From the NCBI GenBank assembly GCA_963695855.1, contig CAVOHZ010000010.1, positions 1,024,001 through 1,088,000 on the forward strand: DNA of 64,000 bases. Direction: 5' to 3'. Position 1 is the stretch's first letter. Every line of letters begins with the position of its first letter. The position numbers and the translations under genes were made by a program. Shown here in pieces: positions 1 through 64,000 of this stretch. Below the pieces are notes generated by a model that worked only from the letters and a program-made list of their open reading frames with translations, had not been told where the DNA came from and did not search any database. This stretch comes from an uncultured Nitrososphaerales archaeon. Its GTDB lineage: Archaea; Thermoproteota; Nitrososphaeria; Nitrososphaerales; Nitrososphaeraceae.

Positions 1-1195
1 CTTTCATGATAAAACTGATATACTAAGTTCCATCTTTGTCTAAAGATATGATATCAGGAAAATTTCTATTGTTTATTAATTCCTTGAAAATATCTATATC
101 CATAAATTCTGAAAAGAATTTATCGGTTTTAGAAATAGCTTCAAATTTTGGGAGCAATAATTCGTTGTACAGATTTGTTACCCGTTCCTAAGCACTAATA
201 GGATCTGAACCCATATATGTCACTGACAAATCAACGAGCCCCAGAATTTGACACATAAGATCATATTTTTCTCTCTTTCTTGTATCATTTATCAATTTTA
301 AGAGATCATTGTACTTTTTCATAGATGTAGGCTTCTGTTTGAAAGGATAATCTGTTCTCCAAATCATAGATTCCACAATGATGCTCTGAATCAGTTTACC
401 AGATTTTACATATTATGCATGAGTGGTTACATAATCTATTGGAGGAAGAAGCTGTTATTGATTTTGCTGAAAATAATTCTTGAATTCTATTTCATCCATG
501 CTATAGTATGCATCAATAATTCTCATATCAGTTAGAATTGATACTATTCTTTCAACCTTAGGTCCTTCAAATCTAAATAATCCTATACTAGTCCTATAAT
601 TTTGTTGATATGGATCATAATCGTGCAATAAACTAGCAATCAATAAAAATTCATAATCTTCCCAAATAAAATAATGTTCTTGGAACTCTTTCGGTAATAT
701 CTGTAAAGTTACATAAGAAACCTCTAAACTATCATGGAAATTATGGTAGCGATTTGAGCCCTCGCCCAAACCTTGTACCTCGTACATATTTTTTAGGATT
801 AAAATAACATACCGAATTTTTTCAATATTGTTTGGTTTAATATTTTTTATTCTTGCTAATATGAGTAATGACTCGCTTAGTTCATCAAGATTAACATATG
901 AAAGATTTAGATTGGTTTCATCAATAATAGGTTTGGCATGTATGGACATGTATTTGACAGTTTTTCCGTATATATCTTTATACAGGATCTTAATAGGCAA
1001 GCTCTGAAAAAGATAAATAGCAATCGCACTCAATATCCAGTGATATTTGATTCTTTTTTTTCATGTTCTGTAATAATATTTGATGCGACAGATAGTTGTT
1101 TATTGATAGAATTAATTAATATACCAAAATCAGTAGTATTGATATTCAATTCATTGTCTGTAAAATGTGCAACATCTGTAGTCAGTATCAACCAT
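1..1195 (-). pseudogene. Degraded HD-domain protein gene running off the left edge of the window
   Basis: ORF 455..1033 has HD-type motifs (YHNFHDSLEV, LLHDYDP). The same frame continues through stops at 455-457 (TAA), 413-415 (TAA) and 188-190 (TAG), taking in ORF 188..376 (LVDLSVTY). An A8 run near 1054-1061 shifts the upstream coding frame. Confidence 0.7.
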
Positions 1196-1232
1196 TGAGG
1201 AATAGTGACGATATATTGATATTGATATTTTT

Positions 1233-1838
1233 TTAAAAAAAATTTTCACCTTTTAAATATTTGCGCGAAGTATTCGCTACTATCTTTTTCCCTGAAAAAA
1301 AGAGAAGATCTGAATCATTATCAACCTTAAGAATAATTTCTTCATCACTTGTTTGAAGACTGAGAAAAATATGCCAATATTTTTCTTTATCTAACCAATC
1401 CGGCACTAATGTTTCACGATCCCAAAAATCCGTAGGACCAAAATGCACAAAACCGTTTACATATTTTTTTGTTACCGGATTAAATGTTGAATAATTATAA
1501 TCTCCTATTGTTGGATCTAATTTTCTACATAAATCCCTTGCTAACAAGATATTGTCCATATATCTGGTAAATTCTCTGTAAACCATTATTTCCCATATAG
1601 TACTTATAAAACTCAAAATCGTAAATAAAATATGAAATCCAGTAATGTCATGATCTGTAAAATAATGAGGAGCTAATTGAATACCAAACCATCCTGTAGA
1701 TAAAATTCCAGAAAAGAATGATATTAAAAAGAAAATTCGGGTTAGATCATAATAATATAAACTAAGTGGTTGTAGATGGGATCTGGTTAAATAATTTTGA
1801 ATCCTGATTGTTTTTAATAGACCTCTGATCATCTCCAA
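1233..1838 (-). CDS. Hypothetical membrane protein with two predicted TM helices
   Basis: 201-aa ORF with two hydrophobic segments (IFFLISFFSGILSTGWFGI; FHILFTILSFISTIW). No recognised family. Confidence 0.6.
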   Translation of the reverse strand: MEMIRGLLKTIRIQNYLTRSHLQPLSLYYYDLTRIFFLISFFSGILSTGWFGIQLAPHYFTDHDITGFHILFTILSFISTIWEIMVYREFTRYMDNILLARDLCRKLDPTIGDYNYSTFNPVTKKYVNGFVHFGPTDFWDRETLVPDWLDKEKYWHIFLSLQTSDEEIILKVDNDSDLLFFSGKKIVANTSRKYLKGENFF

Positions 1839-1969
1839 TATATTGTTCAGTCGATATCTATCATATTTTTTAATATTAATACATATAGAATTTGAGCAAT
1901 TTTAGATGATATAAACAGTAAGCAGTAATTGATACAAGAATATAAGAACGAATCAGGAATTCACAATAT

Positions 1970-2299
1970 TTAGTTAACTACGAGATCCATATCGTTTTCA
2001 TTTAGTCTAAAATTTATTGATCTTAATTTACTTTTGTAAAAAATCGTTTTTCTGCCTCGTAAATTAATATGAATTCTATCAATTGAAACTATACCCATGT
2101 TTTCTAATTTCTTTATTCGTTTATAAATAGAACTCAATGGTAAATTTGTTTCATCATGTATTTGATAAACGGTTTTTGATTTTTTCATCAGTAACAAAAT
2201 AATCTCATATGTATCATTTTCAAGGATACTATTTAAAAAAGAGATAACTGTCTTTTTATCAATATCCCAACTATTTTTAATAGCTGTTAGACTCAACAT
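1970..2299 (-). CDS. Winged-helix (ArsR-like) transcriptional regulator
   Basis: KTVYQIHDETNLPLSSIYKRIKKLENMGIV...GRKTIFYKSK matches the small wHTH regulators common in thaumarchaea. Confidence 0.85.
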   Translation of the reverse strand: MLSLTAIKNSWDIDKKTVISFLNSILENDTYEIILLLMKKSKTVYQIHDETNLPLSSIYKRIKKLENMGIVSIDRIHINLRGRKTIFYKSKLRSINFRLNENDMDLVVN

Positions 2300-2301
2300 A
2301 A

Positions 2302-2338
2302 TTAGGCCACACTAATTAGGTTGAACTAATATATAAAT
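2302..2338 (-). promoter_or_regulatory. Two tandem TTAG-N6-CTAA palindromes immediately downstream of a TATA box
   Basis: ttag-gccaca-ctaa (2302-2315) and ttag-gttgaa-ctaa (2316-2329) lie between the wHTH start codon and TTTATATA on the minus strand (about 2330-2337). Confidence 0.6.
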
Positions 2339-2368
2339 GTTAATTAAAACCTATTATATAAAAAACAA

Positions 2369-4804
2369 TTATTTTTGCTTGAAATCTGACATTGATTTAC
2401 GTGATGACTCTATCATTTTCTTTTTCCTCGGTTGAATAAAGAGAATATACATAGAGGCAACAAGATATACAGATAACAAAATGACTTGTCCTAAAATACT
2501 CTCCAAAGTAGGATGTATTCCGGTCATTGTTGCGAGATTGACATCCAATCTAGGAATTATTCCAAATAAATGGGTAGTAGAGATGTATCCAATCTCTTGA
2601 AATTCACGAATGGCATTACCAAAAAAAGTAATAGACATATAAGCACCAACCCCCATCGTAAATCCGAAAAGAACCCGTAATGGCAATTTCTTGCCCAACT
2701 TCTTGATTATGATCGCGATCGAGATTATCACAATGAGTCCAATAATCAATCCAGACGTAACAAATAATTCCATATTCTTTGCGTAAGAGAACATGGCTTG
2801 ATAAAACAGAACAGTTTCAAAACCCTCTCTATATACTGTAAAAAAAGAAAGCATTACGAAGACCACTACACTTCCGGTTGCAGTGGCCTTCCAAACTTTG
2901 GATTTCACGAATTCAATCCATTTCTTGGTTTCAATTTTATTCAAAATCCAAAAGGATACCCAAAAAAGTACTGCAACGGCAGATATTCCTGCTATTGCCT
3001 CGATAAGTTCTTTACTTGCCCCAGATATTTCTATAAGAAATGACGCAATAAACCAAGTAATAGCTGTAGCACCAGCTGCAAGAATAATTCCAAAATAAAC
3101 ATGTTTTTTGAATCTTTCGTTTCGTGAAGCTTCTAGATATGTAGTTATTGCACCAATGATCAAAGCAGATTCCAACCCTTCTCTAAAAATTATAGAAAAT
3201 GAGGACGAAAAAGCTATTCCTGGTGCTATTGAGCCTAATCCTGATACGAGTCTTTCTGAATCATCTAGACCAGATTGAATTTCACTTGCTTTGCTCATGA
3301 CTTCTGTATATGAGGCATGCTTTTCTATCAAGTTTCTAAGCTCGGCGAATTTAATTTCCATTTCTAGCGTGAAATCAGGATCAATTGGTCTCAATGGTAG
3401 CTCTATCTTTTCATAACTATCTAAATACGCAGAACGTGCAGTTATTAGAGATTCTTCATATTTGTCTTCTTTATAGAAATTTAGTACGTCTTGTAAACTT
3501 AATCTAATTTGATCTACATCGCTTCTTACCTCGCTTTTCTCTTCTTCAGAAACTTCGCCAATATTCTTTTTTTCACCTTGAAAAATTCCAAACCCTTTAC
3601 TTAGTTCATTTATATCTGCTAAATTATTGCTCTGTTGATTGCCATTATAATGATTGACGATCCCTCTGTTGGTGACGACAGTTGTGATTGATGCATCATT
3701 TAATAAAACATTCTCTGCTTCGTCCAGTTTTTGTAAAATTTTATTTACAAAGAATTCAATCTGTTCTGATGGTGCGTTGTCTTTTATCATCTGTCTTAAT
3801 CCTTCCCTCATATTTAATTCAATTTCCAACATTAGTTCTGGATCATTTTGTTCTACTGATGCTTCAAGATATTCATAATTATCTAAGTATGCAGAAATAG
3901 CAGCCTTATCTGCTTTTTTATAGTCCTTATTGTCCTTGATTTCGTTTACTACAATGTTTAATAAAGAATCAATATTAGAGAAATAATTTTGGATCTCTAA
4001 AGGAAGGCTTTTGGATAAAGCACTTTTAGATAATTCCATTAGTTCCTTTTCTAAAATATTTATTGATTTAAAAATAGCATTATAATCGTGGTTTGTAGTA
4101 TAATTTCGTATCTGCAAAAACAGGTCCAAAACAGAATCAAGTTCTTGGCTAGGAATTGAATTAGAGATGCGGCTAATTTGATATTCAGATCTATTAACAA
4201 GTTCGTCGATAATTTGATAATTTAGCTCACTCTCCAGTTGAGATTGGTTTGATTTGATATTTCCTAATACCGATTTAGCATCTCTCAGTATCACAATAGT
4301 ACTTTGAATTAGAAAATATTTTGAATCAAGATTTTTTGTATTGATTAATTTATTTTCAATTGATTCAATCGTAGTTCGTGTTTCTGAAAAGGTTTTCTTC
4401 AACAAATCCCCCTCCGGTTTAATATTGACCAGAGTTATTGGAAGATCGGTCAACAAATGTTCTAATTTTGAAGACAATATAGGATCGATTAATAGCAATT
4501 CATCTTTTATTGATGGAAAAATCGCCTGATGTGGAAAATATGCATATGAAAAAGCATCGTGTATATTACCAGACTCAAAACTATCATCTGCCAAATTTAT
4601 CTTTGTGAGAATTCTTTCGAGGTTGTTAAATAGCGTAAAGTTTCTTTGTAAATCCTCTGAATATATTATGGATTTAGAATCGTTATTAACAACATCTACT
4701 TCAGAAGATGCATCATAAGGAGTGAAAATACAAATTACAAAAATAAATACGAAGAAAGATATACATAGTAACTTATAATTCAAATTTTTTTCATTGTTAT
4801 TCAT
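2369..4804 (-). CDS. FTR1-family high-affinity iron permease with a large extracellular N-terminal region
   Basis: Two RExxE motifs (IFREGLES, VYREGFET) in a multi-TM C-terminal domain. It has an N-terminal signal/anchor and repeated helical modules (AYLDNYEYLE, AYLDSYEKIE). Confidence 0.92.
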   Translation of the reverse strand: MNNNEKNLNYKLLCISFFVFIFVICIFTPYDASSEVDVVNNDSKSIIYSEDLQRNFTLFNNLERILTKINLADDSFESGNIHDAFSYAYFPHQAIFPSIKDELLLIDPILSSKLEHLLTDLPITLVNIKPEGDLLKKTFSETRTTIESIENKLINTKNLDSKYFLIQSTIVILRDAKSVLGNIKSNQSQLESELNYQIIDELVNRSEYQISRISNSIPSQELDSVLDLFLQIRNYTTNHDYNAIFKSINILEKELMELSKSALSKSLPLEIQNYFSNIDSLLNIVVNEIKDNKDYKKADKAAISAYLDNYEYLEASVEQNDPELMLEIELNMREGLRQMIKDNAPSEQIEFFVNKILQKLDEAENVLLNDASITTVVTNRGIVNHYNGNQQSNNLADINELSKGFGIFQGEKKNIGEVSEEEKSEVRSDVDQIRLSLQDVLNFYKEDKYEESLITARSAYLDSYEKIELPLRPIDPDFTLEMEIKFAELRNLIEKHASYTEVMSKASEIQSGLDDSERLVSGLGSIAPGIAFSSSFSIIFREGLESALIIGAITTYLEASRNERFKKHVYFGIILAAGATAITWFIASFLIEISGASKELIEAIAGISAVAVLFWVSFWILNKIETKKWIEFVKSKVWKATATGSVVVFVMLSFFTVYREGFETVLFYQAMFSYAKNMELFVTSGLIIGLIVIISIAIIIKKLGKKLPLRVLFGFTMGVGAYMSITFFGNAIREFQEIGYISTTHLFGIIPRLDVNLATMTGIHPTLESILGQVILLSVYLVASMYILFIQPRKKKMIESSRKSMSDFKQK

Positions 4805-4838
4805 ATTTTGAATCCTTCTTTGACATTCTTCTAAGATA

Positions 4839-4857
4839 TTAGGTTATCCTAACTTAT
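4839..4857. promoter_or_regulatory. DtxR/IdeR-like iron box upstream of the FTR1 permease
   Basis: TTAGGTTATCCTAACTTAT matches the DtxR consensus TTAGGTTAGCCTAACCTAA at 16 of 19 positions. It lies between the TATA-like TTTAAATA (about 4864-4875) and the start codon. Confidence 0.65.
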
Positions 4858-4979
4858 TAGCTATATTTAAATATATAGAAAAGTTCATGATTGAAAAAGA
4901 AAGTAAGGCATTTTTTTAATATATCTTAAATAAGAATATTTATTCGAAACATGCCATTACCGATTCAATAAAAATAAAA

Positions 4980-5336
4980 TTACTGTTTAAATAATTTTTC
5001 TGCCATGTCCAAGTTGGATTTTATATTGTTATGTAATGTCATAATTTCGTCCGAAGGCTTTTTGTCCTCGATAGTACTTGCAAAATCTTCTCTTATCATT
5101 ATTTCTGTTTCTTCCATTAGATCTTTATTAAGGTCCTTTAATGGATTTTCAATATATTCATAATTGTCGATATACGCAATATCGATTAGTTCAGATGCAC
5201 CTGTATAATTTCCTGTATTTAATTCTGTTATTGCCTTATCTAGTAAATTTATGATATTGGATAAAATGAAGTAATTCTTTTTCTGATTTTCCTCTTGTGC
5301 CTTAATATTGGATAATGGCAATAATAAAACTACCAT
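4980..5336 (-). CDS. Secreted stand-alone copy of the FTR1 extracellular helical module
   Basis: IAYIDNYEYIENPLKDLNKDLMEETEIMIRE aligns with the permease's SAYLDNYEYLEASVEQNDPELMLEIELNMRE. The N-terminus is signal-peptide-like (…IKA/QEE); the true start may lie slightly upstream. Confidence 0.75.
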   Translation of the reverse strand: MVVLLLPLSNIKAQEENQKKNYFILSNIINLLDKAITELNTGNYTGASELIDIAYIDNYEYIENPLKDLNKDLMEETEIMIREDFASTIEDKKPSDEIMTLHNNIKSNLDMAEKLFKQ

Positions 5337-6067
5337 TAAAATTCCTAAACTAAAGAGTATAGAAAGTTCGCTTTGAATTTATCACTGCTCTTTTTTAAAT
5401 CAAAATTTAATTATATATATTATTATTCCTTTCTCATTTTTGAAAATAATATTTGTATATCAATGTACTAATTAATTTTAATTGAATAAAATGTATGTCC
5501 AAGTCAATTGTCATCAAAGTGATTATAGCTCATTCCAAATGTCATATCCAGATATTCTGATACTGAATCTTTTTGTTCTTCTATATTGGTATAGAATGTG
5601 TTTTCAAATAAATCTGATTTTATATACTGATTTTCATTGCTTTCATTTGGATTTAGATATTGAGGGCTGCTTGGAAGATATATTATAGTCAGCAAGTCTC
5701 TGCACATTTGCATATTCTGATGTCATCTTGTTTATGTCAAATAAAGCACTTTCCCATGTCAATAGAACTTTATTCCAACGGTTTCTCCTTAAATGGATCT
5801 TGATTATCTATCTCATCAAATGAAATTTAGTCCTATTTATACAAATAAAATAACTTTCAACCAAAACGTTATTTTATCTTTGAAATAGGACCAAAAAGTA
5901 CAGTAAGTTGCAATAATAGTGGATGTTCTATTTCTGATAAATTAATCATTTTATAGAATGTCACCTTCAAAAGGAAAATCTATTTTATTAAAAAAACAGA
6001 TCTAAACAGCAATAAAAATATCCAAATAAAAAAAAATAATATTGTAGAAACCTGTTAATAACAAAGG

Positions 6068-6898
6068 ATGAAGTCGAAAATGATTGTTGCAATTGTTCAA
6101 ATGAAATCATCGACGGATAAAAATGAAAATTTGGAAACCTCTGTTCGATTTATCGAAGAAGCGGGTAGAAAAAATGCTGATTATATTTTCTTCCCAGAAT
6201 TTCAAATGGCATTTACTCCTAGTAATCAAAATTTAGATGAATTGTATTCAGTGGCTGAATCGATTTCTAATAGTAATTTTTTAAAGAAGCTTCGTCAAGA
6301 GTCAAAACGATACAATATTGGAATAGTCGGTACGATGTTTGAAAAAAATAAAAACAAGACAGAGAAAAGGGTTTTTGATACGGCATTTGTAATAAATAAA
6401 AATGGAAAAGTAATCTCGATATACAGAAAATTACATCTATATGACGCTTTTGGGTTTAAAGAATCTACTAAATTCATTAACGGTGACAAAATTACGAAAC
6501 CCTGTAAAACCATTTTTGGAAAAATGGGAGTAATGATATGCTATGACATAAGATTTCCAGAACTAGCAAGAATACTGGCATTAGAAGGATCAGATATCAT
6601 GGCAATTCCTTCTGGATGGGTAACTGGTGTTATGAAAGAGGAACATTGGATTACTATGCTTAAAGCGCGTGCTATAGAAAATGGTAACTATATTATTGCA
6701 GCAAATCAGGTTGGAAATATTTTTTGTGGAAGAAGTATGGTAGTAGATCCATTAGGTTCTGTATTGACAGACTTGGGAGATAAAATTGGATTAGAGGTAG
6801 TAGAAATCAACAAACAAAGAATAAATCAAGTCAGAGATATTTTGCCATTATTAAGAAATAGGAGAGAAGATGTTTACAGGATCAGCCAATCTGATTAG
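6068..6898 (+). CDS. Carbon-nitrogen hydrolase (nitrilase superfamily, Nit/YafV-like amidase)
   Basis: Glu-Lys-Cys triad motifs FPEF, YRKLHLYD and ICYDIRFPE, plus ARAIEN. Confidence 0.93.
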   Translation: MKSKMIVAIVQMKSSTDKNENLETSVRFIEEAGRKNADYIFFPEFQMAFTPSNQNLDELYSVAESISNSNFLKKLRQESKRYNIGIVGTMFEKNKNKTEKRVFDTAFVINKNGKVISIYRKLHLYDAFGFKESTKFINGDKITKPCKTIFGKMGVMICYDIRFPELARILALEGSDIMAIPSGWVTGVMKEEHWITMLKARAIENGNYIIAANQVGNIFCGRSMVVDPLGSVLTDLGDKIGLEVVEINKQRINQVRDILPLLRNRREDVYRISQSD

Positions 6899-9041
6899 AT
6901 ACCTGTTTCTTTTTATTTGGACAATTAATATTTATGCAAAGAGATTTTGTTAGTCTAAGAGTGTAATAAAAAATATGGATAACTGGCCAATTACAATACG
7001 AACAAGATTTAGTAGTAGATTTAATTATACCTTTTTGAGGCAGAGGCAAGGTTATACTACATCCGTAATTAAAATAATTGGAACATGATATGAATCTTTT
7101 TCTCGTTTTTCTTGATCTTATTATTTGCAGATTTCCTTTTCGACAAAGAGGACATGGTCCTACTAGAATATTTTTTCTTTTATTTTTATAATAGTTTTCA
7201 GTTTGATTATTTAACATATTGATGGTAGAAAGGTCTATTTCTAAATCATCTTTTTTATAACCATCAATAGATTCTAAAATATCGTTTATAACATCATCTA
7301 AAATATTTGAATTGTTTCTAACTCCCAGCTCAATCTCTTGTAAATATTTTTCTAACATTCTCGTTAGCTCAGTTGAAATAATCTTTGGAGATTTTTTTTG
7401 TAAATAGTCAATCAATATCATTCCAAGCTTAGTAGGTAAAAGGATATTTTTTTTTACTTCTATGTAATTTCTCTTGATCAGTGAATCTATTATATTACCT
7501 CTTGTAGATTTGGTTCCCATTCCTTCATTTTCCATTTTGGACAATAAAGAAGAATAATTGAAACGTTTAGGAGATTCGGTGAATTTTTCTTCTCTAATTA
7601 TTTCGATATTTTTCAATTTATCTCCAACTTTTAGTTTAGGTAATTGCTTAGATTGTTTAGGCATGTTGTAATAAGGAACATAAAAATGAATCCAACCATC
7701 TTTAGAAACAACGTAATCAGTTATATAGAATACATGTTCTTTATTAACAGTTACAAAAATCGTAGTTTTCAAATATATTGTCGATTCACCAAATGTCGAA
7801 AAATATCTTTTAACAATAAGATCATAAACCCGAAATTCTTGAGATGTTAAACCTGATGGCTTTCTACCAGTGGGATGAATCGCAGTGTGTGCTGGATCAG
7901 TCTTATTACCGTTGTTTGGATATAATTTCTTTTGTGACATTAATTTATGTACATTAATTTTGTATTCATCAGATATTTGAGCAAGATCCTCTAATATTTT
8001 TTTATTGTTGATAGAAGATGAAAGAGTTTGACTATCAGTACGAGGATAAGATATCAGTGTTTTTAGGTATAATTTCTCAGCTATGAAAAGAGTATAATTA
8101 GGAGAAAATCGAAATAATCTAAAGGATTCCTTTTGTAAGTCTCCTAGATTAAATGGGTAAGGAGCCTGTAGATATTCGTTTGTTTGTGAAATTTCACTTA
8201 CTAATCCATCAATATTTTGGCAGTCTTTTAATACAATTTCTGTCTCATCGATACTGCTCATTCTTCCTTTAATATAGGATAACAATAGAGAATGATTGTC
8301 TTTCTCAAAATGTATTTTTATATTCCAATAAGGCAAAGGAATATGACAGTTGATCTCATATTCCCTATCAATTACAAATTTAAGAGTTGGACTCTGAACT
8401 CTGCCAACTGTTAGATTTGTTTTAATTTCCTTTTTTTTGATGGAACTCATCAACGACCTAGAAAAATTGATACCATAAATAAAATCTAGCATATGTCTCA
8501 ACATTCCTGCATATGCCATGCCTGTGTTGGGTTTTTCCAAATTATTAAATGAGTTTATAATATCTTGATCAGTTAAAGTTGAAAATTTTGCTCTCAAACA
8601 GCCATGATATTTATTATCACAGGCTAACTGTAAAATGTTGTATCCTATTAATTCACCTTCCTGATCATAATCGCAGGCATGTATTATTCTATCAGCGTCC
8701 TCAGAAAATCTTTTTAACAGGTCTATTAACTTTTGGTTTTGTCGATTTTTTTGATTTGCTGTTAATGGAACCCAACTTAAATCAAAAACTGGAAAAAGTT
8801 TCCTGTCTTTGTAGAAATCATTTAAAGTATACAGATGACCTTTTGATGAAACAACTACGTAATTTGAGGTATTGTAGCTTATTTCATATATGGTATTATT
8901 ATTAATCCTAATTTGGTTAACTGTTTTTGATCCTAAAACATGGGATATTCTATTTGCTACACTTGGTTTTTCACATATAATCAAAGTATATTTTTTTTTA
9001 TCTACCATTAATCTTGAGAAGTTATTTTTATTATCTTTCAT
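6882..9041 (-). CDS. topA: DNA topoisomerase IA (archaeal type) with C-terminal zinc ribbons
   Basis: TOPRIM motifs CEKPS and ACDYDQEGE, GRVQSPTL, catalytic ISYPRTDS, and C-terminal CxxC pairs. Confidence 0.95.
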   Translation of the reverse strand: MKDNKNNFSRLMVDKKKYTLIICEKPSVANRISHVLGSKTVNQIRINNNTIYEISYNTSNYVVVSSKGHLYTLNDFYKDRKLFPVFDLSWVPLTANQKNRQNQKLIDLLKRFSEDADRIIHACDYDQEGELIGYNILQLACDNKYHGCLRAKFSTLTDQDIINSFNNLEKPNTGMAYAGMLRHMLDFIYGINFSRSLMSSIKKKEIKTNLTVGRVQSPTLKFVIDREYEINCHIPLPYWNIKIHFEKDNHSLLLSYIKGRMSSIDETEIVLKDCQNIDGLVSEISQTNEYLQAPYPFNLGDLQKESFRLFRFSPNYTLFIAEKLYLKTLISYPRTDSQTLSSSINNKKILEDLAQISDEYKINVHKLMSQKKLYPNNGNKTDPAHTAIHPTGRKPSGLTSQEFRVYDLIVKRYFSTFGESTIYLKTTIFVTVNKEHVFYITDYVVSKDGWIHFYVPYYNMPKQSKQLPKLKVGDKLKNIEIIREEKFTESPKRFNYSSLLSKMENEGMGTKSTRGNIIDSLIKRNYIEVKKNILLPTKLGMILIDYLQKKSPKIISTELTRMLEKYLQEIELGVRNNSNILDDVINDILESIDGYKKDDLEIDLSTINMLNNQTENYYKNKRKNILVGPCPLCRKGNLQIIRSRKTRKRFISCSNYFNYGCSITLPLPQKGIIKSTTKSCSYCNWPVIHIFYYTLRLTKSLCININCPNKKKQVSNQIG

Positions 9042-9182
9042 TCATAAAGATATTTAATATTATTTACAATAAAAAATTACCCTTTTAATATTGAATAAAT
9101 TTTGGAAGCAAGTCTCACGGTATTATAAAAATATGAAATGTTATCAGAAAAGATATAAACAATTAATAATTCAAATTTCATT

Positions 9183-10316
9183 ATGCGTATAACTGTTTCA
9201 GCAATAAAAGCAGACATTGGTGCTATTGGGGGTCATACTCGTCCAAGTGATGAATTACTTGACATTGTTAAAAAATTTGTTGAGAAAAAAGGAAATGACC
9301 TTCTAATTGATCATTACATCGGATATACTGGAGACGATATCCACATCATAATGACACACAAACTTGGGAAAGATAATGAAAAAATTCACAAATTAGCATG
9401 GGATGCGTTCACAGAGGGTACAAAATTAGCAAAAAAACAGGGGTTATATGGAGCGGGACAAGATTTGCTAAAAGATTCTTTTTCTGGTAATGTCAAAGGA
9501 ATGGGTCCGGGTGTAGCTGAAATAGAGATGGACGAAAGACCAAGCGAAGTGTTCAGTATTTTTGCAGCTGATAAGACAGAACCAGGTGCTTTTAATTTTC
9601 CATTTTGGAGAGTTTTTGTTGATGCGGGAAGTAATACCGGTTTGTTAATCAATGAAAAATTAGCTGCTGGTGTAACTTTCAGGATAATGGATGTAATGAC
9701 TGGAAAGATAGCTGATTTAAAATTATGGAATGATAAACCAGAGTTAGAAGCCGGACTCATGTACCCTGGACGATATGTAATTCATTCAGTTTATTCAGCA
9801 GACAATGAACATATTTTATCTGCATCTACAGATAGGTTGCACAATATTGCAGGTACTTATGTGGGAAAAGATGATCCGATTGCTATAATGAGAACACAAA
9901 AGAACTTTCCTGCAACAGAAGAGGCAGGAAGTGCATTTAATAATCCTCATTATGTGGCTGGAAATACGAGAGGAAGTCATCATATGCCATTGATGCCTGT
10001 AAAACTCAATTCAGCCGCAAGTATTAATTATGCTATTCCAATAGTGTCATGTCTGGTTTTTAGTATGCATGATGGAAAGCTGACAGGACCTCATGATGGA
10101 TTTGGAACTGTTGATTGGGATCTTCAGAGAATGTGGGCATCAGAGAGAGCGATGATTATGCGAAATCAAGGATTTATTCACCCCGCCACATTAATTCCAG
10201 AAGAGTTGGAGTACAATAAGGGCTATGAAGCAAGATTGGCTAAACTAAATGAAAAATTTGTGCCAGAGGATAAATCTAAAAATGGTACAGAGAAGAAAAA
10301 AAGGGTAAAAGATTAA
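9183..10316 (+). CDS. fbp: Bifunctional fructose-1,6-bisphosphate aldolase/phosphatase (class V)
   Basis: IKADIG, GLYGAGQDLLKDSFSGNVKGMGPG, ADKTEPGAFN and YVGKDDP. Confidence 0.97.
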   Translation: MRITVSAIKADIGAIGGHTRPSDELLDIVKKFVEKKGNDLLIDHYIGYTGDDIHIIMTHKLGKDNEKIHKLAWDAFTEGTKLAKKQGLYGAGQDLLKDSFSGNVKGMGPGVAEIEMDERPSEVFSIFAADKTEPGAFNFPFWRVFVDAGSNTGLLINEKLAAGVTFRIMDVMTGKIADLKLWNDKPELEAGLMYPGRYVIHSVYSADNEHILSASTDRLHNIAGTYVGKDDPIAIMRTQKNFPATEEAGSAFNNPHYVAGNTRGSHHMPLMPVKLNSAASINYAIPIVSCLVFSMHDGKLTGPHDGFGTVDWDLQRMWASERAMIMRNQGFIHPATLIPEELEYNKGYEARLAKLNEKFVPEDKSKNGTEKKKRVKD

Positions 10317-10349
10317 ATCTGCAAATATTTTCCAGAATAGATCATTAAT

Positions 10350-11015
10350 TTGAAAGGATCTATTATTCTTAATTTTAAGAATTATATGGAGATTTCTGGG
10401 GGAAAAACATTAGAATTAGCTAAAATAGCAGAAACAATATCAAAAAGCTTTAAAGTTGAAATAATATTGGCTCCTCCTCAAGCATCATTGTTCCATATAA
10501 CAAAATCTGTTAAACTTCCAGTCATAAGCCAACATGTTGATAATGAGAAAGTAGGTTCAACAACAGGATTTTTTATTCCAGAATTAGCAAAGTCTTATGG
10601 AGTTGTGGGATCTTTGATTAATCATAGCGAACACAGATTGGATCATAAAATCATTAAGGAACTAATCGATAGATTAAGAAAGCTGGATATGCTTTCTATC
10701 GTCTGTGCTTCAGATGTACTTCAGGTTGGTATGTTATCCAAATTTAATCCAGATATGATTGCAATAGAGCCCCCAGAACTGATCGGTACTGGACAAGCAG
10801 TGAGTAAAGTTAATCCGGCTATTATTAGAGATTCAGTAACAGAAGCGAAGAAATATTCAGAATCAAAAGTTATTTGCGGGGCGGGCATTGTAGACAAGAG
10901 TGATGTTATTAGTGCTATTGAATTAGGTTCACAAGGAATCCTGATAGCAAGTGGTATAATAAAGGCACGATCGTGGGAAGAAAAATTATCAGAACTAGTT
11001 CAAGCATTCAGATAA
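10350..11015 (+). CDS. tpiA: Triosephosphate isomerase (archaeal type)
   Basis: NFKNY, NHSEHR, AIEPPELIGTG and CGAGI. Confidence 0.97.
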   Translation: MKGSIILNFKNYMEISGGKTLELAKIAETISKSFKVEIILAPPQASLFHITKSVKLPVISQHVDNEKVGSTTGFFIPELAKSYGVVGSLINHSEHRLDHKIIKELIDRLRKLDMLSIVCASDVLQVGMLSKFNPDMIAIEPPELIGTGQAVSKVNPAIIRDSVTEAKKYSESKVICGAGIVDKSDVISAIELGSQGILIASGIIKARSWEEKLSELVQAFR

Positions 11016-11046
11016 ATGAATATAAATAAAAAATTATTAATAATAA

Positions 11047-11268
11047 ATTGGTTTAGGTCCCAACTCTTTTCAAGATTGGTTTAGGTCCCAACTCTTTTCA
11101 AGATTGGTTTAGGTCCCAACTCTTTTCAAGATTGGTTTAGGTCCCAACTCTTTTCAAGATTGGTTTAGGTCCCAACTCTTTTCAAGATTGGTTTAGGTCC
11201 CAACTCTTTTCAAGATTGGTTTAGGTCCCAACTCTTTTCAAGATTGGTTTAGGTCCCAACTCTTTTCA
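11047..11268. repeat. Perfect 28-bp tandem repeat: 7 full copies plus one 26-bp copy, no spacers
   Basis: Unit ATTGGTTTAGGTCCCAACTCTTTTCAAG starts at 11047, 11075, 11103, 11131, 11159, 11187, 11215 and 11243. The last copy contains the final codons and stop of ORF 11249..11554. Confidence 0.97.
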
Positions 11269-11554
11269 TCTTTGAGCCACATCTAGGACATGATAGCTGA
11301 TTGTGTTTTACTCCGCAATTCATACAGTAATAACTTACTGAATTATTTCCAAACATTGTAGCGCCTGACATTCCTAACTTTCTCATTGTTCTCTGTCTCA
11401 TGTAAAAACTTAATAGAATGAAAACACCGATTATTATTGGCAATGAATAAGGAAATGGCACAATAATAGATATTGCCAGACTTATCGCTAGTGATATACC
11501 TATCCAAAGAAATTGATTTATGAGAAAACTTTTATTATTAAAATCACTCATCAA
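11249..11554 (-). CDS. Small membrane protein with two TM helices and a C-terminal zinc ribbon
   Basis: Hydrophobic hairpin followed by YYCMNCG...CPRCGSK. Confidence 0.85.
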   Translation of the reverse strand: MMSDFNNKSFLINQFLWIGISLAISLAISIIVPFPYSLPIIIGVFILLSFYMRQRTMRKLGMSGATMFGNNSVSYYCMNCGVKHNQLSCPRCGSKMKRVGT

Positions 11555-12039
11555 TTTAATTATATCATTCTGGTATTTATAAATTATTTTGATACTAGAA
11601 TATTTTCATTAAAAGATTTGAACGAGGACTTCACATCACATTTAAATATTCCCAGATTTAACTTAACAATACATCGACCAAACCGAAGGGGAACATTACC
11701 CAGACTCAGGATATTGAGCAGATATCCTGGGTCAATCTTTAAAAAATAATTGAAATCAATGATGTTTTTAGTCTATACAAATCTATTGTACGAATTCTTC
11801 ATACATGATGACCGGGATGAAATAATAATGATTCATTATATTAAAATAAAAATATTCATTGTGATCAACTTTGCTTAGATATAAAGATAAAATCCAAAAA
11901 TTTTTAAAAAAAATGTTATTTTTTATAGGATCAGATAGAAAAATTATAATTTTTTATTTTTAAAGGAACGCTCGAATTTATTACTATTAATAAAACATAA
12001 CTTTAAAAAAAGGTATTTTCTTTATTAACTGATATTAGA

Positions 12040-12405
12040 TTGTCGGAGAAAAATGCAAATGCAAAAAAAGAAGCAAGTACTACCCCTACAAGAAAAAGAA
12101 TTGAGGCTTTCATTCGAGAAGAGAAAGTTCATGATGTTCTATTGGCTTTAAATAAGATTGGTCAGCCCGCTACATTTCATGATTCAAAAGGAATAGGAAA
12201 AGGAGAAAAATATCAAATCAGATATGGTCGACATGGTGATCTCACTACAATGGCTTACTCTAATAGACGTACAGTTGAAACCGTCGTGGATGAAGATAAC
12301 GTAGATGAAGTAGTTTCACTTATAAAAGAAGCTGCCCAGGTAAGTAAATCCGGAGCTGGTGGAATAATAGTAGTTTCTCCAGTAGATGAAGTTATAACGA
12401 TTTAA
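12040..12405 (+). CDS. P-II family signal-transduction protein (divergent)
   Basis: KRIEAFIREEK, SKGIGKGEK (T-loop base), ETVVDEDNVDEVV and GGIIVVSPVDEVITI. Confidence 0.9.
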   Translation: MSEKNANAKKEASTTPTRKRIEAFIREEKVHDVLLALNKIGQPATFHDSKGIGKGEKYQIRYGRHGDLTTMAYSNRRTVETVVDEDNVDEVVSLIKEAAQVSKSGAGGIIVVSPVDEVITI

Positions 12406-12459
12406 TTCTCATAAAATTTCAAAATTTCATATTTTTTTAACGTTTAAATGAATTTAATA

Positions 12460-13476
12460 TCATAGGATATTTTTGTCTAACAAATCTACAAAATCTTGAA
12501 AGTTGTTTTCGGGTATTACTGCACCACATGCCTTGTCGTGACCACCTCCACTACCTCCAAGGCGTGATGCTATTTCATTAACGACTCTTCCAAGATGTGT
12601 ATTACACTCTTTTGATGCTCTGATAGAAATTATGAATGAACTTTTCTCTTCTTTAAATTTATACACTAGCGCAACTTTTTTTTCAGATGCGCCTAGGATA
12701 AAATTGACTACTGTACTTGATGCGAGGTCTAGAGTATTTTGAACAAACACAAGATTATTAGAAGTTCTTATTTCATCAGAGAGAGATACCAAGGCACGTG
12801 ATATTTTTTGAGCATATTTCTCTGCCTCAAGAAATCCACCGTCGATATCATGTGGAAATTTCATTTCAGATAGAGTTCTCACTATTCTGTGTAAATACTC
12901 ATCATCATTTTGATGCGAAGATATCATGTAGGATAACACAGTAGACTCCAGCATCAAGAATTGTCTATCATACCTTGATAATAGGGAAGAGGCCAAAGGT
13001 TTAGAATCAAGATAATCGGTTAAAGCTCCAGCTGCTGCAAAAAAAGCATAATGCTGTTTTAATCTTTTTTTATATTTGATATATACCTGAACGCTGGTTG
13101 ATTCTTCGGTAGAATGAACAAGGTTGACTCCAATATCCTTTATTTCATTTTTGATATCAGCATCCAGATCATGATGATCTATATAGGTAACTTTGTATCC
13201 TAAAGATACAAGTTTATTCAATATATTTACAAATTTTTTATGAATTTTTTTATTTAATCCTAAATCGCATATGAATATTCTATTATATCCTTTTGTTACT
13301 TGACCTAATTCATTAGAAAGCTTATCTAACTTATTTATTAGGTTGGCATAGTCTACTAGGATCGTAGATACTTTTTTAAAAGCCGAATTAATCAATACAG
13401 CAGAAGATATTCCATCAACATCTTCTTTATGAGATAAACAAATAGTGATAGACATTTTTGAAAGACTAAATATCAA
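12460..13476 (-). CDS. DHH/DHHA1 family phosphoesterase
   Basis: SHKEDVDG, ICDLG, IDHH and the C-terminal GGSGGGHDKACG. Confidence 0.9.
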   Translation of the reverse strand: MIFSLSKMSITICLSHKEDVDGISSAVLINSAFKKVSTILVDYANLINKLDKLSNELGQVTKGYNRIFICDLGLNKKIHKKFVNILNKLVSLGYKVTYIDHHDLDADIKNEIKDIGVNLVHSTEESTSVQVYIKYKKRLKQHYAFFAAAGALTDYLDSKPLASSLLSRYDRQFLMLESTVLSYMISSHQNDDEYLHRIVRTLSEMKFPHDIDGGFLEAEKYAQKISRALVSLSDEIRTSNNLVFVQNTLDLASSTVVNFILGASEKKVALVYKFKEEKSSFIISIRASKECNTHLGRVVNEIASRLGGSGGGHDKACGAVIPENNFQDFVDLLDKNIL

Positions 13477-13719
13477 TTATTCTCTACAATTTGCATATTA
13501 AATGATTTTTTATTTTGCACAATATCCAGACGGGATTCTATTATAGTTGCTTTATAAAATTGAAAAACACTAGACTTGACATGAAAACGATCAAAAATAA
13601 TTTCAGCTATCATATACTTTTAATCCAATTGTTATTTAATATATATATTCTGTTGATATATTTAATGCAGCGTAATTAGTGTAGCAATATTGCGTGACAA
13701 CACTAGAAGATATTGGAAC

Positions 13720-13745
13720 AGGTTGTAGTCTATAACCTTTAAATA
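13720..13745 (+). promoter_or_regulatory. Inverted repeat abutting the TATA box of the Dps-like gene
   Basis: AGGTTGTAG-T-CTATAACCT (8 of 9 complementary, 13720-13738) is followed directly by TTTAAATA about 25-30 bp before the ATG at 13768. Confidence 0.5.
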
Positions 13746-13767
13746 ATACCATTCAAATCCGAATACT

Positions 13768-14364
13768 ATGTCAGCAGATAATCAAAAAGGAACTGTTCCA
13801 AAAATTGTTGCTCTCGAAGTACTTGAAAAAAATGGAGTTAATGTTGAGAGATTGAAAGAATTGATAACTAAAGGTGTAGGAGCAGAATTTACAACCTATT
13901 ATTACTATACAATTTTGCGAATGCACTGTACGGGTTTAGATGGAGAAGGAATCAAGGAGATTGTAGAAGATGCTAGAATAGAAGATAGAAATCATTTTGA
14001 GGCCATGACTCCGCGACTTTATGAATTAGGTGGAAGTCTTCCAAGAGATATAAGAGACTTTGCAGACCAAGCCGGTTGTCCAGATGCGTATTTACCAGAA
14101 AACTGGCAAAATCTAGAATCAATTATGAAGGTACTCTTAGAAGCAGAACAATGCGCTATCAGATCTTGGGGTGAAGTGTGTGATATGACCGCTGGAAAAG
14201 ATCCCAGAACATATGACATTGCTCAGAGAATCATGCAAGAAGAGGTTGAACATGAGGCGTGGTTTATTGAACTTCTTTCAAAGAGGCCTTCAGGTCACTT
14301 TAGAAGAAAATATGTTGGACAATCACCTCACACTGGATCTCAAGGTGGATTAATTCACACATAA
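13768..14364 (+). CDS. dpsL: Dps-like (DpsL) ferritin-superfamily protein
   Basis: [39 protein letters not shown] and EEVEHEAWF are the archaeal DpsL signature. Confidence 0.92.
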
Positions 14365-14453
14365 CTTTTTTTATTTTACTCCAAAATTTAAAAATTCTTA
14401 ACTGCGAAATAAATATAATACTTTTATTATCCATAATTTATGATTAGAATCAA

Positions 14454-14597
14454 ATGAAAAGAAGAATAGCTGAAATTTTAATGATAGCTTCCGGAATTGG
14501 TTTGACTATGGGTGCTAGTACTCTAAATGTTATCTCTTTGGTGTATGGAGGACTAGCTATCATGGGATTAGGGATAATATCCGTATTTTGGAGATAG
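14454..14597 (+). CDS. 47-aa two-helix membrane microprotein (not in the ORF track)
   Basis: MKRRIAEILMIASGIGLTMGASTLNVISLVYGGLAIMGLGIISVFWR: ATG start, basic N-terminus, Gly-rich hydrophobic hairpin. Confidence 0.65.
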   Translation: MKRRIAEILMIASGIGLTMGASTLNVISLVYGGLAIMGLGIISVFWR

Positions 14598-14741
14598 AAT
14601 TAGTACTATCTAAAAAATAATGTCGTTTGGTACAATAGGTAAACAGCAAAAAACGGGTGTTTAAATATAAGAATTTGTGATCCTAAAATTCTTTTTAAAA
14701 AGATAAAAGACTACCAAGAAGAGAAAAGATCGATTGTTGTA

Positions 14742-15749
14742 ATGCATGATTTTTTTATTGACAGGATAATAAAAATCAAAAATCAAGAAGAACTCTTATC
14801 AATGATAGTTGAAAAATCAAAGTTTGGCGGTGGAAGTATTAGGGGAGTTCAGACCTTAGAAATTGAAGGAGGAAATGCTGTGAATGTAGCTTTTTGTCTT
14901 GCCAAATTAGGACTTGATGTACATCTGTTCACAATAGCAGACAACATAGGAAAAAAGATCTTGCTAAATTTATTTAAAGAATTAAAGAATGTAAAATTAC
15001 GTGTATTTTCTGGCAGACCTGGATATACTACTTCATTGGAATTTTTCAATTCATCAAGTAACGAATTGGAAGCTAATATCATGATTAGCGATGTTGGAGA
15101 CAATACTGACTTCGGACCAGATAGATTTTGCAGATCTACAGAAAAAAATGTTCTGGAAGCTGCTGATGCAGTAATTGTCTTGAATTGGGCATCCAATTTA
15201 AAAGGTGCTTCGCTTTTAGAATATGTTTTTAAAAATTCGCCTAATGCGTTTCATTTTATGGATCCTGCAGATATAAAGAGCAGAACAAAAGAATTTTGTT
15301 CATTATTGCGAGAACGTGCGGACATAATTGATATCTTGAGTTTAAATGAAAATGAATGTAATTCATTGCTTTTAGAATTAAATTATGGAGATCTAATATT
15401 AAAAAACTATTATGAAAGTAAAGAAATTAAATTGGCAGCAAAAACACTTGCAAAGAACCTAAAAATATCTATTGACTTGCATACTAAAAATGGATCGGTT
15501 TTTTCAGATGGAAAGGATATTTTTTTTGTCAAGTCATGGAGAGATATAATTATAAAAAGTTTGACCGGAGCTGGAGATTCATGGGATGCAGCAGATATAC
15601 TAGGACATCTATCAGGCCTTAATCCAAACGAACGATTATTTTTTGCTAATATATTTGCTGCTTTATATATATCCCAAGAAGATAGACGATTAATAACATT
15701 GGATAATGTTATCCAATTTTATAATAAGCTATATAAAATTACATCATAA
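14742..15749 (+). CDS. PfkB/ribokinase-family carbohydrate kinase
   Basis: GGNAVNVAFCLAKLG, SLNENE and LTGAGDSWDA. Confidence 0.9.
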   Translation: MHDFFIDRIIKIKNQEELLSMIVEKSKFGGGSIRGVQTLEIEGGNAVNVAFCLAKLGLDVHLFTIADNIGKKILLNLFKELKNVKLRVFSGRPGYTTSLEFFNSSSNELEANIMISDVGDNTDFGPDRFCRSTEKNVLEAADAVIVLNWASNLKGASLLEYVFKNSPNAFHFMDPADIKSRTKEFCSLLRERADIIDILSLNENECNSLLLELNYGDLILKNYYESKEIKLAAKTLAKNLKISIDLHTKNGSVFSDGKDIFFVKSWRDIIIKSLTGAGDSWDAADILGHLSGLNPNERLFFANIFAALYISQEDRRLITLDNVIQFYNKLYKITS

Positions 15750-15899
15750 ATTATAATTGTTCATAGATATTTGCTGTCATCTATGATATGGTTGCAAATG
15801 TTTGTAAATTTATCTAAAGTTAAATAATTAAATATATTTAAAGTTTGAAAATTTAGTACATAATATTAAATATAAAAGTATTTCACAAAAATAGTGAAG

Positions 15900-16778
15900 T
15901 TATTTTGAAAATGCTGTTTTTGTCACTAATTCTTCTATTTTTTTGTTAATATCCAATGTAACCTTCAATAAATCAGGCGTCCATCCACGTTTTTTAATAA
16001 ATGTGGACAATGCCTTTGTATCTTTTGGCAGACATGCACCTTCAAATGGCTTTCCTGCCATTGTTCCATATTTACCTATACGTTTATCTAATGACACTCC
16101 AAGGCTTACAGCCTTATCATCAATCGCTAATTCTTTGCAGAGCATGCCGATTTCGTTAAAGAATGAAATCTTCAATGACAAGAAACAATTGGAAGTATAT
16201 TTTATCATTTCAGCTGCCGCAAAGCTCGTTACGATAATCTTTTCAGTTAAAGGCTTGTAAATTTCTTGTAATAACTTCGAGCTACCTGCAAACTCTTCTC
16301 CAATAATAATTCGGTCGGGAACAAAAAAATCCTCATAGGCAGTATCCTGTCTTAGAAATTCCGGATTATAACATATATTGTAGTTTTTACCGCGTTGTAA
16401 TCTACAGTGTTTATCCATATAATCAACAACAACCTCTTTCATTGTTCCAGGTAACATTGTACTTCTAAATACTATCGAAGTCTCTCTGCCATTTTCTTTA
16501 TAATTTAATGCATCTGTTATAGAAAATAAAGCAGATTTTACTTGTGATAAATCCTGCTCATCATCATCTCCTGTTGGGGTATTCACACAGACAAAAGTAA
16601 TTTCACCATGTCCTAATGCTTCTTTAACATTCTTTGCAATCTGATATCCTTCTTTCTTTAATGTATCCAACCTAGTTTTAGAAATATCATAAAATAGTAC
16701 ATCATGGCCCAATTTACTAAATCCCTTGCCAGTTGCAGATCCCACAACACCAGAACCTATTATTGAAATTTTTACCAT
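15900..16778 (-). CDS. UDP-glucose/GDP-mannose dehydrogenase family protein (short form without the C-terminal domain)
   Basis: GSGVVG Rossmann motif, CVNTP, RSTMLPGT, NPEFLRQ, AEMIKY, KISFFNE and the catalytic Cys in GACLPKD. Confidence 0.93.
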   Translation of the reverse strand: MVKISIIGSGVVGSATGKGFSKLGHDVLFYDISKTRLDTLKKEGYQIAKNVKEALGHGEITFVCVNTPTGDDDEQDLSQVKSALFSITDALNYKENGRETSIVFRSTMLPGTMKEVVVDYMDKHCRLQRGKNYNICYNPEFLRQDTAYEDFFVPDRIIIGEEFAGSSKLLQEIYKPLTEKIIVTSFAAAEMIKYTSNCFLSLKISFFNEIGMLCKELAIDDKAVSLGVSLDKRIGKYGTMAGKPFEGACLPKDTKALSTFIKKRGWTPDLLKVTLDINKKIEELVTKTAFSK

Positions 16779-17033
16779 TATTAATTTCGCAACCCTCTAT
16801 ATACAAAAATCCATTTAAATAATCTGGATATATAAGTACTACGATCTCTTTTTATCCTAAATAGTTAGAAGGAATTCTTTTATAAATTGTTCTATAAAAT
16901 AATAATATAAATATCGATATAACAAATATGAGAAAAAAGATACGAAGGCATTTTTTTCATATTTCTATCATGAAAAATTTTTCGATCTACATATAAATTA
17001 GAATTGGTTATAATAAGAAATAAGAAACAATAG

Positions 17034-18491
17034 ATGTACAGGCTAGTAGATAGTAGAATACCAGAAGAAATTACGATTATTACGGTAATTGTAGCTTTAT
17101 CTGTACTTCTCATATTTTCAATACTTCTTACTTTTTCTCCCGGATTATTTAATCACGTTTCAATTGTAAAACCGATTGAAACATTTATTCTCAAGATATC
17201 TGAAGGTGTAGGTTTTGCCGCTATCACTTATTATCAGATCATATGGATATACATACCATTAGGATTAATAGGGTTATGGCGATGGAGTATATGGCTATTC
17301 AAAAAATCATCTTCACTACTTTATTATCCCATTAGTAACTGTAATGATGAACATCGCCATAAATATAGCATAATTACTCCTGTATACAATGAAGACCCCG
17401 CTATTTTTCAAGATGCGATAGAATCGTGGATTCAAAATAAACCAGATGAGATCATTGGTGTTATAGATCATAATGACAAGAAATGTATCGAGGTCTTTCA
17501 GAGAATATCAATAGATAGACCATTCATGAAACTCATTGTTATCGAAAAACCTGGCAAGAGACCTGCTTTAGCAGAGGGTATTAGAGAAGCAAGAAACAAG
17601 ATAGTTGCTCTAGTAGACAGTGATACAATATGGGAAAAAGATATAAGAAATTCAATATTATCGCCATTTGAAGATCCCACAATAGGAGGCGTAACCACAA
17701 GGCAACATCCTATTGAAAGACGAACAATCTGGCAAAAGATAACTGATATCTTGTGGGATATGAGAAATTATTATGATTTACCAGCGCAGACTGCAATGGG
17801 TCAAGCATTATCTTGTTTATCTGGAAGAACTTCACTATATAGAAAGGATATCATTGAAGGAAGTTTGGATGAATTTCTGAATGAGATAGTGCTAGAAAGA
17901 AGGAAAGAGTCTGGAGAAGATAAATGTCTTACAAGAATAGTTCATAAAAAGGGTTGGAAAACATATTACCAGAGCAATGCAGTAATATATTCTTACGCTG
18001 CTCCTGATTTCAAGACATTTTGGAGACAAAGGCTAAGATGGTCAAGAAATAGTCACAATTCAGATTTAGTTAGTTTATGGGACGGTTGGGCATGGAAACA
18101 TCCGTTTTTGGCATTTCATATTATTGATAGATTTATCTCTATTTTTACTCTATTTTTTGGTCCTATCTTCTTCGGAGTAGCACTTTTTATGAACCAATAC
18201 ATATTAGCACTTTCAATATTGGCATTATGGATGGTAGGAAGAGCAATAAAAATAATACCGCATCTTAAACGCTATCCCAAGGATATAACACTATTACCAA
18301 TATACGTTGTGATTAATTTTATCAGTGCGTTCGTCAAGCTTTATGCACTTGTAACAATCAGAGATCAAAAATGGATAAGGTCTAAGAATAGAAAAATTGG
18401 AACGTCACAGTTAAAAAATATAAAAAATTTAATATTGACCTCTGAAATAATTAGTTGTTTAATTTTTGTAGTAATTTACATTATAAAATAA
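17034..18491 (+). CDS. Processive membrane GT2 synthase (hyaluronan synthase/Cps3S/NodC-like)
   Basis: PVYNED, GKR, VDSD, CLSGRTSLYR, GEDKCLT and QRLRWSRN (QxxRW), with flanking TM helices. Confidence 0.9.
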   Translation: MYRLVDSRIPEEITIITVIVALSVLLIFSILLTFSPGLFNHVSIVKPIETFILKISEGVGFAAITYYQIIWIYIPLGLIGLWRWSIWLFKKSSSLLYYPISNCNDEHRHKYSIITPVYNEDPAIFQDAIESWIQNKPDEIIGVIDHNDKKCIEVFQRISIDRPFMKLIVIEKPGKRPALAEGIREARNKIVALVDSDTIWEKDIRNSILSPFEDPTIGGVTTRQHPIERRTIWQKITDILWDMRNYYDLPAQTAMGQALSCLSGRTSLYRKDIIEGSLDEFLNEIVLERRKESGEDKCLTRIVHKKGWKTYYQSNAVIYSYAAPDFKTFWRQRLRWSRNSHNSDLVSLWDGWAWKHPFLAFHIIDRFISIFTLFFGPIFFGVALFMNQYILALSILALWMVGRAIKIIPHLKRYPKDITLLPIYVVINFISAFVKLYALVTIRDQKWIRSKNRKIGTSQLKNIKNLILTSEIISCLIFVVIYIIK

Positions 18492-18588
18492 ATTTCAAAA
18501 GACCGCTAACGAGTTTAAAAAGCAAAAAGAAGAGAATTTCATTACAATTCGGTATAGCTTTTATATTTCAAAAATAATTTAATATAGA

Positions 18589-18798
18589 ATGGGCAGGATA
18601 AACAAGGGTATAAAGTGCAGTGTTCAAGGCTGTGAAGAGGATGCCGAAAGGTCGATGAGTGAAAGCAAAGGCATGATGGCTTCAGATTTAAGTATTATTT
18701 CTTCGAGCAAGAGAGTATACCTATGCAGAAATCACTATAAAGAATGGAAAAAAGCTACCAAAGAAGATCGTGAAAATGAAAGGGCCAGATGGGGATAA
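18589..18798 (+). CDS. Small zinc-binding protein upstream of thrS
   Basis: CSVQGC...YLCRNHYKEWKK, with a TATA-like TTTATA upstream. Confidence 0.75.
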   Translation: MGRINKGIKCSVQGCEEDAERSMSESKGMMASDLSIISSSKRVYLCRNHYKEWKKATKEDRENERARWG

Positions 18799-18828
18799 AA
18801 AGATAGAGATTTAGAAGGTTTCCAGAAT

Positions 18829-20733
18829 ATGCGTTTACTGCAATTACATGCTGACTTTATTGAATACACACCTATTTCAAAGGAACTTAAAGATGCAGAA
18901 GATGAAATAAAACTAGAAACAAAGAGATTAGATAATTTAGTCGTAGCCTTTGTCTGCATAGAAAAATATGATGACAGGCAGATCATTGACAAAGCCCTGA
19001 ATGAGATAAAAAATTATTTAGAAAATATTAAAGTCAACAGATTATTAATATATCCCTATGCACATTTAAGTTCTGATTTAGCTTCGCCAAAAAATGCTTT
19101 TGAATTCATTATAGAACTTGAGAAATTAGCTAAAAAGATCATTAACAATGTAGAAAGAGCTCCTTTTGGTTGGACAAAATCGCTGAATATAAGTGTAAAA
19201 GGTCATCCACTTGCAGAAAATTTTAAAATCATTGACAAAAGTCAAGACAAAATAGGGACAGAAGTTTCTGATCGTTCCCATGTACATGAAATAGAGGTTG
19301 TATCGTCTGCTTTAAAATTTGAAGAAAAACAAGAATCAACATGGTTCATACTAGATATGGATGGAAATTTGATTCCTTTGGACAAGTTCAACTATAATAA
19401 TGATGGTAATTTTAAGAAACTTATAGATTATGAAACCGCCAAAAGAAGAATTGTGGATGAACAACCTCCTCATGTTGGATTGATGAGAAAAATGGGTATA
19501 GCAGATTACGAATCTGCATCTGATCCAGGAAATATTAGATTCTATCCAAAAGGTAGATTGATGAAATCTTTGATTGAACAATATGTAACCAAAAAAGTCC
19601 TTGAATATGGAGGAATTGAGGTAGAAACTCCTATCATGTATGATACCAAACACCCATCTATGGAGAGTTATTTTAACCGCTTTCCTGCGAGACAATATAA
19701 TATTTTATCGGATAATAAAACATTATTTCTTCGATTTGCAGCATGTTTTGGTCAATTTTTAATGGCCAAGGATTTTCATATTACTTATAAAAATCTTCCA
19801 CTAAAACTTTACGAATTAACTAGATATAGTTTTAGAAGAGAAAAAAGCGGGGAATTAGTAGGATTAAGGAGACTTAGGGCATTTAGTATGCCAGACTGTC
19901 ATGCATTTTGTAAAGATATGGAACAATCAAAGGAAGAATTCCTAAAAAGATTGGACTTGTCTATAGATGTGATATCTGCTTTCAACTTGAAAATAGAGGA
20001 AGACATAGAGATGGCAATCAGATTCACAGAACCGTTTTATATTGAGAATAGAGATTTTATTTTACAAATCCTAAAAAAATTTGGAAAACCAATACTTGTA
20101 GAAATGTGGAAGGAAAGATTCTTCTATTTTGTTTTGAAGTGGGAATTTAATTACATCGATAATTTGGGAAAGGCAGCGGCCCTATCTACTGATCAAATTG
20201 ATGTTGAAAATGGCAAAAGATACAATATTGAATTCGTTGACGAAGATGGAACAAAGAAGAATCCTATAATTTTACATAATTCTCCGAGTGGAGCTGTCGA
20301 AAGAGTATTGTATGCTCTATTAGAAAAAGCTGCAAAAATTATGCATAAGGGAGAAAGACCAGCATTTCCATTATGGTTAACGCATACTCAGGTAAGAATT
20401 ATTCCCATAAAAAAAAATCATGTTGAAAAATCGGAGGAAATCGAAGAGATTTTTGCCAAAAATCAGATAAGGGCCGATATAGATGATAGGGAAGAGTCTG
20501 TTGGAAAAAGAATAAGGGAAGCAGAAACTGAGTGGATTCCATTTATCATAGTGATAGGAGATAGGGAAGTTGAAACTTCTATGGTGGTTGTAAGGGATCG
20601 TGCCAGCAGCAATCAATATGAATCCAACCTAGACTTACTTATAAATAAAATCAAGATAGAGATACAAGGTAAGCCGTTTATGCCATTGAACTTACCGAAA
20701 TATCTATCAAAGCGACCTCAAATTATGACATAA
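18829..20733 (+). CDS. thrS: Threonine--tRNA ligase (archaeal, with N-terminal editing domain)
   Basis: MRLLQLHAD, YPYAHLSS, RAPFGWTK, LRFAACFGQF, RLRAFSMPDCH and the anticodon-binding C-terminus. Confidence 0.97.
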   Translation: MRLLQLHADFIEYTPISKELKDAEDEIKLETKRLDNLVVAFVCIEKYDDRQIIDKALNEIKNYLENIKVNRLLIYPYAHLSSDLASPKNAFEFIIELEKLAKKIINNVERAPFGWTKSLNISVKGHPLAENFKIIDKSQDKIGTEVSDRSHVHEIEVVSSALKFEEKQESTWFILDMDGNLIPLDKFNYNNDGNFKKLIDYETAKRRIVDEQPPHVGLMRKMGIADYESASDPGNIRFYPKGRLMKSLIEQYVTKKVLEYGGIEVETPIMYDTKHPSMESYFNRFPARQYNILSDNKTLFLRFAACFGQFLMAKDFHITYKNLPLKLYELTRYSFRREKSGELVGLRRLRAFSMPDCHAFCKDMEQSKEEFLKRLDLSIDVISAFNLKIEEDIEMAIRFTEPFYIENRDFILQILKKFGKPILVEMWKERFFYFVLKWEFNYIDNLGKAAALSTDQIDVENGKRYNIEFVDEDGTKKNPIILHNSPSGAVERVLYALLEKAAKIMHKGERPAFPLWLTHTQVRIIPIKKNHVEKSEEIEEIFAKNQIRADIDDREESVGKRIREAETEWIPFIIVIGDREVETSMVVVRDRASSNQYESNLDLLINKIKIEIQGKPFMPLNLPKYLSKRPQIMT

Positions 20734-20820
20734 ATATTTTTTAAATTTTTGAATTTTTATTTATTTATTTTTCTAATATGGAAACAAATAATAAAAATAG
20801 ATTTATGTGACCATGGAAAT

Positions 20821-22116
20821 CTATCCAGATAGGATCAATTGACTTGCAGTAACTGGAACCTTAGTTGTATTGGTTGACTGTGTGGCATTACCATAGACAG
20901 ATTGATACGCGTTTCTAACTATATCAAAAAATTTTGTGGTAAATATTTTGCTATCAGTAACGTTAATCAGGTTAAAGTTTTGGACCTGATGAGAATCTAC
21001 TCGCCATTGCCAAAATGCAGAACCCCAAACGTGCAGATTTTTAAAAGTTGCAACCATAAGATCCGCGTCGGTCTGGTTAATACTACTGAATGTTTCATTG
21101 ATAAATGTAATAATCTCTCCTTCTTCATCAATTATTTTATCTCGTTTTACATTGTTCCATTCACCTATGTAAAGCGGAACGTTTGCAAGACCGGCAGCTT
21201 GAACGAAGTTACCGAGTCTAGATTCCTGATAAGTATTTCCCTGTGGCAATCCATAAACACTTATTTTGAATATTACGTTTGTGGTGTTTGCAGGTGCCAT
21301 TTTTGCCAAGTTAATCGGATTAAGTTCTATAGGACTTTGTAAAGAGACAGGAATACTCATACTATATGCTAAAGTTTTAGTAGTACTCTTTCTTAGAAAA
21401 TCTGTCATGAAGGTATTGTATTTACCTATCTTTGACCATTGAGTTTTATCATGTACTTGAGGTTCACTTAAAATTTCATATCCAATCGTACTTTTATGAT
21501 TGTCAACGGTATCAACTATCTTTTTAAAATATTCTGTTTGCATAGTCCATGCATCCTTTCCATCCTTATCATGAACGTTTCTGTCCCACCAATTTGACCA
21601 CCATACTTTAGCAGTAGGATATTTAGTTCCTCCTCCACTACCATAAAAAAATGCAAAATCACCTTCAAATAATGAAAAGGGAAAACCAGTTCCTCTTTGG
21701 GGGTTCAGGTATGAAGAAGTATGAAACTGGTGATTATCATATAATACATGTATGTTATATTTGTCTGCTGTGGTTGCAACTGTTTTTAATTCTTCGATAA
21801 ACTGTACTGGATTTTTAGCGTATGCCTCCCAAAAAACCAAAAAACGAACATGATTCATACCTGATGAAGATAAAATCTTGAAACTTTCTTCAAAGTAATT
21901 TGGCGGTAAATCGTTGTCTACATCACGTGCTTGGGAGGTACGTGTATAGTATCCATGCATATCTACACCATTGAAAGGAGGCCCGTTATTTTCTTTATAT
22001 ATGGGTTGCTGAGCTTCTATCGGCAATGGCTTCGTTTGAAAAATATTTAAATTAAATACAAGTAGAATAGAAAAAGATAGTAGTATAAACACATGTTTAG
22101 ATTTATTTACTGACAA
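20821..22116 (-). CDS. Secreted clan GH-A (GH5/cellulase-like) glycoside hydrolase
   Basis: Signal peptide, NHVRF, LYDNHQF, acid/base YEILSEP, nucleophile YIGEW and FWQW. Confidence 0.8.
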   Translation of the reverse strand: MSVNKSKHVFILLSFSILLVFNLNIFQTKPLPIEAQQPIYKENNGPPFNGVDMHGYYTRTSQARDVDNDLPPNYFEESFKILSSSGMNHVRFLVFWEAYAKNPVQFIEELKTVATTADKYNIHVLYDNHQFHTSSYLNPQRGTGFPFSLFEGDFAFFYGSGGGTKYPTAKVWWSNWWDRNVHDKDGKDAWTMQTEYFKKIVDTVDNHKSTIGYEILSEPQVHDKTQWSKIGKYNTFMTDFLRKSTTKTLAYSMSIPVSLQSPIELNPINLAKMAPANTTNVIFKISVYGLPQGNTYQESRLGNFVQAAGLANVPLYIGEWNNVKRDKIIDEEGEIITFINETFSSINQTDADLMVATFKNLHVWGSAFWQWRVDSHQVQNFNLINVTDSKIFTTKFFDIVRNAYQSVYGNATQSTNTTKVPVTASQLILSG

Positions 22117-22274
22117 TAATATTTCAGATTATACTTAGTAGACTTTTTTTATATATGTATCCCTGCAATTACATTTTTTTCTATAAATATTTTATGGGAA
22201 AATAATAGCGAAAAACCTGATTAACAATTGTAACGTCATTTATATAGAAGACTACTTTTAAATTAGTAACACAA

Positions 22275-24152
22275 TTGCGTTATCAACTAATTGTTAGTCT
22301 AGTACATTTTTCTTTGTTTTTTTCTGTACTAGTTTTAGCGTTTAATTTTTTATTTTTGGAATCAATGGCAGCCAACCAAAATGAAGTGAATGAACAAAGA
22401 GGCATAGATAATATTTGTTTGAAATATGACAACATCACAAAAACAATAATAGTTTGTGATGACAATGTAGAGATTCCTACGATATTTTCTTTTTTTAATA
22501 ATTCAAATATCCTAGAAAGCATTGGAAACAAAGAATGGTTGTTAAGATCTAATATTCTAGTATTAGAAAATGGTACATTAATTATTGATGGTTCGAAATC
22601 TAAAGTTATAAAAATAGCTTCCAATTATTCAAGCAATATACCTTATTCCATCACATCAAGAGGAAATTTAATAATAGATAATACTAGAATAACTTCGTGG
22701 AATTCTACAAGTGATTCCCAACCTGTTGTTAGCTCTCCTGAAACCGTTAGACCTTATATCTTGACCTTTTGGGATTCTTCTGGAAAGACAAATATTACAA
22801 ATTCCTACCTAGAAAATTTAGGATATAAAGGTTACCTAGGAACAGATGGAATAACATATTTTTCTGGTAAAGGGAGTTTAATTAGCAATAATACAATATC
22901 TGGAAATTATTTGGGTTTACATTTGATGAATAATATTTCTGATATTGCAATTGAGAATAATGACATATCAAAAAGCAATTTTGAGGCTATTAAATTAGAC
23001 ACCAAAACAAACAATATTAAAGTTTTTGATAACACGATACATGAGAATAATTTACATGCAATCTCATGTATAAGAGGTTGCAATTCAGTGGATATCAAAA
23101 ATAATGTTTTAGAAAATAATATTGGTATTGGAATACTGGTAGACAAACAAGCAAAGAAGATAATTATTGAAAATAACAAGATAAAATCCAATACTATGGG
23201 TATAATGATAGCAGAGTCAGAAGATAATAGTATCAATAACAATATCATTGATAAAAACGGTAATGGTATTTTTCTAAAAAAAACTGGTGGTAATTTAATA
23301 ACAAAAAATAACATTACGGCAAGTAATAACTATGGTATAAATATTTATTCAAATTCTTCTTTAAATACGATTGAAAATAATAACATCCGAAAATCAATGA
23401 ATAGTGGAATAAATATAGCAGATTATGAAACAAAAAATAATAAATTTGCTGGAAATGTAATTGAAGGTGGATTAAATCATGGTATTAAATTGGATAGAAC
23501 TTTCAAGAACAATTTTGAATCCAATCTAGTAGATAAAAATAAGTATGGTGACTACTATATAAAATTATCAAAGGACAGTATCCTAATGAATACGTACTTT
23601 AATAAAACTTCTATTTTATTCTTTGACAAGAAGAGTAATCTCAAGATAGTTAATATGGATAATAAATTGTTAGACGGTAATAATGTTACCAATGTTGCGT
23701 ATCCAAATAACAATACAGTCATTATGTTACCCATTAAAAAATTTACCAAACTGACAACTATTGACATGTATGTTATTCCTAATTTATCTCATGTAAATAT
23801 TTCATCAATTAACAATGATTTTTCCGAAAATAAGGATTATAAAAAATGGAACGCTGTCTTTGCGGAGCCAAAAATGCAGACAAAATTTATTGTAGAGGGG
23901 TTCGATTCTGGCAGTCAATTTCTTTTAAAAACAAATGAAACAGTTTCTGAGCTGGTTTCGGTTGACAAAAGAAATAATATGCAATTTTCTTTTATTAATG
24001 ACGGATTATCATATACTTTCAAAATTGAAGCGACCAAAACTCCTATGTTAATCACGATATTAATTTTGTCAGTCCTGATTGGCGTTTCAGCTGGAATTTT
24101 CTTTTTATTGAGAAGAAAAAGGATGATTAAGGATAACAATGTAAAAAGATAA
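22275..24152 (+). CDS. Secreted, C-terminally membrane-anchored right-handed beta-helix protein (NosD/AlgG-like)
   Basis: Signal peptide, many IxNNxI repeats, GNLIIDNTRITSWN...RPYI...NLGY segment, and a C-terminal TM helix followed by RRKR. Confidence 0.85.
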   Translation: MRYQLIVSLVHFSLFFSVLVLAFNFLFLESMAANQNEVNEQRGIDNICLKYDNITKTIIVCDDNVEIPTIFSFFNNSNILESIGNKEWLLRSNILVLENGTLIIDGSKSKVIKIASNYSSNIPYSITSRGNLIIDNTRITSWNSTSDSQPVVSSPETVRPYILTFWDSSGKTNITNSYLENLGYKGYLGTDGITYFSGKGSLISNNTISGNYLGLHLMNNISDIAIENNDISKSNFEAIKLDTKTNNIKVFDNTIHENNLHAISCIRGCNSVDIKNNVLENNIGIGILVDKQAKKIIIENNKIKSNTMGIMIAESEDNSINNNIIDKNGNGIFLKKTGGNLITKNNITASNNYGINIYSNSSLNTIENNNIRKSMNSGINIADYETKNNKFAGNVIEGGLNHGIKLDRTFKNNFESNLVDKNKYGDYYIKLSKDSILMNTYFNKTSILFFDKKSNLKIVNMDNKLLDGNNVTNVAYPNNNTVIMLPIKKFTKLTTIDMYVIPNLSHVNISSINNDFSENKDYKKWNAVFAEPKMQTKFIVEGFDSGSQFLLKTNETVSELVSVDKRNNMQFSFINDGLSYTFKIEATKTPMLITILILSVLIGVSAGIFFLLRRKRMIKDNNVKR

Positions 24153-24737
24153 TAAGATTCTCCTAATTTTGTAGTAAAAGATTAATCTTATACGTCTATT
24201 ATATTACGTATTGAATTTTGGATAAAGTATATGTAATTTCAACATCCAGAAATAACTATAGCTATGGATAATAAGTACGAAATACAATACAGTAACATAC
24301 GGCTATAAGAAAGATTAGACTTAAGAGTGGCTAAATATGATGATAGATTTTAGTAATAGAATATTATCTTGTTCTATATATTTTATTGATAGTAATAATG
24401 ATAATAGAATTAGAGATTTAATGATTTCTCCAATCGTTCACAACTATATTCATAGCACCATCATCAAACAATGAACCAGTAGTGGCATTTCTAAAACCAA
24501 TATATCAACAATGATTGTCTCCCAAACTTTTACTGGATTGATATCTTCAAAAGATTCTTCAACGTTACCATCACCATCTGTATCAGAAAAAGGCGGTATT
24601 TCATAAACGACATTTGTCTCATTGTATTTTAAGGCACATTCACCTTTAGGGCCCCAAGTAAACCTTATGGTTGACGATTTTCCCATTGATTAACTTTTAA
24701 TCCCTCATCTTCAGTGTAGTATAAATTGTAAAATTTA

Positions 24738-25037
24738 TCTACTGTAACTACAACTGAAAAGGAGGAAGGAATTATAGAATTATTACGAGAACCTTCTACA
24801 GAACCACAAACAGTCACAGGCGAACAGCCTACGGAAGAAGGTCAAGCACCAACAGATGTTGCACCAACTCCAGAACAAGCAGCATTACCTACGACCTTAG
24901 AAGAAGAACCTAAAGAATAAGAGAAAGAGACAAAAGACGAGCAAGAGAGTAAAGACGAGCAAGAGCCGGAAGAGGAAGAAGAGGAAGAATCAGAAATAGA
25001 AGAGGAAGAGTCTGGAGAATAAGGAGGAAAAGGTTAA
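24738..25037 (+). pseudogene. Remnant of an acidic Glu/Pro/Thr-rich protein tail
   Basis: The frame reads STVTTTEKEEG…EPSTEPQTVTGEQPTEEGQAPTDVAPTPEQAALP…EEEEEEES with in-frame TAA at 24918 and 25020 and no start codon. Confidence 0.55.
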
Positions 25038-25230
25038 ATAAACACATTCAAAATGAATGAATTTGAAATAACTTCCGACAGCAAAAAAGTAAAAACATAA
25101 TTTTTTTTAATTTTAAATATTTTTTAACATATATCGTTTTATTGTAAAAGGTACCAGGAATGTTTGCAATGGTAGTTCAAATTCATAATTAAATTAAATA
25201 GGCCCATCCCATATAACTATATATAATTGA

Positions 25231-25310
25231 ATTTGACGAAAACACTGACTATTTGACGGGTTATTTGACGGAAATTTTGATTAAATGACGATGGTGGCTG
25301 ATTGGTGATT
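25231..25310 (+). repeat. Phased TGAC(G) box array upstream of the HTH-coiled-coil gene
   Basis: TGAC at 25234, 25246, 25254, 25266 and 25286; TGAT at 25278, 25299 and 25306. Spacing is roughly 12/8 bp. Confidence 0.7.
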
Positions 25311-25427
25311 ATAACAATAATACGATGAATTGATTTCTTTAGTTCTTAGAATTAGAAAGATACATATGTATCCCAATTTTGGGATCAAAAATGTATAAAT
25401 AACTCTTTTTTTAACCACGTTTATGTA

Positions 25428-27041
25428 ATGAAGTTACCCACACAGGAGCATATCAAATCAGCTATTATAGACTCATGGATGATGGGCAAGACACGAGATA
25501 AAATAGCATTAGAATTTAATATTAGCACAGGATCGGTTTCTAACATTATACAACAATGGCAGAATAAGATTGGTCTCTTTGATGCAAATGATCTTAGAGA
25601 ATTGGGAGTAGCATTAAAAAAGGCAGGAATATCACCTTTACAATGCGTTGATGGTTTAAGAATCAATAACATACTCAATCAACTATATATTGATGAGGAC
25701 CACCTCAACTATTTTTTAAACAAACTATATAATGAAAGTAAAGAGCAAAGATTACTACCTGCTGATATTGCAAGACTGGCTAAAGTGATAAATGACTATC
25801 CCGATATCTCCTCATTAAATGATCTACCAACATATATCAATAAAAGAAGGCAAGAAAGGATTAAACTAGATAGAGATATATATTACAGAAAAATCGAAAT
25901 CCAAAAATTGGATCATGAAAAAGAAAGGAAGAGAAAAGAGATCCAAGATTTAAAAGATGATTTTGATTCTATTAGAAAAGAGATACAAAATGAGAAAAAA
26001 GATTTTTTGTTATTCAAAAATGTAAAAGATGAACTAAAGAAAAATGGTATAGATATTCAAATTTTAGAGCCTTTAATACATGTTATAAAAATTTTTCAAG
26101 AGATGAACTTCCAACCTCTTACAATCTTCAGTGAATTTTCAGATATAAATGATTACAGAGATCTAGTTGAAAATAAAGAGAGAGGAATAAAGGAACTTGA
26201 ATTACATATCCAAGATTTAAATGCAATAAGTGACAATTATGAAATCAAGATAACATCAAATGAACCTATAGTTCAATCCTTGAAAAGGTTGGAAAACCTT
26301 GGGTTTAATGCTTCTAATATTAAATACCTAGAGAAAACATTTTCAGACGTCTCTAAAAAATTTGGTTTGAATAAAAAGCAAATCAAAATCCGATTCTTTA
26401 GATATATGGATCATTTGTATACTCTTTTAACTCTTGAACAAGATATCTTAGAAAAGACAGATAAGCTTTCTATACTGGACAGTGAAATATCTTCAAAACG
26501 AAAGGTAATAGAAGAATCTCAACCCATTGTATTTTCTATTTTACAAAACTTGGTTAATGCAGGATTAAATGAAAATGATATTCTAATGACTTTAAAAATA
26601 TTTAAAACAGATTTATGTAACAATATGCCTTTTGATATGATAACTTATCTTGAAGCTCTTTCAAAAGATCTAGACAAATATAAAACAGTAAGAGATACTT
26701 TGAAAGGGTTAGATACAAAAGTATTGTTAAAGAAATCTTATATAGAGAAACTGACATTGGTTAAAACTAATTTACAGGTTTTTCTTTTCTCATTAGCTAT
26801 GACCATTTATTTTTACTTTTTTATTTTAAATATACAATTACAAATACAAAAGAAATTTAGAATACTTTTAATATATAACTTTATTTATTTACCTTTAATC
26901 TACATTGTAAAAAGTCCTGAAAAGACTCTGAAATCTAATAAATTCAAAATAAAATCAAAAAATAACAACGACAACAATAATAATAAGAAAAAAGAAATAA
27001 AAAGAAACAATAAACTGCAAAGACAAAAATCAATGGAATAA
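25428..27041 (+). CDS. N-terminal HTH plus long coiled-coil protein with a hydrophobic C-terminal segment
   Basis: TRDKIALEFNISTGSVSNII (HTH), long K/E/L heptad stretches, hydrophobic VFLFSLAMTIYFYFFIL and a Lys-rich tail. Confidence 0.8.
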   Translation: MKLPTQEHIKSAIIDSWMMGKTRDKIALEFNISTGSVSNIIQQWQNKIGLFDANDLRELGVALKKAGISPLQCVDGLRINNILNQLYIDEDHLNYFLNKLYNESKEQRLLPADIARLAKVINDYPDISSLNDLPTYINKRRQERIKLDRDIYYRKIEIQKLDHEKERKRKEIQDLKDDFDSIRKEIQNEKKDFLLFKNVKDELKKNGIDIQILEPLIHVIKIFQEMNFQPLTIFSEFSDINDYRDLVENKERGIKELELHIQDLNAISDNYEIKITSNEPIVQSLKRLENLGFNASNIKYLEKTFSDVSKKFGLNKKQIKIRFFRYMDHLYTLLTLEQDILEKTDKLSILDSEISSKRKVIEESQPIVFSILQNLVNAGLNENDILMTLKIFKTDLCNNMPFDMITYLEALSKDLDKYKTVRDTLKGLDTKVLLKKSYIEKLTLVKTNLQVFLFSLAMTIYFYFFILNIQLQIQKKFRILLIYNFIYLPLIYIVKSPEKTLKSNKFKIKSKNNNDNNNNKKKEIKRNNKLQRQKSME

Positions 27042-27503
27042 AGTAATATTCTGTATCTTGACAATAAATTTCGATAGTTTGTAGAAACAACATAAAAAAT
27101 AATATAATAAATTTAAAATCAATGTTAAGATATTAAATGATCTAACAAAAGTATATGGTGAAAATAAAGAATTTACGAAACAACTTTTAAAATTTAAAAG
27201 CCAAACAAAAAAATACATATCATTAAATTCAAGTAAATAAAAATCAACTGCAATAATATCATTTTATAAATAATAAAATTTAGAATTCTTTACATTTCAT
27301 TAGTCAATAATTTACTTTGATCTATATAAAAGATTTAGAAGGATAATAATTTGTTTTTCATAAATTTTATCAAATTTCAATTTTATCTTTAAATGCGTTG
27401 GTTGTTTTTAAAAGTATTCCATCATAAATATATTAAGGTAACATACCCACATTTACTGTTACACATAGATCGATTGGAACAATTTAAAATCAATATCCAA
27501 CAT

Positions 27504-28283
27504 TTAAATTTCTCTATAAAAAATCTTAAAAGATTCCATAATAATTTCCTTCTTATTATCTTGTTTCCTTCTTTTTAGTACATCTTGCCATTCATTGGTA
27601 TAAGCACAAGTAACATCATCTACAGAATTATAGGAAAAAGCCAAAATGTACTTGTATTTCTTTGACCAATTTTTCTCATAGTAATGAGGATGGTTTAAAG
27701 AGATAGGATAGGCTAACGTAGAATCAATATGTATCCATTTGCCATCAATCAATGCTTCATTCCAACAATGATCTAGATAATCTTGTACAATTCTTGTTTC
27801 CACAAATTGTGAATTTAAAATTGCCCCAAATAGCATTGACCATTCACTGCATCTACCTATTCTGTTATCTGCTATTCTTTTTATTTCGCCATATCTTGGA
27901 AATACTATTTTTGAATTACATTTCAGACATTCATAAACTTCACTCATTCTTAGCTTCCAAGAATTACCTTTGATTATGCTAAAATGCAAAGGTATGTTGC
28001 AATTTTGGCATTTGATGTTTTTGCTGATGTCGCTACTATTCATCCATTTCATATAATCTTGCTTAAACCAATCAAGAAGTGGTTTTAAAATTTGTATGTT
28101 ATTATTATTTTCTTTGCTTATTGTTATTATCTCTTGTTTAATTTTTGATGGAATAAGATGATTAACATAAGCAAGAACTTTTTTGTCTTTGTATTGTCTT
28201 GCTACATTTTTATATAATATAAAAGAATCTTTTGTATAAGGAAAACCAAAGGTATTTCTGCTAAATTTATTGATTTTAAACAT
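27504..28283 (-). CDS. Peptide:N-glycanase (PNG1/NGLY1-like) transglutaminase-fold protein
   Basis: LLDWFKQDYMKW, CQNC and CLKC Zn pairs, FPRY, GRCSEW, DHCWNE, WIHID, YEKNWSKKYKYILAFS and VDDVT are colinear with the eukaryotic PNGase core. The ATG at 28283 is preferred to 28397. Confidence 0.82.
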   Translation of the reverse strand: MFKINKFSRNTFGFPYTKDSFILYKNVARQYKDKKVLAYVNHLIPSKIKQEIITISKENNNNIQILKPLLDWFKQDYMKWMNSSDISKNIKCQNCNIPLHFSIIKGNSWKLRMSEVYECLKCNSKIVFPRYGEIKRIADNRIGRCSEWSMLFGAILNSQFVETRIVQDYLDHCWNEALIDGKWIHIDSTLAYPISLNHPHYYEKNWSKKYKYILAFSYNSVDDVTCAYTNEWQDVLKRRKQDNKKEIIMESFKIFYREI

Positions 28284-28445
28284 AATTATAATAATATATA
28301 CTATTTTTCCTGATAAAAGAATTATTGTGAAATATACATCTGGAACAACTAATACCTGATAATTAGAGTATGGATAAAGAATATAGTAGTTGGTCATATT
28401 AGATGTTGAATTACAAGGATTGTAGGGTGCTGTTAAGTTAAGAGC

Positions 28446-28943
28446 CTATCCCAAAATTATCCTCCTGTAAACAATTATACTATTTGCTAACTGTACAAGA
28501 CCCAGATAGTTCTCATCCTTCTTTTCATACCTTGTAAATAATTTCCTAAATCTGTTATGCCATGAATTTGTTCTCTCTACAACCCATCTTCTTGTAGGAT
28601 GTTTCTTGTTGAGTTTCTTTTCTTCTCTTCTGTGTCGTATATGTGGGATGTATCCCCTTTTGACCATTTCTTGTTCTACTTCTTTGGAATGATATGCTTT
28701 ATCAAGGCATAGATTCTGCTTTTTCTTCTTCTTCTTGTTATTGTTGTTGTTTCTGTATTTTGTTATCGATGATGATGACGATGGTCTTTTGATAACAATA
28801 TTATCAATTGTATTTGTTGCAACGGTAACATCGTGAGTATTGGCTGATGTTATAAAAGTAGAAAGAGGAATACCATCTTTATCTGTTAGAATATGTCTTT
28901 TGCTTCCTAATTTACTCCTATCTGTAGGATTATGACCAGTCAT
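28446..28943 (-). CDS. IS5 transposase, C-terminal DDE ORF
   Basis: NPTDRSKLGSKRHILTDKDGIPL, ANTHD, CLDKAY and RWVVERTNSWHNRFRKL. Confidence 0.93.
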   Translation of the reverse strand: MTGHNPTDRSKLGSKRHILTDKDGIPLSTFITSANTHDVTVATNTIDNIVIKRPSSSSSITKYRNNNNNKKKKKKQNLCLDKAYHSKEVEQEMVKRGYIPHIRHRREEKKLNKKHPTRRWVVERTNSWHNRFRKLFTRYEKKDENYLGLVQLANSIIVYRRIILG

Positions 28944-29304
28944 CGCCCCCTAAAGGAGATTTTACTGATATGCTGTCAAGTGATTGCCAGTTCCATTTTA
29001 TTCCTCTCGTGTTATCGTATATTTTTAGTAATCTCGTCCATAATTTGTCAAATAATCCTGATTGTCTCCATTCCTGAAATCTTCTGTGGCACGTTGAACC
29101 AGAACCATATTCCTTGGGTAACATTTTCCATTGACATCCGATCCTCAAGACAAACAGGATACCATCAAGTACTTTTCTATAAGGAACAATTGGTCTACCT
29201 ATGGTATTATCTGGTTTCTCATCTGGTAAAATATTTTTTATTTCATACCAAAGGTCATCAGGAATACGTGTAATGGTTCTAACATATTTTTTACTCTTAC
29301 TCAA
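28930..29304 (-). CDS. IS5 transposase, N-terminal ORF
   Basis: IPDDLW…GRP…GILFVLRIGCQWKMLP..YGSGSTCHRRFQEW…SLDS. Confidence 0.93.
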   Translation of the reverse strand: MSKSKKYVRTITRIPDDLWYEIKNILPDEKPDNTIGRPIVPYRKVLDGILFVLRIGCQWKMLPKEYGSGSTCHRRFQEWRQSGLFDKLWTRLLKIYDNTRGIKWNWQSLDSISVKSPLGGDDWS

Positions 29305-29386
29305 ACATTATCAGATATGATAGGAAACCAACGAGCTATATTCCTATCTATTTTTGGGATAGGCTCTTAATATCATATCAAATACA

Positions 29387-30718
29387 TTATGATTTAGAAA
29401 TTTTAAATACTTTGCCGTTTTTTGTATTGGAGGCGATCACAAATAAATCTCCATCTGTTGGATCTATCTTTATGTCTGTAATAATACCAAATCCTGTACC
29501 CAATATCGCATCATTAATTTCTGAGGGAGTATTAACTATTCTATCAGCCAATGGTCCAGTCAATTGTAATCCGGTTCTAGTAGAATTAAGATCAAAATGA
29601 AGCAATGTGCCGTTTTTTACACCGCCTACTAACACGTCATCTTTATATTCATCGCCTAATGTGTCTGTATGAATAAAAGCAATTGTGGTGGGAGCCATGG
29701 TTTGATTCCATGTTAGAGCTGGATCATAATATTTGCCTTTATTATTAAATGTAATTAGCTTGTTTCTATCAAAATCTTGACCAGTCATACTCTTATATAA
29801 ATTAGGAGTTCCTAATACTTGTCTCCATCCGCTATTAAAGCCAGGTTTAATAATATTGATTTCATCACCATAATGAGAACCATTTTCTGTGTCCCATAAA
29901 TATCCTGTAATACTATCAAATCCAATTCCAAAACTGTTTCGAATACCATATCCATAATATTTGTCTAGTAGACCTAAATTACCCAAACTGAAGCCGTCGT
30001 TGACAGTATCCCCATCGGGTGTAATTCTTAATACACCTCCTCTACCATCTGGAAGAGATGTTCCTTCAAGATTTTGGGCAATAGTATCTCCGCTGGGATC
30101 TTTGATTCTATTAAGATCACCCATAACAAGATACAAATTTCCATCTGGTCCAATTCGCAATACCCCGCCATTATGAGATGGTCCTGGAGTGAATGGTAAA
30201 TCCAAAAGCAGCACCGGATTCACTAGCTTTCCATCAATAAAGTCATATCTATAAAGTTTATTTCCTAAAATATTACCATCGTCCTGACCTTCTGTTTCAG
30301 TAGCAAAAAGAAAAACATAAGAACGAATTAAAGAACCATCATCTTCTGAAAATTTTCCCGATTTAGATAAATTCAAATAAGCAATTCCTAAAAGACCTCT
30401 TTCACTCTCCGATGCAACATTCAGATCCAATAGTTGAGTTACTTGTCCATTAGTTATTCTTTTTACTATACCTGTATTCTTTTCTATTAATAAAAAGTCA
30501 TCGTTTCCAATAATTTCCATACCTATTGGAAAATTCAGATCATCTATAATCATTTCAGCTTTTAAATTGGGATCAGTTAAAATTGGATTAATATCTTTTT
30601 TTGATTTCTTCTTTGATTGAGCATCAATATCATCAAGAGTTATTGATAAAAGAAACATACCAGCAAATATGAAAATAGTAAAAGAAATTTTTTCAATATT
30701 ATTATTTAATAGAGTCAT
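29387..30718 (-). CDS. Secreted PQQ-dependent glucose/sorbosone (aldose sugar) dehydrogenase
   Basis: ERGLLGIA, HNGGVLRIGPDGNLY, YGIRNSFGIGFD, ENG..GDEIN and GFNSGW. Confidence 0.92.
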   Translation of the reverse strand: MTLLNNNIEKISFTIFIFAGMFLLSITLDDIDAQSKKKSKKDINPILTDPNLKAEMIIDDLNFPIGMEIIGNDDFLLIEKNTGIVKRITNGQVTQLLDLNVASESERGLLGIAYLNLSKSGKFSEDDGSLIRSYVFLFATETEGQDDGNILGNKLYRYDFIDGKLVNPVLLLDLPFTPGPSHNGGVLRIGPDGNLYLVMGDLNRIKDPSGDTIAQNLEGTSLPDGRGGVLRITPDGDTVNDGFSLGNLGLLDKYYGYGIRNSFGIGFDSITGYLWDTENGSHYGDEINIIKPGFNSGWRQVLGTPNLYKSMTGQDFDRNKLITFNNKGKYYDPALTWNQTMAPTTIAFIHTDTLGDEYKDDVLVGGVKNGTLLHFDLNSTRTGLQLTGPLADRIVNTPSEINDAILGTGFGIITDIKIDPTDGDLFVIASNTKNGKVFKISKS

Positions 30719-30879
30719 ATGGTCAAAATATTGTCAAGTATATTTGAATCTATTCGAAGATATAAATGAAGATTATGGAGAAGATCTGTTTGAATCCGCA
30801 GAATAAAATTCCCAAACAAGTTTATATTATGTTGTATTATAAAAATTAAAGAAATATTTTTTATTTATTGTGCGATATT

Positions 30880-32433
30880 TTAATAGTTTCCTCTAATATC
30901 TATCTCTTTTGATACAGGAGATGCTTTTAGATTCGTGTAGGGATAAATGTTTATGTTATATTTCTTTATGGAATTATCTGGTTTGACGGTTTCTATTAAA
31001 TGGGTCTCCGCAATTAATGCTTTATGGAATGTACCTTTTTTACTTGTTTCCTTCAAGATCTTTTTATATCCATTATCAGAAATTATTACATAATCAACAG
31101 TTTTCAGTGGTTTGGATGAGAAGAAGCTCCTCTCATCCATATCTATATGGAATATTTGCTCAGGAATCCAGACATATATTGGACTGCTTACTAAAGTTAC
31201 AGTACCGTTGCTTTTTAGCATATAGTCTATCACCACGGACTGTGCTTTTATGATTGAAGAATTAGCATCGATAGAGAGAAGAATAATGGTACTAGCCAAT
31301 CCAAATATAGTAATTGCAGATGTTACCGCATACGGTGTTATTTTTCTTATTTTTATATTTGGAATACGATCGGATAATTCGACTATTAGTTTTGCTCCTG
31401 CTATTGAAAATGCCGGCATCAAAGGAATAAAATGAAAGGAAGACACAAAATCAATCCAGTATAGAAATAGCAAGAAGGGGATACTAAATAACAAGATGAA
31501 AAAATCTTTCCTAATAGCCGCGTAGACAAGACCACCAACTCCCAATATGAATAAAACTGGATCCGATTCTGCAAAAGACGTGAAGGAATTGACCAGAGGC
31601 TTGCTTTCTCTTTGAGTTTGGTGTAATACATCATCAATCCAGATATTTAATTCACCTATGGAATATGCATGTGCTGGCCATAACAATGGAATAAGAAAAA
31701 CTGGAATAAACCAAAGTCCAAGGCTTTTTAGTTTTTTGTTAGGACTATTTGTATATACAAGATAACCTATAAGTGGAATCATTGTAAAAACAGGAATCTT
31801 GGTAAATATAGATAGACCTAAAAATGCACCTGAAAGAAGAATTAAAGAGATATTTCTGAAACCCAATGTATTTTTCGCCTGGTCAGAATTCTGTTTCAAA
31901 TAAAGTATTAGGAGAATCGAAGTCAACAGTAATGGTAATTGTATCGATTCTAGAAATATTCGTCTTAGTGCCCACCCGTAGGGTACAACTGCAAAAAAAA
32001 TCGAAGCAATAAATGCAATTTTAATACCATATCTTCTTTCTGTTATTTTAAAAACTAGAAATGTATCTATCACTGCAAAAAGGCTCATAATTAATCGTGG
32101 AACTAGATAAAGAGTTTGAATAGAATTTTCAGTAGGTAAAGGATTGAACGAATCTGGATATCCGATTAATCCCATAATACCAGCCATGAGTATTTGACCG
32201 AAATAAGGAGCAAAATAACGATCCTGTGGTTGAAGACTTTCACCTTGTAACGTAGACATGGTTTTTCTCATGTAATGTCCCTCGTCAATATGCAAATTTG
32301 GAAAGTCAAGTAAATTCCAAGTGTGGGTAAAGGCACTTAATATTAATGGAATAAGAAGTAATGCAATCTTGTTGCTCTTACCATATCCTTTCTTTTCAAT
32401 CAGTTGACTTAATTTCATCATCACCCAACACAA
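30880..32433 (-). CDS. GT-C fold polyprenyl-phosphate-sugar glycosyltransferase (ArnT/PMT-like)
   Basis: DEGHY after TM1, many TM helices, and GLSIFTKIP. Confidence 0.85.
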   Translation of the reverse strand: MCWVMMKLSQLIEKKGYGKSNKIALLLIPLILSAFTHTWNLLDFPNLHIDEGHYMRKTMSTLQGESLQPQDRYFAPYFGQILMAGIMGLIGYPDSFNPLPTENSIQTLYLVPRLIMSLFAVIDTFLVFKITERRYGIKIAFIASIFFAVVPYGWALRRIFLESIQLPLLLTSILLILYLKQNSDQAKNTLGFRNISLILLSGAFLGLSIFTKIPVFTMIPLIGYLVYTNSPNKKLKSLGLWFIPVFLIPLLWPAHAYSIGELNIWIDDVLHQTQRESKPLVNSFTSFAESDPVLFILGVGGLVYAAIRKDFFILLFSIPFLLFLYWIDFVSSFHFIPLMPAFSIAGAKLIVELSDRIPNIKIRKITPYAVTSAITIFGLASTIILLSIDANSSIIKAQSVVIDYMLKSNGTVTLVSSPIYVWIPEQIFHIDMDERSFFSSKPLKTVDYVIISDNGYKKILKETSKKGTFHKALIAETHLIETVKPDNSIKKYNINIYPYTNLKASPVSKEIDIRGNY

Positions 32434-32503
32434 ATAATTTTATGATTATATATGCTCAAAATGAGGTATATTCGTCACATAGTGAGAATAAATGTAATCA
32501 GAT

Positions 32504-33307
32504 TTATTTCTTTTCGTATTTTTTTCTTCCGTAATTATACAACTGCCAAACTGAACCAATATAATCAAAAATAACATTATAACCCATCTTACTTTTACCT
32601 GATTTTCTATCAGTAAATGTATATGGAATTTCGTAAATGTGCATATGTTTTGATTTAACGAGAATTTCTAATAGGATCTTGTAACCTTTCGTATCAATTT
32701 GTAAATTTTCCATTAAAGATCGTGGCACAGCAAAGAATCCGGACATTGGATCTGTAACGTTATTTACATGTAACCCAATTTTTGCGATTATCGCAGCACC
32801 TTTGCTGATTAGTCTTCTTTTAAATGGCCAGCCTACTATTGCTCCATTTTTTATATATCTTGATGCAATAACTATTGAATTAGAATCATCTAATAACTTT
32901 TCAACCATTTGAGGAATAATTTCTGGAGGATGTGAAAAGTCTGCATCCATAACAAGTATATAATCACCCTGAGAGAATTTTACACCTTCAATAATAGCAG
33001 GAATCAATCCATTCTTTTCTTTTCTATTAAGAACGTGTATTGAATAGTTAATATTCTCTTTAAATGAATTGTTTTTTTTCTTGTAATCATCATCACTGTC
33101 TATATAATTTTGAACAATATTTCCTGTACCGTCTGGAGAACTATCATCAACTACAATAATTTCGGTAAATATATTATGATAAAGATTTTCTTTGATCTTG
33201 TCTAATAATTTGATAATATTTCCTGACTCATTATAAGTAGGAATAATTATCGATAAAGTGAACATACTTTTAGTTTTATATGTATCTTGGTGATGATTAG
33301 TTTGCAC
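32504..33307 (-). CDS. Polyprenol-monophosphomannose synthase (Dpm1-like GT2)
   Basis: IIPTYNESGN, VDDSSPDGT, MDADFSHPP, DPMSGFF and FTDRKSGKSKM. Confidence 0.93.
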   Translation of the reverse strand: MQTNHHQDTYKTKSMFTLSIIIPTYNESGNIIKLLDKIKENLYHNIFTEIIVVDDSSPDGTGNIVQNYIDSDDDYKKKNNSFKENINYSIHVLNRKEKNGLIPAIIEGVKFSQGDYILVMDADFSHPPEIIPQMVEKLLDDSNSIVIASRYIKNGAIVGWPFKRRLISKGAAIIAKIGLHVNNVTDPMSGFFAVPRSLMENLQIDTKGYKILLEILVKSKHMHIYEIPYTFTDRKSGKSKMGYNVIFDYIGSVWQLYNYGRKKYEKK

Positions 33308-33636
33308 TTTAGTTCTATAGTTTCAATCGGTGTATTAAAATTATCGTGAGTAAATTTGATAACATTTTTTTATATATTTTTTAACTAAGAAAATTATATT
33401 CATTTTTTAAACGAATCATATAGAAAAATTGCTAATTATTTTTATTTATTTTTATAGAAAATATAAATATATTTACAAAAGTTAGGATGAACCGTCTTTT
33501 TATTTTAAAATATTGTAAAATTAGTCTAAAATACGACATACCACAATACATGATGACATTAAAGAATATTGAAGATTGTTATATAACATATAGTAATACT
33601 ATTTAAATTCAATCTAAAATTATTAATTTTGCCTAT

Positions 33637-34758
33637 TTGTATTACTATAATATTCATGACATAATCAAGCTTAAATCTGAGATAAATTTACAGGAATTGG
33701 ACTATTTTGCATCAAAAGAATTCAGTGAACCGGATATCACATTGTCTGTCAATTCCTTTTCTAGAGATCCCGATATGTCAAAAATGCGTACAAAAAGAAA
33801 ATTAATTGCCAAAGAGTTTGAATCTGGAAGTAAGTCTTATGAGATAAAATATACCGAGCATTTTGGAAGGTCTGGTGCACAATTCCAGATAAATGTTGAT
33901 TGGAATAAACTGGAGATTTTAATTAACGCGTTAATTTCAAAGTCAAAGCATGTTACCTATGTTAATTTGATTGAACCTCTGTTGAGATTTCTCTTTCTTT
34001 CCAAAGGTTATATTCTTTTACACTCTGCTTGTATGTCAACGCCTGATGGCATTGGTTTTTTTCTTTCTGCCCCACCAGATACAGGAAAGACAACTACTGT
34101 CATCAAATGTGTAAAAAAAGGATTTTGCTTTTTATCGGATGATATGACTATAATAAGTCTACCTAACCAGGCACTATGTTTTCCAAAATCGATGACTATT
34201 AGTGCACACACTTACAAAACGGCTATAGATGCACAGTCTGTAGAACAGAAGCAAGATGAAGTGAATGAAAGTAATGATAAAAAAGGAATGAGGATTAGAA
34301 GTCTAGTTCATTCAAAAACAGGAAGGAGTTGGATGCACAAGCTAGCTGACCATAATGTCCCAATTTTTACAATAAATACAATAGGACAGACAAAAATAAA
34401 ACCTCCAAAATATCATATAAGGGATATCATAAAAGAAGCTAAGATTCAAGACAAGACAATGATACACTTCCTTTTTTTCTTGGAAAAAGGGAAAGAAGGA
34501 CAGAACGTCGAGAAAGTGGACAAGTTATCAACTGATGATGCTTTAAAAAGAGCAATAGAGAATACTGATGATGCTTTTCTGTTTCCTCCATATAGCGATT
34601 TAATAAAATACGTTAGGATCGCAGGTAAAACAGCCTACGACTTATTAGAGGATGAAAAGAAGATGATGAGAGAATTATTGTCAGGTATTGAGTGTCACGT
34701 ACTCAAGAGCAGCCGAAGAAGGTGGACAGAAATGATCCTTCAAAAATTTAATCAATAA
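33637..34758 (+). CDS. HprK-related P-loop kinase-like protein
   Basis: LLHSAC, the Walker A variant SAPPDTGKTT and LSDD form the HprK/PEPCK-fold signature. Confidence 0.7.
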   Translation: MYYYNIHDIIKLKSEINLQELDYFASKEFSEPDITLSVNSFSRDPDMSKMRTKRKLIAKEFESGSKSYEIKYTEHFGRSGAQFQINVDWNKLEILINALISKSKHVTYVNLIEPLLRFLFLSKGYILLHSACMSTPDGIGFFLSAPPDTGKTTTVIKCVKKGFCFLSDDMTIISLPNQALCFPKSMTISAHTYKTAIDAQSVEQKQDEVNESNDKKGMRIRSLVHSKTGRSWMHKLADHNVPIFTINTIGQTKIKPPKYHIRDIIKEAKIQDKTMIHFLFFLEKGKEGQNVEKVDKLSTDDALKRAIENTDDAFLFPPYSDLIKYVRIAGKTAYDLLEDEKKMMRELLSGIECHVLKSSRRRWTEMILQKFNQ

Positions 34759-34914
34759 AATATTTTGTTTGATTTTTATGTAATAGGAAAATCTACATAG
34801 AGAAAATTTAAAAGATTTTCAAAATAGCTAAGGAAAGGTAACAAGAAAAGAAACGAATCTATTGTTTATAACAATAGATTATACAAAATATTTCAAAATA
34901 AAAGATGGCGGATT

Positions 34915-36630
<1,716 letters not shown>

Positions 36631-36710
36631 TTTCTATTCACCTAATATAATACTCAAATTGAATTTTATCCTATTTTTATAGTTTTACCTTGATCATTTT
36701 TAGATAATAG

Positions 36711-37121
36711 CTAATTTAACAAGTTTTTTTTCTTATCTTCAAATTTTGACTTGAATCTTGGAATATTAATAATAAATCGTTCATGTTTTCCTTCTCCAAT
36801 TTTTTCAAGTTCATCATACGCATCCACATTAAACATCACCTTTCTACCGTCCACAGAGTCCACTATTGCATTTAATTTGATTTTAGATCCTACGGGGGTT
36901 GCAGCAAGGTGTTTTATATTCACGATTGTACCAACAGAATCCCATTCTTTATCTTTCAAATAATATTCCTTTAGAAGAAGTCTGCAAGTTTCTTCCATTT
37001 CAGATATCATTGAAGGAGTGGAGAGAACATTTTCTCCTTCCCATAGAAAACTTGTAGTCTGATTGGAATTGGTTTTAATGGTTCTTTCTTTTTTCGAGCC
37101 TATTTTTATATCAAAATCCAA
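36711..37121 (-). CDS. FlK-like hotdog-fold thioesterase
   Basis: VLSTPSMISEMEE, VGT..NIKHLAATPVG and IGEGKHER. Confidence 0.88.
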   Translation of the reverse strand: MDFDIKIGSKKERTIKTNSNQTTSFLWEGENVLSTPSMISEMEETCRLLLKEYYLKDKEWDSVGTIVNIKHLAATPVGSKIKLNAIVDSVDGRKVMFNVDAYDELEKIGEGKHERFIINIPRFKSKFEDKKKNLLN

Positions 37122-37205
37122 ATCTATCTAATGTATAAGTCGGACATAGAATTTATTAAATTGATTGATTATTTTATTATATCAGTCTTCATAAGAATTT
37201 AAAAA

Positions 37206-38675
37206 TTAAAAAGATGTTTTATTGTTGTCAAACCCATATTCTTTCCATCTACTTTTTACAAGCATCTCAGTTTGTTCATCAACAGTGGCTAACCTCTGGA
37301 TTTCACGCAAATACCCTTCTTCCTTTGTTTTTGTTGTCGCATCGATACCCAATTTCGACCCCAGATTTAAAAGAGGTGAGGCAGGGTCGAGCGTGTCTGA
37401 AGGAGCATTGTCGATAATTATAATATCCCTTCTAGGATCTGATTTTGTAGTTATAGCCCATATGACTTCGTTAATATCATATACATTGATATCATGATCG
37501 ACTACTACAAATATTTTTGTTAATGATAGCTGGCCCATGCCCCATAATCCCATCATTACCTTCTTAGCTTGTCCAGGATATCTTTTTTTTATCGAGATAA
37601 TTGCCAATCCCTGAAACCAACCAGATGGCGGCATAGAAAAATCTACAACCTCTGGTTGAAACATTTGTATCAATGGCAGGAATGACTGTTCAATGACTTT
37701 GCCCAAATATGCATCCTCTAAAATTGGTTTTCCCACAACAGTTGTAAGATAAACAGGATTTTTCTTCCTCATTATACCGGTTAGATTAAACGTAGGATAG
37801 GATTCAGGAGGAGTGTAAAAGCCAGTATGATCTCCAAAAGGCCCCTCTTTTCTCATTTCATTTGGATCTACATATCCTTCCAAAACTATCTCTGAATTAG
37901 CTGGAACTTCAAGATCAACCGTTTTGCATTTTACCAATTTAACACCTTTTTTGCGTACTATACCAGAAAAGAAAAATTTATCCATTCCTTCAGGGACTGG
38001 AGCTACTCCACTGAAAATTGTGGAGGGATCTGTTCCAATAACAATTGCGGTTTCAATACGCTGGTTTTGTTCTCTCATTATTTCATAATGTTGAGCACCA
38101 CGCTTGTGTTTCTGCCAATGCATTATTGCTTTTTTTTCATTAACTATTTGGATCCTATAAACACCTATATTTCTGATTCCTGTTTCCGGATGTTTAGTAA
38201 TTGTCAATCCGAATGTAATAAACCTCCCAGCATCTTCCGGAAAAGATTTCAATACTGGTAGAGAGTTTAGATTGCCTTTATCAGTCTCAATTAGCTCGGT
38301 AACTGGACCAGAATCTACGTATTTGGGAGCATATTCTCCTATTTCCGAAAGTTTTGGAAGCACTTTAAGTTTGTCAAATATACTCGATGGAATTTTCATC
38401 TTTGTTAGTTCAGTAATTCTCTTTCCAATTTCTCTAAAGTCAGATAGATTTAGAGCTGTCTTTACCAAATCTAGTGTACCAAAAATATTGCCTAGAACCG
38501 GGATATCATAACCTTTAACATTTTCAAATAAAACAGCAGGAGATTTTCCCGAATAAATCAATCTTCTCATAATTTCTGCAATTTCAAGGTTTGTATCGAC
38601 TTGAGTTTTTACCCTATGAAGTCTTCCACTAGTTTCAAGAGCTTGTAAATATTCGGTTAAACTATCAAAAACCAT
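37206..38675 (-). CDS. UbiD-family (prFMN-dependent) decarboxylase, menaquinone-pathway type
   Basis: EGPFGDHTGFY, GKPILEDAYLG, KKRYPGQAKKVM and DTLD..S…GSKLGIDAT. Confidence 0.93.
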   Translation of the reverse strand: MVFDSLTEYLQALETSGRLHRVKTQVDTNLEIAEIMRRLIYSGKSPAVLFENVKGYDIPVLGNIFGTLDLVKTALNLSDFREIGKRITELTKMKIPSSIFDKLKVLPKLSEIGEYAPKYVDSGPVTELIETDKGNLNSLPVLKSFPEDAGRFITFGLTITKHPETGIRNIGVYRIQIVNEKKAIMHWQKHKRGAQHYEIMREQNQRIETAIVIGTDPSTIFSGVAPVPEGMDKFFFSGIVRKKGVKLVKCKTVDLEVPANSEIVLEGYVDPNEMRKEGPFGDHTGFYTPPESYPTFNLTGIMRKKNPVYLTTVVGKPILEDAYLGKVIEQSFLPLIQMFQPEVVDFSMPPSGWFQGLAIISIKKRYPGQAKKVMMGLWGMGQLSLTKIFVVVDHDINVYDINEVIWAITTKSDPRRDIIIIDNAPSDTLDPASPLLNLGSKLGIDATTKTKEEGYLREIQRLATVDEQTEMLVKSRWKEYGFDNNKTSF

Positions 38676-38803
38676 TAATCTTAATATTATCGTGACTTTA
38701 CGTTATAAAAAGTCAATTACACCTATATCTCCAAAAACAGAGCACTATGATTTCTACTTGTATATCGAATACTTGATAATTGAATTATTTATTTCAAATT
38801 TAT

Positions 38804-38932
38804 TTATAGAACTCGATGATGCTTTATTATTCCCCAAACAATTACAGCTCCTATGAATCCAAAAAGTCCAATAAGTACAGGAAAATCGAATGTGTTTAAA
38901 ATATGTATGATATCATTTATTGTAAATGACAC
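38804..38932 (-). CDS. 42-aa single-TM microprotein (not in the ORF track)
   Basis: The GTG start gives MSFTINDIIHILNTFDFPVLIGLFGFIGAVIVWGIIKHHRVL, with a TATA-like run about 25 bp upstream. Confidence 0.5.
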   Translation of the reverse strand: MSFTINDIIHILNTFDFPVLIGLFGFIGAVIVWGIIKHHRVL

Positions 38933-39155
38933 AAAAGTAGATCAGGTTATATATTTATATTCGATCATAATCAAAATTATAAATAATTTGCCAAAAATTT
39001 ATTTACAACTTCAGAATAAAATGCATATTAATTTGATTTTATTCTATATTAAAAACTAGACTATCCAACTAAATTTCTTGTAGTATGTAAAAATGGAAAA
39101 TATCGATTTTCAAGCATAAAAATTTTTATTTGAAAGAATTTGAAAATGAATTTTG

Positions 39156-39731
39156 CTAGTTAGTACAGTAAAAGCAATCTCTTAACTGTTTTAAAATTCG
39201 GGCAGTAGCACCCCAAATTATTTGGTTATCATATTTGAAAAGAAAAGAATTTGAAAAATTCTTGTATGAAAAATTATTTGAGAGACTTTCAAAGAGATCG
39301 AAAATTTCTATATCAAGGATACTTGATACTTCATCAGATAAGATTTTTGGTTTACGTATTCGTTCTTGGAATGTTATGTAAGGTATTATTGTAAAATTTG
39401 AAGTTAAGGTTCTAACTGCTTTAAGAGAACCTTTGATTTGGTCAGGGGTAAAATATAGACCAATTTCTTCTTTTGTTTCCCTCAAAGCAGTATGTAATAA
39501 TGAAGAATCGGTGATCTTAAATGTACCCCCAGGAAAAGATATTTCGCCTCTATGGTATTTCAGATTAGAACTTCTTTTAGTCAAAATAATTTTGGGCGTA
39601 GAATCAGTGAAATGGATTATTATCAATATTGATGACAGTTTAAAGTCGGTGGCAGTTAGAGAATAATAATCTATATCAACTAGATTTGGTTCAATTCTCT
39701 TTATTATTTCTTCTTTGCTTAGATACAACAA
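39156..39731 (-). CDS. Nudix hydrolase, CoA pyrophosphatase type
   Basis: LTKRS..LKYHRGEISFPGG, ALRETKEEIGL and IWGATARIL. Confidence 0.92.
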   Translation of the reverse strand: MLYLSKEEIIKRIEPNLVDIDYYSLTATDFKLSSILIIIHFTDSTPKIILTKRSSNLKYHRGEISFPGGTFKITDSSLLHTALRETKEEIGLYFTPDQIKGSLKAVRTLTSNFTIIPYITFQERIRKPKILSDEVSSILDIEIFDLFESLSNNFSYKNFSNSFLFKYDNQIIWGATARILKQLRDCFYCTN

Positions 39732-39877
39732 GAAAAGATTATTTGATATTATTTAAGATTTTATTTATTTGTGCTTTTTTAAATTAAGAAGTGCGTATCT
39801 CGCATGCAAGAGTTGTCAATTTAGCAAGAAAAACAATTGTATTTTATAGTCCTGAAGTTGAAAAAATAGTGTATTAG

Positions 39878-40645
39878 TTGATTATTAATTATGAATTAAA
39901 TCCACCAAAGATTTTGCCAGGTGGGTGTTTTGATCGTCACAGATTGTTTAAAGACATTGAAAATATCAAAGGAAAGATATCGTTATTAGAAAAATATGTA
40001 GATGGTATTCATTTTACTGATTCTGTTCTAGGAATTCCTAGACTTTCAAGTATATCGATGGCAGATATCATAAAAAGGTCAACAAAGAATCCACTGAAAA
40101 TTTCCTGTAGTGTAAGAACAAGAGATAGAAATTTTACAGCCATGTATCAAATTGTTATTGATGCAATATTATCAGAAATTGATAGTTTGTTGATATTACT
40201 AGGAGACGAACCAATTAAAGGACCTAAGAACAATAATCCAGTAAAACCAAGTGTATTTGTTTCTGAACTGAATAAACAAGGGTTTAATAAAATTGTGAAA
40301 TTAAATTTATCAATTCCCAACAAAATTAGCAATTCTACAAATATCCAAAAAAAGATTGAAGCAAAACCTTATGCATTTGTTACTCAATCCATTGAATCTT
40401 TAAATGATCTAGAGATAATAGTTGATACTGTAAAACCATTTAAGATAAGGGTAGTTGCTTGTATTATGTTACCCTCTGAAAAAAACAGAAAGTCTGCTGA
40501 TGCAATAGGACTTGATTGGAAGGAATACGAAAAAGCACCTATTGACTTTATTACTAATGCAGGAAAACTTGCTGATGAGATCTTGTTAACTTCTCCTAAT
40601 CATTTTGCATTGGCCGGAGATGTACTTTCTGAGATCAGATGCTAA
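39878..40645 (+). CDS. Methylenetetrahydrofolate-reductase-like (FAD-linked TIM barrel) protein
   Basis: YELNPPK, FTDSVLG.PR, RTRDRN, LLGDEP and FVTQ. Confidence 0.75.
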   Translation: MIINYELNPPKILPGGCFDRHRLFKDIENIKGKISLLEKYVDGIHFTDSVLGIPRLSSISMADIIKRSTKNPLKISCSVRTRDRNFTAMYQIVIDAILSEIDSLLILLGDEPIKGPKNNNPVKPSVFVSELNKQGFNKIVKLNLSIPNKISNSTNIQKKIEAKPYAFVTQSIESLNDLEIIVDTVKPFKIRVVACIMLPSEKNRKSADAIGLDWKEYEKAPIDFITNAGKLADEILLTSPNHFALAGDVLSEIRC

Positions 40646-41427
40646 GAGTGTTGTTTTTTAGAATGTATCATCTCGGATTTTAGTTCGTAGAGTACTTTTC
40701 TTTGATACTCCTTCAACCCATCATCCTCAGTTAAACGTGGTCTTCTATAGTCAATTTTTATATCTTTTTTTATCTTTCCAGGTCTACTAGTAAATACAAC
40801 TACTCGATCTCCAAGGCATATCGATTCGGTGATATTATGAGTAACAAAAATAATTGTTTTGTTGGTTTTTGCCCATATTAATTGTAATTCAACCAATAAC
40901 AAATCTCTTGTCTGAGAATCTAATGCAGCGAATGGTTCGTCCATCAATAAAACCTCCGGGTCTAAAACCAAGGACCTCGCTATGGCCACTCTCTGTTTCA
41001 TCCCACCTGAAAGTTGATATACATAAGCATCAGCATATTTGGAGAGTTGCATCATGTCCAAATATTGCATGGCTATCTCTCGTCTTTTCACTTTTTCTAC
41101 CTTTGCCATTTTCAAACCGAATTCAACATTATCTATTACTTTTAACCAAGGAAACAATGCATTTTCTTGAAATACTATAATTCTGTCTGGTCCCGTTTCA
41201 GTTATTTGTCTACCATTTAGGATTACTTGTCCCTGGGTTGGTTTATCTAAGCCTGCCAAGATGTTGAGAAGAGTTGATTTTCCACATCCAGAAGGCCCCA
41301 CAAAACATACGAATTCACCATCTTTTACTGAAAGATTAATGTTTTCAACTGCATTTATTTTTGTTGATAGCTTGCCTTCGTTTCTTTTAAAAGTTTTGGT
41401 AACATTTTTTATTTCTAATTTGACCAA
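40642..41427 (-). CDS. ABC transporter ATP-binding protein (nitrate/sulfonate/taurine type)
   Basis: GPSGCGKST, FQENALFPW, LSGGMKQR and LLMDEPFAALD. Confidence 0.95.
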   Translation of the reverse strand: MVKLEIKNVTKTFKRNEGKLSTKINAVENINLSVKDGEFVCFVGPSGCGKSTLLNILAGLDKPTQGQVILNGRQITETGPDRIIVFQENALFPWLKVIDNVEFGLKMAKVEKVKRREIAMQYLDMMQLSKYADAYVYQLSGGMKQRVAIARSLVLDPEVLLMDEPFAALDSQTRDLLLVELQLIWAKTNKTIIFVTHNITESICLGDRVVVFTSRPGKIKKDIKIDYRRPRLTEDDGLKEYQRKVLYELKSEMIHSKKQHS

Positions 41428-41746
41428 GAGAATACAGCCCCAAATCGCTAAAAACTATTCCAAAAAGTTATTAATATTGGAGTAGCGTAAAAAAGAGTCA
41501 AAATGAACGAAATATTCATGGTTCTACAATAAAAAACATTTCTAGAATTGGTTTTTGCAAATGATCCACAGTATACTAGCACCGCATTGATATAAAGAAT
41601 TTGATTATTGATAGCATCATAGTATGATAAAATTTTATGTGGGTTCACGGAAATTTTTGTATTATGAACCATCATCCACATTTATAAAAATTAGCAAATA
41701 TAAATAATAGCATTTTAACAAATCATTTATTATATAGTAAAAATGA

Positions 41747-42949
41747 TTAATTTTTCAAAAGTGACAATATTTCATGTATAGAAGCATTTGTTTTAAAACC
41801 TGTAGGACGGAAGATTGTTCTTGATGCATTAAAACCAGATAAAGATAATTTTTCTATAATCTCCATTAATTTTATAGGACTGGTTCTAAGCATTGAACCA
41901 ATCTCATCCAATGAAAAATAATATGGAATATCATCTAATTCTTGAAAACTTGTTGTAAAAATTTTTTTTATTTGTCTGAAGAGGCGATTTGATTTGGAGT
42001 AATCTTGCTCAAGATAGATTTCATTAATTTTTGATAAAATTTTTTTATTGTATAGCTTGTCAATCCATAGCTGTCCAGCAACACTAGTTTTTACATTACA
42101 TATTTGACATTTGTCTGTTGTAGAAGGAGATGATTTGAATGTATTTCTATCACCACATTTAAAACAATGTTGAATGTATCCGATGTTAGAAAAAACATCA
42201 TTTGCTTGGTTTTTGCTAAAAGATAACTGCAGAAAAATTCGAAAATAGTGTCTATTTGAATGAGCAAAAACTGGTAATACTCTTATTCCTAATCTTGCTG
42301 CTTGTAAAGCTATTGAAGAAAGAAGAAGACGTGTAGCAACTTCATTGGAATAGGTATTATTCATAGAGATACCAGAATATTTTCTAAGACATACCTTTTG
42401 ATAGATTCCACTTAAAACTGCGGTATCAGTTGCAGTAACAGAAATCAATCCACCGTTTTCGATTGAACGCAAAACACAGTCAATAAACGGCGCTGGACTC
42501 CCGAATGGATCAAGGTCTATGATTGAAAATCGATCATGATGAAGAGAAGAATGGCGCGAGATCAGAAATTTGCATACTTCAGTTGTAGAAAAAAAACATT
42601 TGTCAAGTATTGAATTTAGAGCGGCTGATTCCTTTGCTATATCTATTGCTAGCTCGTTTACATCATTTATAAAAACACGTGAAACTTTTGGCACTTCGAC
42701 GGCTACCCTCAATCCTCTAGGTCCGATACCTCCCAAGGCATCAGCAAAAGTAATCTCTCCGTTATTATGATTATCTTCCAAAAAAGCATTATAAAGATAA
42801 ATCGAAATATCCCTATTCAATTCCGCTAAAGGATTGAAGAATGCAGGGTAATGTGGTGGGACTTTATCTTCCAATGATGATTTGGGTACGAGTAAATTGG
42901 TTTTTCCTTCCCTTATTAATTTTAAAGTTGCTGTAATAGCAGTATCCAT
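41747..42949 (-). CDS. trm1: tRNA (guanine-26-N2)-dimethyltransferase
   Basis: FFNP…NRDIS, IDLDPFGSP, VTATDTAVL and CxxC pairs. Confidence 0.95.
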   Translation of the reverse strand: MDTAITATLKLIREGKTNLLVPKSSLEDKVPPHYPAFFNPLAELNRDISIYLYNAFLEDNHNNGEITFADALGGIGPRGLRVAVEVPKVSRVFINDVNELAIDIAKESAALNSILDKCFFSTTEVCKFLISRHSSLHHDRFSIIDLDPFGSPAPFIDCVLRSIENGGLISVTATDTAVLSGIYQKVCLRKYSGISMNNTYSNEVATRLLLSSIALQAARLGIRVLPVFAHSNRHYFRIFLQLSFSKNQANDVFSNIGYIQHCFKCGDRNTFKSSPSTTDKCQICNVKTSVAGQLWIDKLYNKKILSKINEIYLEQDYSKSNRLFRQIKKIFTTSFQELDDIPYYFSLDEIGSMLRTSPIKLMEIIEKLSLSGFNASRTIFRPTGFKTNASIHEILSLLKN

Positions 42950-43065
42950 GTGCTTTGGTTTGCCAATAGAATTGTGATCTAATTGTTATATATAGTCAAT
43001 TTTATGTTATAAACTGTTTTCAGTAATTTTAAATTAATACACGAGTGATTGAAAGATAGTAATCA

Positions 43066-43731
43066 ATGCTGCTGTGTGGAGTGGATGAGGCGGGGAGAGG
43101 TTCAGTCATAGGTCCTCTTGTAGTAGCAGGAATCATGATAAAAAAGTGCAAAATGAAGAATCTAGCTGAAATTGGAGTGAGGGATTCAAAGAAACTAACA
43201 AGAAAAAAGAGAAATACTTTATTTTATGAAATTCTTGATATTGCTGAATTTACTTGTGTTTATAAGATTGGTCCTAAAGAGATAGATGAAAGTGTCCATC
43301 GAAACAATCTCAATAAACTGGAAGGAAGAGTCATGGCTAATATAATTAACCACTTGGAAGGAGATATTGCATATATAGATTCTTGTGACGTAAACATTAA
43401 AAGATACACAACGTTACTCAGATCACATTTAAATCCGTACAATAGTAATGTGAAGATTTTTGCTATGCATAAGGCTGATGTATTGAATATTGCAGTATCA
43501 GCTGCTTCAATAATTGCAAAGGTGATAAGAGACAAAGAGATAGAGAATCTTCAAGAACAGTTTCACAATATAAACATAGGCAGCGGATATCCTGCAGATA
43601 GAAGAACCATGAAATTCATTAACAATTTGATAGAAGAGAAAAATAATTTTCCAGATTTTATCAGAAGGTCTTGGAGCCCTGTAAAAAATATTTTAGAAAA
43701 GAAGCAGAAAAAAATTTATGATTTTTTTTGA
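43066..43731 (+). CDS. rnhB: Ribonuclease HII
   Basis: GVDEAGRG, DSKKL, VSAASIIAKV, GSGYPAD and a C-terminal PIP-like QKKIYDFF. Confidence 0.96.
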   Translation: MLLCGVDEAGRGSVIGPLVVAGIMIKKCKMKNLAEIGVRDSKKLTRKKRNTLFYEILDIAEFTCVYKIGPKEIDESVHRNNLNKLEGRVMANIINHLEGDIAYIDSCDVNIKRYTTLLRSHLNPYNSNVKIFAMHKADVLNIAVSAASIIAKVIRDKEIENLQEQFHNINIGSGYPADRRTMKFINNLIEEKNNFPDFIRRSWSPVKNILEKKQKKIYDFF

Positions 43732-44471
43732 TTGTAGGTTGCATGTATCAATCCATGATCCTTATCATAAGGATCGAGATTGATAATTTGTTCTATCTTA
43801 AATCCGCTATTTTCTAGTTTCTTTGCCTCCTGAAGAATAATTGATTTGGGATCTTGTGTAACATCGATGCTTCTGGCTTTAATAACCAGCAGAATTTTTC
43901 CCTTATCGTTTAGAAACATATTGCAATTATTTATTGCAATTTCTGTCTGATCAGGTTGGGCTATATCGCAATAAACAACATCAATCTCACCATAAGTAGA
44001 AAAATAAGAAGACGGTTTTCTAGCATCTTCGATAATTGGAATAATATTTTCTCTTTTATTAGCAACATTTTCAATGAGTTCTCTGGCTACGCGAATGGAC
44101 GACTCGATTGCAAAAACCACACCAGAGCTTCCTATTATATCAGAGATATGACTTACAGTAGTTCCTGTTGAAGCACCCAAATAAAGAACGTGTGATCCAT
44201 TCTCGATTGGCAGCTTCTTTAAACCTTTTAGAAGCGATGCCGCAAGTTTACTCCTATATGGATCCCAAAGTCGATACTCTTCCTTATCATATAGAACAAG
44301 TTTCTCGCCGTAAACGTTATCTCCTTTAACAAGATTTAGAGTAGCTAACTGTTTTTCCCCGGTAAAATTAACCCATCTATAACCATCAGCTAAGTCAACC
44401 TTCTTTGCTTTTTCGTAGGAAGAGTTATAGAGATTATTTTGATTATCATAATCATCACTTTTATCTTGCAT
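43716..44471 (-). CDS. flpA: Fibrillarin-like rRNA/tRNA 2'-O-methyltransferase
   Basis: VYGEKL, WDPYRSKLAA, LYLGASTGTTVSH and DIAQPDQ. Confidence 0.96.
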   Translation of the reverse strand: MQDKSDDYDNQNNLYNSSYEKAKKVDLADGYRWVNFTGEKQLATLNLVKGDNVYGEKLVLYDKEEYRLWDPYRSKLAASLLKGLKKLPIENGSHVLYLGASTGTTVSHISDIIGSSGVVFAIESSIRVARELIENVANKRENIIPIIEDARKPSSYFSTYGEIDVVYCDIAQPDQTEIAINNCNMFLNDKGKILLVIKARSIDVTQDPKSIILQEAKKLENSGFKIEQIINLDPYDKDHGLIHATYNQKKS

Positions 44472-44543
44472 ATAATAGAAGTGAAGGAGTCATTAATCAA
44501 TATATAGATATTTACTTTAAAAGAGGAACAGAAAGAAAAAATA

Positions 44544-45878
44544 TCAAAATCTATTTTTTCTTGAAAATTTTCTTTTATATTTTTTATCGAATTTACGACT
44601 TGTACTTCCACGTTCCCTTCCTCTACCATATCCTTCTCTGGCCCTGCTTTTGTTATAAGCAAATCGCATTTGTTCTCTTTTAAAGCTTTTTTGTTCGATC
44701 TTTGGTTCCTTATATTTTTCTTGAATCTCCGCAATTCTTTTATTTAATTGATCCAAAAGAGCTGGATCTTTTTCGCCTTTTCTAAAAAAATCTATCCTTG
44801 CTGCTATAGCAATTTTTGAGGCTAATGTTCGTGCCAATTTTCCTCTTTGCCATTTTGGTGCAGAATGCAGGACAGGGTGTTGAAAGATAAGTCCGTGTTT
44901 TGGTGGGGGAGCACCTGTTTTTATAGATCTGAAGAGTGCTTTTTCAGCTCCCAAGATCTGTATAGTACTCGATGAAAGTGTGGAGAGTTTGGATAAACTT
45001 CCAGATTTTGCAATCAATCTAGCTCCTACTGTAGCAGTCAACATTTCTTTTACATTTGGAGCAATCTTTTCCATAGATTCGTCTATAAGATTTACTAAAA
45101 CTCTTCTTAGCTCAGTTTGCATGATCACTTCATCAGCAAGTTTTTTTATTATGGTCATGTTTTCTTCCAAAATATCTCCTCCTTTACTTCTTTGAGCTGC
45201 TGAAACTATGATATCAGATTTTTTTTTCTCTAATCCAATTTTTTCAAGCATCTCGGAATTAATGATTTTTCTATCACCTGCAAGGCGCACTATTTCAGCG
45301 TAGGTAAAGATATTTTGTATAAGATTATCGAGTTCAGGAAAGTGCAATCCGTACCATTCACGCAATCGCGAACCAATAGTGTTAATTATTTTATCTAATT
45401 CATCAAGAGCATTAATTGACTGACTGATATGTAGATCCAGTTTTTCTGATATTCGTTTTACCTTATTAGATGAAAGGTCCAACGCAAATCTACGCAACTG
45501 GGAATGAGCTTCTAGTTCATTTTTTGCAAAACCTGCGCTAACTAGATACCTCATCTTATTTCTGGTAATTTCTTTGATTTTTTCTTGTGACATCATGTAA
45601 ATTGGAATACTGCTATTGCGAAGATAAGACACTAGACCGATGTCATTACAGAATACTGAATCGTAACTTCTTAGCTTATCAGAGATATCTGATATTTCCG
45701 AATAATCTCCATTTGAAATCAAAATATGAGATAAAACTGGATCAGTGAATTTTTTTGAAAATAAGAGTCTGTCAGCTGAGAAGCTGCTAGTATTATCGTT
45801 ATTCGTATTACCAATACTAGCATCATCAAGAATAAATGGTCCTAATTCAGATAAGACCAGAATACAGTTAATTGGCAT
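44544..45878 (-). CDS. nop5: C/D box RNP protein Nop5 (Nop56/58)
   Basis: RLREWYGLHFPEL, STIQILGAEKALF and PPKHGLIFQHP. Confidence 0.96.
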   Translation of the reverse strand: MPINCILVLSELGPFILDDASIGNTNNDNTSSFSADRLLFSKKFTDPVLSHILISNGDYSEISDISDKLRSYDSVFCNDIGLVSYLRNSSIPIYMMSQEKIKEITRNKMRYLVSAGFAKNELEAHSQLRRFALDLSSNKVKRISEKLDLHISQSINALDELDKIINTIGSRLREWYGLHFPELDNLIQNIFTYAEIVRLAGDRKIINSEMLEKIGLEKKKSDIIVSAAQRSKGGDILEENMTIIKKLADEVIMQTELRRVLVNLIDESMEKIAPNVKEMLTATVGARLIAKSGSLSKLSTLSSSTIQILGAEKALFRSIKTGAPPPKHGLIFQHPVLHSAPKWQRGKLARTLASKIAIAARIDFFRKGEKDPALLDQLNKRIAEIQEKYKEPKIEQKSFKREQMRFAYNKSRAREGYGRGRERGSTSRKFDKKYKRKFSRKNRF

Positions 45879-45997
45879 TACAGAATTATCAATTACAAAG
45901 CCATTAAAAAATATGTCTTTGGTTGAAGTAGGTTTTTATGAAGCTTGATAGATATCAATAAATAGCAAAATTTGCCATTTTAGTTAGATAAATAAAC

Positions 45998-46477
45998 TTG
46001 TTTTTTAGTTTTATGAAGAAGAAATCAAAAAATAAAGGTGCTGACAGTAAGGAAAAAGAGAAATTCCAAAGAAATGTCATTCTCACAAGACAAGTTGCTG
46101 ATGGAATAATAACATATTCAAAAACTTATCACCCTAATGAGGGAATACTGATCTTGCAGGGAAAAAGTAAGAGGTCAGGAGAAATCCGGATTGATGGACT
46201 TGTTGTGCCACCATTTTCATCTCACGGACCATATTATTCTGGATTTCCAACTAATGAGTTACCTATGGATTTATCATATATCGGTACTGCACATTCCCAT
46301 CCAGGAGGTTCTAATAGACCTTCATTAGAGGACCTGAATCATTTTTTCGGATTGGTATCCATCATCATTAATTTTCCATATGATTACAAGACGATAGCAG
46401 CATACGACAGAAATGGAAATAGTGTCAATTTGATTATAGATGATTCTTATGCAAGAGAAGTAAAAGAGAAGAAATGA
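45998..46477 (+). CDS. JAMM/MPN+ metalloprotease
   Basis: HPNEG and the intact motif HSHPGGSNRPSLEDL. Confidence 0.9.
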   Translation: MFFSFMKKKSKNKGADSKEKEKFQRNVILTRQVADGIITYSKTYHPNEGILILQGKSKRSGEIRIDGLVVPPFSSHGPYYSGFPTNELPMDLSYIGTAHSHPGGSNRPSLEDLNHFFGLVSIIINFPYDYKTIAAYDRNGNSVNLIIDDSYAREVKEKK

Positions 46478-46542
46478 AATGAAAATGAACTGGTTAAGAT
46501 TTCTAAAAATTTATGTAACAGATTCAAAAAATATAAAATATC

Positions 46543-46866
46543 ATGAATTTAGAACAATTACGAGATAAGGCATTCTTTCAAAATACAATAGATGTATGGA
46601 TAATGCTATGTCACGAAAAAGATCAAGACTCTTATGATACTGCAAAATATATCGAATTCATAAACTATCTTAGTGATAGTGGAATAAAGATGCAAAAGTT
46701 TCCCTTGTGTATAAAGGAATCTGGAGGAATGTATGAGAGAGGAATAGACAAAGTAAAATTTCTAGATGCCCTGTCAAAAATTTATTCTGAAGACGCAGCC
46801 GCTTATACCATCAAGCTAAGCTCAAGTAATATTGCAACATTGAGAAAATTTTTTGAAAGAACGTAA
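46543..46866 (+). CDS. Hypothetical protein
   Basis: 107-aa ORF with typical composition and an upstream TATA (TATAAA). No family recognised. Confidence 0.7.
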   Translation: MNLEQLRDKAFFQNTIDVWIMLCHEKDQDSYDTAKYIEFINYLSDSGIKMQKFPLCIKESGGMYERGIDKVKFLDALSKIYSEDAAAYTIKLSSSNIATLRKFFERT

Positions 46867-47761
46867 TTTCGTTAGCGATATAACGTAAATATGATCAATC
46901 TGCATCTGTTTTTTTATTCTGTCTTTTTTGATCTAAAATCTCTAAAACGTATAAAGTAGGGTACAATAAAGTTGATAATGTTTAGACGTAATACACAGTT
47001 TTATGTTTCGTCATATATGTCATTCCGTTGGGAACGAGGATACATTGAATAATGTTATGACTGTGTAGGTTGGTTACTTAGTTAAAATATTTTAATACGT
47101 CTTTAAATTTCCAATATAATTTTCATTTGAATAAATGGATAGTATCTTCATTATAGAAGTATTTTCCTTATGATATATGCAAAAGCAACATCCTACCGAA
47201 AAATTTCAGAAACCTTTATAGTTAATGACATAGTCTTCGAATATTCGGAAACTTATTACTTTACTATCTCCATATTTTAATTCGTTAGCCAGCTAGAATA
47301 ATATTATAGACAGATTGGGGTTCAAAATTTATTAAAATGGATTAGTTACATATCGTTGGACATTCTGTACGTATGAAAAAGGATTGTTAGTAGATTTGGT
47401 TACATTATTATCACAAATTTTAAGTCCTTCATCAAATTCTTCATATAATCGAGACTAAATTTACTTTCACTGTTTGTAAATTTGTTTCCAATATTGAAAT
47501 CTGTGAGGGTTTTAATTTGAGTGTATTCTATTCTGGGGTTAACCTTATTATTAATTACATTCTGGTTTTCATCATTAAAAGTACTTTGGGGATTATCCAT
47601 TGTACGAAGGCAAAAGAACCACAAGAGGAGGTATATTGATTACAATAGTGGGCTCCAGTCAGAGTAGGGATAATCTACTCTTCTGTTATTAAACATAGAT
47701 CATCCTAGACAGACGCCTTATAAAAATTTATAAAAGATGAAACAATCAAGAAATAAGGGTT

Positions 47762-48949
47762 TTATGGTGTTGATGCGGGTGTTGGTGATTTTGCCTGTGC
47801 CATTTTCATATTGATTGTCTCTATTAATTGAGGTGTTTTTGGATCTTTCGGATTAAGGGATAATGCATGTTCGAGAAACTGTTTTGCTTCTGGAAATTTG
47901 TCTAAATCATAGTACACTTTACCCTTATTGAACCATGGTTTGTCCCATTTAGGCTCTAAGGATATTGCTTTATCAAAAGCAGAAAGTGCTTCTTCAAATT
48001 TTGCGAGTTTATACAAAACCCAACCCTTACTATTCCATGGTTTTGACCAAGTTGGATCCAACTTTATAGCCTCATCAAAGGCTGCCACTGCTTCATCATT
48101 CTTGTCCAGTTTATGTAGTGTCCACCCTTTACTATTCCACGGATTTGCCCATTTAGGATCCAGAGAAATCAATTTATCGTACACAGCAAGAGATTCATCA
48201 AAACGTCCCAGTTTATAGAGCGCTTCTCCCTTATCAATCCAAACATTTATCCAATAAGGCAATAATAAAATCTGGGTTTTATCTAAGGATTTTATCCGTT
48301 CATCCAAATTTCCAAGAAGTGATATTGCCTTGTCATAAGATTCAATAGCACCAGAATAATTTCCTAATTTAAATAATGTATTTCCTTTATTCAGATACGG
48401 GGCTGGCCAATTGGGGTCTAGAGAGATGGCCTTATTATAGAATGCAATTGCATTGGTAAAATTCTTTTGTTTAAAAAAAATATTTCCTTTATCCATTAAA
48501 GGAGCTGCCCAATTGGGGTCTAATGATATGGCTTTATCAAGTTGTTCATGAGCACCTTTAGAATTACCCTGTTTAGAAATAGCATTCCCTTTATTCAGAT
48601 ATGGCGCTACCCAATTAGGGTCTAGAGAGATGGCCTTATTATAAAGTTCAATAGCTTTAATTGGATTACTTAACAGCAGTTTATTTGCGGCTTCAAATGA
48701 GGATTTTGCCTCTTGGCTAGTTGTATTGAATTTATCCTTTATCTTTGTTGTGGCATCACTATCGGAGATAAATGAAATAATTTGAGCATATGATTCATTA
48801 TTGGAGAAGTAGTCTGTAGAAAAGAGAAAAACTGTTAATATAATTAAAAAAAAGCTTGAAAGATAAACAGATGAGCTGGATTTAACAAAAATATAAAGAT
48901 ACTTGTTATCTTTAGCTTTATTCATCTTCAAATCATGTTGATCTGTCAC
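47762..48949 (-). CDS. Secreted or membrane-anchored tetratricopeptide-repeat protein
   Basis: An N-terminal hydrophobic segment precedes repeated 34-aa units (KAISLDPNW.APYLNKG / PWNSKGW). Confidence 0.92.
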   Translation of the reverse strand: MTDQHDLKMNKAKDNKYLYIFVKSSSSVYLSSFFLIILTVFLFSTDYFSNNESYAQIISFISDSDATTKIKDKFNTTSQEAKSSFEAANKLLLSNPIKAIELYNKAISLDPNWVAPYLNKGNAISKQGNSKGAHEQLDKAISLDPNWAAPLMDKGNIFFKQKNFTNAIAFYNKAISLDPNWPAPYLNKGNTLFKLGNYSGAIESYDKAISLLGNLDERIKSLDKTQILLLPYWINVWIDKGEALYKLGRFDESLAVYDKLISLDPKWANPWNSKGWTLHKLDKNDEAVAAFDEAIKLDPTWSKPWNSKGWVLYKLAKFEEALSAFDKAISLEPKWDKPWFNKGKVYYDLDKFPEAKQFLEHALSLNPKDPKTPQLIETINMKMAQAKSPTPASTP

Positions 48950-49058
48950 TCATAAATCTTTTTTTTATTCTCTAAATATAGATAACGTTAATAGCAAAGT
49001 ACAAGATTCGTTAACCAATGTCTTATAATCAATTTTGGTATTTGTAATACCATCATGA

Positions 49059-50663
49059 TCATTGTTTTTTCATTTTTGGATTAAATATGGATTCAAAAGT
49101 ATTTCCTATAAGGACGAATGCTAGTCCGGTTAACGCTATTAACATACCAGGAGGTATCAACCACCACCATAATCCCCTTGATGCCGCAGAGGCCAGATGC
49201 GCTTCGTGTAGAATTTGACCCCAGGTAGGAACTGAGGGGTCTCCAAGTCCTATAAAACTAAGGGATGCTTCTGCCAAGATAGCCCCTGGGACAGATATCG
49301 CAATACTTGCAAAAGTCAGTGGCAGAAGCTGTGGTATAATATGTTTAAAAATAATTTTAATGTCAGATTGACCCATCAGTTTAGCTGCTTCTATATACTG
49401 AAAATTCTTTATTTGCAATGCTAGACTTCGCGATATCTTTGCAGTTCCCATCCAACCAAAGAAGATAAGAAATAGTACTATGATAAAGATATTTCGTCCT
49501 ACAATAATTGACAAAATAATAAGAAGAGGAAGGGTAGGTAATGAATAAAATATATCGTTAATACGCATTAAACCTTCATCTGTTCTCCTTCCCTTATAAC
49601 CAGAAATAACCCCGTAGACAAGGCCTATGAGAATAGAAATACTGGATACAGAAAGCCCGATGAAAAGAGCTATTGGCGTTCCCCATAATAATCCAATAGC
49701 AAGGTCTCGCCTCATTTCATCTGTACCTATTATACCAAACCTTTTACCTCCTAGGATGAGTTTTGTTTCTAATATCTTGTCTTCATCGTTAAAAAGATAG
49801 AATTTTACATTGAATATATATTCACCTTTCAAAATTGAATTTTTTGTTAATTCAGAAAAGAGCATGAGTTGAGGTCTTTTTGGATCCTGGATGTAATTGT
49901 ACATGTTCAAATAATTTAGTAGTTTTTGGTGAATTGCATCATCAGTTGAAAATAATCTTCCATAGGTAATCTTATTGATCGACCCTGTCATTGTTGACAT
50001 AATTGAGTCGAAATAAATTTCAAATGTGGTACCGTCTGGTCTCGTTACTTCTACATCCATGGCTGGGGGAACTTCTCCTTTTGATAAAGAGTAAGTGATC
50101 ATAAAATCGGTCGGAGATACTGTCGAAAGATAGTCAGTTTTGTATGAATGGGTTATCACTTTGATACCGTGTTCTTGTGTCTCTGAAATGGTTGCCATAT
50201 TTTGGTCATCCTTGTCTAGAGTGGTTAGTGATGATTTTGGTGATGTGGAAGATAAAGGTGATGAAGAAGAAAGGATCATGTGTTCTGGACTTTTTTCCCC
50301 AAATAATCCTAGACTACTCCATATTGGAGCTGCAATTTTCGGATTATCTATCCAGAATGTCGGATTATTCCATTCTTTGAATGAATCAAATGGTATGAAT
50401 AGAACAGCGTAGACAGTAAGAGAGATGAGAAAAATCAGGATAACCACACCAGCGATCCCAGTTTTGTGACTCTTAAACTCTGATATAACTTCAATGTATT
50501 TCTTTGCGTTGTTTATTTTGTTATGTTTTTTCTGTTCTGAGTATGCCCTGTCTATTTTGCCTACATCATCAAAATCTGCTTTATCTATTTTTTCTTTTCT
50601 CAATATTTGTTCCTCATCTATAGAATTAGTTTTTTTTCTGTTATTATCATGATCGTTATTCAT
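49059..50663 (-). CDS. Peptide/nickel ABC transporter permease (OppC/DppC-like) with a large extracellular insertion
   Basis: GTDEMRRD, the EAA motif YIEAAKLMG, and EASLSFIGLG. Confidence 0.92.
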   Translation of the reverse strand: MNNDHDNNRKKTNSIDEEQILRKEKIDKADFDDVGKIDRAYSEQKKHNKINNAKKYIEVISEFKSHKTGIAGVVILIFLISLTVYAVLFIPFDSFKEWNNPTFWIDNPKIAAPIWSSLGLFGEKSPEHMILSSSSPLSSTSPKSSLTTLDKDDQNMATISETQEHGIKVITHSYKTDYLSTVSPTDFMITYSLSKGEVPPAMDVEVTRPDGTTFEIYFDSIMSTMTGSINKITYGRLFSTDDAIHQKLLNYLNMYNYIQDPKRPQLMLFSELTKNSILKGEYIFNVKFYLFNDEDKILETKLILGGKRFGIIGTDEMRRDLAIGLLWGTPIALFIGLSVSSISILIGLVYGVISGYKGRRTDEGLMRINDIFYSLPTLPLLIILSIIVGRNIFIIVLFLIFFGWMGTAKISRSLALQIKNFQYIEAAKLMGQSDIKIIFKHIIPQLLPLTFASIAISVPGAILAEASLSFIGLGDPSVPTWGQILHEAHLASAASRGLWWWLIPPGMLIALTGLAFVLIGNTFESIFNPKMKKQ

Positions 50664-51774
50664 TCAGCTTCACTCTTGGGTCAAAATATGCATATATAAT
50701 GTCTACAGAGAAGATAGTTAATAGAAAAATTAGCGATGAGATGTAAGTTAATCCTATAATTACCGGTACATCCATCAACCCTATAGCATCAAAATATAAT
50801 TTTCCCATTCCAGGCCAATCAAATACTGCTTCCACTGTAAAAGCACCGCCGAAGGAACCAGCAAGCCCTAGTGCAATTATTGTAATAATCGGAGGCGCTG
50901 CATTTTTTAGAGCATGTGAATATATTATTTTTTTCCGGGGGATCCCCATTGCAAATTGTGCTCTTATATAGTCTTCATTTAGAATTCCAGAAACTATATA
51001 TCTAATAATAAATGCCAAAGATCCAAAACCAAGGATCACCATAGTAATTAATGGAAGAATCATGTGATACAAAAGATCAAAGATGTAGATGGGATCATCG
51101 GGAGAGGTAACAGGCGTTGAACGAGCAGGAAAAATATCAAGAGAAAAAGCAAAGATAAAGATCATAATCATTCCAAACCACCAAACAGGAACACTGTTAC
51201 TAAAGACTGCAAAAATAGAATTTATTTGATCTAGTTTGGATCTTGCTCGATCAGCCAAATATGTTCCCAGATAGACACCTATTACTGCCACGATGATAGT
51301 TGTTGTGGTAAATAACAAGAGAGTTTTTGGAATTTTTTCTATTATGATGTCCTTTATGTAGGAAGAACCTGAATCGGCTACGAAGTAATTTGACTTACCA
51401 AGATCTAAGAACATTACCTTAAATAAAGTATTGAAAAATCTATTTGGAGAATACCAGGGTTGATCAAGTCCGAGGTTTTTTATTTGCAGATTTATCTGGT
51501 TATCAATATATTTTTGACGTTCTGCAAGATCGTTAAACTTTATTTTTTGATTGTTCAAACTATCTATAACATTAAACTTTACGGACTCCCGTATAATATC
51601 GTCCATTGCAGGTCCTAAAAGCGAGATCGTTAATACAAGAATAGAAAATAAAACTATGAAAATGTTAATGATCCTTTTGAATAAAAAAAACAAGAATCCA
51701 CACATAAGTAAAAAAAAGTAAAAGATAAAGAGTATATTAATACTATTATTATTGAAGTTTAGATCTCGAATCAA
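50656..51774 (-). CDS. Peptide/nickel ABC transporter permease (OppB/DppB-like)
   Basis: DLGKS, EDYIR, HALKNA and VEAVFDWPGMG. The start codon is uncertain. Confidence 0.92.
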   Translation of the reverse strand: MIRDLNFNNNSINILFIFYFFLLMCGFLFFLFKRIINIFIVLFSILVLTISLLGPAMDDIIRESVKFNVIDSLNNQKIKFNDLAERQKYIDNQINLQIKNLGLDQPWYSPNRFFNTLFKVMFLDLGKSNYFVADSGSSYIKDIIIEKIPKTLLLFTTTTIIVAVIGVYLGTYLADRARSKLDQINSIFAVFSNSVPVWWFGMIMIFIFAFSLDIFPARSTPVTSPDDPIYIFDLLYHMILPLITMVILGFGSLAFIIRYIVSGILNEDYIRAQFAMGIPRKKIIYSHALKNAAPPIITIIALGLAGSFGGAFTVEAVFDWPGMGKLYFDAIGLMDVPVIIGLTYISSLIFLLTIFSVDIIYAYFDPRVKLNE

Positions 51775-51801
51775 ATAATAAAAAAATATCTAAAATATCT
51801 G

Positions 51802-51998
51802 ATGGTGGGGGTAAAAACAATACCGAATGAGTCCAAATATTTATCCTCCTTTGTAGATGTACTGAGTACTAGTCTAACCTTGCTATACTCGCCTGGTAAG
51901 TTCAGGCAATCAATAGAGAGTATTTGGTTTTCTCTTAAATGGCGTCTCTAACTCGCCTAGAATATCTATATCTAGTTGAGGCATAATTTTCCAACCAT
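51802..51998. other. Candidate structured non-coding element (ncRNA or IS-end remnant)
   Basis: The segment is GC-richer than its flanks and has nested complementarities: ATGGTGG/CCAACCAT termini, CCAAATAT/GTATTTGG, GCCTG/CAGGC and CTAGA/TCTAG. ACTCGCCT occurs twice. Confidence 0.35.
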
Positions 51999-52336
51999 AA
52001 AAAAAGAATGAGATGAGAAAAGAGAATCAGAATTTATGTCTTCATCAAACTTATTATTCTAAAGAAATCAAAAATGAAATTATAGAAAGCACAAATATTG
52101 AATAGCATATAGAAGAAAAAGAAGTCTGTAAGAGAGATAGAAATCAAATGGTAACGTTAGTTATAGAGAGAACACATTTGAGGATTAATTGACTCTGAAT
52201 TACTTACAACATATGAGAAGAAAAGATGTACCATTGTATTCTGCAACTACCAAGTAAATAATTAGAAATCAAGATAATTTTGGCATAGATGCTAACAAAT
52301 TATTTTTTTCTCGAATTCACGACTTTAATCAGATAG

Positions 52337-53500
52337 TTATTTTAAACTCTCCAGAGCTTTATTCTCCCCTTCGATAATCAGCTCTTTAATGGTATTAACA
52401 GAAAAATCAGCATTTTGCAATGGATATGGCATCTTATTGTTTTCTCGACTGATTCTTTTGATATTTAGGATTTTAGCACCATATTTTTCTACCAATATTT
52501 TATGCTCTTTTTCAATATAATTAATAATATCTTTGTCTATTTTTGAATGATCATGTTCCCTAAAAACGTCATATAATGTTTCAATCAAATTAATCTGCCT
52601 AGTTATGAGTCTGGACATTTTTTCAAGACTCTGGTCCTTATCAGTAAACATTATATCTTTGGCTCGGGACTGAACCTCACTCATATCAGATGGAAGCTTT
52701 CCTATTTTTTTAGGAAAATTCTCAACTACGAAGATATTTTTATCTTTACTTGGAGAAGCCATCATAACTTCTCGTATTGGAGTATTGCTTAACAAGGATC
52801 CATCCCATGCATATAGCCTGTCATTTACCTCTATCCATGGAAATCCGTATTGAGGATATCCAATTGTAGCTAAGAGATGTTTCATCTGTATTTGTATTTT
52901 GTAACTGTCAAATATTATTGGTTCAGCTGAAAGAACATCAACAGCGGTGATTATAAGACGTGTGTTACCATTTTGACCATTTTTATTGCTTTGTCTTGTA
53001 TCCGGAGAGAGTTTTCTGAAATCTATGTACTTGTCCAGCGTTTTTTCTAGTAAAGTATTATCGTATATATAAGTCCAATTTGATGACTGTAAAGGAAAAT
53101 CCTTTGAAGAATTACACATATTCCAATTCATCCATCTGGGAACAAAGAACTTTGGAACTCCAAACAAAGCTGCATTTAATGATGCTGCAGATGATTTCTT
53201 GATATTAAACTGATGATTTTGATTATCATAATCAAAAGAAAATACGTCAGGTATTATATTATAACTACGTTCGCCAAGCTCCATCCAAAAATCTTCTAAA
53301 TCTTTTTCAGGATTGTCATTTTTACTTCCAGTAGTTATCGCTCCGTTAATTGCTCCTATCGATGTTCCTGCTACTATATCAAATTTTATATCTTTTTTTG
53401 CAAATGTTTTACATGCCCCACACGCAAAAGCTCCTAACGAACCTCCACCCTGTAATATTAATACATTTTCGATATCTCTTTCATGTGTGTGGTTATACAT
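52337..53500 (-). CDS. Patatin-like phospholipase
   Basis: GGGSLG, GTSIG and WDGS motifs. Confidence 0.92.
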   Translation of the reverse strand: MYNHTHERDIENVLILQGGGSLGAFACGACKTFAKKDIKFDIVAGTSIGAINGAITTGSKNDNPEKDLEDFWMELGERSYNIIPDVFSFDYDNQNHQFNIKKSSAASLNAALFGVPKFFVPRWMNWNMCNSSKDFPLQSSNWTYIYDNTLLEKTLDKYIDFRKLSPDTRQSNKNGQNGNTRLIITAVDVLSAEPIIFDSYKIQIQMKHLLATIGYPQYGFPWIEVNDRLYAWDGSLLSNTPIREVMMASPSKDKNIFVVENFPKKIGKLPSDMSEVQSRAKDIMFTDKDQSLEKMSRLITRQINLIETLYDVFREHDHSKIDKDIINYIEKEHKILVEKYGAKILNIKRISRENNKMPYPLQNADFSVNTIKELIIEGENKALESLK

Positions 53501-53784
53501 TGTTTTTAATTTAGTTATAGACAGCTCGATATTTTGCTTTTTCGAGAAATAAAAGTTGTCTTTCGTTTGTTTATTTCTTTGAGCTATGAAATATACAAAT
53601 AAGACAGTAAAATGGCGAATTTTTAAGTCTGATTTATTTTATAAACCACTGCTACCATTGTGATATTAGTTATCTAATTGGGTCCACCTGAACAAAGTAC
53701 TGTGAATCAGAAAAATAAATTGAAAATCAAAAATGTCATCAGTTTTGTTTTCTATTTGTTTTAATGCAATAACGGAATTGGTAA

Positions 53785-54051
53785 CTATTGGTTCTCATCT
53801 GAAAAATTATTCGAGATCCAATTCCTTGCAATCAGTATATCCTCTTGAGTTAGATGGTGACCTGATGATTGCTATTTTAAGGTTGTGCTTGCGTTATTCT
53901 TCTCAAATATTTTATAAAGATTTTCTGTTTCGATCCTTGGAACTATCGGGTCATTTAATCCCGCAGATAATAGGATTTTTTTGTTTGAAAGATCTGGAAT
54001 ATAAGCAGGAATTAGGGGAACCGTGGCTCTGAAAAGAATTGCTCCACTAAG
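53785..54051 (-). pseudogene. C-terminal remnant of a phospholipase/carboxylesterase (alpha/beta hydrolase, MhqD-like)
   Basis: Reads LSGAILFRATVPLIP…PDLSNKKILLSAGLNDPIVP…TLK*QSSGHHLTQEDI..ARNWI. The catalytic Asp and His are present, there is a TAG at 53872-53874, and the N-terminal half is absent. Confidence 0.8.
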
Positions 54052-54224
54052 TACATAACACTATTTACGTGAGCTTTATGTCATTAACTTCAGAGAGCCA
54101 GATAATCGTGAACAAACATGAAACCGATTACAATACAAGCCCTAATTGTTCTAGAATTAGTTTTAATACAATAGATTGATTTAAATTTAAACATTTTATT
54201 TGGTTATGAGAATTAAATTACTAA

Positions 54225-54950
54225 ATGAGATATAATTTTTCTGAGATGGTTGTACTAATAACAGGTGGAACCGGAGCTTTAGGAAAAACATTGGTGAAGA
54301 AATTCATTGCAACTGGGGCAACCATAATAGTCACCTATAATACAGATAAAAAGGTAGCAGATCTGAGGCAAGAAATTAAAGAAACTGATGAACTAGAATT
54401 ACTTAAAACAGATATAACAAAAGAAGATCAGGTTGCGAAATTAATATCAGATATTGTTGAAAGATACGGTCATCTAGATATTTTAGTCAACGTAGTTGGT
54501 GGATATTTGGGAGGAAAAAGCGTAGCAGAATTATCTGAAAGTGAATGGGATATCATGATGAATATGAATTTAAAATCTGCCTTTTTAATAAGCAAACATG
54601 CAATACCTCTTATGAAATCTAGAAAATACGTTAGTGGTGGAAAGATAGTACATATATCGTCCAGAACAGGTTTAAAATCTGGAGGTTATGATTCTGCTTA
54701 CGCGGCATCGAAATCAGGTCTAATAAGACTAGTAGAATCAATATCACAAGAAACTAAGGAACATAATATCAATGTGAATTGCGTATTACCTAGCATAATT
54801 GATACCGAATCTAATAGAAAAGCAATGCCAGAGACAGATTTTAGTAGGTGGGTAAAGGCAGAGGATCTAACAAACGTAATCCTGTTCCTATGCTCAGACG
54901 AATCAAAAGTCATAACAGGAGCGGCAATTCCAGCGTATGGATTGTCTTAA
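54225..54950 (+). CDS. Short-chain dehydrogenase/reductase
   Basis: TGGTGALG, LDILVNVVGG, YAASK and NCVLPSIIDT. Confidence 0.95.
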   Translation: MRYNFSEMVVLITGGTGALGKTLVKKFIATGATIIVTYNTDKKVADLRQEIKETDELELLKTDITKEDQVAKLISDIVERYGHLDILVNVVGGYLGGKSVAELSESEWDIMMNMNLKSAFLISKHAIPLMKSRKYVSGGKIVHISSRTGLKSGGYDSAYAASKSGLIRLVESISQETKEHNINVNCVLPSIIDTESNRKAMPETDFSRWVKAEDLTNVILFLCSDESKVITGAAIPAYGLS

Positions 54951-55795
54951 ATTCTTTATTTTGATTGACTAATATAAAATTAGAATTTTGTAGATTATTT
55001 TTAGACATAAGTAATCTTTTGTTACCGAGGGCTAAATAATTTTTTCTTCATGGTATGACATGTATATGACAAGGAAATATTGTTTGGCCATATACTCTCG
55101 TAATATTAGAAATAAATTTCATAATTTTGATAACATTGACATCCTTCATGTAAGACAATAGCAGGATCACAGTTATGTAACGCTGAGTTATATTTTCACG
55201 GTAGGCAGGAAGATTTCTGTATCTGAATACGTATTTGGCATATATTGCATAAACCTGGCGGTACTTGTGGTATAAATATCAATGCTGGATGGACTGAAGA
55301 ACACAATAGATAGGTATTAAAATATCTTTTCTTACAATATTTATCAATTTTATAATAAATAGTAATATTATATGGCTGTAAAATAAACCAACTAAATATT
55401 AATTTTCTTATTATTCTTTATAAAAAATGTTATCAGAATAATATCTACTGTATTATACTATATTTCATAATAGAAATAATGCAGACATTGTGAATTTATG
55501 ATTCTGTTTTTTAGAAGAAGAAAAACAAAGTATCTTATCCAAAAAATTATAGTACTCTATTGAACATACGTTAATCCTTTTAATATTATTAGTTGTTGCG
55601 AAAAATTTAAAAATAAAATTTCTCTATGGGGAAACATACAGATAATTTTTTTGTTGCAAAAAAATTTTTTTAACAAGATGATTTTACCGTATCATGCACA
55701 ACAGGATGATAAATCTTGATGTAAAAATAATTGAAAATCTGTAATTATGATATAAATATTCGGAGGTTATATATGGTTATAAAGTAATTGAAATT

Positions 55796-55933
55796 ATGAA
55801 TCAATGCAAACATTGGGCATGTAATCTAAAGAATAATTCATGTGTTGGTTGTGGTATTATTATATGTCCTAATTGTTTGCAGGAACCCTCTGATTGTAGG
55901 TGCGACAATAAAGATAAATGCTGTAAAGTATGA
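55796..55933 (+). CDS. 45-aa Cys-rich microprotein (not in the ORF track)
   Basis: MNQCKHWACNLKNNSCVGCGIIICPNCLQEPSDCRCDNKDKCCKV has 10 Cys. TTATATAT lies about 25 bp upstream. Confidence 0.6.
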   Translation: MNQCKHWACNLKNNSCVGCGIIICPNCLQEPSDCRCDNKDKCCKV

Positions 55934-56525
55934 GTTTAAAAATATATCAAAGGAATCATCGTAAATTTGTAATTTATGAGATAATCTTTATCGTTTTCTT
56001 TCACAGTAAATAATTACCCATCTTTAATAACTTTAATTGTCAACTACAAATTTGTGTCAAAAATCAGTTGACTGTCCTCCGTTTTACTGCTAATCCGTTT
56101 TACTGCTAATGAATAAGTTTAATATTATCCGCCATATTCTTAAAAAGATTGTATATATTTTTTGTTAAAAGTTTTCTATTTGTTCAAAAGCACATTTCTT
56201 ATAATTCTATTTTCTCTTCGTTCGTATGCTTCAATTATCATTATCTTGAATGCAACATTTTTTGATAAATTTAACTAACTTTGGAAACGACATAATTAAT
56301 CATAATGTTTCCTAAATATGTACCTTTATAATCAGAGGGTCAAATTCCCTTCACAAACTCCATGCGTCAACCTATATAAACATTATAGGATTACAAATTA
56401 GTTACTAAATCCAAAGTAATTATATTTTAGATAATGTATATAAAATTAAATATTCATATTTAGTTCTTCAAGCTACTTTGAAATTTATTAAATTATTAAA
56501 TAAGATGATCACTAAATAAGTAATT

Positions 56526-58382
56526 ATGAGTGAATATGAAAATCTAAAGACCTCTGATATACTCGTTGAGACATTAATTGACTGGAATGTTGATGTTGTC
56601 TTCGGTATTCCTGGAGACACTATAAATGGATTCATAGAAGCTCTAAGAACAAGAAAAGACAAGATTAAATTTATACTAACTAGACACGAAGAATCTGCGG
56701 CATTAATGGCATGTGCCTACGCAAAATATACAGGAAAACTTGCAGTATGTACAGCAATTGCGGGTCCAGGTGCGATTCATCTTCTCAATGGACTGTATGA
56801 TGCTAAAGCAGACAATACTCCTGTTATTGCAATTACTGGTGGAACATCTACTGATTTGATGAATTCAAGTTTCCAGCAGGATATTAATTTGTTACAACTC
56901 TTTTCTGATGTTACAGTTTACAATAGCATTATTGGTTCACCTCAACAAGCGGAAATGGCAGTAGATATAGCTTGTAGAACGGCTCTTGTACGTAAAGGAG
57001 TAAGCCACCTCAATATTCCGATTGATGTGCAGGAAAGAAAACTGGAGGATCATTATTCAAGACACAAAATTCCAGGACATACGTCAGATATTTTTGTACC
57101 TCCGGCTTTACCGGATAAAGAATTGATGAAAAAAGCTGCAGAAATACTAAATATTGGAAAAAAAATTGTGCTGCTAGTAGGCCAAGGTGCCCTGCATGCA
57201 TCCAATGAGGTTATTGCTATTGCAGAAAAGTTGAACGCTCCAATTATAAAAGCCCTTCTTGGCAAGGCAGTTATTCCAGACGACCATCCGTACAGTCTCG
57301 GAGGATTGGGGATTTTGGGAACAGAACCAGCAAGCGATGCAATGAATGAATGCGATACACTAATGATGATTGGAACCTCTTTTCCATACATAGAATACCT
57401 TCCTAAACCAGGAAAAGCAATTGGAATTCAAGTTGATATAAAACCTGAAAAAATTGGGTTGAGATTTCCTGTTAAAATAGGATTGATAGGTGATTCTAAA
57501 AATGTATTGATAGAATTGTTACCATTAATATCTGCTAGAAAAGAAGAAAATAATACTAAAAATAATTTAAAAGATAATGATGACGAAAAAAACAGAACCA
57601 ATGAAACAAGTCTACAATTTCTAAAATCAAAACAGAATGCAATGAAAAATTGGAATGGTATTTTAAAGGAACAGAGTAATCGCTCGGGCGAGCCGATAAA
57701 ACCTCAGGTTGTAGCTGCTGCAGTTTCTGAAGTCTTGGAAGATGATGCAATAATATCTGTAGATAGTGGAATAAACACATGTTGGGCTGCAAGATTTTTA
57801 AATATGAGAGAAGGTATGAAGTTTTCGGGTTCAGGTAGCCTGGCAACTATGGGCTGCGGCGTTCCTTATGCAATTGCAGCTAAAATTGCATATCCTGAAA
57901 AACAGTCAATTGCATTTGTTGGAGATGGTGGATTTACAATGCTTATGAGTGAATTTGCAACTGCGGTTCAATACAATCTACCCGTTAAAGTAATAATAAT
58001 TAATAATAACCTGCTAGGGATGATACGATGGGAACAGATTGCATTTCTCGGAAATCCTGAATATGGAGTAGAATTTTCCCAAATTGATTTTGTTAAATTT
58101 GCAGAAGCCTGTGGTGGCAGAGGATTTTCAATCAAAAAATCAGCTGATGTGAAGCCAGTTATACAAAAAGCGATGACAGAAAATAATGACGTTCCTGTTA
58201 TAATAGATGCACATGTAGACCCATTTGAACCGCCACTACCTCCGAAAGTAGATATGGAATTTGTAAGCAACGTCATTAAGTCTTTTGCAAAAGGACAGCC
58301 TTATGCAAAGGAAATTGGTTTGACGTTGTCCATAGACCAGCTCCACGAAAAGCTAAGGAAATTGCATTCGCACAAGAAATAG
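56526..58382 (+). CDS. Thiamine-pyrophosphate-dependent pyruvate oxidase/dehydrogenase (PoxB-like)
   Basis: FGIPGD, RHEESAA, GPGAIHLLNGLYDAK and the TPP motif GDGGFTM…NN. Confidence 0.93.
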   Translation: MSEYENLKTSDILVETLIDWNVDVVFGIPGDTINGFIEALRTRKDKIKFILTRHEESAALMACAYAKYTGKLAVCTAIAGPGAIHLLNGLYDAKADNTPVIAITGGTSTDLMNSSFQQDINLLQLFSDVTVYNSIIGSPQQAEMAVDIACRTALVRKGVSHLNIPIDVQERKLEDHYSRHKIPGHTSDIFVPPALPDKELMKKAAEILNIGKKIVLLVGQGALHASNEVIAIAEKLNAPIIKALLGKAVIPDDHPYSLGGLGILGTEPASDAMNECDTLMMIGTSFPYIEYLPKPGKAIGIQVDIKPEKIGLRFPVKIGLIGDSKNVLIELLPLISARKEENNTKNNLKDNDDEKNRTNETSLQFLKSKQNAMKNWNGILKEQSNRSGEPIKPQVVAAAVSEVLEDDAIISVDSGINTCWAARFLNMREGMKFSGSGSLATMGCGVPYAIAAKIAYPEKQSIAFVGDGGFTMLMSEFATAVQYNLPVKVIIINNNLLGMIRWEQIAFLGNPEYGVEFSQIDFVKFAEACGGRGFSIKKSADVKPVIQKAMTENNDVPVIIDAHVDPFEPPLPPKVDMEFVSNVIKSFAKGQPYAKEIGLTLSIDQLHEKLRKLHSHKK

Positions 58383-58633
58383 AATGATTATGGTGCATAT
58401 CATATTACTGTCACTACAAAACCACACGAGAAAGAACATTTTCAATATAATATTAGTCAGTAAACGAGTTAACATAATAGAAATAATAAACCTAATAGAG
58501 GTTCATCTACTATTATTTCGAATTCATCACTTTTACAAGCTCCCTTCATTCATTTGAAAAAACTAATGAATGTTTAGATGTTCCGATCCAATTTCATGAA
58601 ATGTCGATGTCCGATACACTCGTATTTTCTCGA

Positions 58634-58701
58634 TTGACGAAAACAGTGACCAATTGACCGTTTGTATGATGAATTTAATTATATAATGACGAAATACGTC
58701 A
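58634..58701 (+). repeat. Second phased TGAC box array, homologous to 25233-25290
   Basis: TTGACGAAAACAGTGACCAATTGACCG compares with TTGACGAAAACACTGACTATTTGACGG. Boxes are at 58635, 58647, 58655, 58667 (TGAT) and 58687, and the array ends in the palindrome TGACG-N5-CGTCA. Confidence 0.7.
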
Positions 58702-58735
58702 AAACCTAAATACTATATAGAATTATGACAGAAAA

Positions 58736-59498
58736 TTGGCTGTCAGAATCGCGCCTGCAACAAGATCATCAGTAATAAAATTATGGTTAATGAGTAACAC
58801 AAGAGATGAAATAGCATTAAAATAATTAATCACCAAAGGAACTGCCTCAAATATTAAGCAATGGAAAAATATGATTGGGTTCAATGACGCTTCTAGCATG
58901 AGAGACCTTGCTGTAGCACTGAGGAAGTCTATTTACCGGAGACTTGTTGAATAATATGCCGTATGGAAACGCGACTTATTTGAACCCTCTTTCAGAGGAA
59001 ATAAAAAGATATCCAACTGTCAACGACAATTTAAATAGGCCGGACCAAGAATTCCTGAAAAATCAGTCCGAGATCTCCAAATTGGCAGCAAACAAATCGT
59101 TTTTAGATTTTTTTGTTCATTATGGAATGTTATTTGTTTGATGTACAGTATTTCATTGAAAATTCAGGTACATATTCAGAAAAAGTTTGTTGAAATTGTG
59201 ACAATACATGGTTTACTTGCTTTACACGAGTTCAATAAAAGAAAACTCAACCAGTTCAAGAGAAAAAATTAAACCAAACAAAAAAAGAAAAATCTTCAAA
59301 GAAGAAAATAAACCAGATTTTATCCAGCGAATCTTGGATTGTTCACATGAAAAGATGTTAGCAACCTTATCAGAATATAAAAGAAGCATACAAGTTCAAG
59401 ATTTAACAAATAACCAGTGCAACAATAAACAATTGCTGAAAGATCTGGTTGTTGATATCGAAGATTTAGAAAAGAAAATAAATCTAAAAATAAAGTGA
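58736..59498 (+). pseudogene. Degraded paralog of the HTH-coiled-coil gene at 25428
   Basis: From TTG 58736 it reads AVRIAPATRSSVIKLWLMSNTRDEIALK*LITKGTASNIKQWKNMIGFNDASSMRDLAVALRKS, aligning with KLPTQEHIKSAIIDSWMMGKTRDKIALEFNISTGSVSNIIQQWQNKIGLFDANDLRELGVALKKA. There is a stop at 58823. The 3' extent is uncertain. Confidence 0.75.
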
Positions 59499-59985
59499 AA
59501 AGTGGAATATTTAGTGCCTCTTCGAAAATAGATTCTATGGAGTATATATAACAAAACACATATTGAGTTACAATAAAAAATAAAAAAATAAAGGATTCAG
59601 AACTTTAGTTTTCAAAAATAGATTCATGGAAATCAGACTATATAAAAGAGAACATCAACAACATCCCTGCAATTATGGTACCAAAATCCTAAAGTATCAA
59701 AAGAACCAGTCGAGAAAACAATTAGACGCTGTATCGTCTTTAGAATGTAGATTTCTCGGTAAAAACAGTCATAGCCCAATAAAGCAAGAAGAAGCTAAAG
59801 TGTTAGAGATTTTAAAGTAATTGTCTACAAAATTCATGCTTAATTTTATATGCTAGCATCTGGATCATAAAATATATTCAATAGGTATAAAAGTACATAA
59901 TTAATTGGATATTTATTTATTAATTTAAAATCCAATTCTTTTCTCATATAGAAATTTGGGAAAGAGAGACTAATGTGAAACATAC

Positions 59986-61063
59986 TTATTTTTTCAATAA
60001 TTCGTAATATTCCTTGATATGTTCAAAACCTCTTATCTTATGATCTGAATTTATATTTATCTTTTTTAGATTAAATTTATTTTCCATTTTTTTTTTAGTT
60101 TCTTCTGAAACAACGATTTGGTTTTTTTTTTGGGCGACTTCCTCTATTCTCTTTGCTAGATTGACAGCAGAACCAATTACTGTAACCTGATCACGAATTT
60201 CTGTATTAATGTTACCCACCAATGACTCTCCGGTATTTATACCACAATTTAGATAGATATTAGCTATATCAAGGCCAAATTGATTATTCCATATTTCAAT
60301 CCATTCATCTTTAATTTTTTCAAAGATGGCAGACAGTTCAATTGCTGATTTCAATGCATCTAGTACGCTTTCTTTATTGTCGTAAATTTTGTTATCTTTG
60401 AACCCAAAAATCGCCATTAAACCATCACCCATAAATTTGTCTAAAATACCTTTGTTTTTATGAATAATTCTATCTGCTTCATTAAAAAACTCACGAAAAA
60501 ATCCTACTATTAAATAAGGTTCATTCTCTAATAATTCGCAAAGTTTGGAAAATCCACCTAAATCCCAAAAAACGATAGATAAAACTTTGTTTCTGAACAT
60601 TTCCAGGTTTGGATAGTTAAATATTTCTAAAATTATGGGATCTGCCTATCGGATTAGCATAGATTCTATTGATTGATTCCGTACATTTGAGAGTATCTTG
60701 TTTAAATACTTAATTTCACTACTAACGATATCGCTATTTGTACCTGAAATTGTCTTGTTAAATACAATAAAACCTTGTTCTGCAGGATGTATTACACAAT
60801 AGTAACGTATTAATCCACTTGGCGCATCAAATTTCTTTGAGTAACATTTCTGAGGCTGGATTATTTCACTAAATACCATCAGGTTTACCATTTTCAATAT
60901 CTCCTGAAATTAAATCATGAGACCCTGAATCCTTGTTGATCCATGATATGGTTTCTCCATCTTTTATTGATACAATCCTTGGAGTAAAATATTTTATGTT
61001 ATGAACTTCATGCATTTTCGTTTTTCTGAAACCCTTGGGAATAACTATTACTTTGTTCATCAT
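59986..61063 (-). pseudogene. Disrupted cupredoxin-class III nucleotidyl cyclase fusion; the cyclase part 59986..60600 is an open frame
   Basis: The cupredoxin is split across ORFs 60869..61090 and 60646..60897 (FTP..VSIKDGETISWINKD..SH; YYCVIHP). The TAG at 60646-60648 is in frame with the cyclase (VFWDLGGFS, DKFMGDG, GSAVNLAKRIE). Confidence 0.8.
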
Positions 61064-61693
61064 GCTTACAAACCTTGAATCTATCTGCATTTAGAGAGTA
61101 CACTAAACTTATTAGAGGCATCTATCCTATGTTAACAATAATAGATTAATTTTTGTATTGATTCATCATCATCTGAAACATTGGAAATTTGTAATAGAAT
61201 GTGTGAATGTTGTTAAATATATGCCAAAGAACAGTCGTTATCCGATAGAGATTGATTTGACAATATTTTTCAAGGTATGTCAGTGTTTTTGACATATATC
61301 TCAGACGGAGAACACAAAAAAAGAGTACATAGCAATATATTACGAGTCTTCTTTTTTTTTCATATAATTTATTCATTGTTAGATTCGAAATATAATATTC
61401 ATATATGGATCTATTTTTGTTCTGTTCATATCACTACTTATTCTAAATAATAAAAAAGATATTTGTACGCATAGAAATTCATTCAGCCAAATCCGATATT
61501 GGTAATAATGATTTGCCATGTACCATTTATTAGTAGAATAAGAAATTCTCATAGTTAAATTTTATAGATAAATATAATGTAACTTCATAAGGATATTTCA
61601 TCGATAAAATAGTAACAAAAACATTTTAAATAATATTATTATGATAAAGATATTGTTAAAAATCATAGTAATAATATTGAATTCGGTATAATT

Positions 61694-62551
61694 TTGCTAC
61701 TCTTATTTGCTATTCCTATAATTGATAAAGAAGTGACTGCTCAAGAGATTATCGACAATGAGGTATTATCTGAAAATAATGATGATAATTCAGATATAAA
61801 CAAATTTGTAGCTAAGCCTCAAGTTGATGTAAATATACAGGGTACTAAACTAGATGACAAATTGAGGGGAGGAGATGGAGATGACCAAATTGAGGGAGGA
61901 AAGGGAGAAGATACTCTCCAAGGTAATGAAGGAGATGACCAAATTGATGGAGGAAAGGGAGACGATAAGCTGAAGGGAGGAGATGATGATGACCAAATTG
62001 ATGGAGGAGATGATGATGACCAAATTGATGGAGGAAAGGGAGACGATAAGCTGAAGGGAGGAGATGATGATGACCAAATTGATGGAGGAGATGATGATGA
62101 CCAAATTGATGGAGGAAAGGGAGACGATGTCATGGATGGAGGAAAGGGAGAAGATAAGCTGAAGGGAGGAGATGGAAATGATACTCTTCGGGGTAATGAA
62201 GCAGATGATGAAATTGATGGAGGAAAGGCAGATGATCTCATAGATGGGGCAGTTGGTGACGATGAGCTGAAGGGGGGAAAAGGAGCAGATAGATTTATGT
62301 GCGATATGGGGGACAAAATTATAGATTATAATTCTTTAGAAAATGATAAAATTGTAGGACAATGCAAATATGAAGATAAAGGATTAATACCAAAACCTAT
62401 ACCTATCCCTGATAAAGTTATACCTAAACAGGCTGTAGAAAAAGAAGATCTATTTCCAAATTCAGCAGTGAAACCCAGCAACGAGGACGATAGCTTTCAA
62501 AAATTTGTGTCAAAATTTATTGGTATGTATTTTTCAGGATTATTCAAATAA
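61694..62551 (+). CDS. Secreted calcium-binding protein with RTX-like GGxGxD nonapeptide repeats
   Basis: Many GGKGDDKLK and GGDDDDQID units, an 81-bp internal tandem duplication and a signal-like N-terminus. The true start is probably upstream. Confidence 0.88.
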   Translation: MLLLFAIPIIDKEVTAQEIIDNEVLSENNDDNSDINKFVAKPQVDVNIQGTKLDDKLRGGDGDDQIEGGKGEDTLQGNEGDDQIDGGKGDDKLKGGDDDDQIDGGDDDDQIDGGKGDDKLKGGDDDDQIDGGDDDDQIDGGKGDDVMDGGKGEDKLKGGDGNDTLRGNEADDEIDGGKADDLIDGAVGDDELKGGKGADRFMCDMGDKIIDYNSLENDKIVGQCKYEDKGLIPKPIPIPDKVIPKQAVEKEDLFPNSAVKPSNEDDSFQKFVSKFIGMYFSGLFK

Positions 62552-62702
62552 CATTATTGTGATTTTTCACATATTTTTTAACCAAATATAAAATCTATCT
62601 CAATACAAAACTATATGGTCATTGAACTGGAACAGGTATATCGGCCATGAACGATGCTTTCAATCATTTTTCCAGCACTGCAATCTGTAAAAGATTAGAT
62701 AG

Positions 62703-63872
62703 TTATTTCAGATTTAAAGCAGCAATTGTACTGGCAAAGGTTTGATACGGTACTGCACCGGGAATTACACTTATCAGTTCATTATCTTTCAAAAGAACAA
62801 ATCCTGGGGTTCCAGAAAGTCCTATACTTCTTGCCAGCGAGTTATTTTCATCTACCAGATTTTGGTATTGCGCAGTTTGCACACAATTTTTAAATTTTTC
62901 TGTATCTGCAATCTGTACATTGGTTGCGAATTGTGTCAGTGAATCCAAAGTTATCCACTGCTGCGGTTCAGGTTTGAAATTATTAAATATCTCATTTGAA
63001 AATTCCCAGTATTTGTTCTGTTCAGCGGCACAATATGATGCTAATGCAGCCTGGTTAGACCCTCTGTATGCTCCACGATCATTTACAACGAAATCCTTGT
63101 ACAGAAATTTTACCATCCCTTTATCCACAAAATTTTGTGCTATTTTATCAAAACTTTCTTCATGAAATTTATGACAGAACGGACATCTGTAATCTGCAAA
63201 CTCAACTAGTGCTATCTTTGCATTTGGATCTCCAAGAGGTTTGACGTTTTCTGATATTGGTTCAAGCAATTGTGGTACAGATTTAGAAACTAAAAATTTT
63301 TCGGAGTACTGTACCAAGGAAGAGATCATTCTGTCAACAGTGGGTAAAGAACTGTAGTATTTTTCAGGTGTAGAAATGAATGACAGAAGGTACAGGTTCT
63401 TATTATCAAGATTTCCAAAGTCTACTTGAATTCTCTTTGTATTATCTGAATCGGTATAAGAATAAACCAATTTGTGGGAGAACATCTTTTTGGTATTAGG
63501 GATTATTGATGAATCTTCCAAATTAAAGTTATTCAAGGTGCTGCTTTTGTCTTTCAGTGTTGCTTCAACGATAGATTTCATTGATATAAAATTTGAAGTA
63601 ATAGGTATTGTACTTACTTTAACTACTTGTTTTGATGATCCATCTGGAGGTTGAAATTCTACTTCCGTATCTGAAATTTCAGAAAAAGTCCAACTACTGG
63701 GATAATCAACCTTTATACTGGAATCTGTATTCTCATAAGCAGAAAATTTCTCTTTTTGCTCGTTGATTAAATCAGATGATGACGGTATAGTCCATTGAGC
63801 TTCAACATTCATGGTTAGAAAATAAAGAATGCATAATGCTGAAGATATCAATACAAATAGCTTAAAATTCAC
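62703..63872 (-). CDS. Secreted PsbP-like domain plus DsbA-family thiol-disulfide oxidoreductase
   Basis: YEN…IKVDYPSSW PsbP-like start, then LGDPNAKIALVEFADYRCPFC and GTPGF (cis-Pro). Confidence 0.88.
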   Translation of the reverse strand: MNFKLFVLISSALCILYFLTMNVEAQWTIPSSSDLINEQKEKFSAYENTDSSIKVDYPSSWTFSEISDTEVEFQPPDGSSKQVVKVSTIPITSNFISMKSIVEATLKDKSSTLNNFNLEDSSIIPNTKKMFSHKLVYSYTDSDNTKRIQVDFGNLDNKNLYLLSFISTPEKYYSSLPTVDRMISSLVQYSEKFLVSKSVPQLLEPISENVKPLGDPNAKIALVEFADYRCPFCHKFHEESFDKIAQNFVDKGMVKFLYKDFVVNDRGAYRGSNQAALASYCAAEQNKYWEFSNEIFNNFKPEPQQWITLDSLTQFATNVQIADTEKFKNCVQTAQYQNLVDENNSLARSIGLSGTPGFVLLKDNELISVIPGAVPYQTFASTIAALNLK

Positions 63873-64000
63873 TAAGTGGCATCATAGTATATTCTTATAA
63901 ATTACATTGTCTTGGAGATATAACGACTGAGTTAAGAGAATTTCACAACAAAAACTAGTATTGTTATAAAAAGTATCATATCATCAGTTGCAAAACTAAA

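Follow-up and report, generated by a model that had tools for sequence, protein, structure and literature searches.

A putative uronic-acid exopolysaccharide locus of Nitrososphaeraceae with homology to bacterial GT2-beta-helix fusions

Bacterial alginate biosynthesis, as in Pseudomonas and Azotobacter (AlgD, Alg8/Alg44, AlgG, and AlgL), combines a 6-dehydrogenase and a GT2 polymerase with an extracytoplasmic beta-helix protein of the AlgG family and a polymer-cleaving enzyme. To our knowledge, the cleaving enzymes of alginate systems are lyases, polyuronide cleavage is not a known activity of GH5 enzymes, and no alginate-like polymer of this kind has been described in archaea. In hyaluronan systems of the hasA-hasB and Chlorella virus type (Class I hyaluronan synthases, HAS), a membrane GT2 is accompanied by an adjacent dehydrogenase gene, and we know of no such system with an AlgG-type domain. 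The UDP-glucose dehydrogenases (UGDHs) bind UDP through their C-terminal domain. In cellulose operons, BcsZ and RBcel1 are trimming endoglycanases. The brown-algal pathway pairs beta-helix proteins of the epimerase family (ManC5-E) with short GDP-mannose dehydrogenases; those of Saccharina are active at 315-320 aa and carry GxGxVG and CLPKD / GGxCLPKDV motifs, according to PMC4782291. According to PMC11468063, the algal synthase is a putative GT2 mannuronan synthase that is not Alg8-like, and the greatest similarity reported for the algal dehydrogenases (40%) is to a Woesebacteria protein.

The locus described here shares parts with the alginate and hyaluronan systems. It lies in a 64,000-nucleotide stretch of DNA from an uncultured Nitrososphaerales archaeon (the window), in which the five genes of the preliminary description were all found as it had placed them:

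15900-16778, minus strand: short nucleotide-sugar 6-dehydrogenase, 292 aa, NAD-binding and central domains only
16779-17033: divergent intergenic region between dehydrogenase and GT2, 255 bp, promoters presumed
17034-18491, plus strand: processive membrane-integrated GT2 synthase, 485 aa, hyaluronan-synthase-like fold
18829-20733, plus strand: thrS, threonyl-tRNA synthetase of the archaeal type with editing domain (NF003068, 793 bits)
20821-22116, minus strand: divergent GH5-like retaining glycoside hydrolase, secreted or anchored, 431 aa
22275-24152, plus strand: AlgG-like right-handed beta-helix surface protein, 625 aa
24153-29386: insert of ~5.2 kb found in this genome only, with an HTH/transposase-like ORF, a transglutaminase-like gene, and a DDE transposase fragment (Pfam)
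29387-30718, minus strand: PQQ-type glucose/sorbosone dehydrogenase-like gene (GSDH; Pfam), possible neighborhood extension
30880-32433, minus strand: GT-C PMT_2-like glycosyltransferase (Pfam), possible neighborhood extension
32504-33307, minus strand: small Dpm1-like GT2 (Pfam), possible neighborhood extension (whole block 29387-33307)

The five genes are real, as their order is kept in 17/17 fetched loci of the same genus and orthologs are present in 57 public loci. Of these genes, thrS has a housekeeping function; it is interleaved with the others in this genus and is probably outside the system, and it does not lie between system genes in arrangement B or arrangement C. The insert cuts the locus off from genes that in close relatives come next after the beta-helix gene: in loci L044 and L045 (proteins 94-97% identical), GSDH and PMT_2 stand ~320 bp beyond it. 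The PMT_2 of the window is also 43% identical (E 2e-142) to the PMT_2 that arrangement C has between its thrS and GH5 genes, and it is possible that GSDH, PMT_2, and the Dpm1-like GT2 belong to the system.

The preliminary description had compared the dehydrogenase and synthase pair with hasAB and cps3DS, which have a UDP-glucose dehydrogenase. The dehydrogenase is not an ordinary UDP-glucose dehydrogenase but a two-domain form that matches PF03721 and PF00984 in Pfam, lacks the C-terminal PF03720, and aligns to TIGR03026 (413 positions) over positions 2-303. This short form is typical of its relatives, as the best 120 homologs all measure 254-320 aa, and the catalytic residues C249, K193, N197, and D253 along with an NPEF motif are invariant across 26 sequences. 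The top profile matches in the PDB were a UGDH (3vtf, 201 bits) and, second, the GDP-mannose dehydrogenase AlgD (1mfz, 192 bits); these nearly equal scores count against a GDP-mannose reading. The best single PDB match is a UGDH. In size class and in its GSGVVG and GACLPKDT motifs, the protein resembles the Saccharina enzymes, although the brown-algal likeness is one of architecture, motifs, and the reported CPR link rather than of aligned sequences.

In fold, membrane topology, and its DxD, E/D-D-K/R-x-LT, and QxxRW motifs, the GT2 is similar to Class I HAS. The motifs DSD (residues 195-197) and QRLRW (332-336) are part of a set, D195-S-D197, E295-D296-K297, and Q332-R333-x-R335-W336, that is invariant in 52 sequences. 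The protein matches Pfam GT2 families and the NodC (106 bits) and PgaC (67 bits) models, with the Alg8 family absent from its NCBIfam matches, and a profile search against the PDB retrieved Chlorella virus HAS (E 2.6e-14), Xenopus HAS1 (7e-10), and chitin synthase (5e-3), with BcsA not among the matches. The top 13 Foldseek matches of its AF2 model (pLDDT 79.7) are all HAS (TM 0.56-0.66), and the match to HAS spans the entire model, as would suit an enzyme that both makes and translocates its polymer. However, pXO1 HasA and NodC are each only ~26% identical to the GT2, and rather than grouping with HasA, the archaeal GT2s and a set of bacterial fusion proteins form their own clade, split from the HasA/NodC group with an SH-aLRT of 100, in trees that took in two HasA-type rows and NodC rows. 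Another GT2 tree gave the same separation, with support of 95/96 and 85/84.

Judged by sequence, these fusions, from CPR and Chloroflexota, are the closest relatives of the archaeal GT2. The best 120 longer GT2 homologs (872-1308 aa) are 40-52% identical to it, and beta-helix Pfam domains are present in 119; the beta-helix part of one fusion aligns with the beta-helix protein of the window at 28% identity (E 5e-21). A homolog of the window dehydrogenase (29-43% identical; 284-344 aa in the 15 ORFs measured) adjoins the fusion in 64/78 bacterial loci, and both the GT2 tree and the dehydrogenase tree place an archaeal clade beside a bacterial one. Three of the four genes are therefore tied by far more than the proximity to which the preliminary description had confined the link between the two pairs. 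The G-x-DPHD motif is kept in 97/120 fusions, which points to a polyuronide. The two versions nonetheless differ in that the bacterial GT2-(LysM)-beta-helix is fused, whereas the archaeal genes are split, divergent, and without LysM, and in that the bacterial neighbor is a BNR_2 propeller (4/6 loci scanned) where the archaeal one is GH5.

The archaeal beta-helix protein carries a signal-like helix at its N-terminus and a membrane anchor at its C-terminus, and it matches PF13229 and PF05048. AlgG was the sole match in a single-sequence PDB search (E 2e-10) and led the profile search (E 3.4e-25 over 310 residues), followed by AlgE4 and NosD; 7 of the 10 sequences listed in the profile result are mannuronan C5-epimerases. 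By these alignments, the protein is a homolog of AlgG, with which the preliminary description had compared it, but epimerization of the AlgG type is not supported, as neither DPHD nor DPH occurs in any of 27 archaeal orthologs. No ORF longer than 150 aa in the genome contains G[LIVMF]DPH[DNS]. The motif, kept by algal epimerases and most of the bacterial fusions, has been lost from the archaeal protein. The hydrolase likewise departs from bacterial alginate systems in being a GH5 enzyme rather than a lyase. This secreted clan GH-A protein has no Pfam match itself, but 31/39 aligned relatives match PF00150 (GH5), and the top Foldseek matches of its AF2 model (pLDDT 89.2) are GH5 endoglycoceramidases and endoglucanases (E 8e-12). 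Both catalytic Glu residues, E218 and E319, are conserved.

Of 154 Nitrososphaeraceae genomes, 60 have the GT2 and 57 the short dehydrogenase; all 57 fall inside the GT2-positive set with an identical genus pattern. Co-occurrence of these two genes is thus strict in this family. Their divergent pairing is kept in 54/57 loci, and upstream DNA in the remaining 3 extends for at most ~240 bp. A GH5 gene is found no more than 8 kb away in 44/57 loci over three differing gene orders; other genera of the family include 5 loci in which the two pairs stand side by side without thrS and 15 in which GH5 directly adjoins the dehydrogenase. The two pairs are thereby linked by more than proximity. The genus g28, which has the most GT2-positive genomes (25/25), has no clear ortholog of the beta-helix protein, with weak paralog matches in 8/25.

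The most economical interpretation of these sequences is that the product contains uronic acid. On balance, we favor the view that the locus is an archaeal split version of a cross-domain module, consisting of a short dehydrogenase, a HAS-fold GT2, and an AlgG-like beta-helix protein, with a polymannuronate- or alginate-like product. Counting against this view are the missing Alg8 match, the missing DPHD motif of the archaeal beta-helix, the g28 genomes without its clear ortholog, and a GH5 family that is multi-copy and also found in genomes lacking the GT2. A hyaluronan-like or chito-uronan polymer is less likely, and we regard it as doubtful; here, the GT2 would use UDP-GlcNAc, alone or alternating with UDP-GlcA, and the dehydrogenase would supply UDP-uronic acid in the manner of hasAB. 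The characterized relatives of the GT2 (HAS and NodC) do use UDP-GlcNAc, which counts against mannuronate, and this agrees with the structural and profile matches to HAS, with the UGDH match of the dehydrogenase, and with a Lactococcus plasmid glycosyltransferase of the same superclade that adjoins a full-length nucleotide-sugar dehydrogenase. The separate GT2 clade, a dehydrogenase without the UDP-binding domain, and a fused or linked partner of the AlgG type all argue against it, and the GH5 gene is a further difference from the hasA-hasB type. The analogy to hasAB and cps3DS drawn at the outset is accordingly weak, and of the hyaluronan-, cellubiuronan-, and alginate-like options then considered, the alginate-like one fits best.

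It is more doubtful still that the product is a neutral beta-glycan (chitin-, cellulose-, or mannan-like), with GH5 as a trimming endoglycanase and a dehydrogenase that does not make a uronate donor. The GH5 folds matched by the hydrolase do include endo-beta-1,4-glucanases and RBcel1/Cel5A, its catalytic pair is intact, the GT2 belongs to a NodC/HAS/chitin-synthase-like group, and the epimerase motif is missing from the archaeal beta-helix. However, a dehydrogenase with the full set of C6-oxidation residues co-occurs strictly with the GT2 and adjoins it in both archaea and bacteria, and most bacterial fusions keep DPHD. The least probable of the alternatives, in our estimation, is that the dehydrogenase-GT2 pair alone is the functional unit, and that GH5 and the beta-helix are ordinary surface proteins in a slowly rearranging block with thrS, ferritin, and others. 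In its favor, synteny within the genus is kept just as well for thrS, DHH, ferritin, and pfkB as for the four genes, and in arrangements A and C thrS is no more than 5 kb away; GH5-like genes are multi-copy, with as many as 11 in one genome, and occur also in genomes without the GT2, and beta-helix paralogs are common, with the ortholog not found in g28. This reading is difficult to reconcile with the bacterial fusions, with a GH5 that stays beside the pair across several genera, and with an LSEP motif, in place of the LNEP of the family, in 26/26 locus-linked GH5 orthologs.

For the favored polymannuronate-like product, we infer a pathway in which the cytoplasmic dehydrogenase would use its conserved Cys, Lys, Asn, and Asp to oxidize a nucleotide sugar at C6, most likely converting GDP-mannose to GDP-mannuronate by analogy with the equally short brown-algal enzymes. 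The GT2 would then polymerize the uronate and thread the chain through its own membrane channel, after which the anchored beta-helix protein may bind or handle it outside the cell, without epimerization of the DPHD type, and GH5 may trim or release it. Certain Nitrososphaeraceae genera would in this way form an acidic exopolysaccharide resembling polymannuronate or alginate. The conserved genes described here for soil ammonia-oxidizing archaea are thus probably responsible for an acidic slime polymer similar to alginate.

The five open reading frames considered here lie on low-GC DNA (~31%) from a source genome of 3.55 Mb and 99.9% completeness, and ORF calls, Pfam, and NCBIfam agree with the preliminary description on their places and on their arrangement as two divergent pairs around a housekeeping gene.

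15900-16778, minus strand, nucleotide-sugar dehydrogenase (Pfam and NCBIfam)
17034-18491, plus strand, GT2 synthase, divergent from the dehydrogenase (Pfam and NCBIfam)
18829-20733, plus strand, thrS (Pfam and NCBIfam)
20821-22116, minus strand, secreted GH5-like protein (GH5 by its relatives and a structure model)
22275-24152, plus strand, beta-helix protein anchored in the membrane by its C-terminal end, divergent from the GH5-like gene (Pfam and NCBIfam)

Linkage of the four genes other than thrS, which had been proposed from the window, gains support from rearranged gene orders, from co-occurrence, and from bacterial fusions. Synteny within the genus is uninformative: the order is conserved in 17 of 17 loci, but thrS, ferritin, and further neighbors are just as constant. 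The comparison with other genera covered 57 loci, among which four arrangements were found.

Gene arrangements of the locus in Nitrososphaeraceae (strand in brackets)
A: dehydrogenase (-), GT2 (+), thrS (+), GH5 (-), beta-helix (+); 21 complete loci
B: GH5 (-), beta-helix (+), dehydrogenase (-), GT2 (+), no thrS; 5 loci
C: thrS (-), PMT_2 (-), GH5 (-), dehydrogenase (-), GT2 (+); 15 loci
D: dehydrogenase (-), GT2 (+), PMT_2 (+); 2 loci

The dehydrogenase-GT2 pair was present in 54 of these 57 loci, the other three having almost no upstream DNA, and a GH5 gene lay inside the fetched flanks in 44. A genome-wide search of 154 Nitrososphaeraceae genomes (completeness of at least 85%) detected the GT2 in 60 genomes and its short-dehydrogenase partner in 57, and comparison of the two lists places all 57 within the 60. 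Both genes are present in all genomes of genera g1, g18, g20, g27, and g28, the g28 tallies resting in small part on unpublished genome G145, and in none of those of g19, g21, g22, g24, and g25; the module is thus a fixed feature of several genera of the family that are uncultured. Neither gene was detected in any of the three genomes of this set that are complete in one contig, which may be why the module has been overlooked. At a threshold of E <= 1e-50, clear beta-helix orthologs were detected in 28 genomes, which belong to g1, g18, g20, g27, and g29, and not in g28, and the only g25 match in the beta-helix tally is unpublished genome G099. GH5-like genes occur in 71 of the 154 genomes, and as many as 11 matches are present in one genome. 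The co-occurrence that the preliminary description proposed to test holds for the dehydrogenase and GT2, whereas the GH5 and beta-helix genes are tied to this pair more loosely than its members are to each other. The secreted GH5-like family is enlarged in one genus (genomes G137-G161, up to 11 per genome), and its occurrence also in genomes lacking the GT2 points to a sizeable secreted GH5-like set in these autotrophic archaea.

Other genes accompany the locus. A PQQ-type sorbosone/glucose dehydrogenase-like (GSDH-like) gene, a 517-aa GT-C glycosyltransferase resembling PMT_2, and a Dpm1-like GT2 of only 267 aa are grouped at 29387-33307 in the window. The two closest relatives (loci L044 and L045) have the GSDH-like gene directly after the beta-helix gene (~320 bp), along with PMT_2, and in the source genome these genes are set off from the beta-helix gene by ~5.2 kb of unique DNA (24153-29386) that encodes a 537-aa protein with weak HTH and transposase-HTH matches, a transglutaminase-like protein, and a 165-aa DDE transposase fragment. 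The window PMT_2 is 43% identical to the one between thrS and GH5 in arrangement C, and in other genera PMT_2 accompanies the synthase locus beside GH5 in 15 loci and after GT2 in 2. This PMT_2 and the adjoining Dpm1-like GT2 may have a role in decorating surface proteins or the polymer. Genes for sugar activation are also found nearby: a PfkB kinase (14742-15749), convergent with the dehydrogenase in arrangement A, and, in bacteria, a ROK kinase in a WWE3 locus (L109:1904-2758) and a phosphomannomutase/phosphoglucomutase in a Saccharibacteria locus (L156:9645-11024). Six metatranscriptome runs contain a small share (0.12-0.16) of the sampled words of the window, a figure for the window as a whole.

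The bacterial relatives join two of these genes in one polypeptide. At least 120 longer GT2 homologs were listed (872-1308 aa; CPR phyla and Chloroflexota where named), with GT2 parts 40-52% identical to the window GT2 and far nearer to it than any characterized enzyme; among the 120 listed, beta-helix Pfam domains are present in 119 and the G-x-DPHD motif is kept in 97. The alignment of the fused beta-helix with the separate beta-helix protein of the window takes in the cap region (28%, E 5e-21). Of 78 bacterial loci fetched, 64 have a homolog of the dehydrogenase adjoining the fusion, 29-43% identical to that of the window; those measured (15 ORFs) are 284-344 aa long, and all six scanned with Pfam consist of the N-terminal and central domains alone. 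Woesebacteria are among the CPR groups with such an operon (locus L117). In the GT2 and dehydrogenase trees alike, the archaeal clade stands beside a bacterial one. The fusion, the adjoining dehydrogenase, and these homologies argue, at the level of sequence, that the dehydrogenase, GT2, and beta-helix protein, three of the four genes, are one evolutionary module of which the archaeal locus is a split form. In four of six CPR loci scanned (L133, L156, L163, and L174), the immediate neighbor of the dehydrogenase-fusion pair is a BNR_2 protein (sialidase-like propeller, ~456-464 aa), which may correspond in bacteria to the GH5 of the archaea. The fused beta-helix of WWE3 locus L109 lacks DPHD, and a separate upstream 466-aa beta-helix protein (L109:3356-4756, minus strand) carries YGLDPHDDS, so in some bacteria the motif may come from a second gene.

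The gene paired with the synthase does encode a nucleotide-sugar dehydrogenase, as originally described, although not of the canonical form. The 292-aa protein matches PF03721 (NAD-binding, E 1.3e-33), PF00984 (central domain, E 1.2e-24), and TIGR03026 (237 bits; cut-off, 189.8), with no match to PF03720, the C-terminal nucleotide-sugar-binding domain, and it stops at TIGR03026 position 303 of 413. The missing part could not fit downstream because the end of the next gene is only 150 bp away. It is also not supplied in trans, since the sole PF03720 of the source genome lies within a separate full-length 474-aa dehydrogenase on contig C3, nor is the gene a pseudogene, as orthologs in 54 loci retain the short form at full length (55-98% identity) and the best 120 database homologs are all 254-320 aa and without PF03720. 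Cys249, Lys193, Asn197, Asp253, and an NPEF motif are invariant in 26 sequences, and the catalytic residues align with GGSCFPKD of 3vtf; in UGDHs, residues of this set carry out C6 oxidation. The enzyme is thus a conserved two-domain short form and not a three-domain UDP-glucose or GDP-mannose dehydrogenase. In size, two-domain build, and motifs (GSGVVG at residue 8, GACLPKDT at residue 247), it resembles the short GDP-mannose 6-dehydrogenases of brown algae (about 300-320 aa; GxGxVG and G-x-CLPKD), a likeness of architecture and motifs. Two such enzymes of Saccharina japonica (320 and 315 aa, with GxGxVG and GGxCLPKDV) are reported to have been expressed and assayed (PMC4782291). Against the PDB, the family profile scores similarly with an archaeal UGDH (201 bits) and the Pseudomonas GDP-mannose dehydrogenase AlgD (192 bits), and a literature search on truncated UGDH found nothing relevant. 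A second family member in the source genome (G000:C10:611396-611653; locus L004, ORF 1429-2457, minus strand) has 342 aa, GGHCLPKDT, and a low-complexity insert, and it too apparently lacks the C-terminal domain. Short-dehydrogenase clusters in the ESM Atlas are named for Bathyarchaeota, Actinomycetota, and phages, and these names serve as leads only.

The synthase belongs by sequence to the NodC/HAS group (NodC model, 106 bits; PgaC, 67 bits). Its profile matches Chlorella virus HAS (E 2.6e-14), Xenopus HAS1 (7e-10), and an oomycete chitin synthase (5e-3) in the PDB, with no match to BcsA there. DxD and QxxRW are invariant in the family, the membrane architecture is of the HAS type, and the best 13 Foldseek matches to the AlphaFold model (pLDDT 79.7) are all HAS (TM 0.56-0.66; 475-523 aligned columns), with chitin and cellulose synthases ranking after them. 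Because these matches span essentially the whole model, the protein is presumably a membrane-embedded synthase that exports its own product. It shares catalytic motifs and membrane architecture with class I hyaluronan synthases; however, it does not group with HasA-type enzymes. pXO1 HasA, NodC, and a Lactococcus GT, the last partnered by a full-length dehydrogenase, are each only ~26% identical to it. In trees of 18 and 40 rows these three fall on one side, and on the other the archaeal proteins and the bacterial fusions make up a separate clade; neither tree includes HAS of eukaryotes or viruses, chitin synthase, Cps3S, or Alg8. The phylogeny separates the GT2 from HasA, of which it is not an ortholog. 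The Alg8 family is absent from the NCBIfam matches of the GT2 at E <= 0.01, in a library that may hold no Alg8 model. A Streptomyces plasmid homolog (32% identity) is uninformative, its neighborhood lacking dehydrogenase, GH, and beta-helix genes. "Hyaluronan synthase" clusters in the ESM Atlas come from Actinomycetota, by names that are leads only.

The beta-helix protein is a homolog of AlgG, the periplasmic mannuronan C5-epimerase, with a right-handed beta-helix typical of the epimerase family, and AlgG is the only PDB match of the single sequence (E 2e-10). A 14-sequence profile matches AlgG (4nk8/4nk6) at E 3.4e-25 over positions 62-371 (310 residues), followed by AlgE4 (3.5e-9), NosD, and more mannuronan epimerases. 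Comparison with the AlgG active site, suggested in the preliminary description along with an AlgG-type epimerase role, does not bear out that role in archaea: DPHD of AlgG aligns with K-L-D-T of the window protein, none of 27 archaeal orthologs has DPH, and G[LIVMF]DPH[DNS] occurs in none of the source-genome ORFs longer than 150 aa. The 431-aa hydrolase has no Pfam match of its own, PF00150 (GH5) included; 31 of 39 aligned relatives match PF00150, and so does the Nitrososphaera ortholog (E 2.6e-12). Its AF2 model (pLDDT 89.2) is a clan GH-A (beta/alpha)8 barrel closest in Foldseek to GH5 endoglycoceramidases and endo-beta-1,4-glucanases (E 8e-12, TM ~0.5-0.57). Both catalytic glutamates are retained, E218 nearly invariant and E319 invariant, which we take to be the strand 4 acid/base and the strand 7 nucleophile. 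The acid/base residue stands in Ser-Glu-Pro in all 26 locus-linked orthologs, and the consensus of the wider family is Asn-Glu-Pro.

Taken at the sequence level, the product of the module is most likely a polyuronide. The earlier idea of a uronic-acid polymer gains support, and of the options then offered, the alginate-like one seems to fit best, while the analogy with streptococcal hasAB finds no support in a short-form dehydrogenase and a GT2 outside the HasA/NodC group. Two features point to mannuronan or alginate: a DPHD epimerase domain fused to most of the bacterial synthases, and a GMD-type dehydrogenase. A 2024 survey reports that the protein most like the GMDs of brown algae (40%) is from Woesebacteria, that algal epimerases all have DPHD, and that the algal mannuronan synthase is a still-unidentified GT2 unrelated to Alg8 (PMC11468063). 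In the archaea, the short dehydrogenase would supply GDP-mannuronate, the GT2 would polymerize and export the chain, the beta-helix protein lacking the epimerase motif would handle it outside the cell, and the GH5 would trim or release it; the archaeal product would be unepimerized given the loss of that motif. The alginate-like reading has its weak points: the PDB scores do not tell UGDH from GMD, the GT2 has relatives that use UDP-GlcNAc, a hydrolase stands where known alginate systems have a lyase, and g28 has no beta-helix ortholog. The boldest reading, in which abundant soil ammonia-oxidizing archaea release a polymer like polymannuronate or alginate, built by a HAS-fold GT2 that is not Alg8 and is fed by a short GDP-mannose dehydrogenase, is on balance unlikely though not far-fetched.

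To our knowledge, no synthase-dependent acidic exopolysaccharide has been characterized in archaea. No paper on this locus emerged from literature searches on Nitrososphaera with hyaluronan synthase or with biofilm and cellulose synthase, and one on chitin synthase in Thaumarchaeota found nothing relevant. The locus resembles known kinds of synthase-dependent systems, and its bacterial relatives are uncharacterized. The EPS capacity of Nitrososphaerales is described only in general terms in two reports (PMC7554672, PMC11559005). The GT2 family offers a concrete candidate for a type of mannuronan synthase that has no relation to Alg8, and if the alginate-like reading is true, this family, common to the CPR and Chloroflexota fusions, would be the missing type of mannuronan synthase and the best starting point in the search for the brown-algal enzyme. 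An alginate-like matrix would also matter for the aggregation of soil, for tolerance of desiccation and metals, and for the biofilm life of major nitrifiers.

Follow-up and report, generated by a model that had tools for sequence, protein, structure and literature searches.

A phased TGAC-box array upstream of a Nitrososphaeraceae family of helix-turn-helix proteins is a candidate site of autoregulation

The stretch of DNA that we analyzed (64 kb in all, here called the window) contains a gene for a 537-aa protein, P0001, which is preceded by a conserved A/T-rich block, an array of direct repeats (array 1), and a spacer with conserved blocks. A second array (array 2) lies 33 kb away on the same strand, upstream of a pseudogene. 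The coordinates of all features are listed in Table 1. In array 1, TGAC is found at offsets 0, 12, 20, 32, and 52 from 25234, as the earlier note had read them; the position that it had placed in brackets, offset 44 (25278), is a nonconserved TGAT. For array 2, offsets 0, 12, 20, and 52 likewise proved to be TGAC, whereas offset 32, which had also been listed as TGAC, is TGAT. The near-identity of the first 27 bp of the two arrays was confirmed, with 23 of 27 positions identical compared to 14 of 40 in the 40 bp upstream of the arrays; over the 62-bp array, the count is 43/62. Within the A/T-rich block, TAATTGAATT is conserved in an alignment of the window with orthologous units. This block is also the leftmost similarity to those units, since blastn matches to the four close orthologous loci (L001 to L004) begin at 25187 to 25217, about 17 to 47 bp before box 1, and end at 26894 to 27029.

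Table 1. Coordinates of the array-gene unit and of its second, decayed copy in the window
Feature	Position	Strand	Basis or detail
Conserved A/T-rich block (…TATATAATTGAATT), 5' of box 1	25205..25232	+	blastn, alignment
Array 1, five direct TTGACG(G)-type boxes	25233..25294	+	TGAC at 25234, 25246, 25254, 25266, 25286
Spacer with conserved blocks	25295..25427	+	alignment, inspection
Gene for 537-aa P0001	25428..27041	+	ORF
P0001 HTH	residues 1-48, inside helical domain 1-136		N-terminal
P0001 long helices	residues 130-205, 240-290, 316-355		full-length AF2 model
P0001 hydrophobic hairpin (predicted)	about residues 448-498, nt 26769-26921		hydropathy
P0001 basic tail	residues 499-537		
Array 2, partly decayed	58634..58695	+	TGAC at 58635, 58647, 58655, 58687; TGAT at 58667
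Pseudogene N-terminal fragment, residues 1-66	58736..58930	+	in-frame stop
Pseudogene C-terminal fragment, residues about 390-523	58929..59312	+	another frame

The second copy of the gene, which had been described as decayed, is indeed a pseudogene of the 537-aa clade, with a stop, a frame change, and a deletion of about 320 codons (residues about 67 to 389) that leaves its two fragments joined directly. These fragments are only 41 to 52% identical to every member of the 537-aa clade; therefore, the copy must be old. Its upstream region is without about 93 bp of the 537-aa-clade spacer and has the layout of other clades.

The HTH, long helices, hydrophobic C-terminal segment, and basic tail that the earlier note had attributed to P0001 are all present, as judged from Pfam, AF2, and hydropathy. 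In P0001 itself, the Pfam HTH matches (residues 13 to 46) are subthreshold, at 16.6 bits against a cut-off of 25 for HTH_28 and 13 against 24.6 for HTH_23. Homologues at other loci exceed the Pfam cut-offs, with HTH_23 at 37.9 in L005 and HTH_28 at 39.6 in L007, as do L016, L017, and P0166. An AF2 model of residues 1 to 136, built from 117 diverse relatives, reached a pLDDT of 90.5 and displayed helices at residues 7 to 18, 23 to 29, and 34 to 48, which form a three-helix HTH fold. Its best local structural matches were DNA-binding domains of the LuxR/GerE/NarL type, with a target-normalised TM of 0.6 to 0.69 over about 60 residues and E values of at least 0.25; Foldseek comparison of this model with PDB and BFVD gave no match at E ≤ 0.001. 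The full-length model is all-helical, with a pLDDT of 54.8, which is too poor for a fold search. A complex prediction for two copies of residues 1 to 240 scored 0.19, compared to a mark of 0.42, and speaks neither for nor against their association. No catalytic domain was detected in P0001 with Pfam, NCBIfam, or PHROGs, which returned only HTH or coiled-coil noise. Nothing passed the cut-offs of NCBIfam and PHROGs, the Pfam scan revealed no HAMP or sensor domain, and a profile search against PDB sequences yielded coiled-coil noise only. Two further readings of the protein were dropped. A four-fold internal repeat of an "LKKxG(I/F)…" helix-turn gave at best an E value of 0.004 and a probability of 8% when its sub-alignments were compared by hhalign. 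The TGACG box and a basic stretch that precedes the first long helix could be read as bZIP-like, but this idea was abandoned because direct repeats are unsuited to a bZIP dimer.

A C-terminal 19-aa window with a Kyte-Doolittle value of at least 1.6 was found in 27 of the 28 aligned members of the 537-aa clade; all 28 have a further hydrophobic segment and, after it, a tail rich in K/R. This pattern, called from hydropathy only and not with a dedicated transmembrane predictor, suggests that the C terminus of the clade forms a two-helix hairpin with both ends cytoplasmic. Elsewhere in the superfamily, a hydrophobic C-terminal segment is present in 13 of 93 long representatives, and it was absent from all eight non-clade locus proteins examined. 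Membrane anchoring, therefore, is not the general mode of the family. Because of these 13 segments and of a C-terminal F5/8 type C domain in 2 of 72 superfamily representatives scanned, the C terminus looks like a variable module, perhaps for sensing or localization, on a conserved core of HTH and helices.

A word-indexed search with P0001 retrieved 147 proteins at E ≤ 0.001. The 120 matches listed include full-length relatives of 60 to 78% identity, and all the named ones among them are from Nitrososphaeraceae. An exhaustive profile search returned 1,180 clusters (50% identity) at E ≤ 0.001, with 504 at E ≤ 1e-10, and the neighbors in the ESM Atlas were only Nitrososphaerota clusters, some of them with HTH_23. 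For the body of the protein beyond the HTH, no curated family was found in Pfam, NCBIfam, PHROGs, or a PDB profile search, and tblastn detected no relatives in 72,556 plasmids or 50,697 phage records. No published account of the family or of the motif was found, including in the covered portions of PMC4158269 and PMC6563490.

To follow the array beyond the window, we used 20 loci obtained in one scan of species-representative genomes, 4 of which are close (L001 to L004, 64 to 71% identity) and 16 distant (21 to 41%). All of them share the conserved recognition helix G(S/T)VSNII.(E/Q)W. One of the two peptide patterns used for retrieval was this helix itself, G[ST]VSN[IV][IK]x[QE]W; therefore, the constancy of helix and box is partly built into the sample, which holds no members with other recognition helices, and is not countable as covariation. 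Exactly one chain of at least three phased TGAC boxes was present in 15 of the 20 loci, just upstream of the homologue and on the same strand, and no further chain of at least three boxes occurred anywhere else in the 122,207 bp of the loci. Four of the other five loci still have two to five boxes at other spacings (19/13 and 12 bp in L011, L018, and L020; two boxes 23 bp apart in L019). The fifth, L006, has no boxes and has lost its 5' end; it resembles L008 only from a point within the coding region onward, so its upstream region has been replaced.

The close orthologues keep the exact spacing of 0, 12, 20, 32, and 52, with position +44 not conserved, whereas other clades have spacings of 9-12-12-9, 11-9-12-11-9, or 13-12-10. 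The boxes persist between paralogues of 21 to 41% protein identity while the sequence between them differs, and the TGAC core is common to all family members regardless of clade. Phasing was best at 10.5 bp, with a mean resultant length of 0.829 compared to 0.709 ± 0.040 for random spacing of 8 to 13 bp (2,000 trials; maximum, 0.831), a statistic that is weakened and indicative only because many arrays are orthologous and hence not independent. With this reservation, the values are indicative of boxes that fall on one DNA face, about one per helical turn (period, about 10.5 bp). Among five orthologues, the arrays are 77 to 90% identical, compared to 59 to 73% for their synonymous sites, which shows that the array is under constraint.

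On both strands of the window, we counted three chains of at least three TGAC boxes spaced 8 to 13 bp apart, compared to 0.12 expected from 300 dinucleotide-preserving shuffles, in which the maximum was two such chains. One chain had at least four boxes, where the same shuffles predict 0.007. The third chain (30736-30717, minus strand) is weak, with three boxes, and overlaps the start of a glucose/sorbosone dehydrogenase gene; it may be due to chance. Phased TTGAC[GC] pairs on either strand were confined to the loci of arrays 1 and 2, the only two arrays in the 64 kb, each of which adjoins a family gene. The earlier note had proposed that array and DNA-binding gene form one module, a proposal that would suffer if the motif were missing upstream of other homologues or equally common upstream of unrelated genes. 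The comparison strongly supports the proposal instead: the array precedes close and distant homologues alike, is all but absent elsewhere, and is inherited with the gene as one module. We are highly confident that the array is a functional cis-element belonging to this gene family.

We then compared the position of the array relative to putative promoters, with TATA assignments made by eye. The 537-aa clade departs from the others in that its array lies 136 to 167 nt before the ATG, a long way from the proximal TATA-like box. After the array come a G-rich patch, a distal A/T run, and several conserved blocks, and then the proximal TATA-like TATAAATA. In the window, the distal run (ATTATAA) starts 18 nt past the last box, and the proximal element occupies 25394-25401, 27 to 34 nt before the ATG, where by inspection it would be the promoter. 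Among the 15 loci outside the 537-aa clade, 13 have an A/T run of at least six that starts 3 to 16 nt beyond the last box, and in 11 of the 15 the run lies 27 to 38 nt before the ATG. Therefore, the array in these loci stands directly against the presumptive core promoter, and its last box would be at or near the BRE position, a placement that suggests repression. An upstream array, for its part, resembles the sites of archaeal activators, such as those of ArnR at −43 to −84 (PMC6396743), and by analogy could act in that manner.

Together, these observations lead us to favor, at slightly better than an even chance, a reading in which the unit of about 25205-27041 is a self-contained, autoregulating cassette of a Nitrososphaeraceae-specific family, with an HTH that reads its own boxes. 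According to this model, the TTGAC(G/C) boxes that precede the gene would be recognized by the N-terminal HTH of its product. Since the boxes are direct repeats on one helix face, about one per turn, several molecules would load side by side, probably held together by the long helical region. The loaded protein would then control the adjacent core promoter. Such autoregulation, which the earlier note had kept as its conservative alternative, is the predicted function that best fits the anatomy. Paralogues with the same recognition helix would be likely to engage in cross-talk. Given its hydrophobic hairpin and basic tail, the 537-aa-clade protein would have the layout of a membrane-bound one-component-type regulator, and the bound DNA would be held at the membrane, either as a by-product or as part of signaling.

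The boxes could also be regulatory and yet be read by another factor, such as a master regulator or one paralogue that would jointly control all genes of the family, with the adjacent protein serving, for example, as a scaffold or nucleoid organizer. A common trans-factor would be expected to leave the TGAC core the same in all clades, as is the case; helix-box covariation could not be shown, and the array at the dead pseudogene has been partly retained (43/62). However, arrays occur only beside family members, with none elsewhere in the 122 kb of loci and a single weak 3-box chain in the window. The family also supplies a conserved HTH of its own, which makes a separate regulator less economical, and we regard this alternative as unlikely.

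A different role for the array would be that of a cis-anchor in a centromere-like or tether module, comparable to parC, tubC, or the sites of RacA, in which the coiled-coil protein with its membrane hairpin would fasten or pair the marked DNA at the membrane, to serve segregation or the organization of the chromosome, and autoregulation would be secondary. Phased direct repeats upstream of the binder's gene are the layout of type II/III plasmid centromeres, members of the 537-aa clade combine long helices with a conserved hydrophobic hairpin, and the window contains two arrays 33 kb apart on the same strand. Among the other loci, a ParB_N gene is found in the vicinity of L015, and an integrase and a PrimPol gene in that of L014. 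We judge this module to be quite improbable. Neither the 23 window ORFs inspected (15.9 to 34.8 kb and 52.3 to 63.9 kb) nor the 104 locus ORFs include an NTPase motor of the ParA, ParM, or TubZ type, the context in the window is chromosomal (ThrRS, glycosyltransferases), and the plasmid and phage collections hold no relatives. The partition system that had been proposed for this locus loses ground for the same reasons, as it has neither a motor gene nearby nor plasmid relatives. The proposed DNA-membrane tether does not match the distribution of its parts: the membrane hairpin is limited to one clade of the superfamily, most of which lacks it, while the array is family-wide, and the arrays abut presumptive core promoters. 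A broader variant is that each member of this large Nitrososphaerota-only family marks its own locus with a helically phased TTGAC array and that the proteins gather or fasten the marked loci through their coiled coils and, in the 537-aa clade, the membrane hairpin. This would be a motor-less chromosomal analogue of centromere or RacA anchoring, maybe with an OrfA-like descent of the HTH and maybe still spreading as a single-gene cassette; we hold it to be distinctly doubtful.

The limits of the unit bear on whether the array could be the end of an unrecognized single-gene mobile element, with the protein as a recombinase or OrfA-like transposition regulator. The similarity between the window and L001 to L004 starts shortly before box 1 and stops at the gene end, and the flanks are unrelated at the DNA and protein levels; tblastx of these flanks revealed no shared gene. 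Pfam analysis of the 104 locus ORFs identified no recurrent partner, and the neighbors differ at every locus. Two loci of one MAG (L009 and L016) are 94.6% identical from 4 bp before the first box. Many copies are truncated, the HTH resembles those at the N termini of transposases (HTH_23, HTH_28, ISL3, and IS3), and dN/dS among orthologues is fairly high, at 0.32 to 0.44 (dS, 0.34 to 0.60). These features would suit a mobile element, but sharp limits of similarity are shown by any gene and promoter in unconserved surroundings. There is one array per locus, none on the opposite strand, and the far end of the unit carries no second array, whether direct or inverted; at the right end, nothing is conserved among the window, L003, and L004. 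The protein is predicted to be all-helical and shows no catalytic domain, each of the four MAGs with a close-clade match yielded only one such locus, and the second copy in the window is old. A mobile element is, in our judgment, very improbable, and the suggestion that the unit is the core of one finds no second end, catalytic domain, or conserved right boundary. Without a motor gene, a second end, a catalytic domain, or a plasmid or phage relative, the partition and mobile-element readings are therefore unsupported. For the partition, tether, mobile-element, and other-factor readings, support extends as far as analogy and no further. In the same region, an IS5-type transposase lies two genes downstream of the P0001 gene, an Rfam search of 24100-27600 gave nothing, and no tRNA was found in the window.

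That the arrays arose by chance, or reflect the shared ancestry of a functionless upstream region, is barely credible: TGAC is a short word, repeats abound in AT-rich genomes, and other 4-mers also form chains, but the shuffle expectations are 0.12 and 0.007, boxes and phasing outlast the divergence of flanking bases and proteins (21 to 41% identity), and the arrays are better conserved than synonymous sites.

Hardly anything has been learned of how soil ammonia-oxidizing archaea regulate their genes, and a large uncharacterized family here gains a concrete candidate pair of protein and DNA site. Should the HTH prove to read the boxes, the family would provide a rare archaeal case of cooperative direct-repeat binding, and ArnR would be joined by a second type of membrane-bound regulator in archaea. 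Should the arrays serve as anchors instead, they would represent a new mode of archaeal chromosome organization.

Several known systems share parts of this design. In R1 parC-ParR and pBtoxis tubC-TubR, phased direct repeats lie immediately upstream of the binder's gene and serve as an operator as well; ParR belongs to the ribbon-helix-helix proteins. As in such type II/III plasmid centromeres, iterated phased repeats here adjoin the gene of a putative binder. Unlike in those two systems, no ParM or TubZ is present, the setting is chromosomal, and no plasmid relatives were found. Bacillus RacA, with an HTH and a coiled coil, ties DNA to the cell envelope. Its HTH is of the MerR-type winged class, its sites are GC-rich and dispersed near oriC, and it docks on DivIVA with no membrane insertion. 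In contrast, P0001 has no MerR match, its structural matches are of the LuxR/GerE type, and only two arrays are present in 64 kb. No similarity to RacA emerged from Pfam, structural, or PDB profile searches. The comparison with RacA drawn in the earlier note can be kept as an analogy of layout, but it does not extend to the HTH, which is not MerR-like. With the N-terminal HTH of IS3/IS630-type transposases and with OrfA, which consists of an HTH and a leucine zipper, the family shares matches to HTH_23, HTH_28, HTH_Tnp_ISL3, and IS3 profiles and the order of HTH followed by coiled coil; unlike these elements, it has neither a DDE domain nor terminal inverted repeats, and its copies do not form a set of near-identical members.

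Bacterial operators offer a comparison for the arrays themselves. The pho boxes of OmpR/PhoB are helically phased direct repeats read by several HTH units. SARP and BldC are likewise reported to place several HTH units on phased direct repeats along one DNA face (PMC5930380 and PMC5859096). Like the pho boxes, the SARP heptamers, and the sites of head-to-tail BldC multimers, the boxes described here are direct repeats spaced about one turn apart beside a core promoter. Those systems, however, are bacterial, belong to other HTH classes, and have no long coiled coil or membrane hairpin, whereas the array described here marks the regulator's own gene throughout the family. Among archaeal proteins, the comparison is with ArnR and ArnR1, the membrane-bound one-component activators of Sulfolobus acidocaldarius. 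These combine an HTH at the N terminus, a cytoplasmic helical middle part, and two transmembrane helices at the C terminus, and they occupy positions −43 to −84 of the flaB promoter, upstream of the BRE/TATA (PMC6396743). P0001 has in common with them the archaeal origin, the N-terminal HTH, the helical middle, and two C-terminal transmembrane helices (here predicted from hydropathy), as well as sites upstream of a putative BRE/TATA, a likeness of layout and not a demonstrated homology. The boxes of ArnR are inverted repeats (TCGAC-N5-GTCGA) at its target gene, flaB, whereas here they are direct repeats only, on the strand of the gene and in the regulator's own upstream region; the middle part is also much longer here, and Pfam reveals neither a HAMP nor a sensor domain. 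Phased direct-repeat operators read by an HTH regulator, and a membrane-bound one-component design, are known already. New here are the family of proteins, their long helical body, and the presence of the array across the family.

An IS4/IS5-type transposase, located in the window two genes downstream from the HTH gene, is split over two overlapping ORFs, and this arrangement reflects either a copy that is frameshifted or decayed, or programmed frameshifting. On the other side, between the gene for a beta-helix protein and the TGAC array, we observed an acidic reading frame that is rich in Pro, Thr and Glu and ends in a run of Glu residues. This frame lacks a start codon, contains an in-frame stop (positions ~24918-24920) and is absent from the list of ORFs of at least 50 aa; it is probably a gene remnant. 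Farther along the window, a 285-aa protein consists almost throughout of RTX calcium-binding nonapeptide repeats (eight Pfam stretches).

Coordinates of features in the window and in loci with family homologues (L numbers) from other Nitrososphaeraceae genomes
Feature	Location	Strand
Acidic reading frame	window, 24732-25022	plus
TGAC array of the HTH gene	window, 25233-25294	
HTH	window, 25428-25571	plus
Split IS4/IS5-type transposase	window, 28446-29304	minus
DDE-domain ORF of the transposase	window, 28446-28943	minus
DUF4096 ORF of the transposase	window, 28930-29304	minus
Glucose/sorbosone dehydrogenase gene	window, 29387-30718	minus
Three-box TGAC chain	window, 30717-30739	minus
RTX repeat protein	window, 61694-62551	plus
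Shared sequence of ~90 bp	L002, 1261-1351	
Shared sequence of ~90 bp	L003, 986-1071	
Shared sequence of ~90 bp	L010, 7572-7668	
Shared segment of 250 bp	L005, 2597-2845	
Shared segment of 250 bp	L017, 6285-6533	opposite to L005
PrimPol-domain and tyrosine integrase genes	L014, 4690-8232	

The third TGAC chain of the window, weaker than the two main arrays, comprises three boxes (TTGACaa, TTGACca and ATGACtc, spaced by 11 and 8) and overlaps with the glucose/sorbosone dehydrogenase start codon. The HTH family might use this chain as a secondary target; alternatively, it may have arisen by chance. A gene for this dehydrogenase is also found near the family member of L009.

Among the homologue loci, L002, L003 and L010, from three different MAGs, have in common a sequence of ~90 bp (79-80% identity). 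This sequence, which precedes the TGAC array by about 160-270 bp in L002 and L003, may represent a small repeat or mobile element. A 250-bp segment is shared at 92% identity by two different MAGs; in L017 it directly follows a truncated family gene. In L014 (Ca. Nitrosopolaris wilkensis), the PrimPol and integrase genes lie less than 6 kb from another truncated family member, which is probably located in an integrated element.

In two superfamily representatives, P0223 (702 aa) and P0250 (798 aa), the family core at the N-terminus is followed by long linkers rich in Ser and Pro and, at the C-terminus, by an F5/8 type C (discoidin) domain. This domain is normally extracellular, and it is therefore unusual that neither protein has a detectable hydrophobic segment.

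The TTGAC(G/C) box of the HTH gene's array is similar to the bacterial -35 consensus hexamer, TTGACA. In relatives, the HTH weakly matched models of sigma-70 region 4 and of ECF sigma factors (18 bits, below the cut-off of 42.9), as it also did in Atlas clusters; this may be coincidental.
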